Shown: piece by piece, positions 1 to 32,000 of the stretch
How positions within the stretch are numbered: position 1 is the first letter of the stretch
How the letters are laid out: the number at the start of each line of letters is the position of its first letter
NCBI RefSeq assembly: GCF_005696695.1
Contig: NZ_CP040006.1
Location: 420,001-452,000, forward strand
Length of the DNA stretch: 32,000 bases
DNA from: Schaalia odontolytica
Lineage (GTDB): Bacteria > Actinomycetota > Actinomycetes > Actinomycetales > Actinomycetaceae
Reading direction: 5' to 3'
Position numbers and translations under genes: made by a program
Notes under the pieces: generated by a model
The model's input: only the letters and a program-made list of their open reading frames with translations
Database searches by the model: none
What the model was told of the DNA's origin: nothing

Positions 1-1
1 G

Positions 2-982
2 ACACTGGGGTACCAGGCCGCCGCCTCCGCGTACATGATCCTTGCGACTGCCATCCGTGACCCGAAGAAACGAGGCCTCTACGTCGGCCTCATGTGCGCG
101 GCCTTCCAGGGCGGCACCGCAATCGGCATGCTGGCCGGCGGTATCCTCGCCGACATCAACTGGGCTCTGCTCCTCCTCATTCCCCTGGGTGGCCTCGCCT
201 GCTTGCCGATCATGGGGCGTCGCGTCCCCGCGCGCGCCCGCGCCGGGCGCGTCGACGTTGTCGGCCTCGCGATTTTCTCCTCCCTGGCCCTGCTGCTCAC
301 CCTGGTCGCCGCGAACCCGCACTGGTGGCTCATCGCGGGCCTCATCCTCGGCGGCTTCCTCTTCTGGCGCTACATCGGGCGTGCGCGCGCCCCCTTCATT
401 ACGCGTTCCTTCTTCACGAACGTGCCGTGGGCGCGCTCGATCAGCCTCATCCTGATCGTCTACTGCATGAACTTCACGGTCGCGCCCCTCATGAACGGCA
501 TCGGCGCCGCCAACTACGGGCTCACGCCCGCGCAGGTCTCCGTGCGCCTGCTGCCCGCCTACTGCGTCGCCCTGGCCACCGCCATGACGTCGGGCGCAGC
601 CATGTCGCGCATCGGGCGCGGCCGTACCGTGCGCGCGTGCGTCAGCCTCATCCTCACGGGTACCGTCCTTATCGCGCTGTGCATGAGCATGGGCCCGTGG
701 GTCATCACCGCCGCCATGTGCTTCATCTACGCGGGCTTCGGCGCCCTGTTCACGCCCATCTACGACACCGTGTTCGCGACCGTCGCTCCGGGCCAGAACG
801 GGCGCGCCGTCGCCATGAACGACCTCGCCATGCAGGGCAGTGCCGCGATCGGCATCGGCGTGTTCACGCCGATGCTCGCCTCGGGTGCCTTCCGGGCCAT
901 AGCCCTCATCTGCGTCGTCGCGGCAGCGACCGGCATCGCCGGCGACTGGCTGCACGAATACCTGTACCGCCGCGGGCGCTGA
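2..982 (+). CDS. MFS-type transporter, C-terminal ~325 codons (5' end lies upstream of the window)
   Basis: The frame of ORF 35..982 stays open back to nt 2. The translation is a series of G/A/L/I-rich hydrophobic helices separated by short R/K loops (GLYVGLMCAAFQGGTAIGMLAGGILA, WWLIAGLILGGFLFWRYIGR). Codon usage is backbone-like and GC3-rich. Confidence 0.7.
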   Translation, partial: TLGYQAAASAYMILATAIRDPKKRGLYVGLMCAAFQGGTAIGMLAGGILADINWALLLLIPLGGLACLPIMGRRVPARARAGRVDVVGLAIFSSLALLLTLVAANPHWWLIAGLILGGFLFWRYIGRARAPFITRSFFTNVPWARSISLILIVYCMNFTVAPLMNGIGAANYGLTPAQVSVRLLPAYCVALATAMTSGAAMSRIGRGRTVRACVSLILTGTVLIALCMSMGPWVITAAMCFIYAGFGALFTPIYDTVFATVAPGQNGRAVAMNDLAMQGSAAIGIGVFTPMLASGAFRAIALICVVAAATGIAGDWLHEYLYRRGR

Positions 983-1005
983 CGGCAGGGGAGCGCAGAG
1001 CAGCA

Positions 1006-1044
1006 CCGGCCTCGTTTTTAGGACAGGAGCAGCGCGAGCACGCG
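1006..1044. repeat. Left copy of a 39-nt imperfect direct repeat; orphan duplicate of the menA 3' terminus
   Basis: ccggcctcgtttttaggacaggagcagcgcgagcacgcg aligns without gaps to 4681-4719 (28 of the first 33 nt identical by hand). The minus strand reads ..RVLALLLS-stop versus the genuine menA end ..AALALVLS-stop, but no menA body adjoins it. Confidence 0.7.
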
Positions 1045-1059
1045 TGGTCGTGATGCCTG

Positions 1060-1683
1060 TCAGGTCGTGGGGGTAGGGATGAGCCAGTCGGGCCGGCGGC
1101 CCGGGATGTCGGCGAGCTGCTGAGGGTCGTCCGTTGATCCATCGGAGCTGAGCAATTCGGTCCCGTAGTCGAAGGAAGAACGCTTGGAGTCACGGATGTA
1201 GGCGCTGGCGCTAATCCCGTAGGTGGGGTTCCGTGCGATGATCCAAGTTAATTTTCCTTCGTTGTCTGTCATTTGTTCGTCCACCGTGACGGTGAAGCCG
1301 AGAGGGATCAGATGACTTTCAAACGCCGTCCGTACCTTGTCGACATTGTCTTCAAGAAAATAAATGGTTGGGGAATTGAGGATGTAGAGTGTTTGATCTC
1401 CCGTTGGTTGGCTGGAAATCCCATCTTCTCCATGGCGCAGCTCAAAGTTGTTCTCGTTGATGAGCTCGTTGCGTACCTGGATCAGGGTCGGCTCGATATC
1501 GCGTCCAAAGTCCTCGATGGAGTGCATCTGTCCTGCCTGCTGAAGCTGCTCAGCATGCCATGGATTCATCCCCGGAGTACCACCGAAGTACTCCGCGCAC
1601 GAGGCCGTGCACAGCGCCAGGAGGGCGCAGGCGAGGAACGCGAGAGGACGTGCTCCCCGGAGATCGGTTGCTCGTTGCATCAT
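1060..1683 (-). CDS. Lipoprotein paralog 1 (207 aa, most divergent copy); candidate immunity protein
   Basis: Signal peptide plus lipobox-like LLALCTASC. It shares FGG, PLGF and the C-terminal SDGS.DDP..L.D.PGR.PDW motifs with the two upstream paralogs. Its start overlaps the upstream stop (ATGA). Confidence 0.8.
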   Translation of the reverse strand: MMQRATDLRGARPLAFLACALLALCTASCAEYFGGTPGMNPWHAEQLQQAGQMHSIEDFGRDIEPTLIQVRNELINENNFELRHGEDGISSQPTGDQTLYILNSPTIYFLEDNVDKVRTAFESHLIPLGFTVTVDEQMTDNEGKLTWIIARNPTYGISASAYIRDSKRSSFDYGTELLSSDGSTDDPQQLADIPGRRPDWLIPTPTT

Positions 1684-2285
1684 CCCTGTCCTGAGGGCGG
1701 AAGGTTGGGGTCAAACCAGTCGGGGATGCGCCCGGGCTGGTCGATCAGCTGCTTGGGATCACCGTTGGATCCATCCGAGGGTGTGCCCTGTGTGTAGTAG
1801 TAGGTGGAGGTTTGCTCACCGAGCCGTGTCGTCGCCGAGACGACGGCCTGGTACTCCTCGTTGATCCATAGGTAGTCAACGATCTCAACTCCGTTGGACG
1901 TCCAGCGGTCTTCGGATAGCTCGAATCCGAGGGGGAGGAGACGTGCGCTGTAGGTGTCGCGGATGAGGTCGGTGTCCAGCTCGGTAAAGAAGAACATACG
2001 CGAATGGAAGGAATATAGGGTCTTTCCGTCCTCCATGTAGCGAGCGATGGAGTAGTTGTTCTTGTACGCCATGAAGTTCTCGGCTGTGACGAGCTCGTTG
2101 CGGGCGGCGATGATGGTGGGCTCGAGGTCACGTTGGAAAGCCTCGACGGATTTAACCTGGGGGCTAAGCGGACTCATGGATCCTCCAAAAAACGGTGCGC
2201 ACGAGGCCGTGCACAGCGCCAGGAGGGCGCAGGCGAGGAAGGTGAGAGGTCGTGCTCGTCGGTGTGCCGGTGCCTGCTGTGTCAT
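1680..2285 (-). CDS. Lipoprotein paralog 2 (201 aa); candidate immunity protein
   Basis: Signal peptide with LLALCTASC. It shares an identical 30-residue block PQVKSVEAFQRDLEPTIIAARNELVTAENF with paralog 3. ATGA overlaps at both ends. Confidence 0.85.
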   Translation of the reverse strand: MTQQAPAHRRARPLTFLACALLALCTASCAPFFGGSMSPLSPQVKSVEAFQRDLEPTIIAARNELVTAENFMAYKNNYSIARYMEDGKTLYSFHSRMFFFTELDTDLIRDTYSARLLPLGFELSEDRWTSNGVEIVDYLWINEEYQAVVSATTRLGEQTSTYYYTQGTPSDGSNGDPKQLIDQPGRIPDWFDPNLPPSGQG

Positions 2286-2860
2286 TTCTGATCTGCTGGA
2301 GGGAGGTTGGGGTCGAACCAGTCGGGGGTGCGCCCGGGCTGGTTGATCATCTTCATGGGATCACCGTTGGATCCGTCCGAGGGGGTGCCGACCGTGTAGT
2401 AGCGGGTAGAGGTTTGCTCGCCGAGACGTGACGTTGACACTACGGCAGCGTGGTACTCCTCGTTGGTCCAGAGGAGCTGGACAATATCCACCCCGTTGGA
2501 GGTCCATCGTTCCTCGGTTAGCTCGAATCCGAGGGGGAGGAGGTGCTTGTTGTAGGTGTCGCGGATATGGTCCGTATCCAGGTCGCTAAAGTAATACAGG
2601 CGAGTGTGGACGGAATACTGCGGGCCCTCGGCGGACCTGAAACTGTCGATGAAGTCTCCGTTTACGTAGGCAATGAAGTTCTCGGCGGTGACGAGCTCGT
2701 TGCGCGCGGCAATGATGGTGGGCTCGAGGTCGCGCTGGAAAGCCTCGACGGACTTTACCTGGGGGGCGGGTGACTGCATGAGTCCTCCAAAAAACGGTGC
2801 ACATGCTGCGCACAAGATGAGTGACAAAAACGTGAGAGGGATCGCGACGAGCTTTCTCAT
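2282..2860 (-). CDS. Lipoprotein paralog 3 (192 aa); candidate immunity protein
   Basis: Signal peptide with LSLILCAAC lipobox-like motif. Closely related to paralog 2. Its start overlaps the hydrolase stop (ATGA at 2857-2860). Confidence 0.85.
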   Translation of the reverse strand: MRKLVAIPLTFLSLILCAACAPFFGGLMQSPAPQVKSVEAFQRDLEPTIIAARNELVTAENFIAYVNGDFIDSFRSAEGPQYSVHTRLYYFSDLDTDHIRDTYNKHLLPLGFELTEERWTSNGVDIVQLLWTNEEYHAAVVSTSRLGEQTSTRYYTVGTPSDGSNGDPMKMINQPGRTPDWFDPNLPPADQK

Positions 2861-4509
2861 ACCTTCGGATTCCCTCCGATGACGCTAGCAATGTGCTTAT
2901 TCGCCTCGGTACCTTTCTTGAAATAAGCGCTATGTAGACCGAATGGGTCTGGATAGCGAACATCCCAGTCGTACCCAGGTACTTTTTTCCATACGATGGG
3001 GCCGACATCGCCCGAGAGATGCTTGTACCCGTCCATTTCTGTGGGGTTCTTTCCAAACATTACGTCTGGGCCGACACCTTGGACCATGTCGTTCACATAA
3101 GGGGCTGCACTGACGTACATGTGTCCTTCGGGAACGTGGAACTCGCCCACGTTCTGGACACCCGAGCCGGGCGAGCCGAATTGAACCAGGTCGTCGATGA
3201 CGCCGTCGCCGACAAGCGTTGCCGCTATACCAGCGGTGGTTGAGCCGTAGGAGTGGCTGGCGACAGTGATGTGTGCGTCGCCGGCCCCGTGCTCGCGCAC
3301 TGCGTCGATGCCGTTCAGGAAACTGGCGAGCTTGTGTGCGCCAAAGGTGGCCATCACGGTATTTGATGCTTCCACCACAGATGGGGGAGCGTCGTATCCA
3401 AAGAACTCGACCATCGCGACCTTTTCGCCAGGATTTGCTGCGTCTTTCGCTGCTTCTCGCATGACCGTAGCGTGACCGTCGTAATCGAGGATAGAGCCAC
3501 CTTCACTGTTACCTGCGACGCTGGTCGTCATACCGGGGACGATCACGCCGATGTGGTCGGCATCGTCGGGGTTATTCTGGGAAATTGCCGCGAGGACATT
3601 CGCTCCGGAGGTGTCGAGGGACATGAGGTAGCGGGGTACCCCGTCGCTGTCCTCCTTCGCCAGCGTATTTTCGATCTGCCTAATTGCGTGAACACGATTG
3701 CGGAGTCGATCCATCTCCGCGCGTTGCTCCTCTGTTGGGTTAGGACCGAGAGTCTGTTCGTAGCGTGCTGCTTCTCTCGTAACTTCCTTGCGGCGGATGG
3801 GCAGCATGATGCGATTTGCTTGATTGCGCGACGTGTAGTCGACGCCCTCGAGGTTGCCGATGACGTCCGGATGATGGTTGATCATCCACTGCTTGTCGTC
3901 GTCGGACAGGGAACTCCACCAGGATGCGACTTCCTGTGCAGAGGCTCCGGCAGGGGGAAGCGTGGGAGGTGCCTTGAGTCTGGCGGAGTAATTCACACCA
4001 TTATCGAACGTCCCTGCGCTCAGGGATGAGATCTTCTGCGAGAGAGAGTCGACGAGATCCTGAGCTTGCTTCAGTGCTTTGTTTACTCGCCGCTGTATCC
4101 GCTCCACCATCTGCGGAATTTCATCGAAGCCGTGCCCTTCCTTCATGAGCTGCTTGACTTGACCCCTATCTATTGACACGTTGCCAACTGAATCGATGGT
4201 CATGTGCCATGTGTTAGCCAGTTGCAGAGCATCCTCAACGTTCGCTCGAACCTCGTTGATTCCCTGTGCTCCAGCGCTGCAGATCTCGGCAATGCTGATC
4301 AGGTTATTCACTTTCAGTTCGATGGCTGAAAGCTGCTTGTTTAAGGCTTCCTGCGCCGCCTGAGCGGTTTGTCCAGAGCTGATCAGGCCTCCGACATTGG
4401 TCGCAAGAAAATCAGCTGCTGACTGCATTTGGCGCTGCTTGTGCTCACAACTGACCGCGTAACGTTGAAGCGGCGCCGACTCCCATTGCTGAATGTCTGC
4501 CCAGTTCAT
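2857..4509 (-). CDS. 550-aa two-domain protein: N-terminal ~190-aa helical domain with no signal peptide, plus C-terminal alpha/beta-hydrolase (Pfam PF06259/DUF1023-like from memory); candidate secreted lipase/esterase effector
   Basis: Nucleophile elbow HITVASHSYGSTTAG (GxSxG-type). Candidate acid in DDLVQFGSPG and His in FGLHSAYF near the C-terminus. The central WWSSLSDDDKQWMINHHPDVIGNLEGVDYTSRNQANR block is typical of that family as I recall it. The N-terminus is A/Q/L/E-rich with no hydrophobic leader. Confidence 0.8.
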   Translation of the reverse strand: MNWADIQQWESAPLQRYAVSCEHKQRQMQSAADFLATNVGGLISSGQTAQAAQEALNKQLSAIELKVNNLISIAEICSAGAQGINEVRANVEDALQLANTWHMTIDSVGNVSIDRGQVKQLMKEGHGFDEIPQMVERIQRRVNKALKQAQDLVDSLSQKISSLSAGTFDNGVNYSARLKAPPTLPPAGASAQEVASWWSSLSDDDKQWMINHHPDVIGNLEGVDYTSRNQANRIMLPIRRKEVTREAARYEQTLGPNPTEEQRAEMDRLRNRVHAIRQIENTLAKEDSDGVPRYLMSLDTSGANVLAAISQNNPDDADHIGVIVPGMTTSVAGNSEGGSILDYDGHATVMREAAKDAANPGEKVAMVEFFGYDAPPSVVEASNTVMATFGAHKLASFLNGIDAVREHGAGDAHITVASHSYGSTTAGIAATLVGDGVIDDLVQFGSPGSGVQNVGEFHVPEGHMYVSAAPYVNDMVQGVGPDVMFGKNPTEMDGYKHLSGDVGPIVWKKVPGYDWDVRYPDPFGLHSAYFKKGTEANKHIASVIGGNPKV

Positions 4510-4583
4510 GGCTGGATCACCGAACCCAGGGCGACCGTGCCCATGGGGGCGTGCACGCCCGGCGTGTAGGAATCATTGCTCAT
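4506..4583 (-). CDS. Possible 25-codon leader/partner ORF (MSNDSYTPGVHAPMGTVALGSVIQP)
   Basis: ATG at 4581-4583 (minus) is preceded by GGAGG with a 6-nt spacer. Its TGA overlaps the ATG of the 550-aa gene (ATGA), and that gene has no recognisable SD of its own. Confidence 0.35.
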   Translation of the reverse strand: MSNDSYTPGVHAPMGTVALGSVIQP

Positions 4584-4680
4584 CGTGGCCTCCGCTAAAC
4601 GGTGAGTAGTGTTGTAGGTCATCCTATCTGACAGGTGGTCGTTTTTCACTACTCGGGGAGGACTTGTGAACGGCGGGACC

Positions 4681-4719
4681 CCGGCCTCGTTCCTAGGAGA
4701 GGACCAGTGCGAGTGCAGC
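4681..4719. repeat. Right copy of the 39-nt direct repeat (genuine menA 3' end plus 12 nt downstream)
   Basis: ccggcctcgttcctaggagaggaccagtgcgagtgcagc; see the left copy at 1006-1044. Confidence 0.7.
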
Positions 4720-5586
4720 CAACAGCGCCCACGCCAGGGTGAAGAACCCCGTGTTGCGCAGCACCGTGATGAGGTCGCGGCCCGAGGCGCCGGTAAGGAC
4801 CGGGAGGCTCACGCCGGCCGCCCACGCTCCCGCGCCCACGCCCAGCGCGATCGTCGCCAGGGGGTGCAGTCGGACCGCGATGCCCAGCACGATGATCAAC
4901 GCGACGGGAAGCCACGCGCACGCCGCAAACGCCCAGCGCGACGGGCGTTCGCCCAGGCGCACGGCCGCCGTCATCTTGCCTGACTCGCGGTCCGTCGGAA
5001 TATCTCGGATGTTATTGGCCATCAGCAGCGCCACCGATAGCAGGCCCAGCGCCGACGCGCTCATCCACAGCCACCACGGAGCCGACTGCACCTGCGTCCA
5101 CGCCGTGCCCACGCACGCGAGGAGGCCGAAGAACACGAAGACCATCAGCTCGGACAGGCCGATGCCCATGTACGCATATGGGTGCTTACCGCCCGTGTAG
5201 AACCACGCGGCCACGACCGCCGCGGCACCCGCAGCGATCAGCCACCAGGTGCCCGACACGGCAACCAGGGCGAGGCCCGCGACCCCGGCCACCGCGAACG
5301 ACCCCAGCGCGGCCGCCAGGACTGTCTTCGGCTTGGCGAGGCCGCCGCCCGTCAGGCGCGCAGGCCCCTTGCGGTTGTCGTCCGTGCCGCGAATGCCATC
5401 CGAATAGTCGTTCGCGTAATTGACCCCCACCTGCAGGGCCAGCGCCACCAGCAGCGCCAGGGCAGCGCGCGCCGCGCTGAAACCCCCCAGGTAGTGCGCG
5501 GCCGCAGACCCCACAATCACGGGCGCGGCGGCGGCAGGGAGGGTGCGCAGGCGAGCGCCTTCAATCCAGTCAGAAACGGAAGCCAT
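4693..5586 (-). CDS. menA: 1,4-dihydroxy-2-naphthoate polyprenyltransferase
   Basis: UbiA-type polytopic membrane protein. MASVSDWIEGARLRTLPAAAAPVIVG, NDYSDGIRGTDD and NNIRDIPTDRESGK match the two Asp-rich prenyltransferase motifs. Start chosen at the internal Met (5584-5586); the ORF-track N-terminal extension is Arg-rich junk. Confidence 0.88.
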   Translation of the reverse strand: MASVSDWIEGARLRTLPAAAAPVIVGSAAAHYLGGFSAARAALALLVALALQVGVNYANDYSDGIRGTDDNRKGPARLTGGGLAKPKTVLAAALGSFAVAGVAGLALVAVSGTWWLIAAGAAAVVAAWFYTGGKHPYAYMGIGLSELMVFVFFGLLACVGTAWTQVQSAPWWLWMSASALGLLSVALLMANNIRDIPTDRESGKMTAAVRLGERPSRWAFAACAWLPVALIIVLGIAVRLHPLATIALGVGAGAWAAGVSLPVLTGASGRDLITVLRNTGFFTLAWALLAALALVLS

Positions 5587-5629
5587 GCCCACCAGTGTAG
5601 TTGGAGCGGGCGCGGGTCCGGGCAGCGGG

Positions 5630-6952
5630 TTAGCGCACCCACTCCCGCTCGGTGCCCGAGGCCTCGGCCGCAGCCTGCGCGGCGGCGGCGCGATCGATCT
5701 TGTCGAAGCCCAGGTAGGGGAGGGACTCGACGGCCACAATCCGGCGAGGAGCCTGCGCGCGCCCGATGTGCGCCGCCGCGTGCTCGCGAATCGCCGAGCC
5801 GAGCTCCGCCATCTCCAGCGAATCCGACGGCATCTGATCAACAACCACGAGCGCGGTCACCACGTGGCCCCACTTCTCGTCCGGGGTGCCCAAAATCCAC
5901 GCGTCCGACACGCCCTCGAAGGAACGCACCGCGCGGCGCACCGGCCCCGGCGCGATCGACAGGCCGCCCGAGACGATCACGTCGTCCGCGCGGCCGCGCA
6001 CCTCCACCGTCCCCGAAGCCCGGATAATGCCCAGGTCCCCGGTGAGCAGCCAACGGTGGCCGCCCTCGTCGAAGAAGGGACTCTCCGCGTCCAGGTAGCG
6101 CGTCATGAGCGTCGGGCCGTGGATCGCCAGGCGCGTGCGCCCGTCCCAATCCACCGCGCGCACCGACGTGCCCGGCAGGGGCTTGCCGTCGTACACGCAG
6201 CCGCCCGCCGTCTCCGTCATGCCGTAGGTAAGGCGCACCTTCAGGCCAGCCTCGGTGGCGCGTGCGAGCAACTGCTGGTTGGTCGCCGCCCCACCCACGA
6301 GGATCGCCGCCAGCGAGCGCATCGGGCCCACGACCTCCTCGCCAGCGTCGAGGCACTGGGCGAGCTGGGTGGGCACGAGCGACAGGTAGCCGGGCATGTC
6401 GTCCTGTGTGGCGCCCTGAATCGCAGGCAGGAGAGCGCGGGGGTCAAATCCCTCGGAGGTGTCGACGATCTGCGGGTTCGTCTCCGCGACGGCCGCGCGC
6501 AGCAGGGTCATCGCGCCCGCGATGTGGTGCGCCGGCATCGCCAGGATCCAACGTCCCGGGCCATCCAGGGCCAGCTCGGTCGCCTTCGCCGAGGCCATGA
6601 GCGCCTCGATCGACAGGCCAACGAGGCGCGGGCTGCCCGCGCTCGACCCCGACGTCGGGACGACCAGGTCAATACCGTCGAAGAAATTCGGGTCCGCGTT
6701 GATCGCCTCGGCGAGGCCGGGGTAGCGATCCTCCGGGAAAGCCTCCTCGGGCGTCACCGCGGAGCCGCGCAGCGTCGCCGGGGGCACATCCTCCGGGGCG
6801 CGCAGGACGACAACCGTGTGCGGCGCCGGATGATTGGGGTCCGCCTGGCGCTCCTCGTACAGCTCAACGAGCTTGTGGATCGACGCATTCGCCAGGGCGA
6901 CAGCGCCAATAGCGGTGCCTCCGGGCACAACAAGAAGTCGCGGCGCAGCCAT
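5630..6952 (-). CDS. menE: o-succinylbenzoate-CoA ligase (adenylate-forming enzyme)
   Basis: AMP-binding family motifs (TSGSSGSPRLV, YGMTET, TGDLG). Lies directly upstream of menA on the same strand. Start at 6950-6952 is preceded by GGGAGG with a 6-nt spacer. Confidence 0.85.
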   Translation of the reverse strand: MAAPRLLVVPGGTAIGAVALANASIHKLVELYEERQADPNHPAPHTVVVLRAPEDVPPATLRGSAVTPEEAFPEDRYPGLAEAINADPNFFDGIDLVVPTSGSSAGSPRLVGLSIEALMASAKATELALDGPGRWILAMPAHHIAGAMTLLRAAVAETNPQIVDTSEGFDPRALLPAIQGATQDDMPGYLSLVPTQLAQCLDAGEEVVGPMRSLAAILVGGAATNQQLLARATEAGLKVRLTYGMTETAGGCVYDGKPLPGTSVRAVDWDGRTRLAIHGPTLMTRYLDAESPFFDEGGHRWLLTGDLGIIRASGTVEVRGRADDVIVSGGLSIAPGPVRRAVRSFEGVSDAWILGTPDEKWGHVVTALVVVDQMPSDSLEMAELGSAIREHAAAHIGRAQAPRRIVAVESLPYLGFDKIDRAAAAQAAAEASGTEREWVR

Positions 6953-7158
6953 GATGAGCCTCCCAAAGTCGACGGCGAACGCATATACAACCAGGATAAA
7001 GGCTTGCGTTCTCGCAGGTGGTGAAGGGAGTCGCGGCAATAATCACGTTTGTCGGTTGAAACGGCGAGATTGCGCCTATTTCCCTGTGGCAGATAACGCA
7101 GCTGAAAATTCAACGGAATTTTCGCGCGGGCATGCATGAGGTTATACGATAGAAAACG

Positions 7159-8601
7159 ATGCTCAAAAAACTTTCCTTGAAAACCAGATGGGCGATCGGC
7201 GTCGTGAGCGCCCTCGTCCTCCTCGTCGTCTGCGCCGGCATCGTGTATGCGGCCAACTACTCCGGACGCGCCCTGCCGGGCACGACCGTCGCCGGCACGC
7301 CCGTCGCGGGCATGACCCGCGACCAGGTGATCGCCGCCGTCAACGAGCGCGCCGACGCCGCGACCGTCACGCTCACCGTCGAAGGCAAGACCACCCAGGC
7401 CTCGCTCAACGAAGCAGGCATCACGGTCGAAGCCGACGAGACCGCCGATGCCGCCATGAAGGGCTCCACGTCCCTTCCCGCGTTCGTCAGCGCCCTGTTC
7501 TCCGAGCGTAATGTCGAGCCCGTCGTCACCGTCAGTGAGGAATCCATCAAGAAGCTCGCCGCGACCGCGAACTCGACCCTCACCTCGGAAATGAAGGACG
7601 CTGCGGTTGTTGTTGCCGAAGACGGCGAATCCTTCACCTTCACCCCCGCGCAGAACGGCAACGGCGTGTCCACCGATGACGTCGCCTCCGCCGTCAAGCA
7701 GGCGGGCGCCACCCTCGCCTCCGTCACCCAGGACGTGAGCGTGCGCGAGATGGAGCCCTCCGTCACCACCGAGAACGCGCAGGCCGTCGCCGAGAAGGCC
7801 AACGCCCTCCTCGAGACGAACATCGAAATCTCCGACGGCATCGACACCTTCTACGCCGAGCGCTCCGACAAGGTCAAGTGGGTCGAATTCCTCACCAAGG
7901 ATGACGGCAGCCTCGAGGACCCGTCCATCAACGCCGTCAAGGTCGCCGACTGGGTCAACGCCCTGGCCGCCAAGACCGACGTCAAGCCTGAAAACCGCGT
8001 CGACAACGTCGACTCTTCCGGCAATGTTCTGACCGTCGCCCGTGAAGGCAAGAAGGGCCTCAAGACCAACAACACCGAGCAGATCACCAAGGACGTCGTC
8101 GCCGCCATGACCGACGGCAAGGCGTACGAGGGCCTGTTCCACTACGACGACGTCGAGCCCGGCTCCGAAACCAAGCAGGTCGCCGAAGGCACCGAAAACC
8201 TGGTCTACCAGGCGGCCGAAGGTGAGAAGTGGGTCGACATCAGCCTCTCCGACAACTCCGTCACCGCCTACGTCGGCGGCAAGGTCGCCGGCGGCCCCTT
8301 CTACATGGTCCCCGGTGCCCCCGAGACACCCACCATCGTCGGCACCTTCCACGTGTACCTCAAGTACGACGTGCAGACCATGCGCGGTGAGAACGCCGAC
8401 GGCACCAAGTATGAGACCGAGGGCGTCCCGTGGGTCACCTACTTCAGCGGTGGCTACGCGATGCACGGCGCCCCCTGGCGTTCCTCCTTCGGCTGGAGCG
8501 GCTACGGCGGCTCCCACGGCTGCGTGAACATGCCCGTCGACGCCGCGAAGTTCATCTACGACTGGACCGACATGGGTGACACGGTGGTCGTGCACTACTG
8601 A
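7159..8601 (+). CDS. Membrane-anchored L,D-transpeptidase (YkuD domain)
   Basis: N-terminal TM helix IGVVSALVLLVVCAGIVYAA. C-terminal YkuD signature ..YAMHGAPWRSSFGWSGYGGSHGCVNMP with the catalytic Cys. Confidence 0.85.
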   Translation: MLKKLSLKTRWAIGVVSALVLLVVCAGIVYAANYSGRALPGTTVAGTPVAGMTRDQVIAAVNERADAATVTLTVEGKTTQASLNEAGITVEADETADAAMKGSTSLPAFVSALFSERNVEPVVTVSEESIKKLAATANSTLTSEMKDAAVVVAEDGESFTFTPAQNGNGVSTDDVASAVKQAGATLASVTQDVSVREMEPSVTTENAQAVAEKANALLETNIEISDGIDTFYAERSDKVKWVEFLTKDDGSLEDPSINAVKVADWVNALAAKTDVKPENRVDNVDSSGNVLTVAREGKKGLKTNNTEQITKDVVAAMTDGKAYEGLFHYDDVEPGSETKQVAEGTENLVYQAAEGEKWVDISLSDNSVTAYVGGKVAGGPFYMVPGAPETPTIVGTFHVYLKYDVQTMRGENADGTKYETEGVPWVTYFSGGYAMHGAPWRSSFGWSGYGGSHGCVNMPVDAAKFIYDWTDMGDTVVVHY

Positions 8602-8620
8602 TTAGTGCTGAGCATCAGGG

Positions 8621-8648
8621 CGGGCCGGAACCGAAGGGTTCCGGCCCG
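8621..8648 (+). terminator. Intrinsic terminator of the L,D-transpeptidase gene
   Basis: Perfect 12-bp stem cgggccggaacc / ggttccggcccg with loop gaag, followed by ctttgtcgtgttt. Confidence 0.75.
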
Positions 8649-8655
8649 CTTTGTC

Positions 8656-8682
8656 GTGTTTGTGTTTGTGTTTGTGTTTGTG
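8656..8682. repeat. Hexanucleotide microsatellite (GTGTTT)x4 + GTG
   Basis: Read directly: gtgtttgtgtttgtgtttgtgtttgtg. Confidence 0.9.
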
Positions 8683-8900
8683 GCCCCGCTGGTGTTCCGG
8701 GCGTGGTCTGATCCTGCTGTGGGGCCGGGCTGCTTGGTGCGCCAGTGGGCGGCGGTCCGCCCGCTCGCCGTCCGCGCCGCGAGCTTCGCTCGGCGCGTCG
8801 TCTCGAAGCCCGGCCAGGCCCCGCCACCGCCCACGGGCGCCGTAGCCAGGCCGCGCCGTCGCCCATGGGCGCCGCAGCCCACACAGCCGCCTACGCTCAC

Positions 8901-9010
8901 CAATTTTGCACGTAATTCCCCTGCGACTGTTTCAAATCTTTAATGCGCCTCGTTGGAATTGCAACGTTTTCAGCGTTTATTGAAACTTCTTTCAATCGAA
9001 TTACGTGCAA
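8901..9010. repeat. Hairpin module 1 (MITE-like or structured-RNA-like)
   Basis: ttgcacgtaattc (8906-8918) is perfectly complementary to gaattacgtgcaa (8998-9010), with a 79-nt spacer. The left arm caattttgcacgtaattcccct matches the module 2 left arm at 19/22 positions. Confidence 0.6.
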
Positions 9011-9133
9011 CTTTGCGGGGGTGCTGCCTCGGTGGGCCCACACCAACGCATGCAGGAGCGATCTTTCTTTCGCGGTCCACCACGCCTCATTGGTGCGCCT
9101 TTTTGGGCCGTATCTGGTGTGTTTGTGCCTCGC

Positions 9134-9491
9134 CATGAAACCGACAGCACCTTTGCTGGCGCTTCCTTGCGGTGGCATGAAACCGCCATCACCATTGCGA
9201 GCGATAAAGAGTCCTTTTCGAGCTATTTTGTGCGAGCAAAGGTTATGGCGGTTTCAACGGGGTGTGCAGTGCGGCGTGCAAAGGTGTTGGCGGTTTCAAA
9301 TTTGCCTCGTCATCGTGCCCTGTGCGCGAAAACGTTCGCCCTGCTCGGCCTGGTGTGGGTGTGAGCGTGAAAAAGTTCGTCCAGCGTGGTCGAAATGACC
9401 CAAAATCGGCGTTTTGTTGCGTGCTGGGCGAATTTTTTCGTGGAAATGCTGTGGGATGGGCTGCGCTGGGAGAACTTTTTCGCGGAAGAGC
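9134..9491. repeat. Array of phased repeat pairs with dyad symmetry
   Basis: catgaaaccg(a/c)ca at 9134 and 9176. tggcggtttca at 9246 and 9288, the inverse of the first pair. gaaaa(c/a)gttcg at 9328 and 9369. gctggg.gaa.tttttcg.ggaa at 9423 and 9465, which contains the inverse of gaaaaagttc. Each pair is spaced 41-42 nt. Confidence 0.7.
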
Positions 9492-9565
9492 CACTGCATG
9501 CTCTCATTGTGAGCGTGTGTATGTGCGTCCGCAGTCCTTGCGACGGCCGCTCATCAGCCGGGGAC

Positions 9566-9681
9566 CAATTTCGCATGCAATTCCCCTCAAGGTATTTCAA
9601 GCTATGAACTCAAACCGTTGAGATTCTGCCGTTTTAGTGCCGTCGTGCATGTGGGCTCTGTGGGAATTGCATGCGAAATTG
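9566..9681. repeat. Hairpin module 2 (MITE-like or structured-RNA-like)
   Basis: Perfect 20-nt inverted repeat caatttcgcatgcaattccc (9566-9585) / gggaattgcatgcgaaattg (9662-9681) with a 76-nt spacer. The spacer is partly homologous to the module 1 spacer (cgttgga.att..c.cgtttt.ag.g). Confidence 0.7.
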
Positions 9682-9840
9682 TGGAAGAGGTGGCCTGGAC
9701 TGGTTGTGTGGACCGGGTGTTTTGAGGGGTGGTTGTTAGTGGTGTTGTGCCCATAGGTGCGCGTACCGGTTGGGAAGAACCAGTCCAGTGCGGTGGCTGG
9801 GCCGACCGGCAGGCCCGAAGCGGCGCCGCGACGGAACGTG

Positions 9841-10977
9841 CTACGCGGCCCGGGATGCGATAAAGCCCTGCAAGGCGATGACGCCGGCGCCGCGCGACCA
9901 GGCCTCGTTGGAGCCATCGGAGAGGGTGACGCGAATCGATGAGGCGCGCGGGTCGCGCACCTCTGCGATGCCGGCCCGCAGAGCCTCGCCGCTCAGCGAT
10001 GCGAGCGCGACACCCTCACCGCCGACGATCACCAGTTCCGGAGCCGTGAGAGACGCGACCAGGCCGATGAGCCTGCCGAGGGCGCGCCCCGAGGCCGCCA
10101 AAATCGCCGTCACCGCAGGGTGTTTGTCGGAGGCGAGAGCGATGACGTCGCTCCACTCGAGCGGACGTCCGAGCGCGGCCGACGCGTCGCGGCAGATCGC
10201 GGGCGTCGTCAGCATGGCCTCCGCGCAGCCTCGGTGCCCCTGGGAGCAGATGGGGCCGAGTGGATCGAGTGGCCAGTGGCCGACGAGGCCGATGCCCGAG
10301 TCCTCGTTCTCCAGGCGTGCCCCGTTGGCGACACATCCGTATCCCACGCCCACGCCGACCGTGATAACCGCGAAGTTGGAATGTCCGGTGCCCGACCCGA
10401 ACCAGTGCTGGATCTGCGTGTAGGCGGACAGGTCGTTGGCGACGAAGGTAGGCAGGTGGGTGGCCTCGGAGACGAGGGAGGCGAGTGGAACGTTGTTCCA
10501 CTTGAGGAAGGGGGCCGACTCGACGGCGCCGTCAGCGTTCACGATGCCGCCGACGGCAATGCCGATCGCGTCGATGCGGTAGGCCGAGCGGGCGAGGTGC
10601 GCCAGGTCCGCGATTGCGCGGACAACGCGGATGGGGGTGAGGGATTCGAGGGGGATGCGGTAGGAGTCGCGGGGAGTCGCCTTCAAGTCGATGACGGTGG
10701 CGTCGAGGGCACTGTCCGTCAGCTTGATGCCGAGGAAGTAGTGCGAGGAGGGGACGACGTCGAGGGGGATCGTGGGGCGGCCGGAGGTTCGCTGGGTGGC
10801 CTCGGGGACCTCGGCGAGGAGACCGGAGGAGATGAGCTCCGTCGAGATGCGCGTGAGCGTCGCGGGGGCCAGGCCGAGGCGTCGCGCCAGCTCAGCACGG
10901 CCGAGTGGGCCGTGGATGAGGACTTCGAGAGCGACCGCGGAAGCGAGCTCGTCTTTGGGCTGCCAGGTCATGACCAT
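9841..10977 (-). CDS. ROK-family transcriptional regulator
   Basis: N-terminal winged-helix region (GPLGRAELARRLGLAPATLTRISTELISSGLL) followed by a ROK sugar-kinase-like fold with the Cys/His cluster GHWPLDPLGPICSQGHRGCAE. Start at Met 10975-10977 or 10969-10971; AAGGA fits the latter better. The longer ORF-track extension crosses the promoter region. Confidence 0.85.
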   Translation of the reverse strand: MVMTWQPKDELASAVALEVLIHGPLGRAELARRLGLAPATLTRISTELISSGLLAEVPEATQRTSGRPTIPLDVVPSSHYFLGIKLTDSALDATVIDLKATPRDSYRIPLESLTPIRVVRAIADLAHLARSAYRIDAIGIAVGGIVNADGAVESAPFLKWNNVPLASLVSEATHLPTFVANDLSAYTQIQHWFGSGTGHSNFAVITVGVGVGYGCVANGARLENEDSGIGLVGHWPLDPLGPICSQGHRGCAEAMLTTPAICRDASAALGRPLEWSDVIALASDKHPAVTAILAASGRALGRLIGLVASLTAPELVIVGGEGVALASLSGEALRAGIAEVRDPRASSIRVTLSDGSNEAWSRGAGVIALQGFIASRAA

Positions 10978-11029
10978 TCCTTTCTGGTGAAAGAAAGAGT
11001 ACATGCAAATTTCAATTTTGCCTAGCTTA

Positions 11030-11062
11030 TTGACATAACTAATTTTGCGTGGTGAAATTAGT
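11030..11062 (+). promoter_or_regulatory. Candidate sigma-70-type promoter of the ABC operon with an overlapping inverted-repeat operator
   Basis: TTGACA (11030-11035), 17-nt spacer, TGAAAT (11053-11058) with an upstream TG (11050-11051). Inverted repeat actaattt (11038-11045) / aaattagt (11055-11062) spans the spacer and the -10. Confidence 0.45.
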
Positions 11063-11097
11063 GGCAAGCGGCCAATGGTGGTCGCGATCACGAGAAA

Positions 11098-12408
11098 GTG
11101 CACAGTGCAATGAAGCAGAAGCGTCTCCTTACCGTCGGTGTCACCCTTTTCGCTGCGGCCTCGATGCTTGCAGCCTGTGGTGGCAACACAGCCGACCAGT
11201 CATCGTCTTCCGGATCCGGCTCCTCGACCGTCGAACTCACCCTGTGGGGCACGTACGGTGCGGGCTCCAACAGCGCCCAGAAGGACGCGTTGGAAAAGGA
11301 AATCATCCCCGCCTTCGAGAAGGCCAACCCCGGAATCACCATCAAGTACGTCGACATGCCCTACGACGGCCTCAAGCAGAAGCTCACGACCGGCGCCGCG
11401 GCCGGGGAGCTGCCCGACCTGATCCGTACCGACCTCGGTTGGAACGCGCAGTTCGCCAAGCTGGGTGTCCTCAAGCAGCTCGACGGCAACATGCCGAATT
11501 ACGAGGCCTTGGCGTCCAAGGTCTACCCGGGCCTGCTCGGCACGACCCTGTACAACGGCCACCACTACGGCCTGCCCCTGGACACGAACACGCGCGTGCT
11601 CATCTCCAACCCCGATGCCCTCGCCAAGCTTGGCGTCGACAAGGCCCCTGAGACTTTCGATGAACTGAAGGACCTCGCCGCTAAGGCGAAGGACGCGGGC
11701 GGTTCGGTCTACGCCTTCGCCGACGGGGACATCTCGCAGTGGAACATCATGCCGTGGATCTGGAGCGCGGGCGGCGACATTTCCGATCCCGACCAGACCA
11801 AGGCCTCGGGCTACCTGGACTCCGATAAGTCCGTGGCCGGCGTCCAGTTCCTCGTCGACCTGTACCAGCAGGGGCAGATCCCCAACGCGATCATCGGCAA
11901 CGAGGGCGCGACCAAGACCCAGGACGGCATGCCGAACGGCGAGTACGCGACGATCCTCGACGGCCCGTGGATGGACCAGATCTGGGCGGGCTCGTATCCG
12001 GACTTCAAGCCCACCTACTCTAAGGTTCCCGCCGGCGAGGGCGGATCGATCTCGGTCGTCGGCGGCGAGTCCATCGTCATCACGGAACAGACCAAGGATC
12101 TCGAGGCCTCGTACAAGTTCCTCGAGTTCACCCAGTCGCGCGAGTTCCAGCTGCCGATGAGTAAGGCCGGCCAGATGACGGTCGTTGCCGAGTACGCGGC
12201 CGAGGAGGCCGAGGCGACACCGGGCACCAAGATCTTCTCCGAGCAGCTCAAGACAGCGAAGTCTCGCCTCTCCATCCCTGATGCTGGGAAGGTCGACGAG
12301 ATCTTCAAGACCGAGCTGACCCCCGCCTTCGAAGGCAAGGTGACGGTTAAGGAGGCCCTGACAAAGGCAGCGCAGCAGATCGACCCGCTCCTGAGCGCCG
12401 CCAAGTAA
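11098..12408 (+). CDS. ABC transporter extracellular sugar-binding lipoprotein
   Basis: Signal peptide plus lipobox MLAACGG and a Ser-rich linker. Family-1 solute-binding protein features throughout. The true start is probably ATG 11110 (MKQKRLL..). Confidence 0.85.
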   Translation: MHSAMKQKRLLTVGVTLFAAASMLAACGGNTADQSSSSGSGSSTVELTLWGTYGAGSNSAQKDALEKEIIPAFEKANPGITIKYVDMPYDGLKQKLTTGAAAGELPDLIRTDLGWNAQFAKLGVLKQLDGNMPNYEALASKVYPGLLGTTLYNGHHYGLPLDTNTRVLISNPDALAKLGVDKAPETFDELKDLAAKAKDAGGSVYAFADGDISQWNIMPWIWSAGGDISDPDQTKASGYLDSDKSVAGVQFLVDLYQQGQIPNAIIGNEGATKTQDGMPNGEYATILDGPWMDQIWAGSYPDFKPTYSKVPAGEGGSISVVGGESIVITEQTKDLEASYKFLEFTQSREFQLPMSKAGQMTVVAEYAAEEAEATPGTKIFSEQLKTAKSRLSIPDAGKVDEIFKTELTPAFEGKVTVKEALTKAAQQIDPLLSAAK

Positions 12409-12475
12409 CCCGACGTCGCTCCACTCACCGGGCCCGGCCCCCACGCGCGGGGCTGGGCCCGGGAAAGGACAACTC

Positions 12476-13411
12476 ATGAGCACCCCCACCGCGCACGAGG
12501 CCGTGGCACCTCGGGCGCGTCGGCGTTCCTCCCGGAGGAACCCGGTGGCCCCCTACCTCTTCTTGGCCCCGGGCATGATCCTGTTCGCCCTGTGCATCCT
12601 GTACCCCATGGTGCGGTCGGGGCAGATGAGCTTTTACGACTGGAACATCGTGAAGGGCTCGAACTCGGACTTCGTTGGCCTGGACAATTACGTCAAGGCA
12701 TTCCATGATCCGTCCTTTTGGACGGGGCTGGGAAACTCCGGGATCTATATGGCTTTGACGGTGCCCCCGCAGATCATCCTCGGCCTCGCCGTCGCGATGC
12801 TGCTGCGCTCGAAGGCGCCGCTCCAGCCGCTGTTTCGGGTGCTCTACTACCTGCCCGTAGTCACGTCCTGGGTGGTCGTATCCCTGCTCTTCAAGTACCT
12901 GTTCGCTGACCAGGGGCTCATCAACTACATGTTGGGCAGTGCCCACCTCGGCGCGGGGGACACCTCGTGGCTGTCGAACCGTTGGACCGCCATGATCGCG
13001 ATCTGCGCGCTGGGCGTGTGGAAGGGCATCGGCTGGTCGATGATGATCTTCCTTGCCGCCCTCCAGGGGGTGCCGAAGGAGCTGGAGGAGGCCGCCCTCG
13101 TCGATGGGGCGAACTGGTGGCAGCGCTTCAAAGCCGTGACCGTTCCGGCGATCTGGCCGGCCACCGTCTTCGTCATCGTCATGCTGGTGATCGGTGGCCT
13201 CAACGTCTTCACGTCGGTGCTGCTCATGACGAAGGGCGGGCCCAACGGCCAGACCGAGGTGCTGATGACCTACATGTACCGCCTCGCGTTCTCCGACCTC
13301 AACTTCGGGTATGGCTCGGCGATCGCCGTCGTCCTGACGATCCTCGTGTTCATCATTTCGATTGTTCAGCTCAAAGTACTGAACCGCGACGACGAAAGGG
13401 CGGGAGCATGA
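12476..13411 (+). CDS. Carbohydrate ABC transporter permease (MalF/UgpA-like)
   Basis: Six TM segments. EAA-type loop LQGVPKELEEAALVDGANWWQRFKAVTVP. SD gaaagga lies upstream. Confidence 0.88.
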   Translation: MSTPTAHEAVAPRARRRSSRRNPVAPYLFLAPGMILFALCILYPMVRSGQMSFYDWNIVKGSNSDFVGLDNYVKAFHDPSFWTGLGNSGIYMALTVPPQIILGLAVAMLLRSKAPLQPLFRVLYYLPVVTSWVVVSLLFKYLFADQGLINYMLGSAHLGAGDTSWLSNRWTAMIAICALGVWKGIGWSMMIFLAALQGVPKELEEAALVDGANWWQRFKAVTVPAIWPATVFVIVMLVIGGLNVFTSVLLMTKGGPNGQTEVLMTYMYRLAFSDLNFGYGSAIAVVLTILVFIISIVQLKVLNRDDERAGA

Positions 13412-14253
13412 GCACGTCACGCAAGACGATTCGCGCCGCGGGAACGTCGCTGCGCTTCGTCGTCCTGACGGTGGGGGCGATCGTTATGATCCTGCCCTTC
13501 GCCTACATGGTGTCAACGTCCTTCAAGCCGCAGGCTTACGTCCTGGAGACGCCCCCGAAGTTCATCCCCGACCCGGGCACGGTCGACAACTTCGTGCAAG
13601 CGTGGACGACGCAGGATTTTTCCCGCTACGCCTTGAACTCAGCGTTTGTGTCCGTGACCTCGACGGTGCTGGCCGTGTGGCTCTCCTCGATGATGGCCTA
13701 CGCGTTCGCGCGCTTCGACTTCCCGGGCAAGGAGTGGCTCTTCCGCGCCCTCCTCCTCGGCCTCATGATCCCCTCGATGATGCTGATCATCCCGCAGTTC
13801 GTGCTCACCAAGCAGCTGCACCTCATCGACAACCTGTGGGCCCTCGTGCTGTTCTACGTCTCGGGAAACCTGGCGCTCAACACCTTCCTGCTGCGCAGTT
13901 TCTTCGAGGGGATCCCGTGTGAGCTCGACGAGGCCATGGAGGTCGACGGCGCGAACGTGTGGACCCGCTACTGGCGCCTCGCGATGCCGCTGGCCCGGCC
14001 CGCGCTGGCGACGACCGTCATCTTCACCTTCCTGGCGACCTGGGATGAGTTTGCCTGGGCCCTCACGGTCATTTCGACGGAAACGAAACGCACCCTCCCG
14101 ATCGCCATTCAGCTGTTCCACGGGCAAAACTCCACGCAGTGGGGGCTCGTGTTTGCCGCGTCCCTCATCGCGATCCTCCCCGTTATCGTTGTGTACCTGA
14201 TCTTCCAGCGTCACTTCGTCGCGGGCCTGACCGCAGGAGCCGTGAAAGGATGA
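13408..14253 (+). CDS. Carbohydrate ABC transporter permease (MalG/UgpE-like)
   Basis: Start ATG 13408-13410 overlaps the upstream stop (ATGA). EAA loop FEGIPCELDEAMEVDGANVWTRYWRLAMP. The ORF-track frame 12967..14253 is trimmed to this start. Confidence 0.88.
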   Translation: MSTSRKTIRAAGTSLRFVVLTVGAIVMILPFAYMVSTSFKPQAYVLETPPKFIPDPGTVDNFVQAWTTQDFSRYALNSAFVSVTSTVLAVWLSSMMAYAFARFDFPGKEWLFRALLLGLMIPSMMLIIPQFVLTKQLHLIDNLWALVLFYVSGNLALNTFLLRSFFEGIPCELDEAMEVDGANVWTRYWRLAMPLARPALATTVIFTFLATWDEFAWALTVISTETKRTLPIAIQLFHGQNSTQWGLVFAASLIAILPVIVVYLIFQRHFVAGLTAGAVKG

Positions 14254-15821
14254 CTCCCTTGCTCCTCCCCACACAATCCGTCTACCTGCCCGGCCAGGCG
14301 GTCCTCGTCGAAGCCTCCCACCCGGGCGACCTCGTCGTCACCCACCTGGGCGAGACCGTGCGCGAGGTCCCGTGCGAGCGCCCCGGCCTCGTCGAACTGG
14401 GAGGACTGAGCGTCGGCGGGTACGGTGTCGCCCAGCCGTCGACGGGCGCGTCGAGCGCCGTGCAGGTGTGTGCCTCGGCGTCGGATCGGCTGCGCTACGG
14501 TTTCGTTGCCTCCTTCCGCCCGGGAAAGGACGCCGAGGCCGTGGCCCGTTTCGCGCGTCGCCTGCACCTGACCGGCATTCAGTTCTACGACTGGGCGTAT
14601 CGGCACGCTGACCTGCTGGGCGGGGGAGAGGAGTACCTCGACGCCCTTGATCAGCCGATTTCCCTGGCGACCGTGCGCGCCCTCATCGAGGCGCTGCGCG
14701 CGGTGGGCACGCGGTCGATTGGCTACGCGGCCGTGTACGGCGTCGGCAATGACGAGTGGGAACAGTGGGAGGATGCGGCCCTGCTGGATGCGGTGGGGGA
14801 GCCGTACTCGCTCGCTGACTTCCTGCGCATCGTCGATCCCGCCCATCCGCGCTGGCTTGAGCACTTCGCCGCCGACGTTGCGGCTGCCGCGCGCGAGGTC
14901 GGCTTCGATGGCTTCCACCTCGACCAGTACGGCTACCCGAAGATGGCTGTCCGCCCCGACGGCGAGATCGTCGACGTGGCCTCATCCTTCGACACCCTCA
15001 TCCGAGGGGTGCGTGAGGCGGTGCCCAGCGCGACGCTCGTGTTCAACAACGTCAACGATTTCCCGACCTGGTCCTCGCCGGCAGCCCCTCAGGACGCGGT
15101 CTATATCGAGCCCTGGGAGCCCGTCACCACGTACGAGGCCCTGGCTCGGGTGGTAACGAGGGCGCGGCTCGTCGCGGGCGGGAAGCCCGTCGTCCTGGCG
15201 GCCTATCAGTCCATCTACGACAAGGTTGCCCGGGACGTGGCCGACGCATCGACGCGCCTGACGATGGCGACGCTCTTCTCACACGGTGCCACGCAGCTCC
15301 TCGCCGGAGAAGACGGCCGACTCCTCGTCGATCCGTACTACGTGCGCAACATGCCCGCCGAGGACGAGACCCTCGACATGCTCGCTAGCTGGTACGACTT
15401 CCTCGTCGCGAACGACGAGATCCTCGTGGACCCCGGGATTGTTGACGTGACGGCCTCGTACGTGGGCGCATACAACGCGGATATCGATGTGTCCTTCGAT
15501 GCGGCGCCCGTGTGCTGGGAGGCGTCCCCGGGCTGCGTGTGGCGGCGCATCACCCGCGCAGGCGACGCCCTGGTTGTCCACCTCATCAACCTCGTAGGCC
15601 AGTCCGACACGGTATGGGACGGCCCCCACCGCCCGGTGATCGCGCTGCGAGGCGGTACGCTGCGTCTGAAACCCCTGTTCGGGCGCGTGCCGCGGGTGTG
15701 TGCGGCGGATCCCGACTCGGGTTCGACTCTGATCCCCCTGGACGTGCGCATCGTCGACGGCCAGGCCGTTGTTTCCCTCCCCGACCTCAACGTATGGCAG
15801 GTGCTCCATGTTCTTCTGTAA
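14250..15821 (+). CDS. Glycoside hydrolase family 66-like protein (dextranase / cycloisomalto-oligosaccharide-active family), no signal peptide
   Basis: GIQFYDWAYRHADLL and GFDGFHLDQYGYPK resemble the conserved GH66 blocks as I recall them. ATGA-coupled to the permease gene (start 14250-14252). Confidence 0.6.
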   Translation: MTPLLLPTQSVYLPGQAVLVEASHPGDLVVTHLGETVREVPCERPGLVELGGLSVGGYGVAQPSTGASSAVQVCASASDRLRYGFVASFRPGKDAEAVARFARRLHLTGIQFYDWAYRHADLLGGGEEYLDALDQPISLATVRALIEALRAVGTRSIGYAAVYGVGNDEWEQWEDAALLDAVGEPYSLADFLRIVDPAHPRWLEHFAADVAAAAREVGFDGFHLDQYGYPKMAVRPDGEIVDVASSFDTLIRGVREAVPSATLVFNNVNDFPTWSSPAAPQDAVYIEPWEPVTTYEALARVVTRARLVAGGKPVVLAAYQSIYDKVARDVADASTRLTMATLFSHGATQLLAGEDGRLLVDPYYVRNMPAEDETLDMLASWYDFLVANDEILVDPGIVDVTASYVGAYNADIDVSFDAAPVCWEASPGCVWRRITRAGDALVVHLINLVGQSDTVWDGPHRPVIALRGGTLRLKPLFGRVPRVCAADPDSGSTLIPLDVRIVDGQAVVSLPDLNVWQVLHVLL

Positions 15822-17541
15822 CGATGCGCTGAACCCCGCAGGCAACGGCCTGGGCCCCGACGAGTGGTGGAAGGGCGCGGTCGTCTACCAGATCTACCCG
15901 CGTTCTTTCAAAGACTCCAACGGCGACGGCTTCGGCGATCTCGAGGGCATCCGCTCCAAGCTCGACTACCTGAAGTCCCTGGGCGTGGATGTTCTGTGGC
16001 TCTCGCCGATCTATGCCTCTCCGCAGGCGGACAACGGCTACGACATCGCCGACTACTACGACATCGACCCGATGTTCGGCACGCTGTCGGACTTCGACCG
16101 CCTGCTGGAGGGTGTCCACGAGCGGGGTATGCGCCTCGTTATGGACCTGGTCGTCAACCACTCCTCGGATGAGAACCCGTGGTTCGTTGAGTCGCGCTCC
16201 TCGCGGGAGAACCCGAAGCGCGACTGGTACATCTGGCGAGACCCCCGCCCCGGGTTCGTGGGCGGCGAGGCCGGGGCGGAGCCCACCAATTGGGGGTCCT
16301 TCTTCTCCGGCTCGGCCTGGGCCTGGGACGAGGCCACGGGACAGTACTACCTGCACCTGTTCCACAGGAAGCAGCCCGACCTGAACTGGGAGAACCCGCA
16401 GGTTCGCGCGGCCGTCTACGAGATGATGAACTGGTGGCTCGACCGCGGTGTCGACGGCTTCCGCATGGATGTCATCAACCTGATCTCGAAGGAACCGGGC
16501 CTGCCCGACGGCGTCGTCTACCCCGGGCGCGCGTGGGGCGAGGGCTTCCCGCACTTCTCCGAAGGCCCCCACCTGCACGAATACCTCGCCGAGATGCGCC
16601 GCGAGGTCTTCGATGGCCGCGCGGGCACCATGACGGTCGGCGAGTGCCCCGGCGTGCGCCGCGACAACGTCCTGCTGTTCACAGACCCGGCCCGGCGTGA
16701 GCTCGACATGGTCTTCCAATTCGACCACGTTGACCTCGGCCTCGAAGCAGGGAAGTTTCACCCGCGCCCGCTGCGGCCCGGCGAGCTCGCAGACTGCCTG
16801 AGCGCCTGGCAGGAGGCCCAGGGTGAGGTCGGCTGGAACAGCCTCTACCTGGACAATCACGACCAACCGCGGGCCGTTAGCCGCTTCGGCGACGAATCGC
16901 GCCGCTACGAGTCGGCAACGGCCCTGGCCACCGCCCTGCACATGCTGCGTGGCACGCCCTACGTGTACCAGGGCGAGGAACTCGGCATGACCAACAGCGT
17001 CTTCGGGGGCATCGACGACTACCGTGACGTCGAGGCGCTGCGCTACTACCGCGAGGCCGTGGAGTCGGGGGAGAGCCCCGAGTCGGTCCTGAAGGGGCTG
17101 GCCTTCACCGGCCGCGACAACGCGCGTACCCCCGTCCAGTGGGATGCGAGCGAAAATGCGGGCTTTACGGAGGGCACCCCGTGGATCGGCGTCACCCCGA
17201 ACTATCGCGACATCAACGCGGCCTCCCAGGTCGGCGACCCGTCCTCCGTGTACGCGTACTACCGCGCGCTCGCGGACATCCGCCACGGGCTGCCCGTTAT
17301 CGCGGCCGGATCATTTGAGCGCATTGAGACTCCCTCGCCCGCGATCTTCGCCTATAGGCGCACGCTCGGCGAGGCCGTGGCAACCATCCTCGTCAACCTC
17401 TCCTCCCAGCCGGCCTCCCTCGGCGAGGCCGTGCGCGGGGTGAGTGGGGACCTCCTCCTGGCCAACCGCGACCTGCCCGAGGAGGACCGGGGTATCCCGG
17501 AGAGCCTCGGAGAATGGGAGGCGCGCGTCTACCTCGCGTGA
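15808..17541 (+). CDS. GH13 alpha-glucosidase, oligo-1,6-glucosidase type
   Basis: All four GH13 regions are present: DLVVNHSS, GFRMDVINL, MTVGECPG, YLDNHDQPR. The N-terminal VVYQIYPRSFKDSNGDGFGDLEGI is typical of oligo-1,6-glucosidase/trehalose-6-P hydrolase-like enzymes. Confidence 0.88.
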   Translation: MFFCNDALNPAGNGLGPDEWWKGAVVYQIYPRSFKDSNGDGFGDLEGIRSKLDYLKSLGVDVLWLSPIYASPQADNGYDIADYYDIDPMFGTLSDFDRLLEGVHERGMRLVMDLVVNHSSDENPWFVESRSSRENPKRDWYIWRDPRPGFVGGEAGAEPTNWGSFFSGSAWAWDEATGQYYLHLFHRKQPDLNWENPQVRAAVYEMMNWWLDRGVDGFRMDVINLISKEPGLPDGVVYPGRAWGEGFPHFSEGPHLHEYLAEMRREVFDGRAGTMTVGECPGVRRDNVLLFTDPARRELDMVFQFDHVDLGLEAGKFHPRPLRPGELADCLSAWQEAQGEVGWNSLYLDNHDQPRAVSRFGDESRRYESATALATALHMLRGTPYVYQGEELGMTNSVFGGIDDYRDVEALRYYREAVESGESPESVLKGLAFTGRDNARTPVQWDASENAGFTEGTPWIGVTPNYRDINAASQVGDPSSVYAYYRALADIRHGLPVIAAGSFERIETPSPAIFAYRRTLGEAVATILVNLSSQPASLGEAVRGVSGDLLLANRDLPEEDRGIPESLGEWEARVYLA

Positions 17542-17548
17542 GCGACGA

Positions 17549-17577
17549 AGGCCCGGGATCGGCGAGATCCCGGGCCT
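17549..17577. terminator. Bidirectional hairpin between the convergent GH13 gene and menB
   Basis: Perfect 12-bp stem aggcccgggatc / gatcccgggcct with loop ggcga. Confidence 0.7.
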
Positions 17578-17609
17578 GTGGTCACTGAGTGTCGGTGAGG
17601 AAACCAGCC

Positions 17610-18590
17610 TCAGTAGTAGTAGGGGTAATCCTCCCAGCGGGGGGCGCGGTGCTCGAGGAAGGCGTCGCGCCCCTCCTGCGCCTCGGCCGTCATGTAGGCC
17701 ATGCGCGTGGCCTCGCCCGCGAAGACCTGCTGGCCGGCCAGGCCGTCGTCGGCCAGGTTGAAAGCGAACTTGAGCATGCGGATGGCCTGCGGGGACTTCG
17801 TCGCGATGGTCGCGGCCCACTCCAGGGCGGTCTCCTCGAGTTCGGCGTGGGGGACGGCGCGGTTGATGACGCCCCAGCGTTCGGCAGTTTCGGCATCGTA
17901 GCGCTCGGCGAGGAAGAAAATCTCGCGCGCCCGCTTATCCCCGGCCTGGCGGGCCAGGAGAGCCGATCCGTAGCCGGCGTCGAAGGAGCCGACGTTCGCG
18001 TCCGTCTGCATGAAGGCCGCGTGCTCGATGGAAGCGACCGACAGGTCCGCGACCACGTTGAGGGAGTGACCGCCGCCGGCAGCCCATCCGGGGACGGCCG
18101 CGATGACGACCTTCGGCATCGTGCGGATGAGGCGCTGGACCTCAAGGATGTGTAGGCGTCCGGCGCGCGCGGGGTCGATCTGCTCGCGGCGCTGGGCGGT
18201 GGCCGCCTCGGGGTCCGCGCCCTCGACCTCGTAACGGTAGCCGTCGCGGCCTCGCACCCTCTGGTCGCCGCCGGAGCAGAAGGAGTATCCGCCGTCTCGC
18301 GCCGAGGGGCCGTTGCCCGTCAGGATGACGGCCGCGACCGAGGACGTCTGGCGCGCATGGTCGAGCGCGCGGTACAGCTCGTCGACGGTGCCGGGGCGGA
18401 AGGCGTTGCGGATGTCGGGGCGATCAAAGGCGATGCGCACGACCGGCATGTCGGCGCCCTCGGGACGGCCGTCGGCCTCGGGGCCGCGCGAGATACCGCG
18501 GTGGTAGGTGATGTCGGCGAAGTCGAATCCCTCGACCTCGCGCCAGCGGGTCGGGTCGAAGGTGTCGGACACGAAGGGGAGAGCGCTCAT
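17610..18590 (-). CDS. menB: 1,4-dihydroxy-2-naphthoyl-CoA synthase
   Basis: Crotonase fold with MenB blocks: RIAFDRPDIRNAFRP, FCSGGDQRVRG, GWAAGGGHSL, DANVGSFDAGYGSA, and the C-terminal EGRDAFLEHRAPRW. Start at Met 18588-18590; the upstream extension is non-homologous. Confidence 0.92.
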   Translation of the reverse strand: MSALPFVSDTFDPTRWREVEGFDFADITYHRGISRGPEADGRPEGADMPVVRIAFDRPDIRNAFRPGTVDELYRALDHARQTSSVAAVILTGNGPSARDGGYSFCSGGDQRVRGRDGYRYEVEGADPEAATAQRREQIDPARAGRLHILEVQRLIRTMPKVVIAAVPGWAAGGGHSLNVVADLSVASIEHAAFMQTDANVGSFDAGYGSALLARQAGDKRAREIFFLAERYDAETAERWGVINRAVPHAELEETALEWAATIATKSPQAIRMLKFAFNLADDGLAGQQVFAGEATRMAYMTAEAQEGRDAFLEHRAPRWEDYPYYY

Positions 18591-18881
18591 GTGTCGGATT
18601 CTAATCGACGAGGCAGTGGCAGGCGTCGGGGGATGCCTGCTCGAGAGGGGTGGCGGCGTTGACGACCAGCCTGGGACGAAGGACATGCGTGGGGCTATGG
18701 ATGCGCAACCTAACCAATCGGAACAAAGGCTACTTTCTTGTAACCGTTTTATATGGCGTCTAGACACTTGAGGGTGTGTCCTGCCAGACGCGCCTACTTG
18801 CCACGTGTTCAACAGTTCCAAAGAGTCTGTCACTTTGGCGTGCTTACTGCGCAATTGGTTACAAGTTGATGTGTGTAGGAT

Positions 18882-18910
18882 TTGTCGATTATCTGAGGTT
18901 GCGCGATAAT
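18882..18910 (+). promoter_or_regulatory. Candidate menC-menD promoter
   Basis: TTGTCG (18882-18887), 17-nt spacer, GATAAT (18905-18910). It lies about 27 nt upstream of the GTG start, with AAGGAGG at 18924-18930. Confidence 0.4.
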
Positions 18911-18936
18911 ATTACCGGTAAGTAAGGAGGGTTCTA

Positions 18937-19995
18937 GTGAACGCAGCGCAGCAACCGACGCTCATGCGCATTCCAATGCGCACGCTCAGCCGTCAAACGC
19001 GTTACGCCCTCGAAGGCGTCGACGACATCCTTGTGTACAAGGTAGCGATGACGACGCGCTTCCGCGGCGTGACTCGCCGCGAGGGGCTCCTCCTGCACGG
19101 ACACGCCGGTTGGGGAGAGGCTGCGCCCTTCTGGAACTATGACGATCTGGAGTCCTCGCGCTGGCTGGCGGCGGCCCTCGAGTCCGCTCGCCGTTTCCCG
19201 CCGGTGCCTCGACGCAAGTTCGTGCCCGTCAACGTCACGATCCCCGTCATTTCGCCGGAGGAAGCCTACGAGCGCGTGAAGGCCTCGGGCGGGTGTGCGA
19301 CCGCGAAGATCAAGGTTGCTGAGCCCGGCGTCAGCGTTGGGCGCGACTGTGCGCGCATCGCCGCGGTCGCAGACGCCCTGCGTGAGACCGTGGGCGGGCA
19401 GGCGATGATCCGCCTCGACGCCAACGGCGCGTGGGAGGTCGATGAGGCTCGCGAGGCCATCCCCGCAATGGCGGCGGCCGCCGGCGTCGTTCCCATCGAA
19501 TACGTTGAGCAGCCCTGCCTGACGGTGGACGAGCTGGCCCAGGTGCGCCGATCCGTGGATGTGCCGATCGCCGCCGACGAGTCGATCCGTCGCGCTGAGG
19601 ACCCGCTGGAGGTGGCCCGCAAGGAGGCCGCCGACGTCGTCATCATCAAGGTTGCGCCACTCGGAGGTGTGCGCGCCGCACTCAAGGTTGCCCGCAAGAG
19701 CGGCCTCGGCGTCGTCGTGTCCTCCGCCCTCGAGACGTCCGTCGGCCTGTCGGTCGGCGTCGCCGCTGCTGCCGCCGTGCCCGGTGTGCCCCGGGCCGCC
19801 GGACTGGCCACCGCCTCGTTGCTGGTGGGCGACGTGACCCAGCCCCTGATTCCCGAGCGCGGCCGCCTGCCCGTGGGGCGCCTCGAGCCGGACCAGGAGC
19901 TCATTGACCGCACCCCGGTCGACGGCGACCTCGTCTCCCGCTGGGGCATGCGCCTCGAAGGCATGGCCGAGCACCTGAGGGTGGGCTCCCGGTAG
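18937..19995 (+). CDS. menC: o-succinylbenzoate synthase (enolase superfamily)
   Basis: GTG start 6 nt after AAGGAGG. Enolase-superfamily metal ligand blocks KIKV, RLDANGAW, IEYVEQP, AADES. Sits in men gene context. Confidence 0.85.
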   Translation: MNAAQQPTLMRIPMRTLSRQTRYALEGVDDILVYKVAMTTRFRGVTRREGLLLHGHAGWGEAAPFWNYDDLESSRWLAAALESARRFPPVPRRKFVPVNVTIPVISPEEAYERVKASGGCATAKIKVAEPGVSVGRDCARIAAVADALRETVGGQAMIRLDANGAWEVDEAREAIPAMAAAAGVVPIEYVEQPCLTVDELAQVRRSVDVPIAADESIRRAEDPLEVARKEAADVVIIKVAPLGGVRAALKVARKSGLGVVVSSALETSVGLSVGVAAAAAVPGVPRAAGLATASLLVGDVTQPLIPERGRLPVGRLEPDQELIDRTPVDGDLVSRWGMRLEGMAEHLRVGSR

Positions 19996-20004
19996 GCTGG
20001 GCGT

Positions 20005-21666
20005 ATGCCCTCCGTCGATACCGCCAGCGCTATCCTCTCGTCCCTGGATACCCTGGGCGTCACGCACGTCCTGTACTGCCCGGGTTCGCGCTCCGCGCCC
20101 TTCGCCTACGCTCTCGAAGCGGGCTCTTTCGGCGGGGATGCGCGCCCCATCCTGGATGAGCGCGGCGCCGGTTTCGCTGCCGTCGGCCTGGCGCGCACCG
20201 GAGGGCTGCCCGCTATTGTCGTCACCTCCGGCACCGCCGTCGCCGAGCTGGCCCCCGCTGTCCTCGAGGCCTCGCACGCGCGCCTGCCCCTGCTGGTCCT
20301 GAGCGCCGACCGCCCCGGCGAACTGCGCGGCGTTGGAGCCTCCCAGGCGACCCACCAGTCCAGCTTCTTCGGCACGCACGTGCGCGCGAGCGTCGATCTG
20401 GAGCCGCAGGAGGCCTCGCCCTCTCTGGTCGGCCACCTCACCCGCGCGGTCGCGGCCGCCTGCGGGGCACCGAGCGGCACGCCCGGGCCCGTGCAGATCA
20501 ACGTCGCCTTCCGCGACCCGCTGACCCCCGTCCGTCCCGCCTCCGACTCAGGGGATGAGGCCGTGGCCCCCTTCGTCCCCCGCCCGACCCGGGTGATGGG
20601 TGCGCATGCCGTACCCGCGCGCTGGGAGGACGTGGTTGGTCCTGCCGACGCCGGGCTGATTGTCGCGGGTGAGGGTGCCTCGCCCTGCGCCTGCGAGTGG
20701 TCGGAGGCCTCGGGCTTCCCGCTGCTCGCCGAACCGGCGTCGGGCGCGTGGCGCGGCGGGGGAGTGACCCCCTTCGAGCAGTCCCTCGTCAGCTCGCCGC
20801 TGGGGCGTGAGGTCGACGCGGTCGTCGTGACCGGGCGCCCGACGCTGTCCCGCCCGATTCAGGCTCTGCTCGCGCGCCCCGACGTGCGTGTCGTCGTTGT
20901 CGATGCGCACGCCCCGTGGGTGGACATCTCGGGCAACGCCTCGGTCGTCGTCGCCGACCTCGAGCCGGCCCGCGAGCCGATCCGCGCCGCTCAGGCCGAG
21001 TGGGCCTCTCGCGTGCGCCAAGCCGCCCGCGACGCCGGCGAGCGCATCGAATCCCTGCTCGCCTCCGGCTCTGGGCGCACGATGCTCGACCTCGCTCGAA
21101 GCGTCGCCGCCTCGACGAGCGGCCCCCTCGTGCTGGGCGCCTCCAACCCCGTGCGCGCCTTCGACCTTGCTGTCCCCACGCTGGAGGGGCGCGTCGTCCA
21201 CTCCAACCGGGGACAGGCCGGCATCGACGGCACCATCGCGACCGCCGTCGGCATCTGCCTGGGCTCCGGATACGCGGGCGAGGCCTCGGCCCCCGCGGGC
21301 GAGCGCGTCACCGCCGTCATGGGCGACCTCACGGCCTGCCACGACGCCTCATCCCTCGCCCTGGCGGCGAGCGTGGGCGCTCACCTCGACATCATCGTCG
21401 CGGACGACCAGGGTGGCGGCATCTTCGCCACCCTCGAGCACGGGCGCGCCGCCAGCGCCGAGGCCTACGACCGTTGGTTCGGCCTCGCTCAGTCGGTGGA
21501 CTACGAGGCGCTCGCGGCCGCGTACGGCGTGGCCTTCGCGCGAGCCGACGCGCCTCGGGAACTGGAGTCGTTGCTCGCCCACCCCACCAGCGGACCGCGG
21601 TTGATTCACGCGCCGGTCGAGCGCGCCGCGCACCTGTACACGGCCATCCGTGACGTGTTGTCCTGA
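20005..21666 (+). CDS. menD: SEPHCHC synthase (2-succinyl-5-enolpyruvyl-6-hydroxy-3-cyclohexene-1-carboxylate synthase)
   Basis: ThDP-enzyme blocks VLYCPGSRSAP, SADRPGELRGVGASQ, and the ThDP-binding GDLTACHD...DDQGGGIF. Directly follows menC. Confidence 0.9.
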   Translation: MPSVDTASAILSSLDTLGVTHVLYCPGSRSAPFAYALEAGSFGGDARPILDERGAGFAAVGLARTGGLPAIVVTSGTAVAELAPAVLEASHARLPLLVLSADRPGELRGVGASQATHQSSFFGTHVRASVDLEPQEASPSLVGHLTRAVAAACGAPSGTPGPVQINVAFRDPLTPVRPASDSGDEAVAPFVPRPTRVMGAHAVPARWEDVVGPADAGLIVAGEGASPCACEWSEASGFPLLAEPASGAWRGGGVTPFEQSLVSSPLGREVDAVVVTGRPTLSRPIQALLARPDVRVVVVDAHAPWVDISGNASVVVADLEPAREPIRAAQAEWASRVRQAARDAGERIESLLASGSGRTMLDLARSVAASTSGPLVLGASNPVRAFDLAVPTLEGRVVHSNRGQAGIDGTIATAVGICLGSGYAGEASAPAGERVTAVMGDLTACHDASSLALAASVGAHLDIIVADDQGGGIFATLEHGRAASAEAYDRWFGLAQSVDYEALAAAYGVAFARADAPRELESLLAHPTSGPRLIHAPVERAAHLYTAIRDVLS

Positions 21667-21788
21667 CGGGACGCGTGTTCGCTGTGAGGTTGAACGGTTT
21701 ACAGGAAACTTCCAGGACGCTTTCAGTGGCCCTTTGAGGAAACGGCCCATACTGGTGGGCAGATAACGAACTGACACCAGAGGAAACC

Positions 21789-23267
21789 ATGACTCAGCCT
21801 CATATTCCGGCCCACGATGCCGACTCGGCGCGCGACGCTGAGACGGCCTCGGCCCCCAGCTACCCGCAGCGCTCGACGGTCCAGGACCACTCGGCCACCC
21901 AGGAGCTTCCGGCCGCGCAGGACGCCACGCGCGAGATGCCCTCCGCCACGACGATCCCCGCGCCGCCCGCGGGCACGGTTCCGCCCGTCTCTGCGCCGGG
22001 CGCCCCCGCCGTGCCGGCCGCACCCTCCGTGCCTGCCCAGGACGCTCCCGCGTCCGGCGGCGCATACTCCGCCCCCTCCGGCCAGCCCTACAGCGGATAC
22101 GCGGCCCCGGCCTCGCCGGACGCCTTCGCGTCGCCCACCGTCATCGTGACGAAGAAGGGCCCGGGCTGGGTCGCCCTCCTCGGCGCGATGCTCCTGACGA
22201 TCGGACTGACCCTCGGCGCCGTGTTCTACGCGCGCCCCGCGATGCTGCGCGCGTCCACGCCCACCAACCTCAACGGGGGAACAGTGGCCACCGTGCCCGT
22301 CTCGAACAGCTCCGGAACGGACTGGACGGACGTCGCCGCCGCCGTGTCGCCCGCCGTCGTGACCATCCAGGCGCAGGGCGCGTCCTCGGGCGGCACCGGC
22401 TCCGGCGTCGTCTACGACGCGCAGGGCGACATCGTCACCAACTACCACGTCATCGCCTCCGCCCTCGGCGGGGGACAGATCCAGGTGACCCTCGCCGACG
22501 GGCGCCTGTACAGCGCCGTGGTCGTCGGCCACGACAAGACCACAGACCTGGCCGTCATCCGCTTGGAGAACCCGCCCTCGGACCTCACCGTCGCGCGCTT
22601 TGCCTCCTCCGCGAACCTCGAGGTCGGTGCCCCCGTCATGGCGATCGGCGCGCCCCTGGGCCTGTCGAACACGGTGACGACCGGCATTGTCTCCGCCCTC
22701 AACCGCCCCGTCGAGGTCTCCGTGGACGAATCCGCGACCTCGGAGGACGGCACGCAGGCTTCCTCGGATCTCGTGGTGACGAACGCGATCCAGATCGACG
22801 CGTCGATCAACCCCGGTAACTCGGGCGGCCCGCTGTTCGACGCGAGTGGCGCGGTCATCGGCATTAACTCCTCGATCAAGTCGCTCGCCACCTCGTCGGA
22901 CGGGCAGGCGGGCTCGATCGGCCTGGGCTTCGCGATCCCCTCCGATCTGGTCGTGTCCATCGCGGACCAGCTCATCGCCTCCGGCAGCGCCTCGCACGGC
23001 TTGCTCGGCGTGACCGTCAAGGCCGCGACGACGACCGTCGGCTCCGACACCTACGTGGGCGCCGAGGTCCAGGACGTCTCCGCAGGTTCCGGCGCCTCCG
23101 CTGCGGGCATCCGCGCCGGCGACGTCATCGTCAAGGTCGAAGGTCAGGAAGTGACCAGCCCCAAGCAGCTGATCGGCTACGTGCGCCGCTACAAGGCCGG
23201 CGACACCGTCACCATGACGATCGTGCGCGACGGCGCCACGCAGGACGTGTCCGTGCGGATTCAGTGA
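21789..23267 (+). CDS. htrA: HtrA/PepD-like S1C serine protease with PDZ domain
   Basis: Pro/Ala-rich N-terminus, one TM helix (WVALLGAMLLTIGLTLGAVFY), catalytic blocks TNYHVI, TDLAVIRL, NPGNSGGPLFD, and a C-terminal PDZ-like segment. Confidence 0.88.
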   Translation: MTQPHIPAHDADSARDAETASAPSYPQRSTVQDHSATQELPAAQDATREMPSATTIPAPPAGTVPPVSAPGAPAVPAAPSVPAQDAPASGGAYSAPSGQPYSGYAAPASPDAFASPTVIVTKKGPGWVALLGAMLLTIGLTLGAVFYARPAMLRASTPTNLNGGTVATVPVSNSSGTDWTDVAAAVSPAVVTIQAQGASSGGTGSGVVYDAQGDIVTNYHVIASALGGGQIQVTLADGRLYSAVVVGHDKTTDLAVIRLENPPSDLTVARFASSANLEVGAPVMAIGAPLGLSNTVTTGIVSALNRPVEVSVDESATSEDGTQASSDLVVTNAIQIDASINPGNSGGPLFDASGAVIGINSSIKSLATSSDGQAGSIGLGFAIPSDLVVSIADQLIASGSASHGLLGVTVKAATTTVGSDTYVGAEVQDVSAGSGASAAGIRAGDVIVKVEGQEVTSPKQLIGYVRRYKAGDTVTMTIVRDGATQDVSVRIQ

Positions 23268-23283
23268 GCTGCGCGCGCTGACG

Positions 23284-23317
23284 AGGCCCGCCGTCCCTGT
23301 GAAGGGGTGGCGGGCCT
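23284..23317 (+). terminator. Intrinsic terminator after htrA
   Basis: Stem aggcccgcc / ggcgggcct with extra inner pairs (gtccc..ggggt), followed by ttgtg. Confidence 0.65.
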
Positions 23318-23418
23318 TTGTGCGTGGTGGGCTTGCGAGGGTGCATATGCGCAGTTTTCGGCCGCTGATGTGCCGCACGTTGATGTGACGCCCCCGCATC
23401 TGGGCTTGTGTCGACCAG

Positions 23419-23499
23419 GATTCAACCTGATCGGGAAGATTCAACCCGTTCTGATCGGGTGGAATGTTCCCGATGGGGTGGAATCTTCCCGATCGGGTG
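23419..23499. repeat. Four degenerate tandem units (19-24 nt) with an embedded perfect 14-nt inverted repeat
   Basis: Units: gattcaacctgatcgggaa / gattcaacccgttctgatcgggtg / gaatgttcccgatggggtg / gaatcttcccgatcgggtg. gatcgggaagattc (23429-23442) is the reverse complement of gaatcttcccgatc (23481-23494). Confidence 0.75.
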
Positions 23500-23569
23500 G
23501 AGCGCTGGCGCAATCAAGCCGCTGAGTTGCCAGAAGTGGGTTCCGGCGTGCCGCAATACTCTGCGCGAT

Positions 23570-24805
23570 TCAGACCCCGAGGGCGTCCAGGAGCGGGCGC
23601 ATCTTCGCTTCGGTCTCGGCCAGCTCGGCATCCGGGTCGGAATCCGGCATGATGCCGGCCCCCGCGAAAAGGCGCAGACGCGTGCCCGACGTGAGCCCGC
23701 AGCGCAGCGCGATCGCAAACTCGCCGTTCCCCGCCGTGTCGACCCAGCCCACGGGCCCCGAGTAGCGGCCGCGCTCGGTGTCTTCCAGCTCTTCGATGAG
23801 TCGCATCGCCGCGTCGCGCGGAGTGCCGCACACGGCGGCCGTCGGATGCAGGGCAGCCACCAGATCCAGGAGGTGGGCCTCGCCCAGGCGCGCGTGCACG
23901 TCCGTCGCCAGGTGAACGACGTTGGGCAGTGATAGGAGGAACGGCCCCTGAGTCGTCACCGAGGAGCACAGCTGCGTCAGGATCGACGACACGGACTCGG
24001 AGGCCAGGTCATGCTCGCGCAGATCCTTCGCGCTCGACGCGAGCGCCTCGCCCTCGCCGGGCTTGCACGTGCCCGCCAGGACACGAGAGCTCGCCGTGCC
24101 GCCCGAGGCCGCGATCAGCATCTCCGGGGAGGCTCCCACCAGCGAATCCACACAGAAACGCCACGTCGACGGATACAGATCGCTGAGGCGTTCAAGCAGG
24201 AAACGCTCGTCGAATCCGCGTGCGCACCGCACCGTCATGTCGCGCGCCATGACGGCTTTGTCGGCGGCCCCATCGCGCAGGCGCTGCGCCATCGCCCGTA
24301 CCGAGTCGCGCCACTGGCCGCGCGACATCGACCCGTGTCCAAACGTCAGGGACTCCGGCACGCGCGGGGCGGGCCTCGCCTCGGCCAGGGCCTCATCAAC
24401 AGCCGCCAGCGGATCCGGGGCGTCCCCAATGCCCGCCGTGATCGCCCAGCGGGCCCCGGCCTCGTCGATGAGAGTCAGCGCGGGCATGAAGGCAACCGAG
24501 CGGGCGGGGGAGCGGAACGCGAAGGACGCGAAAAGGACGGGCGAGGGGGCTCCCTCGACGCAGGACGAGGCGGGGGTGGCCTCCCACGCGCGGCGCACGT
24601 CGGCGATCGCACCCGGGGTCGCGGACTCGATCGTGAGCGCCCGTCCCAGGCCGATCATCTGGCGGCGCTCACCCAGCCAGGCGGCGCCCCCGGAGTCGGG
24701 AAGCAGGGATGTCAGTGAGCAAGTAGACCCCGGGTGCTGCGGGGGTAGGACCAACGCCCGAAAGACGAGGCGCGAGCATCCGAAGTCGTTGTGCATGGGT
24801 TCCAT
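23570..24805 (-). CDS. menF: Isochorismate synthase
   Basis: Chorismate-binding enzyme C-terminal blocks: GTPRDAAMRLIEELE, RGRYSGPVGW, FAGAGIMPDSDPDAELAETEAKM. Start set at Met 24803-24805 (alternative 24794-24796). The 593-aa ORF-track version runs antisense through ubiE. Confidence 0.85.
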   Translation of the reverse strand: MEPMHNDFGCSRLVFRALVLPPQHPGSTCSLTSLLPDSGGAAWLGERRQMIGLGRALTIESATPGAIADVRRAWEATPASSCVEGAPSPVLFASFAFRSPARSVAFMPALTLIDEAGARWAITAGIGDAPDPLAAVDEALAEARPAPRVPESLTFGHGSMSRGQWRDSVRAMAQRLRDGAADKAVMARDMTVRCARGFDERFLLERLSDLYPSTWRFCVDSLVGASPEMLIAASGGTASSRVLAGTCKPGEGEALASSAKDLREHDLASESVSSILTQLCSSVTTQGPFLLSLPNVVHLATDVHARLGEAHLLDLVAALHPTAAVCGTPRDAAMRLIEELEDTERGRYSGPVGWVDTAGNGEFAIALRCGLTSGTRLRLFAGAGIMPDSDPDAELAETEAKMRPLLDALGV

Positions 24806-24854
24806 GGTAGGAGCAGGGGCGGCGGCGCGCTGGAAGACGTGCGAGTATTGACGC

Positions 24855-25562
24855 ATGACTGAATCCCCGCGCGCGGACCTGAACAAGGATCCCAAAGAGA
24901 TCGCCTCGATGTTTGACTCCCTCGCCTCGCGATACGACGTGATGGATGCGCTGATGACGGGCGGTTTGGACAGGGTGTGGATGACCGCCCTGCGTAAGGC
25001 TGTCGCCCCGCACCCCGGCGAGCGCATCCTCGACCTGGCGGCCGGCACCGGCGCGTCGTCGGCCGCGCTGGCTAAGGGCGGCGCCGAGGTCGTCGCCTGC
25101 GACCTGTCCGAAGGCATGATCGAGGTCGGCCGTGAGCGCCACCCCGAGATCGAGTTCGTGCACGGCAACGCCATGGACCTGGACTTCGAGGACGGCTCCT
25201 TTGACGCGGTCACCATCTCGTGGGGCCTGCGCAACATCCCGGACCCGGAGCTCGCGCTGCGCGAGATGGCGCGCGTCGTGCGCCCGCGCGGCCGCCTCGT
25301 GGTCCTGGAGTTCTCCACCCCGCCTTCGCGTGTCTTCCGCGGCATGTACAACGCCTACCAGTCGACCGTCATGCCTGCGATCGCGCGCCTGGTTTCCACG
25401 AACGACGGCGCCTACGACTACCTGGTCGAGTCGATTCGCGCGTGGCCGGCCCAGGAGGAACTCGGCCGCATGATCGCCGCCAACGGCTGGAGCGAGGTCG
25501 AGTACCGCAACCTCACCGGCGGCATCGCCTGCCTGCACCGCGCGGTCAAGCCGCTGCCGTAA
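24855..25562 (+). CDS. ubiE: Demethylmenaquinone methyltransferase
   Basis: Class I SAM-MTase with the UbiE/MenG N-terminal block MFDSLASRYDVMDALMTGGLDRVW and the SAM motif ILDLAAGTGAS. Confidence 0.9.
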   Translation: MTESPRADLNKDPKEIASMFDSLASRYDVMDALMTGGLDRVWMTALRKAVAPHPGERILDLAAGTGASSAALAKGGAEVVACDLSEGMIEVGRERHPEIEFVHGNAMDLDFEDGSFDAVTISWGLRNIPDPELALREMARVVRPRGRLVVLEFSTPPSRVFRGMYNAYQSTVMPAIARLVSTNDGAYDYLVESIRAWPAQEELGRMIAANGWSEVEYRNLTGGIACLHRAVKPLP

Positions 25563-25577
25563 TTTTTCGATAACGAC

Positions 25578-25610
25578 GAGGCCGGGGTCCCTTGTGGGGG
25601 TCCCGGCCTC
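25578..25610. terminator. Bidirectional hairpin between ubiE and the convergent S8 peptidase gene
   Basis: gaggccggggtcccttgtgggggtcccggcctc: outer 9-bp stem gaggccggg / cccggcctc plus inner pairs. It matches the hairpin at 30707-30739 at 29/33 positions. Confidence 0.7.
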
Positions 25611-25632
25611 TCACTGCGTCTCGAGGTTTCTT

Positions 25633-26823
25633 CTACTTCGCGTGGTAGCGCGGGCTCGTACCAAGGTGTGTCGGATACGGGTTCGTGGTTGCTCCGAGGA
25701 CGGATTCGTCCAGGCCTCGGTAGGTGTATGAGTTGTCGAAGACGATCTCCGCCGGCGGGACGATGCCGTCGACGTACTGCGCGATCTCCTCTGGGGTCGG
25801 GCTGGACCCGCCTCCCTTGTCCGCGAGGGGGTTGACATCGGGGTACTGACTGGGATCAGTGTTCATCATTGTTGCGGGGCTCGCTACGCCGTAGCCGGTG
25901 TACTGATTCCAGCCGCCGTCCGGGTTGACGGTCGTGTGTATCAGCAGTTGCAGCAGCTGATTCGACGTCGCATCGGGCCACTTCTGGCGAGCCATCGCGA
26001 GGAATCCTGCGACGATGGGGGTGGAAATGGAAGTCCCAACAGTCTGTGTAATCTGTGCAGTCCCGTAGTCATACGCCTTGATAGGGCCTCCAACGGCCGC
26101 CGTAGTGACGGATGACCCCCATGATGAGTAGTCCGCTCGTGCACCGTTGATATCAACTGCGGAAACACCAACTACTCCAGACCAAAATGACAGGCTTCCC
26201 TCATCATTTGTGTTAGCTGTATTACCGATGCCGGCAACGACGATCGTCCCCGATGCAGCAGCACGAGCTAAAGCCCATTTCAGAGATGCTGCTCGGTCTT
26301 GGGACGAGATAGAAATGCTGACAATGCTTGCACCGTCATTAATCGCATGATTGATCAGTGAAGCGTGCGTGTAAACACTTGTATCTTGACACGATGGATC
26401 TGGCACCGAGCTTCCGCTAACCGTCTGATAACTGTACAGAGTAGCTTGAGGAACAACCCCGTAGTCACGTGCGACGAGAATTGAAGCGACCTCAGTCCCG
26501 TGACGCCGACTATCGTCGTCAGGTTTGATCTGGCAAGGGCTCTTATCAAGGACCGTGGCACCAGCGAGTTCTGGTCGCGATGTGTCAACTGGCCCATCAA
26601 TCATCGCAATTGTGACACCTTGACCCGTGTAGCCTTTAGCTCTCGCTTGGTCGAGGTGGTAGTACGCAAAGTAGGGCTGATCGGCCGCGGTAATGGTGTC
26701 TGCGGCACGTGCCGGAGCAACGGGAACAGCAACGAGTCCCAGGGCAAAAGCGGACGCAGAGGCAATAGCGAGTGAGACGCGTGAGACCTTGTGCTTGGGG
26801 GTCACCATTGGCGGGGATCCCAT
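25633..26823 (-). CDS. Secreted S8 (subtilisin-family) serine peptidase
   Basis: Signal peptide VSLAIASASAFALGLVAVPVAPARA. Catalytic triad blocks VTIAMIDGPVD (Asp), HGTEVASIL (His), GTSISTPIVAG (Ser). The start at 26823 has GAGGA with a 6-nt spacer and overlaps the last codons of the upstream gene. No C-terminal TM anchor. Confidence 0.85.
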   Translation of the reverse strand: MGSPPMVTPKHKVSRVSLAIASASAFALGLVAVPVAPARAADTITAADQPYFAYYHLDQARAKGYTGQGVTIAMIDGPVDTSRPELAGATVLDKSPCQIKPDDDSRRHGTEVASILVARDYGVVPQATLYSYQTVSGSSVPDPSCQDTSVYTHASLINHAINDGASIVSISISSQDRAASLKWALARAAASGTIVVAGIGNTANTNDEGSLSFWSGVVGVSAVDINGARADYSSWGSSVTTAAVGGPIKAYDYGTAQITQTVGTSISTPIVAGFLAMARQKWPDATSNQLLQLLIHTTVNPDGGWNQYTGYGVASPATMMNTDPSQYPDVNPLADKGGGSSPTPEEIAQYVDGIVPPAEIVFDNSYTYRGLDESVLGATTNPYPTHLGTSPRYHAK

Positions 26824-28319
26824 CCGTCGTCCTCACGTTTCGCGGGTGCCAGGTCCTTGTCCGAGCCGTAGGTCTGAGACATGGGATTCACGTAGCCTTC
26901 AGGCAGCGCATCGGGATCATCATCCAGATACCTGTAGGCCTGGTACTTGCGGCGTTTTGCTTTCTTATCCTCCTTCGAGCCGCCCGCACCGGCTCCCATA
27001 CCGCTACCCATGAAAGCTCCCCTGCCGGCACCAGAACCGCCACTCTGAACAGCGGAAGCGCGTGCTGCTCCAGGAGAAGCAGTTGTTCCGCTCACGCCAT
27101 TTCCAGCTGCGCTTCCTGCTCCTGCCTGTGAAGGGGCGGAATAAGTTCCGAGTCCTTTCCCGCTGTATGTTCCAGCAGTCAGAGCAGAAGCTCCAGAACC
27201 CCCGAGAGACCCCGTCCCCATACGCGCAGCTCCGCGCAAGCCAAGGGCACCTGCTCCGAGCGCTCCAATTCCCGCGAGGCGTCCGGCAGAACCACTATCA
27301 GCAGCGGGCCCTCCATTGATTCGCCACAGTGGGTGATCGATGTCGGTGGGATTAGCAGGAACATGACCTCCCCACACGACTCCGTTTCGGTGGTGATTTG
27401 CATCAACCCTCGTATGCAGGAGATCCATGCCCATCAGATCCTGCGCGTTTGTAATGGGGCGATCGTAGGAACCATCGACATCGGGCGGCAGGTACCGCTT
27501 GGATACTTGCTGTGATGCCAGCGCACGGCGTCGAGCAAACTCGTCAGTTTCCGGATCTGCATACCCATCCGGATAGAGTGACTTATCGGATCGCAGGGCG
27601 GCACGCCCATAGTCATCCGCAGCGCTACGTCCATAGATTCCCGAATCATATGACGAATACTGCACGTACCCACGATTGAGATTTTCTTGTGTTTGCTCAG
27701 GAACTGGAAGATCAATGTTCTGATATCCAGCTCCAACCTTCACGCCTGTTTGCGTCAGCGTATTGACACCGGCGCTGAGCTCATTCAAACCGCCATTCAA
27801 GCGCTCAAGAATCTCGGTTGCAGCCGTCTCACGCATGGCGTTCGCTTGCGCTTCCACAGCATCAACATAGGCCGATCCCGCTGACAGAACGGTGTTTGCA
27901 ACCACTCCGGTCACCGCCCCGGTCACAACACCAATAGCGGGTGTATAGGGCAGCGCAACCTTCGCAGCATCGCGCATTGCAGCCGTCTTCGAGTCGATGA
28001 GTGTCGGCGACAGACGACGCGCGTCTGCGGCGGCCTGCGCAATAGCCTGACGGGCAGCGACATAACGCGCAATCCCGCCCATGTAGTACGAACGCTTCGC
28101 TTCCAGACGTGCAACAGTCTGATCTGCCCAGGCCTTCAGCGCCTCTCCAGTCTTCCCTGTAAATCCCTGGTGTTCCTGGAAATGGCGAACCCGCTCGATT
28201 GCCTGATCAAAGCCATCAATGACACGCTTATGATCACTATCCCAAGACTGCAATTCTGCGTTGAAGTCCGCTTGCGCAGCAAAAGTCATGAGCCGGTCAT
28301 ACATCGGTGAAGAAACCAT
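26802..28319 (-). CDS. 505-aa leaderless protein: helical hairpin N-terminus, hydrophobic segment, Gly/Ser/Ala-rich tract, charged/aromatic tail; function unknown (candidate non-Sec secretion substrate)
   Basis: AAGGA with a 6-nt spacer before the ATG. The N-terminal two-helix region is centred on HQGFTGKTGEALKAW (h-x-G turn as in WXG100/LXG proteins). Other segments: AIGVVTGAVTGVVANTVLSAG, a long GSA-rich tract, and the end ..REDDGWDPRQW. Confidence 0.75.
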   Translation of the reverse strand: MVSSPMYDRLMTFAAQADFNAELQSWDSDHKRVIDGFDQAIERVRHFQEHQGFTGKTGEALKAWADQTVARLEAKRSYYMGGIARYVAARQAIAQAAADARRLSPTLIDSKTAAMRDAAKVALPYTPAIGVVTGAVTGVVANTVLSAGSAYVDAVEAQANAMRETAATEILERLNGGLNELSAGVNTLTQTGVKVGAGYQNIDLPVPEQTQENLNRGYVQYSSYDSGIYGRSAADDYGRAALRSDKSLYPDGYADPETDEFARRRALASQQVSKRYLPPDVDGSYDRPITNAQDLMGMDLLHTRVDANHHRNGVVWGGHVPANPTDIDHPLWRINGGPAADSGSAGRLAGIGALGAGALGLRGAARMGTGSLGGSGASALTAGTYSGKGLGTYSAPSQAGAGSAAGNGVSGTTASPGAARASAVQSGGSGAGRGAFMGSGMGAGAGGSKEDKKAKRRKYQAYRYLDDDPDALPEGYVNPMSQTYGSDKDLAPAKREDDGWDPRQW

Positions 28320-28336
28320 GTGTCGTCCTTAAAATC

Positions 28337-28786
28337 TCAGAACTCGGGCATTGCGCCGGCAGCCGTAGGAGCATCATCTGGCTGCGCACTTGGGGCTGTA
28401 GAAGAAGTAGCAGTTGATCCAGCGGTTGAAGCGGCGGCGGCTGCGACTGAGGGGTCTGAGTTAAGTGCACGATTGATTGCCTCAAGCACCGCTGCATTGG
28501 CTTCCTCGCTACTAACGGCCTCCCGAACAGCATCCGTGAGGTTCGTCTGGAATGTATCGAAGATTTTGCGCTCGTCCACAAGCATCTCATCAACAGACGA
28601 GAAGAATCGCACTGCGCTGTTACGAAAATCCTGCGCGCCTTGCTCATTAGTCCATCGGGTTACAGTTTGGGCACCATTGAGCGAGCTCGCAGCGTCATTG
28701 GATTTGTTGAGAGCCGTCCCGCCCTCATCCATATCGCCGTTTGTCTGAGCGTGTTTTTCCTTATCGAAGCCATAATCGGCACTCAT
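28337..28786 (-). CDS. 149-aa small acidic helical protein with Ala/Ser/Thr-rich tail; function unknown (candidate partner/chaperone of the 505-aa protein)
   Basis: AGGAGA with a 6-nt spacer before the ATG. Only a 17-nt gap to the next gene. No signal peptide and no canonical W-x-G (it has RWTNEQG). Confidence 0.7.
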   Translation of the reverse strand: MSADYGFDKEKHAQTNGDMDEGGTALNKSNDAASSLNGAQTVTRWTNEQGAQDFRNSAVRFFSSVDEMLVDERKIFDTFQTNLTDAVREAVSSEEANAAVLEAINRALNSDPSVAAAAASTAGSTATSSTAPSAQPDDAPTAAGAMPEF

Positions 28787-28845
28787 GCACTGTCTCCTGT
28801 CAGCAATCGAAGAACATCATCGGTCAGGATCCGTCTTCTGGCCCC

Positions 28846-28875
28846 AGTGTAGGGCCAGTGCCGACTAGCTCACAA
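28846..28875 (-). promoter_or_regulatory. Weak candidate promoter for the 149-aa/505-aa/S8 operon
   Basis: On the minus strand: TTGTGA (28870-28875), 18-nt spacer, TACACT (28846-28851). It is overlapped by a 7-bp hairpin ctggccc/gggccag. Confidence 0.3.
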
Positions 28876-29023
28876 CCAGTCGAGGTAGCAAGCACCTAGA
28901 GCAATCGAGCAGCTTTGCCCGGCCTCTCGCGTTGGGTACGGAAGACGCAACCGCGTCGACTGGCGGGGTAGGGGTGGCGCGCACCCACGTGCGCGTGATG
29001 CGCGCCCCGCCCCGGCCTCGTCG

Positions 29024-30484
29024 TTAGTTGCTTGGTGCGCGGCCCCGGGTGAGCTTCCCCAGTTCGAGGTAGCCGGGCAGCGGCTTGTTCATGGCCTCGT
29101 TCGCGAAGGCGACGGGCGCGCCGTTCGGCAGCGGGTTGACGACGCGGATCGCGGCGGTCAGCTTCTGCGCGGAGTTGTTCGCGCGGTACTCCGCGGGCAG
29201 CGGCAGGTGCGCGGTCACCCTCCCCGTCTGGCCCGGGAGGATCGAGGGCAGGGGCGACTCGATCGTCTGGCTGGCCACGATCGTGCCCTTCGAATCGACG
29301 AGGACGACCTCGAGCGGCCACGTCGCGTAGAAGGGGGCCGACCCCGTGTTCGTGAACTCCACGGCCACGGCAGCCTTCGCGCCGTGGTAGGTCGCCGACG
29401 TGCGGGTCGCCCGCAGCGTGTACCCCAGGGCGGCGCTCGCGGCCTTGGCGCGCGTCAGCTCGGCTCCGGTGTAGCCGGTCGAGAACGCGTGCTGGTTGAT
29501 GAGCCACGTGGCGTGAGCCTTCTGGATCGACTCGAGGGCCTTGTAATCGCGTCCTTGCTCCCTGCTCGGGCAACGCAGCGGCTGGGAGAATGCGCATTCC
29601 TGGAAGGAGGGGTAGAGCTCGCCGCCGATGGGGGAGTGCTGCCAGGCGTCCCCCTCGCCCTGGTCCTTGAGCTTGGGGATGAAGTGCCAGTCGGTCCCCT
29701 CCAGGGTTGCGTAGCCGAGAGAGTCGTCGAAGTAGCCCATGCCGTGTGCCTTCGTGGCAGCGGTGGGGTAGCGGTTCTGGACGAAGGTGTCGTCAAAGGC
29801 CTCGTCCCAGGCCTCGACGAGGCGGGCGCGGAACTCGTCCGATGGCATCCAGTTGATGGCCTTCGGGTTTTGGTTGTTGACGTAGCCGCTGTACGGGTAG
29901 GTGTGCTCCTCGCCCCAGAATCCGTACAGGCCCGCGGTGATGAAGCCAATGCGTGGATCCCCGTCGTACCTCTCGCCCAGGGCTGCGACGAAGTGCAGGA
30001 GCATCTCCTGGACCTTCGGGTCGTTGTAGTTGGGGGAGAAGGAGATCTTGTTGTTGTCGTAGAAGTCGTAGGTGCGGCTCGTGTCCGTGCCTGCGTCGAT
30101 CAGGTATTGGGGCATCCCGGTCTTTTTGCCGGGGGTGTCCAGGGTGAAACGAATGACGGCCTGGTGACCGCGAGAGGCGATCGCGTCCAGGAGGGCGTCG
30201 ACCTTCGTGAAGTCGTAGGTGTCGCGTCCGGTGACGACGTCGTTCACGGGGAAGGGGGCCCACTCGAGCGTGTAGGGCAGAGCGTTTGCGACCGTGCCGG
30301 GTGCGCCTCCGTCCTTGGGTGCCCACGGCATGAAGCCCTTCATCGGGTTCGTGACCGGGGCTGGCGCTTCCTTGAGCGTCGTCCACTGGGCGGTGGCGGC
30401 CGACGAGGCCGTGGCCGGGAGCGTTGCGCCCGCCAATCCTATGGTCGCCGCGAGAGCGATGGCGATGCGAGAAAATGTTCTCAT
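29024..30484 (-). CDS. Secreted glycoside-hydrolase-like protein (DUF4874/DUF4832-like by memory)
   Basis: Signal peptide ending ATASSAATA. The NPMKGFMPWAP block resembles the NPxRGF start of DUF4874-type TIM-barrel proteins. GFWGEEH and a C-terminal beta-sandwich-like region are also present. Confidence 0.5.
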   Translation of the reverse strand: MRTFSRIAIALAATIGLAGATLPATASSAATAQWTTLKEAPAPVTNPMKGFMPWAPKDGGAPGTVANALPYTLEWAPFPVNDVVTGRDTYDFTKVDALLDAIASRGHQAVIRFTLDTPGKKTGMPQYLIDAGTDTSRTYDFYDNNKISFSPNYNDPKVQEMLLHFVAALGERYDGDPRIGFITAGLYGFWGEEHTYPYSGYVNNQNPKAINWMPSDEFRARLVEAWDEAFDDTFVQNRYPTAATKAHGMGYFDDSLGYATLEGTDWHFIPKLKDQGEGDAWQHSPIGGELYPSFQECAFSQPLRCPSREQGRDYKALESIQKAHATWLINQHAFSTGYTGAELTRAKAASAALGYTLRATRTSATYHGAKAAVAVEFTNTGSAPFYATWPLEVVLVDSKGTIVASQTIESPLPSILPGQTGRVTAHLPLPAEYRANNSAQKLTAAIRVVNPLPNGAPVAFANEAMNKPLPGYLELGKLTRGRAPSN

Positions 30485-30706
30485 CGCGAGGTCCTTTCAG
30501 TCATGAGTGCTGCGGCTGGGGACGTGATGCGGCGTGGGCGCGTCGCGTGGGACCTGAGTGCGTAGCGTCGTCGTTGCGCGCAGGCGAGGCCTCCACGGCT
30601 GTCAAGTGAACCATATTGTGCATAGTGCCCGCAACATTGCGGAAAACTCTGCCAGTAAGTGGTTGCCTGACAAACCTATTATGGGGCGTGTCGATTGAGT
30701 ATGCGC

Positions 30707-30739
30707 GAGGCCGGGCTCCCTGGGTGGGGTCCCGGCCTC
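30707..30739 (-). terminator. Hairpin downstream of the lipoprotein gene; member of the GAGGCCGGG..CCCGGCCTC hairpin family
   Basis: gaggccgggctccctgggtggggtcccggcctc, located 28 nt beyond the stop at 30767. Confidence 0.6.
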
Positions 30740-30766
30740 GTCAATGGAGAGTGTGTGCTGGCTCTT

Positions 30767-31507
30767 TTAGTACGGTCCGCTGTCGACGACCGCCCACGTG
30801 CCATCGTCCTGCAGTCGCAGGAAGACGACCTCGCGCCCCTTCACGGGCTCCAACGAGTCGTCGGAGTAGTTGCGCAAGTAGTAGACATTTCCGTACCAGC
30901 GCGTCGGGTCAGTGTTCGGCTGCTGCCCATGGTTGTTGCTGCCCGTGATAGTGACGGTCGTGTGGGCGCGGTTAGCCAGGAGCGGCAGGAATTCGCCCTG
31001 ACCGTGCTCCAGGTCGGGCGTCTTCGTGTGGCTGCTCGCTCGTTCCGGTACTTCGTACACGCTCGCGCGGATGAATGCATAGGCGTTGGATTTATCGCGC
31101 GATGCATCCCACGTGTTACGCGTGATGGTGTAGGCGATGGCGACCTGTTCGGGATCGGTGCGGTCCACCTCGCGCGGGTCGGGGAGGAGATCGGGGAGCC
31201 ACTGGACCGATGTGGGATATAGGCACGTACCGAGCGGCGTGGGGGAACCGTCTTCGCAGGCCGGGGTGGTCGGCGTCGCCTCCGTCGGCGTCGGCGCGGC
31301 TGTGGAGTCGCCGGATTCCTGGGTCTGTGTCTGGTCCGAGGAGGATTGTGGGGAGGATTGTGTGGACTGTGCCTGGCTATCTGCGCTGGGCTGGCGCGAG
31401 CCGCAGGCTGTACCCGTGATTGTGAGGGTGAGGACCGCTGCTGAAGCGATGCCGATGAGGGTGCGTCGTGGATACCTGCGGGTATGAGTCTGTTCTTTCG
31501 AGCCCAT
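30767..31507 (-). CDS. Hypothetical lipoprotein with Ser/Thr/Pro/Gln-rich linker
   Basis: Leader RRTLIGIASAAVLTLTITGTACGS (lipobox-like), a low-complexity linker, then a ~150-aa globular part. No family recognised. Confidence 0.6.
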   Translation of the reverse strand: MGSKEQTHTRRYPRRTLIGIASAAVLTLTITGTACGSRQPSADSQAQSTQSSPQSSSDQTQTQESGDSTAAPTPTEATPTTPACEDGSPTPLGTCLYPTSVQWLPDLLPDPREVDRTDPEQVAIAYTITRNTWDASRDKSNAYAFIRASVYEVPERASSHTKTPDLEHGQGEFLPLLANRAHTTVTITGSNNHGQQPNTDPTRWYGNVYYLRNYSDDSLEPVKGREVVFLRLQDDGTWAVVDSGPY

Positions 31508-31635
31508 GCGTGCTCCCCTTCAGTGTGTATGTGTCGAGGTTCGTCGCGCGTGTCCTGTGTTGGATGTGTGAGTACTCTCCACTGTTGCTGGTCGTCGCGG
31601 CGCTGGCCATCGTACCGGCTCGTATGTGCTCGCCG

Positions 31636-31669
31636 CGCGCCGGAGTGGTGGTCGCGCCGGAGTGGTGGT
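31636..31669. repeat. Perfect tandem duplication, 17 nt x2
   Basis: cgcgccggagtggtggt at 31636-31652 and again at 31653-31669. Confidence 0.9.
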
Positions 31670-31791
31670 GCTGTGTTCTGCCTGGCATGAGGGGGTTTGT
31701 CGAGACTATTTGTTAAGGGTCTTGCATAAGTGGGGTGATTGAGCGCATAATGGTTGCGTCAAGGAAGACCTCCCGCCCAAAAGGAGAACCC

Positions 31792-32000
31792 ATGAACGCG
31801 CCATTACGCGTCGGTGTTGTCGGACTTGGGGCCCGATCATCAATCGCACACCACCTCGCGTCGGTCACCCACCCCGCAGTCCTCGTCGGAGGCTGCGACC
31901 CCAACCCAGCCATGCGGGAGCGCGCCACGCGCACCCTCGGGGAGGGGCAGTGGGTGGCCACGCTCGAGGAACTCATCGGCCTATCGATCGACGCTGCCAT
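31792..32000 (+). CDS. Gfo/Idh/MocA-family oxidoreductase, N-terminal 69 codons (continues past the window)
   Basis: AAGGAG 5 nt upstream of ATG 31792. The translation MNAPLRVGVVGLGARSSIAHHLA.. is the Rossmann GxGxxG start typical of this family. A possible TTGCAT-18-CATAAT promoter lies at 31722-31751. Not in the ORF track because there is no stop in the window. Confidence 0.7.
   Translation, partial: MNAPLRVGVVGLGARSSIAHHLASVTHPAVLVGGCDPNPAMRERATRTLGEGQWVATLEELIGLSIDAA

Follow-up and report, generated by a model that had tools for sequence, protein, structure and literature searches.

The block at 1039-4680 of the 32,000-nt stretch of Schaalia odontolytica DNA analysed here (the window) is best read, with moderate confidence, as a horizontally acquired toxin-immunity cassette located between menA and an MFS gene. 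It is probably a polymorphic toxin-immunity island shaped by homologous and illegitimate recombination, with Esx/type VII as the likely route of toxin secretion. An earlier note on this DNA had described the cassette but did not recognise its nature as a toxin-immunity module.

The first 9 kb of the window show 0 mismatches to LLVT01000001.1 from the oral bacterium Schaalia (Actinomyces) odontolytica XH001. The left backbone flank is the 3' part of the MFS transporter gene (35-982, plus strand; PF07690, E 2.3e-12; GC3 0.915), which is convergent with menA and is kept beside empty and occupied sites alike. The right flank consists of menA, encoding a UbiA-family prenyltransferase (4693-5586, minus strand; PF01040, E 1.4e-24; GC3 0.869), and next to it a menE-like ligase gene (5630-6952 in public records, longest ORF to 7039). 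Between them, the block is compositionally foreign: the GC content of 1045-4680 is 0.576 as compared to 0.691 and 0.678 in the flanks (locally 28/60 at 4141-4200 versus 46/60 at 5221-5280), and GC3 is 0.64-0.75 in the cassette genes versus 0.85-0.92 in backbone genes (n=16). These values uphold the lower GC of the earlier note and show a cassette that is not backbone-like. The single-strand, ATGA-coupled arrangement described there is found at all four gene junctions of the block, which read TCAT on the plus strand and hence ATGA on the minus strand (1680-1683, 2282-2285, 2857-2860 and 4506-4509).

An imperfect direct repeat borders the cassette. Aligned without gaps, 1006-1044 and 4681-4719 are identical at 29/39 positions and at 28/33 across the first 33, the latter count being that of the earlier note. 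The duplicated unit is exactly 33 nt long (1006-1038 and 4681-4713, both minus strand) and the bordering sequence does not match. As had been claimed, the right copy is the true and functional menA terminus: the last codons (..AALALVLS), the TAG stop at 4693-4695 and 12 nt downstream. The left copy is an orphan menA 3' end that reads ..LALLLS* and holds the last 8 codons, a stop codon and 6 nt downstream; the MFS gene stops 23 nt from it on one side (980-982) and the first cassette gene 15 nt from it on the other (1060-1062), both distances being as reported in the note. Equivalent pairs are present in other haplotypes, with 31/33 identities in L107 and 29/33 in L081 (L numbers designate the loci compared).

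Relative to related genomes, the 3.6-kb block is indeed an insertion, with one copy of a 33-base menA tail at each end. In three Actinomyces/Schaalia contigs (L001, L110 and L111), whose flanks are 84-94% identical to the window, the menA|MFS junction is empty: the two convergent genes lie 31-41 nt apart and the 33-mer occurs once. When these contigs are aligned to the window by BLAST, the alignments have precisely this 33-mer in common. Positions 983-1005 are a remnant of the native menA-MFS spacer, being the positional homologue of the spacers in these three relatives, with which they have a CTGCGCTSCC motif in common. On the side of the right copy, the likeness to the empty-site sequences stops 12-16 nt past the menA stop codon. 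The insertion proposed in the earlier note is thus borne out, since the relatives that lack the cassette carry one copy of the repeat each instead of both, and the cassette is not universal at this site.

The polarity of the event might be reversed, and we consider it possible, if doubtful, that the S. odontolytica complex inherited the cassette from its ancestor and that the empty sites are precise secondary deletions by recombination between menA tail and orphan. Such a deletion is feasible across the 33-nt repeat, the single copies of L001 and L111 have bases in common with both window copies, and in flank trees the empty sites are interleaved with occupied ones and form no clade sister to all of these, empty L111 being nearer to the main occupied cluster than occupied L104/L106. 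However, the GC3 of the cassette lies 15-25 points under that of the backbone, which means that it came into the lineage from elsewhere at some point, and in the more distant relatives L002 and L003 menA is followed neither by the cassette nor by the MFS and PfkB genes. Moreover, cassettes demonstrably move between backgrounds, which also explains their patchy distribution. In any case, a reversed polarity touches the history of the empty alleles only and leaves the nature of the cassette unchanged.

The predicted toxin-immunity cassette begins with its own upstream region (4591-4680, minus strand), presumed to contain the promoter and 5' UTR, which is conserved in all occupied haplotypes and recurs before the second cassette of L115; its promoter role is a presumption since a sigma-70 consensus scan gave no promoter-like site. 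A putative short leader ORF (4506-4590, minus strand; 27 aa if started at the ATG of 4590, 38 aa if started at 4622) follows, with GGAGG in front and ATGA coupling to the toxin start. It is kept in all haplotypes examined and called as a 31-38-aa gene in some annotations. The next gene (2857-4509, minus strand) encodes a 550-aa protein predicted to be a secreted lipase-like toxin. Its helical N-terminal domain extends from aa 1 to about 165 and is joined by a linker to a PF06259 alpha/beta-hydrolase domain (aa 304-481, E 1e-24) with an HSYGS nucleophile; S420 and H526 are invariant across 21 alleles. In the AF2 model, of modest confidence (pLDDT 67, the N-terminal 60 residues being poorly predicted), long helices precede an alpha/beta-hydrolase fold, for which Foldseek returns cutinases and esterases. 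The N-terminal domain is rare, with 26 representatives out of 1.84 billion, and two of these, distant relatives (P0138 and P0141), bear Ntox44 in place of the hydrolase.

Downstream lie three DUF4853 (PF16145) lipoprotein genes on the minus strand with a predicted immunity function. Gene a (2282-2860, 192 aa, E 4.2e-37) is translationally coupled to the toxin gene by the ATGA overlap at 2857-2860, gene b (1680-2285, 201 aa, E 5.2e-38) has such overlaps on both sides, and gene c (1060-1683, 207 aa, E 2.2e-42) encodes a signal peptide with a near-invariant Cys29; the AF2 model of the latter (pLDDT 83) has as best PDB match 4mjg, a solved DUF4853 protein. The three lipoproteins are probably the antidotes of the toxin. 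In the other five cassettes compared a b-type gene directly follows the toxin, and toxin allele and adjacent DUF4853 type show no clean co-variation.

Across strains, the site holds 0, 1 or 2 cassettes with 1-5 DUF4853 genes each, and its toxin alleles are mosaic and 67-100% identical. In L081, 3275 nt of cassette are identical to the window and about 96 mismatches fall in the other 3.7 kb compared; loci with identical cassettes were picked by exact toxin protein identity, which biases the comparison to identity in the toxin gene but not in the 1.6 kb of DUF4853 genes within the identical block. L107 has a toxin of 67% identity and one extra DUF4853 gene but still contains the a/b/c-type set, of which the a- and c-type genes are 98-100% and the b-type gene 83% identical to those of the window. 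Finally, L114 and L115 have two cassettes, separated by an additional menA-tail copy of about 140 nt that is fused to a truncated DUF4853 gene start.

The hydrolase could instead be an ordinary esterase or lipase, secreted or associated with the cell and serving nutrition or envelope remodelling, with the DUF4853 lipoproteins as helpers or unrelated neighbours. PF06259 is indeed an uncharacterised family whose Foldseek matches are generic, for DUF4853 a structure but no function is known and a literature search found no mention of it, and 0/4 cassette proteins matched a PADLOC defence model. We nevertheless regard this as unlikely, because extreme allelic diversity and copy-number variation are concentrated at one site between conserved flanks, the operon is tightly coupled, the N-terminal domain also occurs on Ntox44 toxins, and the enzyme has no signal peptide while its DUF4853 partners carry lipoprotein-type signals. 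In addition, lipase and hydrolase toxins of similar architecture have been described for T7SS. In Actinomycetota these consist of a helical bundle and a toxin domain, alpha/beta hydrolases being among the commonest, and have lipoprotein immunity where the target is extracellular (PMC13444075).

A toxin of this kind would find a secretion system at hand, S. odontolytica having an active Esx system (PMC13622651). The window also encodes a mycosin-like S8 protease and an AesB-like protein, the gene for the latter being 22 kb from the cassette, and on plasmid pTY66_01 the gene immediately in front of a distant homologue is annotated 'type VII secretion target'. The profile of the toxin N-terminal domain gives in-register but sub-threshold and non-significant matches to EsxB and EsxA (E 0.08-0.15), and no detectable similarity to the AesB-like protein of the window. 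Distally encoded Esx substrates have adjoining WXG100/Tap/Lap-like partner genes of about 100 aa (PMC13622651, PMC13444075); beside the cassette there is no such gene, only the 27-38-aa ORF.

How the toxin-immunity cassette entered the site can be judged from its borders. The orphan menA tail measures 33 nt or about 140 nt or is absent, depending on the occupied site; the haplotypes for which L084/L088/L089, L087, L101-L103 and L104-L106 stand have no left copy. The stretch between the orphan and the last DUF4853 gene (1039-1059, minus strand) may derive from the 5' end of a DUF4853 gene that has decayed: the corresponding stretch of L107, together with the orphan, reads MRYTRPLVLALLLS*, which is DUF4853-signal-peptide-like, and a nucleotide match to DUF4853 starts is clear at the junctions of L104 and L115, though not significant in the window or L107. 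The menA tail itself exists as two alleles, A and B, of which B is common to L101 and L104 although identity between their menA bodies is no more than 91.6%. Repeats of variable length and junctions within cassette genes fit homologous plus illegitimate recombination better than a site-specific recombinase, and the cassette was probably inserted by recombination between strains and not by an integrase.

The earlier note had favoured an attL/attR-like, site-specific insertion. In that case, an element whose attP contained the menA 3' end would have generated attL and attR, and the integrase together with most of the element would since have been lost, or the cassette would be moved in trans. 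The cassette does resemble att-flanked islands at gene 3' ends, since an imperfect direct repeat with a gene 3' end and its stop codon surrounds foreign, lower-GC DNA, with a single copy at empty sites; in L101 and L104, moreover, the type-B menA tail looks as if an element had brought its own version of roughly the last 60 nt. However, we find this origin quite improbable: the insert is only 3.6 kb, several occupied haplotypes have no repeat, its length differs between the others, and on the inner side it ends within a truncated DUF4853 gene, unlike a fixed att core. As the note had stated, there is no integrase or transposase gene in the cassette and no tRNA gene in the window; nor was a recombinase gene found in about 25 occupied loci including those with two cassettes. 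In the search of other contexts that the note had proposed, no phage or plasmid was found to carry the cassette, the 33-mer or a 23-mer.

As a control for the repeat, 300 random pairs of 120 x 180-nt boxes were taken at the same spacing; their best 33-mer matches ranged from 16 to 23, and the 33-mer consensus matches twice in the window (at both repeat copies) and 0 times in 100 shuffles. A chance or convergent likeness of two GC-rich, Leu/Ala-rich-coding stretches, for which one could invoke the similar peptides and codons of menA tail and DUF4853 signal peptides and the many 20-35-nt repeats of 70-80% identity in the region, is effectively refuted by these controls (28/33 against a maximum of 23, n=300), by the L107 pair, by empty-site alignments that break exactly at the repeat, by a match that takes in the stop codon and non-coding bases beyond, and by the homology of the sequence beyond the left copy to the native spacer.

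The observed insertion, duplication, polymorphism, domain content and mosaic identity pattern can be joined in a model, from which we infer toxicity, immunity, secretion route and the exact recombination pathway. The upstream region of the cassette would drive one operon starting with the leader ORF and the 550-aa effector. The helical N-terminal domain would direct export without a Sec signal, most likely via Esx/type VII, and the C-terminal Ser-His alpha/beta hydrolase of the esterase/lipase type would damage the envelope of neighbouring cells, the three DUF4853 cell-surface lipoproteins neutralising the cell's own toxin and allelic toxins of other strains. The menA-MFS site would be a recombination hotspot, its conserved flanks serving for the exchange of alleles between strains by homologous recombination. 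The 33-nt repeat would then be a scar, left when incoming DNA with its own menA tail was joined illegitimately at its far end inside the resident menA tail, whose last 8 codons, stop codon and spacer would have become the orphan. Recombination between orphan and true tail could subsequently add a second cassette or precisely delete one.

Among known systems, AesA/AesB of S. odontolytica F0309 come from the same species complex and are likewise predicted Esx substrates whose genes lie apart from the esx cluster, but AesB has a disordered, Gly-rich C-terminus without an enzyme domain, and the main text of the preprint makes no mention of a hydrolase or lipase (Wang et al. 2026, PMC13622651). TslA-TilA of the Staphylococcus aureus T7SSb also combines a lipase-type toxin with a helical targeting domain, although in reversed order, the lipase being N-terminal and the LXG-like domain C-terminal (PMC10730906). 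This system belongs to a different phylum and T7SS subtype and has no sequence relationship to the cassette. TslA reportedly exerts its effect from outside the cell, with membrane-anchored lipoproteins from tandem, copy-number-variable arrays as its antidotes, and its immunity family is said to be DUF576, not DUF4853. The Eat-type loci of Actinomycetota share with the cassette the order of a helical N-terminal and an enzymatic C-terminal toxin domain, and downstream immunity genes with lipoprotein signals for extracellular targets, in numbers that vary by locus (Benedict et al. 2026, PMC13444075). In contrast to them, the cassette has its 27-38-aa leader in place of upstream Tap-like genes of about 100 aa, a separate small N-terminal domain family (26 representatives) and an oral host of the Actinomycetaceae, not the Mycobacteriales, and its secretion and toxicity are predicted. 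Polymorphic toxin systems with orphan modules, such as CDI/Rhs orphan arrays, similarly combine a constant N-terminal module with alternative C-terminal toxins (here hydrolase or Ntox44) and have immunity genes directly downstream, where extra ones accumulate and recombination leaves displaced gene fragments (Zhang et al. 2012, PMC3482391). In the present cassette, however, the displaced orphan is a menA tail or a truncated immunity-gene start instead of a toxin tip, and whole toxin genes are swapped, not only tips, though the alleles are mosaic.

The block of about 3.6 kb at window positions 1039-4680, between menA (4693-5586, minus strand) and a convergent MFS gene (stop at 980-982), is an insertion relative to close relatives. 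In three related loci (L001, L110 and L111), menA and the convergent MFS gene are 31-41 nt apart with one copy of a 33-mer between them, and when these empty sites are aligned to the window the two matching pieces overlap on exactly this 33-mer. The empty junction with a single repeat copy, for which the earlier note suggested searching relatives, thus exists. L001 came from a genome collection, while L110 and L111 were obtained by a metagenome pattern search aimed at empty sites. A scan of genomes with menA patterns mostly yielded distant Actinobacteria among its 80 loci, because the chosen patterns were too conserved; L001-L003 were the useful ones. In L002 (5486-6554) and L003 (8921-10709), which represent more distant Actinomycetaceae, menA is directly followed by genes for a 130-aa membrane protein and a histidine phosphatase, with no cassette and neither MFS nor PfkB after menA. 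More than one round of gene gain has therefore taken place behind menA, and in the S. odontolytica complex MFS and PfkB are themselves an earlier addition. Neighbour-joining trees built from the flanks do not show the empty sites as a clean sister group of the occupied ones, and the empty L111 lies nearer to the main occupied cluster than the occupied L104 and L106. It follows that some cassettes must have been gained by transfer between lineages, or lost by deletion.

The insertion is bracketed by a repeat of the menA terminus. A gap-free alignment of 1006-1044 with 4681-4719 gives 29 identical nt of 39 (28/33 over the first 33 nt), while the best 33-mer match in 300 random pairs of boxes of equal size and spacing elsewhere in the window was 16-23. 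Comparison with related loci sets the duplicated unit at exactly 33 nt, in menA sense CTCGCGCTGnTCCTGTCCTAGnAACGAGGCCGG, outside of which the similarity ends. A degenerate consensus of this unit matches the window only at these two copies and gave no match in 100 shuffles. The true stop of menA (4693-4695) falls within the right copy (4681-4713). The left copy (1006-1038) is found 23 nt past the MFS stop and 15 nt short of the stop of the first cassette gene; the interval that separates it from the MFS stop (given as 23 or as 35 nt) is the homologue of the native menA-MFS spacer, which the flank of the right copy resembles only until 12-16 nt past the menA stop. The GC content of 1045-4680 is 0.576, versus 0.69 and 0.68 in the flanks, and the GC3 of the four cassette genes is 0.64-0.75 versus 0.85-0.92 for 16 backbone genes. 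All four gene junctions between the repeat copies are ATGA overlaps, and a tRNA search found no tRNA gene anywhere in the window. The account given from the first reading of this DNA is upheld in all these respects: the 39-nt imperfect repeat, the right copy as the real end of menA, the position of the left copy, the ATGA coupling, the lower GC (its counts for two 60-nt segments were exact) and the lack of a tRNA; the search that it proposed for further copies returned, within the window, only these two. Nothing convincing in the way of terminal inverted repeats or hairpins was seen at the cassette ends by eye or in the repeat listing, where none of the 25 longest inverted pairs spans the cassette ends.

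The largest cassette gene encodes a 550-aa protein (2857-4509, minus strand), of which residues 304-481 match Pfam PF06259 (Abhydrolase_8) with an E-value of 1e-24 and 87.6 bits against a cut-off of 20.5. Ser420, in the nucleophile elbow HSYGS, and His526 are invariant in an alignment of 21 alleles. An AlphaFold (AF2) model with a mean pLDDT of 67 places N-terminal helices at residues 13-42, 49-100 and 130-164, a region where the pLDDT is only 45-85, in front of an alpha/beta-hydrolase fold, which Foldseek matches to cutinases, PET hydrolases (PETases) and esterases of the PDB with E-values of about 3e-4. Family match, Ser/His residues and fold all agree with membership of PF06259. No hydrophobic N-terminal signal or signal peptide was found in the sequence. 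The family defined by the N-terminal 175 aa is small: of 1.84 billion cluster representatives, 26 belong to it. When ten full-length relatives of this domain were scanned, seven carried PF06259, two (P0138 and P0141) Ntox44 (PF15607) and one (P0135) no significant domain. One N-terminal module is hence combined with different C-terminal toxin domains, PF06259 or Ntox44, and the coupling of one such module to alternative toxin domains is a hallmark of polymorphic toxins (PMC3482391). Sequence searches of the PDB gave only marginal lipase and EsxA/B matches, NCBIfam and PADLOC provided no name for any of the cassette proteins, and the papers that mention PF06259 do not address its function.

The three remaining genes, a (2282-2860), b (1680-2285) and c (1060-1683), all on the minus strand, are tandem paralogues for proteins of 192, 201 and 207 aa, each of which matches PF16145 (DUF4853) with E-values of about 4e-37 to 2e-42. 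They share a conserved N-terminal signal peptide (..RRGARPLALLACALLALCTASC followed by A) with a near-invariant cysteine. The best PDB match of the AF2 model (pLDDT 83) is 4mjg (E 2e-5), the solved structure of a DUF4853 protein of A. odontolytica to which the record assigns no function, so that the family match is joined by the fold of a solved member; the next-ranked lipoprotein match is LppA of M. tuberculosis. A literature search found no mention of DUF4853 in any paper. The start of these genes (window 1060-2860) differs between public annotations: some include the signal peptide (192-207 aa), while others begin at an internal Met immediately past it (164-165 aa). Since all three paralogues have a Met 7-10 residues past the lipobox cysteine, a cytoplasmic isoform is conceivable. 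Terminator-like hairpins with a T-run occur at 2196-2215 and 2797-2813 (minus strand), inside the signal-peptide coding regions of genes b and a (..CAPFFGG..), where they are probably incidental to the protein-coding sequence.

The cargo, which the earlier note had left unidentified, can now be read as a toxin-immunity module made up of a PF06259 protein and three DUF4853 proteins. In every complete locus compared, a DUF4853 gene follows the toxin gene, and in the window the DUF4853 genes are ATGA-coupled to the toxin and to each other. Toxin alleles in public assemblies range from 100% down to 66% identity; all those examined sit at the same menA/MFS site, followed by 1-5 DUF4853 genes per cassette, and a site may hold zero, one or two cassettes. 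The cassette is hypervariable when compared with the flanking genes: at flank identities of 95-97%, the cassette core of L081 is 100% identical to that of the window, while the N-terminal region of the L107 toxin is only 67% identical at the nucleotide level. L107 has one extra DUF4853 gene beside this divergent toxin and keeps the a/b/c-type set of the window behind it, its a- and c-type proteins being 98-100% and its b-type protein 83% identical to those of the window. This gene set has the pattern of accumulated, putative immunity genes. A co-variation test revealed no clean pairing between the toxin allele and the type of the adjacent DUF4853 protein. Taken together, these data are best accounted for if the cargo is a polymorphic toxin of the esterase/lipase type, probably secreted by Esx, with a predicted array of DUF4853 lipoprotein immunity proteins.

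Upstream of the toxin gene, a leader ORF of 27 aa starts at ATG 4590 on the minus strand (27-38 aa; 4506-4622), with GGAGG in front and an ATGA overlap with the toxin start; about 90 nt on the menA side of it, on the same strand, are presumed to contain the promoter. The leader is conserved (MSNDSYTPGvHAPMGtVALGSVIQP) and its GGAGG is strong. It could encode a leader peptide that serves in translational coupling or in regulation; substitutions between haplotypes do not decide whether it codes for a peptide. The leader of L104 contains an internal duplication of 7 codons. A promoter scan found no sigma-70-like promoter, and the terminator-like matches of a terminator scan all lie within coding sequence.

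How was the cassette inserted? Mosaic identity, a menA tail that is exchanged along with the cassette and an extra tail copy of inconstant form all speak for recombination. Over 3275 nt (1262-4536), no difference separates the window from L081 and similar loci, whereas the remaining 3.7 kb of the comparison contain about 96. Such loci had been selected for an exactly identical toxin protein, which biases the toxin gene, but the 1.6 kb of DUF4853 genes within the identical block are free of this bias. Two sharply different alleles of the menA tail can be distinguished, ..AALALVLS-stop and ..AAVALVIS-stop followed by an 8-nt insertion, and their distribution conflicts with the phylogeny of menA outside the tail. 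The tail regions concerned are 6680-6750 in L101, 6740-6811 in L104 and 3940-4015 in L115. L101 and L104 share a distinct allele over about the last 60 nt of menA plus the 8-nt insertion past the stop, while their menA bodies are only 91.6% identical. The menA tail thus belongs to the exchanged unit.

An internal copy of the menA tail is present in L114 and L115, where two complete toxin-DUF4853 cassettes (about 8.6 kb) stand in tandem at the same site (L114 5716-11877; L115 4186-12620). The extra tail copy comprises 33 nt in the window and L107, and no second copy was detected in the haplotypes of L084/L088/L089, L087, L101-L103 and L104-L106 at a cut-off of at least 24/33. In L114 and L115 it comprises about 140 nt, including about the last 120 nt of menA, and lies between the cassettes, followed by a second promoter and leader; in L115 it is fused to about the first 12 codons of a DUF4853 gene. 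Truncated DUF4853 starts also make up the distal spacers of L104 and L115 (alignment scores of 42-59 versus a shuffle maximum of 26-30), that of L087 being borderline (27 versus 26). At the left junction of the window and of L107, which in the latter reads MRYTRPLVLALLLS followed by a stop, the match to a DUF4853 start is not significant against shuffles; a partial DUF4853 start there is at most suggested.

The simplest account would be that the incoming DNA brought a menA tail and the cassette, together with the beginning of one more DUF4853 gene, and was anchored by homology in menA, while its far end was joined illegitimately inside the resident menA tail at the short similarity CTCGCG..CT..CTCCTG. 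The whole event would amount to homology-facilitated illegitimate recombination, a process of naturally transformable bacteria. The last 8 codons, stop and spacer of the resident gene would be left behind as an orphan, and the imperfect identity of the repeats (28-31/33) would represent the donor and recipient alleles. Later pairing of the orphan with the true tail could then either add a second cassette, the arrangement of L114 and L115, or delete the cassette precisely. Alternatively, Campbell-type integration of a circle carrying the 33-nt tail would generate the same structure.

The attL/attR-like insertion proposed in the earlier note fares less well. Its duplicative insertion at the 3' end of menA stands, and direct repeats with a single copy at empty sites are indeed what an att element displays. 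However, no tyrosine or serine recombinase was found and the same core repeat is not present at all occupied sites, which favours recombination of the kind outlined here over an att/integrase mechanism, as far as can be read from these loci. The lack of an integrase or transposase that had been noted for the cassette extends, together with that of a tRNA, to about 25 related occupied loci. The features of a transposon or IS element are missing: Pfam detected no transposase domain, and the duplication is 33 nt long and imperfect. As to the search for the cassette in other contexts, also proposed earlier, phages, plasmids and viral contigs gave no match for the cassette DNA, a 23-mer of the repeat or the toxin.

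S. odontolytica (F0309) possesses a functional Esx system that limits Saccharibacteria and has AesA and AesB as substrates (2026 preprint, PMC13622651). The toxin resembles an Esx substrate in its predicted N-terminal helical bundle (for which 110-180 aa are expected) and in the lack of a Sec/Tat signal. With EsxB and EsxA the N-domain profile aligns in register, though without significance (E 0.08-0.15). Distant protein homologues are present on actinobacterial plasmids; on the Mycolicibacterium plasmid pTY66_01, the gene for a distant hydrolase homologue stands directly behind one annotated as "type VII secretion target", and its other end overlaps the small gene that comes next. No small WXG100-, Lap- or Tap-like partner is encoded beside the toxin, where only the 27-38-aa ORF and then menA are found upstream. 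A second low-GC island (25633-28786, minus strand; GC3 0.51-0.59) lies 22 kb from the cassette, between a DUF4832 gene and ubiE/menF, and encodes a 149-aa helical partner protein, an S8 protease and a 505-aa AesB-like protein. The last of these is built like the Esx effector AesB (PMC13622651), with a helical N-terminal part, a Gly-rich region and a charged tail that contains EGYVNP. The best NCBIfam match of the protease is the T7SS mycosin TIGR03921, at 145 bits below the cut-off of 278.75, and no eccC was found within 10 kb of the AesB-like gene and the mycosin-like protease. Neither BLASTP nor hhalign related the N-terminus of the toxin to the AesB-like protein. Given this lack of detectable similarity and of a neighbouring WXG100/Tap-like partner gene, export by the Esx route is likely but not established.

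Over its first 9 kb the window matches LLVT01000001.1 without a mismatch. The strain behind this draft genome is Actinomyces (now Schaalia) odontolytica subsp. actinosynbacter XH001, which hosts the Saccharibacterium TM7x (PMC4742689). Further along, a block comprising a ROK regulator, a sugar ABC transporter and a dextranase-like GH66 protein (about 9400-15800), with a low-GC stretch at its edge (9000-9750), lies between YkuD and the alpha-amylase/men genes. It is shared with L083 and L085 and is not found in the other eight loci compared, in which the amylase stands directly behind YkuD (e.g., L081, L082 and L084). The first Saccharibacterium to be cultured has XH001 as its model host, and a 2026 preprint reports that Esx of this species restricts the epibiont. 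A candidate enzymatic, highly polymorphic effector with an immunity array offers the Saccharibacteria and Esx field a concrete locus. If true, this reading would provide the first function for DUF4853, which has a solved structure (4MJG) and no known role, and for the actinomycete branch of PF06259. It would also provide a clear and datable case in which recombination alone assembled and remodelled a toxin island at the 3' end of a housekeeping gene. The points of interest are thus the model host, a first functional hypothesis for DUF4853 and a housekeeping-gene tail as recombination scar and possible landing pad.

A more far-reaching proposal seems to us rather improbable as a whole: that XH001 exports a lipase system by Esx with DUF4853 as a new immunity family, that the targets include the membrane of rival Schaalia or of the epibiont, and that orphan menA tails serve as reusable landing pads on which cassettes are stacked and shed by homologous recombination without a mobility enzyme. 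Current ideas are not overturned by the points of interest named above; known patterns are extended to a new genus. Tandem TilA lipoprotein immunity genes reportedly accompany the lipase TslA. Of the systems described so far, the closest are this TslA lipase of S. aureus (PMC10730906) and the Esx-dependent toxins of Actinomycetota, in which a helical bundle is combined with a payload, the alpha/beta hydrolase being among the commonest, and immunity is conferred by lipoproteins if the target is extracellular (PMC13444075).

Follow-up and report, generated by a model that had tools for sequence, protein, structure and literature searches.

A probable type VII toxin-immunity module of a PF06259 hydrolase and three DUF4853 lipoproteins in Schaalia odontolytica

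A four-gene cassette in the window, the 32,000-nucleotide stretch of DNA from the oral bacterium S. odontolytica analysed here, most likely encodes a fast-evolving, type VII-secreted esterase/lipase weapon together with three membrane-anchored lipoproteins, which probably protect the producer. We consider it reasonably probable that these genes form a polymorphic toxin-immunity module belonging to the type VII (Esx) secretion system of actinobacteria. A first-pass annotation had proposed an exported hydrolase with immunity lipoproteins, and this reading is supported, by computation alone. Toxins with lipoprotein immunity are already known elsewhere; for the PF06259 and DUF4853 families the combination has not previously been described.

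Organisation of the cassette and parts of the hydrolase

Checking the open reading frames and sequence of the window confirmed the hydrolase gene and all three lipoprotein genes, on the minus strand at 1060-4509 between menA and an MFS gene (Table 1). Each junction (hydrolase/lipoprotein 1, lipoproteins 1/2 and lipoproteins 2/3) is a four-nucleotide ATGA overlap. Position 4583, previously given as the end of the region, is the start of a leader ORF, whose overlap with the hydrolase start reads ATGA in the window and GTGA in most relatives.

The ∼220 nucleotides upstream show 89% mean column identity across 15 aligned sequences, while the hydrolase protein behind them is only 59-70% identical. 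The leader ORF, its ATG and its Shine-Dalgarno sequence are kept in 14 of the 15 loci. Because its first eight codons are nearly invariant in DNA (one synonymous and two other substitutions) and its later codons vary non-synonymously, the alignment suggests that this ORF serves translational coupling rather than producing a functional peptide. A consensus sigma-70 scan of the upstream region detected no promoter, and an Rfam search of it gave no match.

Table 1. Coordinates of the cassette, its flanking elements and the second low-GC island in the window
Feature	Position	Strand	Remarks
Left direct repeat, 33 nt	4681..4713		menA 3' end and adjoining bases
Conserved leader and probable promoter region	4584..4680	-	GGAGG Shine-Dalgarno before leader ORF
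Leader ORF, 25 aa	4506..4583	-	MSNDSYTPGVHAPMGTVALGSVIQP; stop overlaps hydrolase start
Hydrolase	2857-4509	-	550 aa, PF06259
Helical N-domain, aa 1-170	4000..4509	-	Putative T7SS trafficking domain; AF2, Foldseek, fusions, profile searches
Helical pre-domain, aa ∼176-295	3625..3984	-	Long helical hairpin; conserved in relatives
Alpha/beta-hydrolase core (PF06259), aa ∼296-550 and stop codon	2857..3624	-	Pfam, alignment, Foldseek
Catalytic codons	S420 3250-3252; D474 3088-3090; H526 2932-2934	-	
DUF4853 lipoprotein 1	2282..2860	-	192 aa; PF16145 E 4e-37; ATGA overlaps hydrolase stop
DUF4853 lipoprotein 2	1680..2285	-	201 aa; ∼67% identical to lipoprotein 1
DUF4853 lipoprotein 3	1060..1683	-	207 aa; divergent type, ∼33-40% identical to lipoproteins 1 and 2
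Right direct repeat, 33 nt	1006..1038		menA 3' end remnant; translates to ALALLLS*
Second low-GC island (outside the module)	25633..28786	-	Esx-substrate-like genes
Helical protein, 149 aa	28337-28786	-	
AesB-like protein, 505 aa	26802-28319	-	Gly-rich region and GYVNP motif; architecture/motif as in PMC13622651
Mycosin-like S8 protease	25633-26823	-	

The hydrolase consists of three parts: a helical N-domain, a conserved helical pre-domain and the PF06259 hydrolase. An earlier description of a single N-terminal region of ∼190 residues was correct as to its helical character, but the region comprises two pieces, the N-domain (residues 1-∼170) and a helical segment that belongs to the hydrolase family. 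The latter, our pre-domain, is modelled with high confidence (block pLDDT 83-96) and keeps the motif PPxGAS..EVA.WW..L....K..I...P..IGNL.GVD..SR..ANR in all aligned PF06259 relatives.

The assignment of the protein as a serine hydrolase with candidate Asp and His residues was borne out. Pfam places PF06259 (Abhydrolase_8) at residues 304-481 (E 1e-24), the SHSYGS elbow occupies residues 418-423, and S420, D474 and H526 are invariant in an alignment with homologues at only 31-48% identity. Judged from its sequence, the hydrolase is catalytically intact as to the PF06259 Ser-Asp-His residues. The structural neighbours of its core found by Foldseek are cinnamoyl/feruloyl esterases and PETase/cutinase-like enzymes (E∼1e-4), known phospholipase toxins are not among them, and the C-terminal third of the model is poor. 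Of the lipase/esterase activity first proposed, computation establishes 'serine esterase' but not 'lipase'. As had been noted, the hydrolase has no Sec/Tat leader: a Kyte-Doolittle scan found no hydrophobic stretch fit for a signal peptide or transmembrane segment, the maximum 19-residue mean being 1.13 against 1.8-2.2 for the lipoprotein leaders.

The N-domain and its type VII context

The AF2 model of the N-domain (pLDDT 88, pTM 0.80) is a long helical bundle, with helices at residues 12-40, 47-100 and 130-164 and a beta-hairpin at 104-112; W3, W9, G46 and G109 are invariant. PPE4, PPE41, PPE15 and EspB are among its best Foldseek matches (TM 0.5-0.6); these lack statistical significance (E 0.06-0.7) and appear in the list alongside generic helical bundles. 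The N-domain profile weakly matches EsxA and EsxB (E∼0.03), and hhalign relates it to a WXG100-bearing mycobacterial relative (E 9e-5). In other proteins it is joined to Ntox44 or to Endonuclea_NS_2, an EsaD/YeeF-type nuclease, the latter with a YezG-like immunity gene downstream and a small helical partner upstream. The suggestion that the N-domain resembles T7SS substrate domains finds computational support in the bundle, its neighbours, these fusions and the partner genes of relatives, and the view that it behaves as a polymorphic-toxin trafficking domain is supported. A Pfam search of the whole protein, proposed earlier for PF06259 and for secretion-related families, returned the former; the N-domain matched no Pfam T7SS family even at E≤1, nor did the Pfam LXG and PE models match. 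The WxG tryptophan is replaced by serine (SSG) in the window, and neither a [YF]xxx[DE] motif nor an adjacent partner gene occurs there or at any of 14 Schaalia genome loci.

Across Actinomycetota, PF06259 relatives have EspC/WXG100/PE-like genes of ∼100-130 aa immediately upstream, the products of which carry SAMPG turns and [YF]xxx[DE] motifs, and homologues as distant as ∼31-35% identity still have DUF4853 (or a different lipoprotein) behind PF06259. A Mycolicibacterium plasmid relative combines a WXG100 domain (31 bits, cut-off 27.3) fused to PF06259, an upstream EspC-family 'type VII secretion target' gene (34.7 bits, cut-off 23.5; motif YERAD) and a downstream LAGC lipoprotein. In one relative the hydrolase-DUF4853 pair adjoins a WXG100 gene and an AesA/AesB/S8 trio, and another, L024, has three hydrolases without an interleaved immunity gene. 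Related metagenome sequences include both a close relative that lacks a partner gene (L028) and one that has it (L030), and this coexistence suggests trans-complementation; the protein of L030 is also found in L029, which comes from a human oral metagenome. The genome of the window (XH001) itself holds a second hydrolase-DUF4853 module with an upstream small gene.

The host species has a type VII system available: the sister strain F0309 possesses a functional Esx system (Wang et al. 2026, PMC13622651). In its secretome only EsxA, EsxB, AesA and AesB were detected as Esx-dependent, the main text of that paper mentions neither a hydrolase nor a lipoprotein, and Esx induction in Schaalia goes with cell-surface remodelling (PMC13622651). 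In XH001, an annotated WXG100 gene is induced by TM7x. The window had been said to lack secretion genes; it indeed contains no ecc genes, but Esx-substrate-like genes are present, including an AesA/AesB-like pair 21 kb from the cassette.

The lipoproteins and the island

Three tandem, coupled, paralogous lipoproteins had been described, rightly. All three downstream proteins match PF16145 DUF4853 (Pfam, E 4e-37 to 2e-42), and their leaders are built from a charged n-region and a hydrophobic h-region, with Cys residues conserved. At the lipobox, the window copies are non-canonical (CAAC, TASC), while close orthologues have the canonical VIAC and one distant DUF4853 protein has LTAC. On these features, the three genes are predicted to encode exported DUF4853 proteins with lipoprotein-type leaders. 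From its position, lipoprotein 1 is probably the cognate immunity protein. Its divergence and that of the hydrolase C-domain are correlated (Mantel rho 0.50, p 2e-4), a co-variation that could reflect linkage alone. Lipoprotein 2 is found in only some genomes. The lipoprotein 3 type closes the array everywhere except in L010, whose divergent first module has it directly behind the hydrolase; lipoprotein 3 probably represents an orphan immunity gene.

In its evolution the locus resembles a toxin-immunity island: it is hypervariable and repeat-flanked. Its GC content is 58% against 69-70% in the flanks (GC3 0.61-0.75 against 0.84-0.86), and flank proteins are mostly 91-97% identical (82-86% for the men genes of one genome) against 59-70% for the hydrolase. 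Loci carry one to three lipoprotein genes, and some genomes have a tandem duplication of the module. The 33-nt direct repeats that bound the island (family D3) are 85% identical, and in two-module genomes (L002, L010) the menA 3' fragment recurs between the modules. The genes found essential by Tn-seq in XH001 include none of the four cassette genes, so monoculture gives no sign of self-intoxication.

Mode of action, alternatives and known systems

In the mechanism we propose, the Esx machinery would recognise the N-domain either by itself or together with a partner from another locus, for example the product of the small gene in the second XH001 module, and the hydrolase would be exported in a folded state. 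On a neighbouring cell, perhaps of a competing Actinomycetaceae strain or conceivably an epibiont, its esterase/lipase domain would attack some ester-linked component at the outer face of the envelope, which might be a membrane lipid, a glycolipid, lipoteichoic acid or a wall ester. The lipoproteins, anchored at the outer face of the producer membrane, would bind and block the enzyme, lipoprotein 1 as cognate inhibitor and the extra, more divergent copies possibly as protection against hydrolase variants of other strains.

It is unlikely, in our view, that the hydrolase is exported (by Esx or otherwise) to remodel the producer's own envelope or scavenge esterified nutrients, with the DUF4853 proteins as surface docking, activating or regulating partners. 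The feruloyl/cinnamoyl esterase and cutinase-like neighbours, the non-essential lipoprotein genes and the surface remodelling that accompanies Esx induction (PMC13622651) would suit such a role, yet housekeeping does not predict a low-GC, repeat-flanked, fast-diverging island with variable lipoprotein copies and orphan types, nor an N-domain shared with Ntox44 and nuclease toxins that precede a known immunity family. A toxin-immunity module exported by a non-Esx route, its N-domain serving oligomerisation, membrane docking or release by lysis or vesicles, seems to us improbable. Such a route would agree with the missing partner gene, WxG tryptophan and YxxxD/E motif at the window locus, and with the lack of a hydrolase among the Esx-dependent F0309 secretome proteins (PMC13622651); however, homologous N-domains elsewhere adjoin EspC/WXG100-type partners, one passes the WXG100 threshold, the coexistence of L028 and L030 suggests a partner supplied in trans, and the second XH001 module has a small gene upstream.

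The cassette sits between menA/menE and menB, menD, menF and ubiE, as would a cytoplasmic enzyme of the menaquinone cluster, such as a MenH-type alpha/beta hydrolase, with the lipoproteins as unrelated neighbours. We regard this as highly improbable and effectively refuted: the family is PF06259 rather than MenH, a trafficking-type N-domain forms part of the 550 residues, the hydrolase is hypervariable where the men genes are mostly conserved, the composition is atypical, and the hydrolase-DUF4853 pair recurs in unrelated genomic contexts.

The type VII toxin reading has several counterparts. LipY of M. tuberculosis resembles the proposed Schaalia toxin as a lipase with an N-terminal helical targeting (PE) domain that is exported by ESX-5; its catalytic domain is of the hormone-sensitive-lipase type and it is not known to belong to a toxin-immunity pair. 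Another is EatA of Mycobacterium abscessus, with TapA1-TapA2 and EatI, for which predicted 'Eat-like' loci were reported across Actinomycetota (Benedict et al. 2026, PMC13444075). There, alpha/beta hydrolases head the list of the predicted payload families most often identified, and immunity by lipoproteins accompanies extracellular targets (PMC13444075). Like the proposed Schaalia toxin, EatA is a T7SS toxin of actinobacteria in which a helical bundle at the N-terminus precedes an enzyme payload that acts outside the membrane, with a lipoprotein inhibitor encoded downstream; distant relatives of the Schaalia protein match this layout exactly. The payloads differ (GH183 arabinanase in EatA, a predicted PF06259 esterase in Schaalia), the candidate immunity proteins are a DUF4853 array of three, unlike EatI, and the upstream Tap-like gene that is a conserved feature in PMC13444075 is absent at the Schaalia locus.

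TslA of Staphylococcus aureus, neutralised by TilA and encoded with TlaA1 and TlaA2 (Garrett et al. 2023, PMC10730906), had been named correctly as a precedent with tandem lipoprotein immunity genes. This GxSxG serine lipase toxin is secreted by a T7SS and hits the membrane from outside, and TilA-type genes form variable tandem paralogue arrays, as in Schaalia. TslA belongs, however, to the T7SSb of Bacillota: its domain order is reversed (N-terminal lipase, C-terminal LXG-like domain), its immunity family is DUF576 and is encoded upstream, and two helical partner genes lie adjacent, whereas the Schaalia locus has none. Comparison with ours revealed no sequence or fold match for its hydrolase domain. 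AesA and AesB of F0309 share the species and presumably the secretion machine; AesB has a disordered Gly-rich C-terminus without an enzyme domain or immunity genes, and hhalign found no relationship between their N-domains and that of the hydrolase. The LXG/WXG100-type polymorphic toxin systems YeeF-YezG and EsaD-EsaG pair cytoplasmic nucleases with cytoplasmic immunity, in contrast to the surface esterase and lipoprotein immunity proposed here; nevertheless, the Schaalia N-domain family occurs on Endonuclea_NS_2 nucleases with YezG-like immunity and a small helical partner.

The hydrolase and its operon

Our reading of the cassette that lies between menA and an MFS gene is that it probably encodes an Esx-exported esterase or lipase effector, with DUF4853 lipoproteins supplying immunity. 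The first-pass annotation had already proposed an exported hydrolase effector guarded by lipoproteins, and as a hypothesis this is supported by the domains of the proteins, by the gene layouts of relatives and by the pattern of the island. Its account of the gene content, a 550-aa serine hydrolase with three coupled genes behind it, was also borne out. The Pfam search that it had suggested places the hydrolase in PF06259 (Abhydrolase_8, formerly DUF1023; 87.6 bits, E = 1e-24, residues 304–481; gathering threshold 20.5 bits), the three downstream products match PF16145 (DUF4853), and a 4-nt ATGA overlap occurs at every junction from the leader ORF through lipoprotein 3. NCBIfam added nothing for the cassette proteins beyond the Pfam assignments, and in PADLOC the four matched no defence system. 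The hydrolase contains no hydrophobic segment suited to a signal peptide or a TM helix, in keeping with its earlier description as leaderless and TM-less.

The SHSYGS elbow and the Asp and His candidates picked out earlier correspond to S420, D474 and H526, which are invariant in our alignment across homologues of 31–48% identity. The elbow is of the GxSxG type, reading SHSYG in the window protein and GHSYG in most relatives. Because the triad is intact in homologues down to 31% identity, we predict that the hydrolase is probably an active enzyme. The AF2 model of the hydrolase domain is of moderate quality (pLDDT 70), its C-terminal third being poor; by Foldseek it lies nearest to cinnamoyl/feruloyl esterases and PETase/cutinase-like enzymes (E ∼1e-4). 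Sequence searches of the PDB, using both the hydrolase and the family profile, returned no real relative; Thermomyces lipase was a borderline match, around the elbow and the NDxV aspartate. No relationship was detected between the hydrolase and TslA or the Tle lipases. The description that sequence and model would allow is 'serine esterase, possibly lipase', and nothing more specific. We rejected an identity with MenH (SHCHC synthase), an alpha/beta hydrolase of ∼260 aa and of the Abhydrolase_1/6 type whose conservation goes with that of the men operon: the cassette protein is a 550-aa member of PF06259, and it is hypervariable beside well-conserved men genes.

Across the ∼220 nt ahead of the hydrolase, which include the leader ORF and, within 4584–4680, its GGAGG Shine-Dalgarno sequence, the mean column identity is 89%; this stretch is far better conserved than the hydrolase gene behind it. 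Among 15 sequences the first eight codons of the leader ORF are nearly invariant in DNA, with three substitutions, and the later codons vary non-synonymously. Since GTG is the start codon of the hydrolase in most relatives, translational coupling from the leader ORF to the hydrolase seems likely. A promoter scan upstream of the hydrolase found nothing, terminator-like matches fell inside coding sequence, and Rfam returned nothing for the locus or the leader.

Genes of the cassette and the second island, and gene layouts at the loci of relatives
Feature	Position	Strand	Remarks
Leader ORF, 25 aa	4506-4583	-	stop overlaps hydrolase start
Hydrolase, 550 aa	2857-4509	-	Pfam PF06259, Abhydrolase_8
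DUF4853 lipoprotein 1, 192 aa	2282-2860	-	Pfam PF16145
DUF4853 lipoprotein 2, 201 aa	1680-2285	-	Pfam PF16145
DUF4853 lipoprotein 3, 207 aa	1060-1683	-	Pfam PF16145
Second low-GC island, three genes	25633-28786	-	GC3 0.51-0.59
L019			109-aa hairpin protein before each of two nucleases
L023			112-aa protein, hydrolase, DUF4853-like protein
L024, metagenomic relative	249-7043		114-aa partner plus PF06259 hydrolase, three times in tandem
L026/L027			111-aa protein, hydrolase, DUF4853 lipoprotein; adjoins WXG100 gene and trio
L026/L027, trio			139-aa protein, 510/525-aa Gly-rich protein, S8 protease
L030			133-aa protein, hydrolase, DUF4853
L031, Amycolatopsis plasmid			113-aa protein, hydrolase
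L032, Mycolicibacterium plasmid			'type VII secretion target', 596-aa hydrolase, overlapping LAGC lipoprotein

The N-terminal domain and the partner genes of relatives

The N-terminal domain of the hydrolase (residues 1 to ∼170) had been likened to T7SS targeting domains, and this likeness holds in part. In its favour, the AF2 model (pLDDT 88, pTM 0.80) has helices at 12–40, 47–100 and 130–164 and a beta-hairpin at 104–112, giving a predicted elongated helical bundle of the T7SS-substrate kind (about 110–180 aa), and Foldseek ranks PPE proteins and EspB near the top. Against it, WxG is absent and the window protein has no Pfam match at E<=1 to the T7SS families WXG100, LXG, PE, PPE and EspC; searches of Pfam and NCBIfam with the N-terminal domain alone gave chance coiled-coil matches and no T7SS family. 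The best PDB matches by Foldseek, recurrently PPE4 (6uuj), PPE41 (2g38_B), PPE15 (5xfs_B) and EspB, are not significant (TM 0.5–0.6, E>0.05) and are interspersed with generic bundles. The profile of the domain weakly matches EsxA and EsxB (E ∼0.03), its conserved SxG aligning to WxG, and hhalign of the Schaalia against the mycobacterial profile gave E = 9e-5 with a probability of 59%.

When 1.8 billion representative proteins were searched exhaustively, only 26 relatives of the N-terminal domain came to light, its invariant residues being W3, W9, G46 and G109; word-indexed homologue searches with its profile, and with that of DUF4853, returned mostly fragments or close Schaalia copies. In relatives the domain is joined to PF06259, to Ntox44 (PF15607) or to Endonuclea_NS_2 (PF13930, an EsaD/YeeF-type nuclease), and at the locus of a nuclease relative a YezG-like immunity gene (PF04634, above threshold) lies downstream. 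One N-terminal domain on alternative payloads, with an immunity gene downstream, corresponds by sequence to the architecture that defines polymorphic toxins in the sense of Zhang and Aravind.

A gene for a small partner protein lies upstream in the relatives at L019, L023, L024, L026, L030, L031 and L032. Most of these small proteins have a SAMPG-type turn and a [YF]xxx[DE] motif (YERAD, YTQNE, YTANE, FIAAE, FAHTD and FERTD), and they match EspC, WXG100, PE and DUF6317 consistently, at sub-threshold scores. The 'type VII secretion target' of the Mycolicibacterium plasmid matches Pfam EspC at 34.7 bits with the motif YERAD, and the hydrolase beside it has WXG100 at its N-terminus (31 bits against a cut-off of 27.3, motif WHG) and PF06259 at its C-terminus. 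From these canonical T7SS layouts we infer that PF06259 hydrolases are a recurrent T7SS payload in Actinomycetota, and a downstream lipoprotein appears to be their regular companion, of the DUF4853 family in Actinomycetaceae. Alpha/beta hydrolases are among the most commonly identified predicted payload families in Actinomycetota, and are listed first (PMC13444075). Between the three partner–hydrolase pairs of the metagenomic relative an immunity-like gene is absent.

No partner gene adjoins the hydrolase in the window or at any of the 14 Schaalia/Actinomyces loci of the cassette, where the gap between menA and the hydrolase holds only ∼180 nt and the 25-aa ORF, and tblastn of the partner proteins against the window and the Schaalia loci examined found no homologue. 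In the window protein the turn equivalent to WxG reads SSG, Trp having become Ser, and a [YF]xxx[DE] motif is likewise absent. We rejected the 25-aa ORF as the remnant of a partner C-terminus, the likeness of its SYTPG to SYQYPG and GYNYPSG being too weak. Over 11,234 nt, the right-hand part of the window matches contig LLVT01000001.1 with 100% identity; this contig is from S. odontolytica XH001 (Schaalia, or Actinomyces, odontolytica), the host of the Saccharibacterium TM7x (PMC4742689). Elsewhere XH001 has a second module, made up of APY09_01990 (a small hypothetical protein), 01985 (an alpha/beta hydrolase) and 01980 (DUF4853); on association with TM7x the small gene goes up ∼2-fold and the DUF4853 gene down ∼2-fold (PMC10768705). 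The existence of this second module, and of close relatives both without a partner (L028) and with one (L030), makes it plausible that the Schaalia hydrolase has a trans-acting partner, for which the small gene of the second module would be an example.

The DUF4853 array and the evolution of the island

All three downstream proteins match DUF4853 well above its gathering threshold of 34.8 bits (127.6, 130.6 and 144.7 bits; E 4e-37 to 2e-42); against the PDB the family has zero matches by sequence. They are candidate lipoproteins (Lgt/LspA substrates), as had been described: each carries conserved Cys residues and a leader made up of a charged n-region and a hydrophobic h-region. The lipoboxes of the window copies are LILCAAC and LCTASC, whose CAAC and TASC depart at position -3 or -4 from the strict pattern used ([LVI][ASTVI][GAS]C); orthologues have the canonical VIAC, and distant members LTAC or LCAAC.

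We regard DUF4853 as putative immunity on the grounds of position and pattern: overlap with the stop codon of the putative toxin, variable copy number, the place of type 3 at the array end, tandem modules, and a divergence that outpaces that of the flanks. Each locus in the 14 genomes carries one, two or three DUF4853 genes. Lipoprotein type 3, which is 33–40% identical to the other two types, directly follows the hydrolase only in the first copy at L010, the most divergent module, and elsewhere stands at the end of the array, the placement that would be expected of orphan immunity genes. The divergence of the hydrolase C-domain correlates with that of the first lipoprotein (Mantel rho 0.50, p 2e-4), a correlation that linkage alone could yield. 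The 203 putatively essential genes of XH001 include none of the four in the cassette, so that the strain evidently tolerates loss of a single lipoprotein in monoculture; redundancy or an uninduced toxin would explain this, but it lends no positive support to the toxin reading.

The cassette has a GC content of 58%, against 69–70% in its flanks, and a GC3 of 0.61–0.75 against 0.84–0.86. At its two boundaries stands a 33-nt direct repeat (1006–1038 and 4681–4713) duplicating the menA 3' end, and the cassette sits between menA and the MFS gene in all 14 Schaalia/Actinomyces genomes. The flank proteins there (menA, menE, Ldt and MFS) are mostly 91–97% identical to those of the window, one genome being lower at 82–86% for menE and menA, and the hydrolase is only 59–70% identical in most of the genomes. 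Two complete tandem modules occur in two genomes, with a menA 3' fragment between them (L002, 12853–12983; L010, 9673–9804). These copies of the menA 3' end, both at the flanks and between tandem modules, suggest that the menA-derived repeat is a site of recombination through which modules come and go. The hydrolase gene itself reads as a recombination mosaic, since over the 14 loci the N-terminal domain (4000–4509 in the window) falls into four allele groups that are 35–70% identical to one another, whereas the hydrolase domain (2857–3984) is steadier at 70–93%. In the closest metagenomic homologues the C-domain is 94–99% identical to that of the window and the N-terminal domain only 63–68%. 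An N-terminal domain more polymorphic than the catalytic one is, on these alignments, the reverse of the classical polymorphic-toxin pattern.

Esx-substrate-like genes, the epibiont and known systems

The first-pass annotation was correct that the window holds no ecc genes; Esx-substrate-like genes are present in the second low-GC island. They encode a helical protein of 149 aa, an AesB-like protein of 505 aa, in which a helical N-terminus and a Gly-rich region are followed by GYVNP in a charged C-terminus, and an S8 protease that has a signal peptide, lacks a C-terminal anchor and has a T7SS mycosin as its best, below-threshold, NCBIfam match. By BLASTP and hhalign the N-terminal domain of the hydrolase has no relationship to the AesB-like protein. 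This island varies by strain: the 149- and 505-aa pair is absent from L016–L018, and the S8 gene is inverted in L017, truncated in L016 and not identified in L018. The Esx system of the sister strain F0309 is functional and restrains Saccharibacteria; its AesA and AesB are co-secreted, and AesB has the helical, Gly-rich and charged architecture with a functional GYVNP motif (PMC13622651).

The hydrolase might be an Esx-delivered effector of XH001 against the surface-attached Saccharibacteria (TM7x). It would then cleave epibiont envelope lipids at the contact site while the DUF4853 array shields the host's own membrane, and an arms race, or partner-independent T7SS recognition, would account for the fast evolution of the N-terminal domain and the loss of partner and WxG. 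We consider such a role against the epibiont improbable, and favour the broader reading of an Esx-exported esterase or lipase with DUF4853 immunity, whose target may be a competing Actinomycetaceae strain or the epibiont. XH001 has an annotated WXG100 gene, APY09_01345, that is induced during TM7x association. In F0309 the sole effector known is non-enzymatic. EsxA, EsxB, AesA and AesB are the only Esx-dependent proteins detected in its secretome, and every distal candidate substrate there has an adjacent WXG100-like gene, which the cassette lacks (PMC13622651). The main text of that paper mentions no hydrolase, lipase or lipoprotein.

Two known systems are functionally closest to the Schaalia module under the favoured reading. 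EatA/TapA/EatI of M. abscessus (PMC13444075) joins a T7SS helical N-terminal domain to a wall-degrading enzyme, with a lipoprotein as the inhibitor; the Schaalia module differs in payload and immunity family, and is without a Tap-like gene. TslA/TilA of S. aureus (PMC10730906) pairs a T7SS phospholipase with tandem lipoprotein immunity. [quoted passage not shown] By this comparison the Schaalia module would be a functional analogue of TslA/TilA and not a member of its family.

If the favoured reading is true, it would provide a testable function for PF06259 and for DUF4853; in the literature searched we found no characterised PF06259 member and no DUF4853. It would also extend the pairing of T7SS toxin and lipoprotein immunity from staphylococci and mycobacteria to oral Actinomycetaceae. 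XH001 is a useful strain, being the model host for the Saccharibacterium that was cultivated first, and a form lacking both the partner and WxG could be informative on how far the composite T7SS signal is needed.

Menaquinone genes (menA, menE, a menB-like ECH, a menD-like TPP enzyme, a menF-like chorismate-binding protein and ubiE) are dispersed over 4693–25562, interrupted by the two islands, and have among them a sugar ABC transporter, GH66 and an alpha-amylase-family gene. The intergenic DNA that follows the L,D-transpeptidase gene contains a perfect (GTGTTT)x4.5 microsatellite (8656–8682) and a 32-nt repeat in 2.1 copies (8813–8879). Two DUF4832 paralogues ∼9 kb apart (window 29024–30484, minus strand, and L015 1920–3602) share 73.5% DNA identity over 1.5 kb, and one of them adjoins the gene for a 246-aa Ser/Thr/Gln-rich predicted lipoprotein (30767–31507) with no family match.

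Follow-up and report, generated by a model that had tools for sequence, protein, structure and literature searches.

A probable orphan paralogue of the aesA-aesB module of the Schaalia Esx system, with a linked S8 subtilase gene, at the menG locus of Schaalia odontolytica

What is a cassette of two leaderless proteins and a secreted protease doing between menG and a DUF4832 gene of Schaalia odontolytica? The other genes of the window, by which we mean the whole 32-kb stretch of DNA analysed here, are men, sugar-transport and glycosidase genes, and eccC and eccD are not beside this copy. We consider it probable that these genes form an orphan copy, paralogous to the aesA-aesB-S8 module that belongs to the Esx (type VII) system of Schaalia, and we discuss below how its protease could fit with the secreted pair.

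Three open reading frames were read on the minus strand of the window, where all features below also lie unless they have no strand. They encode a 149-aa AesA-like (WXG100-like) small helical partner (28337..28786), assigned by homology to the aesA-position protein, a 505-aa AesB-like Esx effector candidate (26802..28319; WP_187348964.1, locus tag FBF35_01895), assigned with aligned homologues, and a 396-aa secreted S8 subtilase (25633..26823; QCT34873.1 / WP_082632845.1, Pfam PF00082). The 17-nt and overlapping junctions of these same-strand genes, pointed out in the preliminary description, are present in the sequence as read directly: the spacer between the first two genes (28320..28336) is 17 nt long and contains a ribosome-binding site, AAGGA, at a distance of 8 nt from the ATG that follows, while the large gene and the S8 gene overlap by 22 nt (26802..26823), with GAGGA upstream of the S8 ATG. 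In this overlap the same bases encode the end of the AesB-like tail (...DGWDPRQW*) and the S8 N-terminus (MGSPPMV), so that the stop region of one gene contains the start of the other and translational coupling is implied. A second in-frame ATG (M6) is an alternative S8 start, which would give an ATGGTGA overlap instead. The lower GC of the cassette relative to its flanks, also described earlier, was borne out: the 26/60 G+C at 27661-27720 is exact on recounting, 500-nt windows give 0.52-0.63 in the trio versus 0.68-0.72 in the flanks, and GC3 is 0.51-0.59 in the trio genes versus 0.87-0.91 in menF, menG and the DUF4832 gene and 0.85-0.92 in the flanking menaquinone genes. That the genes are real is supported by the homologues recovered in a database search, more than 2,100 for the 505-aa protein and more than 3,300 for S8 (both counts being lower bounds), and by the recurrence of the same trio in 51 genome loci.

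The borders of the cassette are also marked. A candidate promoter (28846..28875) may lie upstream of the small gene, with a -35 box TTGTGA (28875-28870), an 18-nt spacer and a -10 box TACACT (28851-28846); it falls under the threshold of a consensus promoter scan, and several classes of orphan paralogues have a TANNNT-type box (TACACT, TAGACT, TATGCT) some 60-70 nt before the small gene. At the other end, an inverted-repeat search revealed a GC-rich hairpin (GAGGCCGGGGTCCC / GGGGTCCCGGCCTC; 25578..25610) between the convergent S8 and menG genes, which probably acts as a terminator in both directions. The cassette is flanked on both sides by a perfect inverted repeat of 17 nt, its left arm (TAACGACGAGGCCGGGG; 25571..25587) abutting the menG stop codon and its right arm (CCCCGGCCTCGTCGTTA; 29010..29026) abutting the stop codon of the DUF4832 gene, and the orientation of the cassette relative to these two genes is reversed in 7 other assemblies. 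The short spacer (17 nt) and the overlap (22 nt) within the cassette, and the inversion of the upstream region together with it, suggest that the three genes would be carried on one transcript with its own promoter.

A recent preprint on S. odontolytica F0309 (Wang et al., bioRxiv 2026-09-09; PMC13622651) describes AesA and AesB as an Esx effector pair, for which Esx-dependent secretion and an anti-epibiont function were shown. AesB-like effectors are marked by an N-terminal alpha-helical bundle of ~110-180 aa, a Gly-rich disordered region and a charged region of ~56 residues with a GYVNP motif, and FXG, between helices 1 and 2, is the variant of the WXG/LXG signal in AesB itself (OBNOAD_00324). 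In AesB, both the disordered Gly-rich region and the GYVNP tail are needed to restrain Saccharibacteria epibionts, and GYVNP substitutions abolish the anti-epibiont activity. AesA and AesB co-immunoprecipitate, depend on each other for secretion and were modelled with AlphaFold3, and three distally encoded AesB homologues, each beside a small EsxA/B-like gene, were also reported (PMC13622651). The preliminary description had considered that the cassette might be an undescribed substrate-plus-maturation-protease module; as regards the effector family, that suggestion is superseded by this preprint.

The 505-aa protein follows the AesB layout. AlphaFold2 and the alignment place a helical secretion domain at its N-terminus (residues 1-200; 27720..28319), with predicted helices at residues 5-50, 55-102, 110-120 and 136-198, this being the only part of the model with a pLDDT of 50-72, and the first residues, MVSSPMY, are invariant in the family alignment. 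The turn between helices 1 and 2 (residues 51-54 of the model) carries the FXG motif F53-T54-G55 (28155..28163), of which F53 and G55 are invariant among 12 homologues (alignment A1). The middle region (residues 201-344; 27288..27719) is predicted to be disordered (pLDDT <50) and contains the motif PIT(D/N)xQDLMGxDLLHTRV...GGHxPAxPxDxDHPLW, kept even in the distant clade. It is followed by a Gly/Ala/Ser-rich low-complexity region, also predicted to be disordered (residues 345-448; 26976..27287), with 32% Gly, 23% Ala and zero acidic residues and a length that differs among homologues. Composition and alignment then delimit a charged C-terminal tail of 57 residues (449-505; 26805..26975), with 12 K+R and 13 D+E. 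Its basic cluster KKAKRRKY and the DDGWDPRQW at its very end do not vary across the family alignment, and its GYVNP motif (G475-P479; 26883..26897) is invariant in alignment A1. The AlphaFold2 model, of low confidence (mean pLDDT 41.7), leaves residues 192-505 disordered. Foldseek with this model returned no significant match (PPE41 ranks 25 and 30 and TelA-LXG rank 40, all E>0.3), the N-terminal domain not being separable in this search from other long helical bundles.

The link to AesB was made via position and architecture in other Schaalia genomes, with the aesB-position protein of Schaalia sp. ORNL0103 (locus L049), encoded just after eccD-eccC and a small helical gene, as a proxy for the F0309 protein; with this proxy the 505-aa protein shares 39% identity over the body (E=7e-68), and its 57-residue tail is 68% identical to the proxy's 56-residue tail. 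All sequence hallmarks being present, the 505-aa protein would belong, as judged from its sequence, to the AesB-like Esx effector family. The earlier proposal of a large leaderless type VII substrate whose N-terminus forms a two-helix hairpin thus agrees with these hallmarks and with the predicted helical hairpin and its FXG turn.

The 149-aa protein is acidic (23 D+E versus 10 K+R) and ends in an Ala/Ser/Pro-rich, low-complexity tail that terminates in PEF. Across its family (alignment, n=45 sequences), an N-terminal Asp (D4/D8) and a W44-x4-G49 turn are conserved. It shares 30% identity (E=9e-12) with the 192-aa aesA-position protein of the Esx cluster in L049, which supports its description as a small helical partner encoded upstream of a large protein, and a detectable homologue precedes the large gene in 31 of the 38 modules, with spacers of 17-36 nt. 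We found no N-terminal hydrophobic segment in either this protein or the 505-aa protein, as expected if both lack a leader. No significant Pfam or NCBIfam match was obtained for the 149-aa protein, and membership of WXG100 (PF06013) was rejected: there is no Pfam match at E<=1 and the turn is W-x4-G (WTNEQG), not WXG. The 149-aa protein resembles a WXG100 protein without belonging to that family.

Taken together, the cassette shares with AesA/AesB the species, the FXG turn within an N-terminal helical domain, the Gly-rich disordered region, the GYVNP tail and a small partner with an N-terminal Asp, while it differs in lying outside the Esx cluster and in having a Gly-rich region of 104 aa compared with AesB's ~160. 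Other type VII families were also compared. As in the LXG and Lap modules of Firmicute T7SSb (for example TelA-LapA3-LapA4, 8GMH), genes for small helical partners directly precede that of a large effector whose N-terminus is a helical secretion domain, and both module types also occur as orphans away from the core cluster. However, there is no Pfam LXG or DUF3130 match, the 8GMH structural match is at rank 40 (E=0.41), and where LXG effectors carry an enzymatic toxin as payload, here there is a disordered region, no immunity gene and a protease gene instead. The assignment of the 505-aa protein to the LXG domain (PF04740) was rejected in the absence of a Pfam match and of a PDB sequence match. 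The PE/PPE proteins and EspB likewise combine a helical-bundle N-terminal domain with a long low-complexity or disordered C-terminal region, but they show no sequence homology with the 505-aa protein, which has no YxxxD/E motif, and the PPE41 structural matches are insignificant (E=0.3). One homologue of the 505-aa protein is labelled 'PGRS subfamily gly rich protein' in JGI.

The third gene encodes, as had been described, a signal-peptide-bearing S8 protease. It matches PF00082 with E=3.7e-29 (102.4 bits versus a cutoff of 21.8), all catalytic residues (D76, H108, N201 and S265) are present, and C97 and C145 are conserved. By hydropathy, its signal peptide comprises approximately residues 1-40, with a hydrophobic segment peaking at 18-36 followed by ARA|AD. 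The catalytic domain begins directly after it, and an I9-type propeptide is absent, since residue 61 already aligns to residue 17 of mature subtilisin BPN'. A C-terminal extension of 85 residues, without a membrane anchor, ends in HLGTSPRYHAK. The D-H-N-S set is kept in 61 of 66 S8 copies surveyed, and in none of the 66 is there a hydrophobic segment at the C-terminus, the highest hydropathy of any 19-residue stretch among the final 60 residues being 0.74.

How general is this arrangement? In each Schaalia genome, eccD-eccC are immediately followed by one small-large-S8 module, and several orphan copies lie elsewhere. The preliminary description had asked whether the trio co-occurs with ecc genes. 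The trio was present in every locus examined. In 8 of the loci, among them those of S. meyeri DSM 20733 and an S. odontolytica MAG, eccD-eccC lie directly upstream of the module, whereas the remaining ~40 hold orphan copies, at sites unrelated to one another. As to the concern that the genome might have no specialised secretion system, an Esx system is present in the species. Conservation of the men-linked copy extends from S. odontolytica to S. meyeri. Of 43 GYVNP-type large genes, all 43 are followed by an S8 gene once three technical misses are settled with the tblastn result, against none of 39 more distant relatives without GYVNP; in the ORF-called modules that could be scored the figure is 34 of 34, with an overlap of exactly 22 nt in 33 of them. 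This association is limited to one clade and may therefore reflect a single ancestral event. The suggestion that the 505-aa protein has the same type of N-terminal domain as the other AT-richer cassette noticed in the window found no detectable support (BLASTP E=0.35, hhalign probability 1%). Genes of the type found in that cassette adjoin trio or Esx loci in other genomes.

We propose the following scheme for the probable aesA-aesB-S8 paralogue. By homology to AesA/AesB, the 149-aa protein and the N-terminal hairpin of the 505-aa protein would pair in the cytoplasm as a helical bundle, displaying a bipartite signal made of the FXG turn of the large protein and the N-terminal Asp of the small one. 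The pair would then leave the cell through the only EccC/EccD machine of the genome, whose genes lie at another site, the exported payload being the disordered Gly-rich region and the charged GYVNP tail. Translational coupling would keep the output of S8 in constant proportion to that of the large protein, and S8 would be exported separately by Sec, fold without a propeptide and stay soluble or wall-associated. Sharing the extracytoplasmic space with the AesB-like protein, S8 would act either on the disordered part of that protein, causing its maturation or the release of its tail, or beside it on the epibiont surface; the evidence for this step consists of the strict gene linkage and the intact catalytic residues. 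From these features we infer that S8 could process the AesB-like protein. It is tempting to go further and speculate, tentatively, that the S8 subtilases are dedicated extracellular maturation proteases, the substrate travelling via Esx and the protease via Sec, with a cut in the disordered region releasing or activating the GYVNP tail. The cut could, for example, be near the invariant KKxxRRKY, and the ~56-residue GYVNP tail may be the molecule that acts on the epibiont.

Such a scheme recalls the mycosins. MycP1 of mycobacterial ESX cleaves the substrate EspB, and a C-terminal transmembrane anchor ties MycP to the ESX complex. With MycP1-5 the cassette enzyme shares a subtilisin fold, co-occurrence with type VII genes, export by Sec and the lack of a classical, cleavable propeptide, and the pairing of a co-encoded subtilase with a substrate that has a disordered C-terminus follows a mycosin-like logic. 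S8 could be a true MycP descendant, a component of the Esx machine that stabilises the membrane complex or gates secretion, and the fact that the Esx cluster itself contains S8 paralogues, only a few kb away from eccC and eccD, together with a MycP1 profile match that runs beyond the catalytic core to profile position 348, would fit with this. We regard such a descent as very improbable. On the mycosin model TIGR03921, for which the cutoff is 278.75 bits, the cassette enzyme attains 145 bits and the Esx-cluster paralogues 113-165 bits; subtilisin BPN', our control, reaches 210.9, so the match is generic and S8 is not demonstrably a mycosin. A PDB profile search also favours BPN' (109 bits) over MycP1 (85 bits), the sequence thus being no closer to the mycosin, and no copy surveyed has the anchor. 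Moreover, unlike mycosins, S8 occurs in multiple copies, with tandem amplification, and its gene appears translationally coupled to the large gene. For a machine component one would not expect 2-5 copies in a cluster and a further copy in every orphan module. As a claim of membership, the mycosin analogy of the preliminary description is therefore not sustained.

It is also possible, though unlikely in our opinion, that the S8 proteins are independent Sec-secreted enzymes of defence or attack, directed against surface proteins of epibionts or competitors and co-regulated with the AesB-like protein without processing it or needing it. S8 has its own signal peptide, and tandem arrays of up to five S8 paralogues stand beside one large gene (loci L040, L041, L047, L049 and L050). 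In addition, S8 and large-gene identities are discordant between strains, which argues against tight pairwise co-evolution: different S8 alleles occupy the orthologous locus, the large protein being 85-88% and S8 67-74% identical (L009-L012 and L014), and such S8 diversification is the pattern expected of arms-race enzymes. Yet co-regulation alone does not need a start codon inside the last 22 nt of the AesB-like gene, as seen in 33 of 34 modules, and the absence of S8 beside the equally Esx-linked non-GYVNP relatives is left unexplained. The same mosaic identity between the large gene and S8, the several paralogous copies per genome and the inversion of the cassette between strains across short inverted repeats could alternatively point to a largely silent reservoir, which would chiefly donate sequence by recombination to the expressed aesB and S8 genes of the Esx cluster. 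The preprint would accommodate this, as TM7-008 was unaffected when an orphan AesB homologue (OBNOAD_01965) was deleted, and the Esx-dependent secretome contained only the four cluster-encoded proteins, the orphan AesB-like proteins not being detected (PMC13622651). However, five of eight extra candidate substrates were epibiont-induced in that study (PMC13622651), and the cassette itself has three intact open reading frames, retained catalytic residues, ribosome-binding sites and a promoter-like box, besides the conservation of the men-linked copy across species. Of the explanations weighed here, a silent reservoir seems to us the least probable.

The effector family to which this cassette would belong is already known (PMC13622651); the new element is the S8 protease gene linked to GYVNP-type modules. 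The text of the preprint never mentions an S8 gene after the AesB-like genes, its sole protease-type term being a methods reagent, and its authors could not work out the mechanism of AesB (PMC13622651). If the tentative maturation role of S8 is true, these modules would constitute a two-pathway effector-maturation system, and this would supply the mechanism for AesB.

The AT-richer cassette consists of three genes on the minus strand: a small gene encoding 149 aa (28786..28337), a large gene encoding 505 aa (28319..26802) and an S8 subtilase gene encoding 396 aa (26823..25633). The preliminary description had reported these same-strand genes with a 17-nt spacer and an overlapping junction, and all of them were found in place; its figure of 26 G+C in the 60 nt at 27661-27720 is an exact count. 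Reading the sequence, the 17-nt spacer between the small and large genes carries AAGGA 8 nt 5' of the ATG, and the large and S8 genes share 22 nt (26802-26823), where ...GAC GAC GGA TGG GAT CCC CGC CAA TGG TGA is also ATG GGA TCC CCG CCA ATG GTG. These bases encode both the conserved N-terminus of the subtilase (MGSPPMV) and the invariant C-terminus of the large protein (DGWDPRQW), and since the two are read from the same bases, the conservation of one may merely mirror constraint on the other. In some database entries the subtilase begins at M6 (391 aa), which would make the overlap ATGGTGA. The large gene (26802-28319) is likewise shortened to 500 aa from M6 in GenBank (QCT36425.1) versus 505 aa in RefSeq; the invariant MVSSPMY, together with the AAGGA site, supports the longer predicted product. 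This 505-aa protein is identical to WP_187348964.1 from a 2.36-Mb contig of Schaalia odontolytica. In GenBank, the cassette carries the tags FBF35_01895 and FBF35_01900, the subtilase is annotated as 'alkaline protease / S8 family serine peptidase', and a literature search on the locus tag FBF35 returned nothing relevant. By hydropathy, the small and large proteins both lack a hydrophobic segment at the N-terminus, while the subtilase bears one (residues 18-36) with ARA|AD after it; the preliminary description had likewise given a leader to the subtilase and none to the other two. The subtilase matches Peptidase_S8 with E=3.7e-29.

No significant Pfam or NCBIfam match was obtained for the 149-aa or the 505-aa protein, and a search of the PDB with sequence profiles of the 505-aa family alignment found no relative. 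Two weak matches of the small protein, to Spidroin_N (E=0.0027) and to lone7_assoc_B (E=0.064), were dismissed, both falling far under the cutoffs. The 505-aa family is narrow: a search of 1.84 billion representative proteins gave only 151 clusters at E<=0.001. [quoted passage not shown] Residues 345-448 are 32% glycine with zero acidic residues, and residues 449-505 hold 12 basic and 13 acidic residues around an invariant G475-Y-V-N-P479. Because a Foldseek search of the PDB with this model gave nothing at E<=0.001, with BAR domains on top and PPE41 and TelA-LXG appearing only at E=0.3-0.4, structural membership in the PPE or LXG groups cannot be claimed.

A full-text search of the literature gave one paper that connects Schaalia with type VII (Esx) secretion, a recent preprint (Wang et al., bioRxiv 2026-09-09; PMC13622651). 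When eccC is deleted in S. odontolytica F0309, its Saccharibacteria epibiont TM7-008 overgrows; EsxA, EsxB, AesA and AesB, all encoded in the Esx cluster, make up the Esx-dependent secretome, and AesA and AesB co-precipitate, the secretion of each needing the other (PMC13622651). For the AesA-AesB complex, a modeled ipTM of ~0.7 is reported (PMC13622651). AesB has a helical domain at its N-terminus, then ~160 aa of Gly-rich disordered sequence and a charged region of 56 residues, in which a conserved GYVNP is needed for function (PMC13622651). In addition, three AesB homologues are encoded distally, each adjoining a small EsxA/B-like gene (PMC13622651). As judged from its sequence and predicted fold, the 505-aa protein fits this description of AesB point by point. 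Taking the Esx-cluster locus of Schaalia sp. ORNL0103 (L049 among our homologous loci) as a proxy for F0309, the large protein is 39% identical to the 571-aa protein encoded there (68% in the tail), which has the full AesB architecture with a tail of exactly 56 residues, and the small protein is 30% identical to its 192-aa neighbor (E=9e-12). On the basis of this architecture match and homology, we interpret the cassette as an orphan copy, outside the Esx cluster, that is paralogous to the aesA-aesB module. The 45 small proteins that were aligned conserve an Asp close to the N-terminus, and share a turn of the form W-x4-G and a tail of low complexity. The overall idea of the preliminary description, a type VII substrate pair with its own protease, was thus largely right; its suggestion that the module is undescribed does not stand for the substrate pair, which belongs to a family already described in the preprint (PMC13622651), and does stand for the subtilase.

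Scanning a single genome for each species yielded 51 loci, all in Schaalia, Pauljensenia or Actinomyces-type genomes, with several copies per genome. In eight of them the module directly follows eccD and a ~1,360-aa eccC. In L049 the order is eccD, eccC (with three FtsK_SpoIIIE stretches), a 189-aa lipoprotein, the 192-aa helical protein, the 571-aa protein, five S8 genes, and then a Ser/Thr kinase and a transglutaminase-like gene. Of the five S8 paralogues (11695-17969), three run in the direction of the large gene and two against it; the Esx clusters of L040, L041, L047 and L050 also hold S8 paralogues in tandem, with at most five per array. L047 carries two whole lipoprotein-small-large-S8 modules in tandem.

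An S8 gene follows the large gene in 34/34 scorable ORF-called modules, and the 22-nt overlap is exact in 33. Over all fetched loci, it lies directly downstream of 43/43 large genes with the GYVNP-type tail: 40 directly, plus three apparent exceptions settled by tblastn (one frameshifted, two ORF-calling misses). Downstream of the distant relatives without GYVNP it was found in 0/39, though many of these adjoin eccC. The linkage to GYVNP-type genes is therefore strict; being clade-wide, it could stem from one ancestral event. The metagenome scan for distant relatives was run with a 6-sequence alignment. This more distant clade (L055-L065, ~1000-15000) has a tail of the form ...GYDVVRVDDDE...DxW, shares a middle motif DLLxTPINxRMxxDGPVGG, and its genes are convergent with eccC and eccD with no S8 gene downstream.

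Among 66 S8 copies, the Asp-His-Asn-Ser residues are kept in 61, both of two conserved cysteines are present in 56, the C-terminus HLGTSPRYHxK occurs in nearly all, and a C-terminal hydrophobic segment is found in none. The catalytic domain starts directly after the signal peptide, indicating that there is no propeptide. In five copies, all from tandem-S8 loci (L032, L039, L044, L049 and L050), the catalytic Asp is replaced by Gly, and these are probably pseudo-proteases. AlphaFold2 modeling of the subtilase from a 20-sequence alignment (64-93% identity) gave a mean pLDDT of 40.4, and the model is unusable. The preprint text mentions no subtilase, mycosin or peptidase, and 'protease' only as an inhibitor cocktail (PMC13622651). 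An obligatory, translationally coupled, anchor-less subtilase is thus an element of this module that is not yet described.

The preliminary description had also likened the subtilase to the mycosins, and as a statement of membership this parallel fails. Its best NCBIfam match is TIGR03921 (mycosin), with 145 bits against a cutoff of 278.75. As a control, subtilisin BPN' scores 210.9 bits on this model and the Esx-cluster S8 paralogues 113-165 bits; with BPN' above the subtilase, the match is generic. The S8 family profile likewise scores BPN' at 109 bits and MycP1 at 85 bits in the PDB, and the protein has no membrane anchor. From its sequence, then, the subtilase is not demonstrably a mycosin. 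A canonical membrane-anchored mycosin was considered for the more distant loci, where the S8 genes belong to the same anchor-less family. A functional analogy between the two may still hold, as Sec-exported, propeptide-less subtilases encoded with type VII substrates.

The trio has a G+C content of 0.52-0.63 in 500-nt windows versus 0.68-0.72 on both sides, and a GC3 of 0.51-0.59 versus 0.87-0.91 in the flanking menF, menG and DUF4832 genes. In the L049 Esx cluster, GC3 is 0.61 for AesA, 0.76 for AesB and 0.70-0.74 for S8a-c versus 0.90 for EccC; since the module lies below the core genes even there, its low G+C is a property of the module and not a sign of recent import here. A mobile-element origin found no backing, as tblastn gave no match in 72,556 plasmids and 50,697 phages, and a known anti-phage system was discarded after PADLOC gave a generic 'subtilase' match and weak IetS matches only. 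The copy between menG and the DUF4832 gene is found from S. odontolytica to S. meyeri. Relative to these neighbors, the cassette has one orientation in the window, L004, L005 and L013 and the opposite one in seven assemblies (L006, L008-L012 and L014). The inverting unit is the whole 3.3-kb cassette, bordered by GC-rich inverted repeats (25571-25587 and 29010-29026; inner repeats 25578-25587 and 28911-28919), and the breakpoints fall within the GAGGCCGGGG/CCCGGCCTC inverted repeats, which double as terminator stems of the convergent flanking genes. A scan for consensus promoters and terminators gave nothing above chance expectation. Outside the cassette, the window carries housekeeping genes: menaquinone genes (UbiA/MenA-type, AMP-ligase, enoyl-CoA hydratase, MR_MLE, TPP enzyme, isochorismate synthase and MenG), genes for a ROK regulator, a sugar ABC transporter, a GH66 enzyme and an alpha-amylase, and those for an L,D-transpeptidase and an HtrA-type protease; it holds no ecc genes. 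Between the L,D-transpeptidase and ROK regulator genes (~8600-9800) the G+C content is also lower (0.56-0.64), with no ORF of coding-type GC3 and neither a tRNA nor an Rfam family that reaches the gathering score.

The other AT-richer cassette of the window (cassette 1, 1060-4509, minus strand) encodes a 550-aa protein (2857-4509) that is helical at the N-terminus and has Abhydrolase_8 (PF06259, E=1e-24) as its C-terminal domain, then three DUF4853 paralogues, a layout that resembles a toxin gene with an array of immunity genes. Upstream, the 550-aa gene has no small partner, the gap to menA being only 183 nt. The N-terminal domain type that the two cassettes had been proposed to share was not borne out (BLASTP E=0.35, hhalign probability 1.1% between the 505-aa and 550-aa proteins). 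Homologues of the 550-aa protein are convergent with and adjoin the trio in L029, L030 and L037, and lie 2-4 kb from eccC-linked distant AesB-like genes in nine metagenome loci (including L056-L059, L063 and L065-L067), which makes an Esx association common to both cassettes plausible.

By homology to the characterized AesA/AesB pair, the three genes are likely co-transcribed, and the small and large proteins would form a heterodimer exported by Esx, with the disordered tail as the payload. For the subtilase, the coupling of the genes leads us to favor a role outside the membrane, in which it would act on the AesB-like protein or together with it. Its main rival is that the subtilase is an independent secreted defense protease, and two observations speak for this: the tandem amplification of S8 genes, and allele swapping at the men-linked locus. 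There, in L009-L012 and L014 (~11500-12700), the large protein is 85-88% identical to that of the window and the subtilase, of a 399-aa allele type, only 67-74%, which suggests that the S8 gene was swapped between paralogues. The orphan copies of F0309 were not detected in the secretome and the deletion of one, OBNOAD_01965, had no phenotype (PMC13622651), which is evidence against a function of the window copy.

Esx secretion in oral Actinomycetaceae has recently been tied to defense against parasitic Saccharibacteria, and the mechanism of AesB is a gap in this picture. Our analysis indicates that AesB-type genes travel not as pairs, but in fixed units of three genes, the third of which, translationally coupled to the effector gene, is predicted to encode a secreted, propeptide-less subtilase, catalytically intact by its residues. 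This subtilase is limited to exactly the clade with the GYVNP tail and is amplified up to five-fold in the Esx cluster, while its family is currently annotated only as 'alkaline protease' or 'S8 family peptidase'. The coupled subtilase therefore offers a concrete, testable lead on how these disordered effectors may work.
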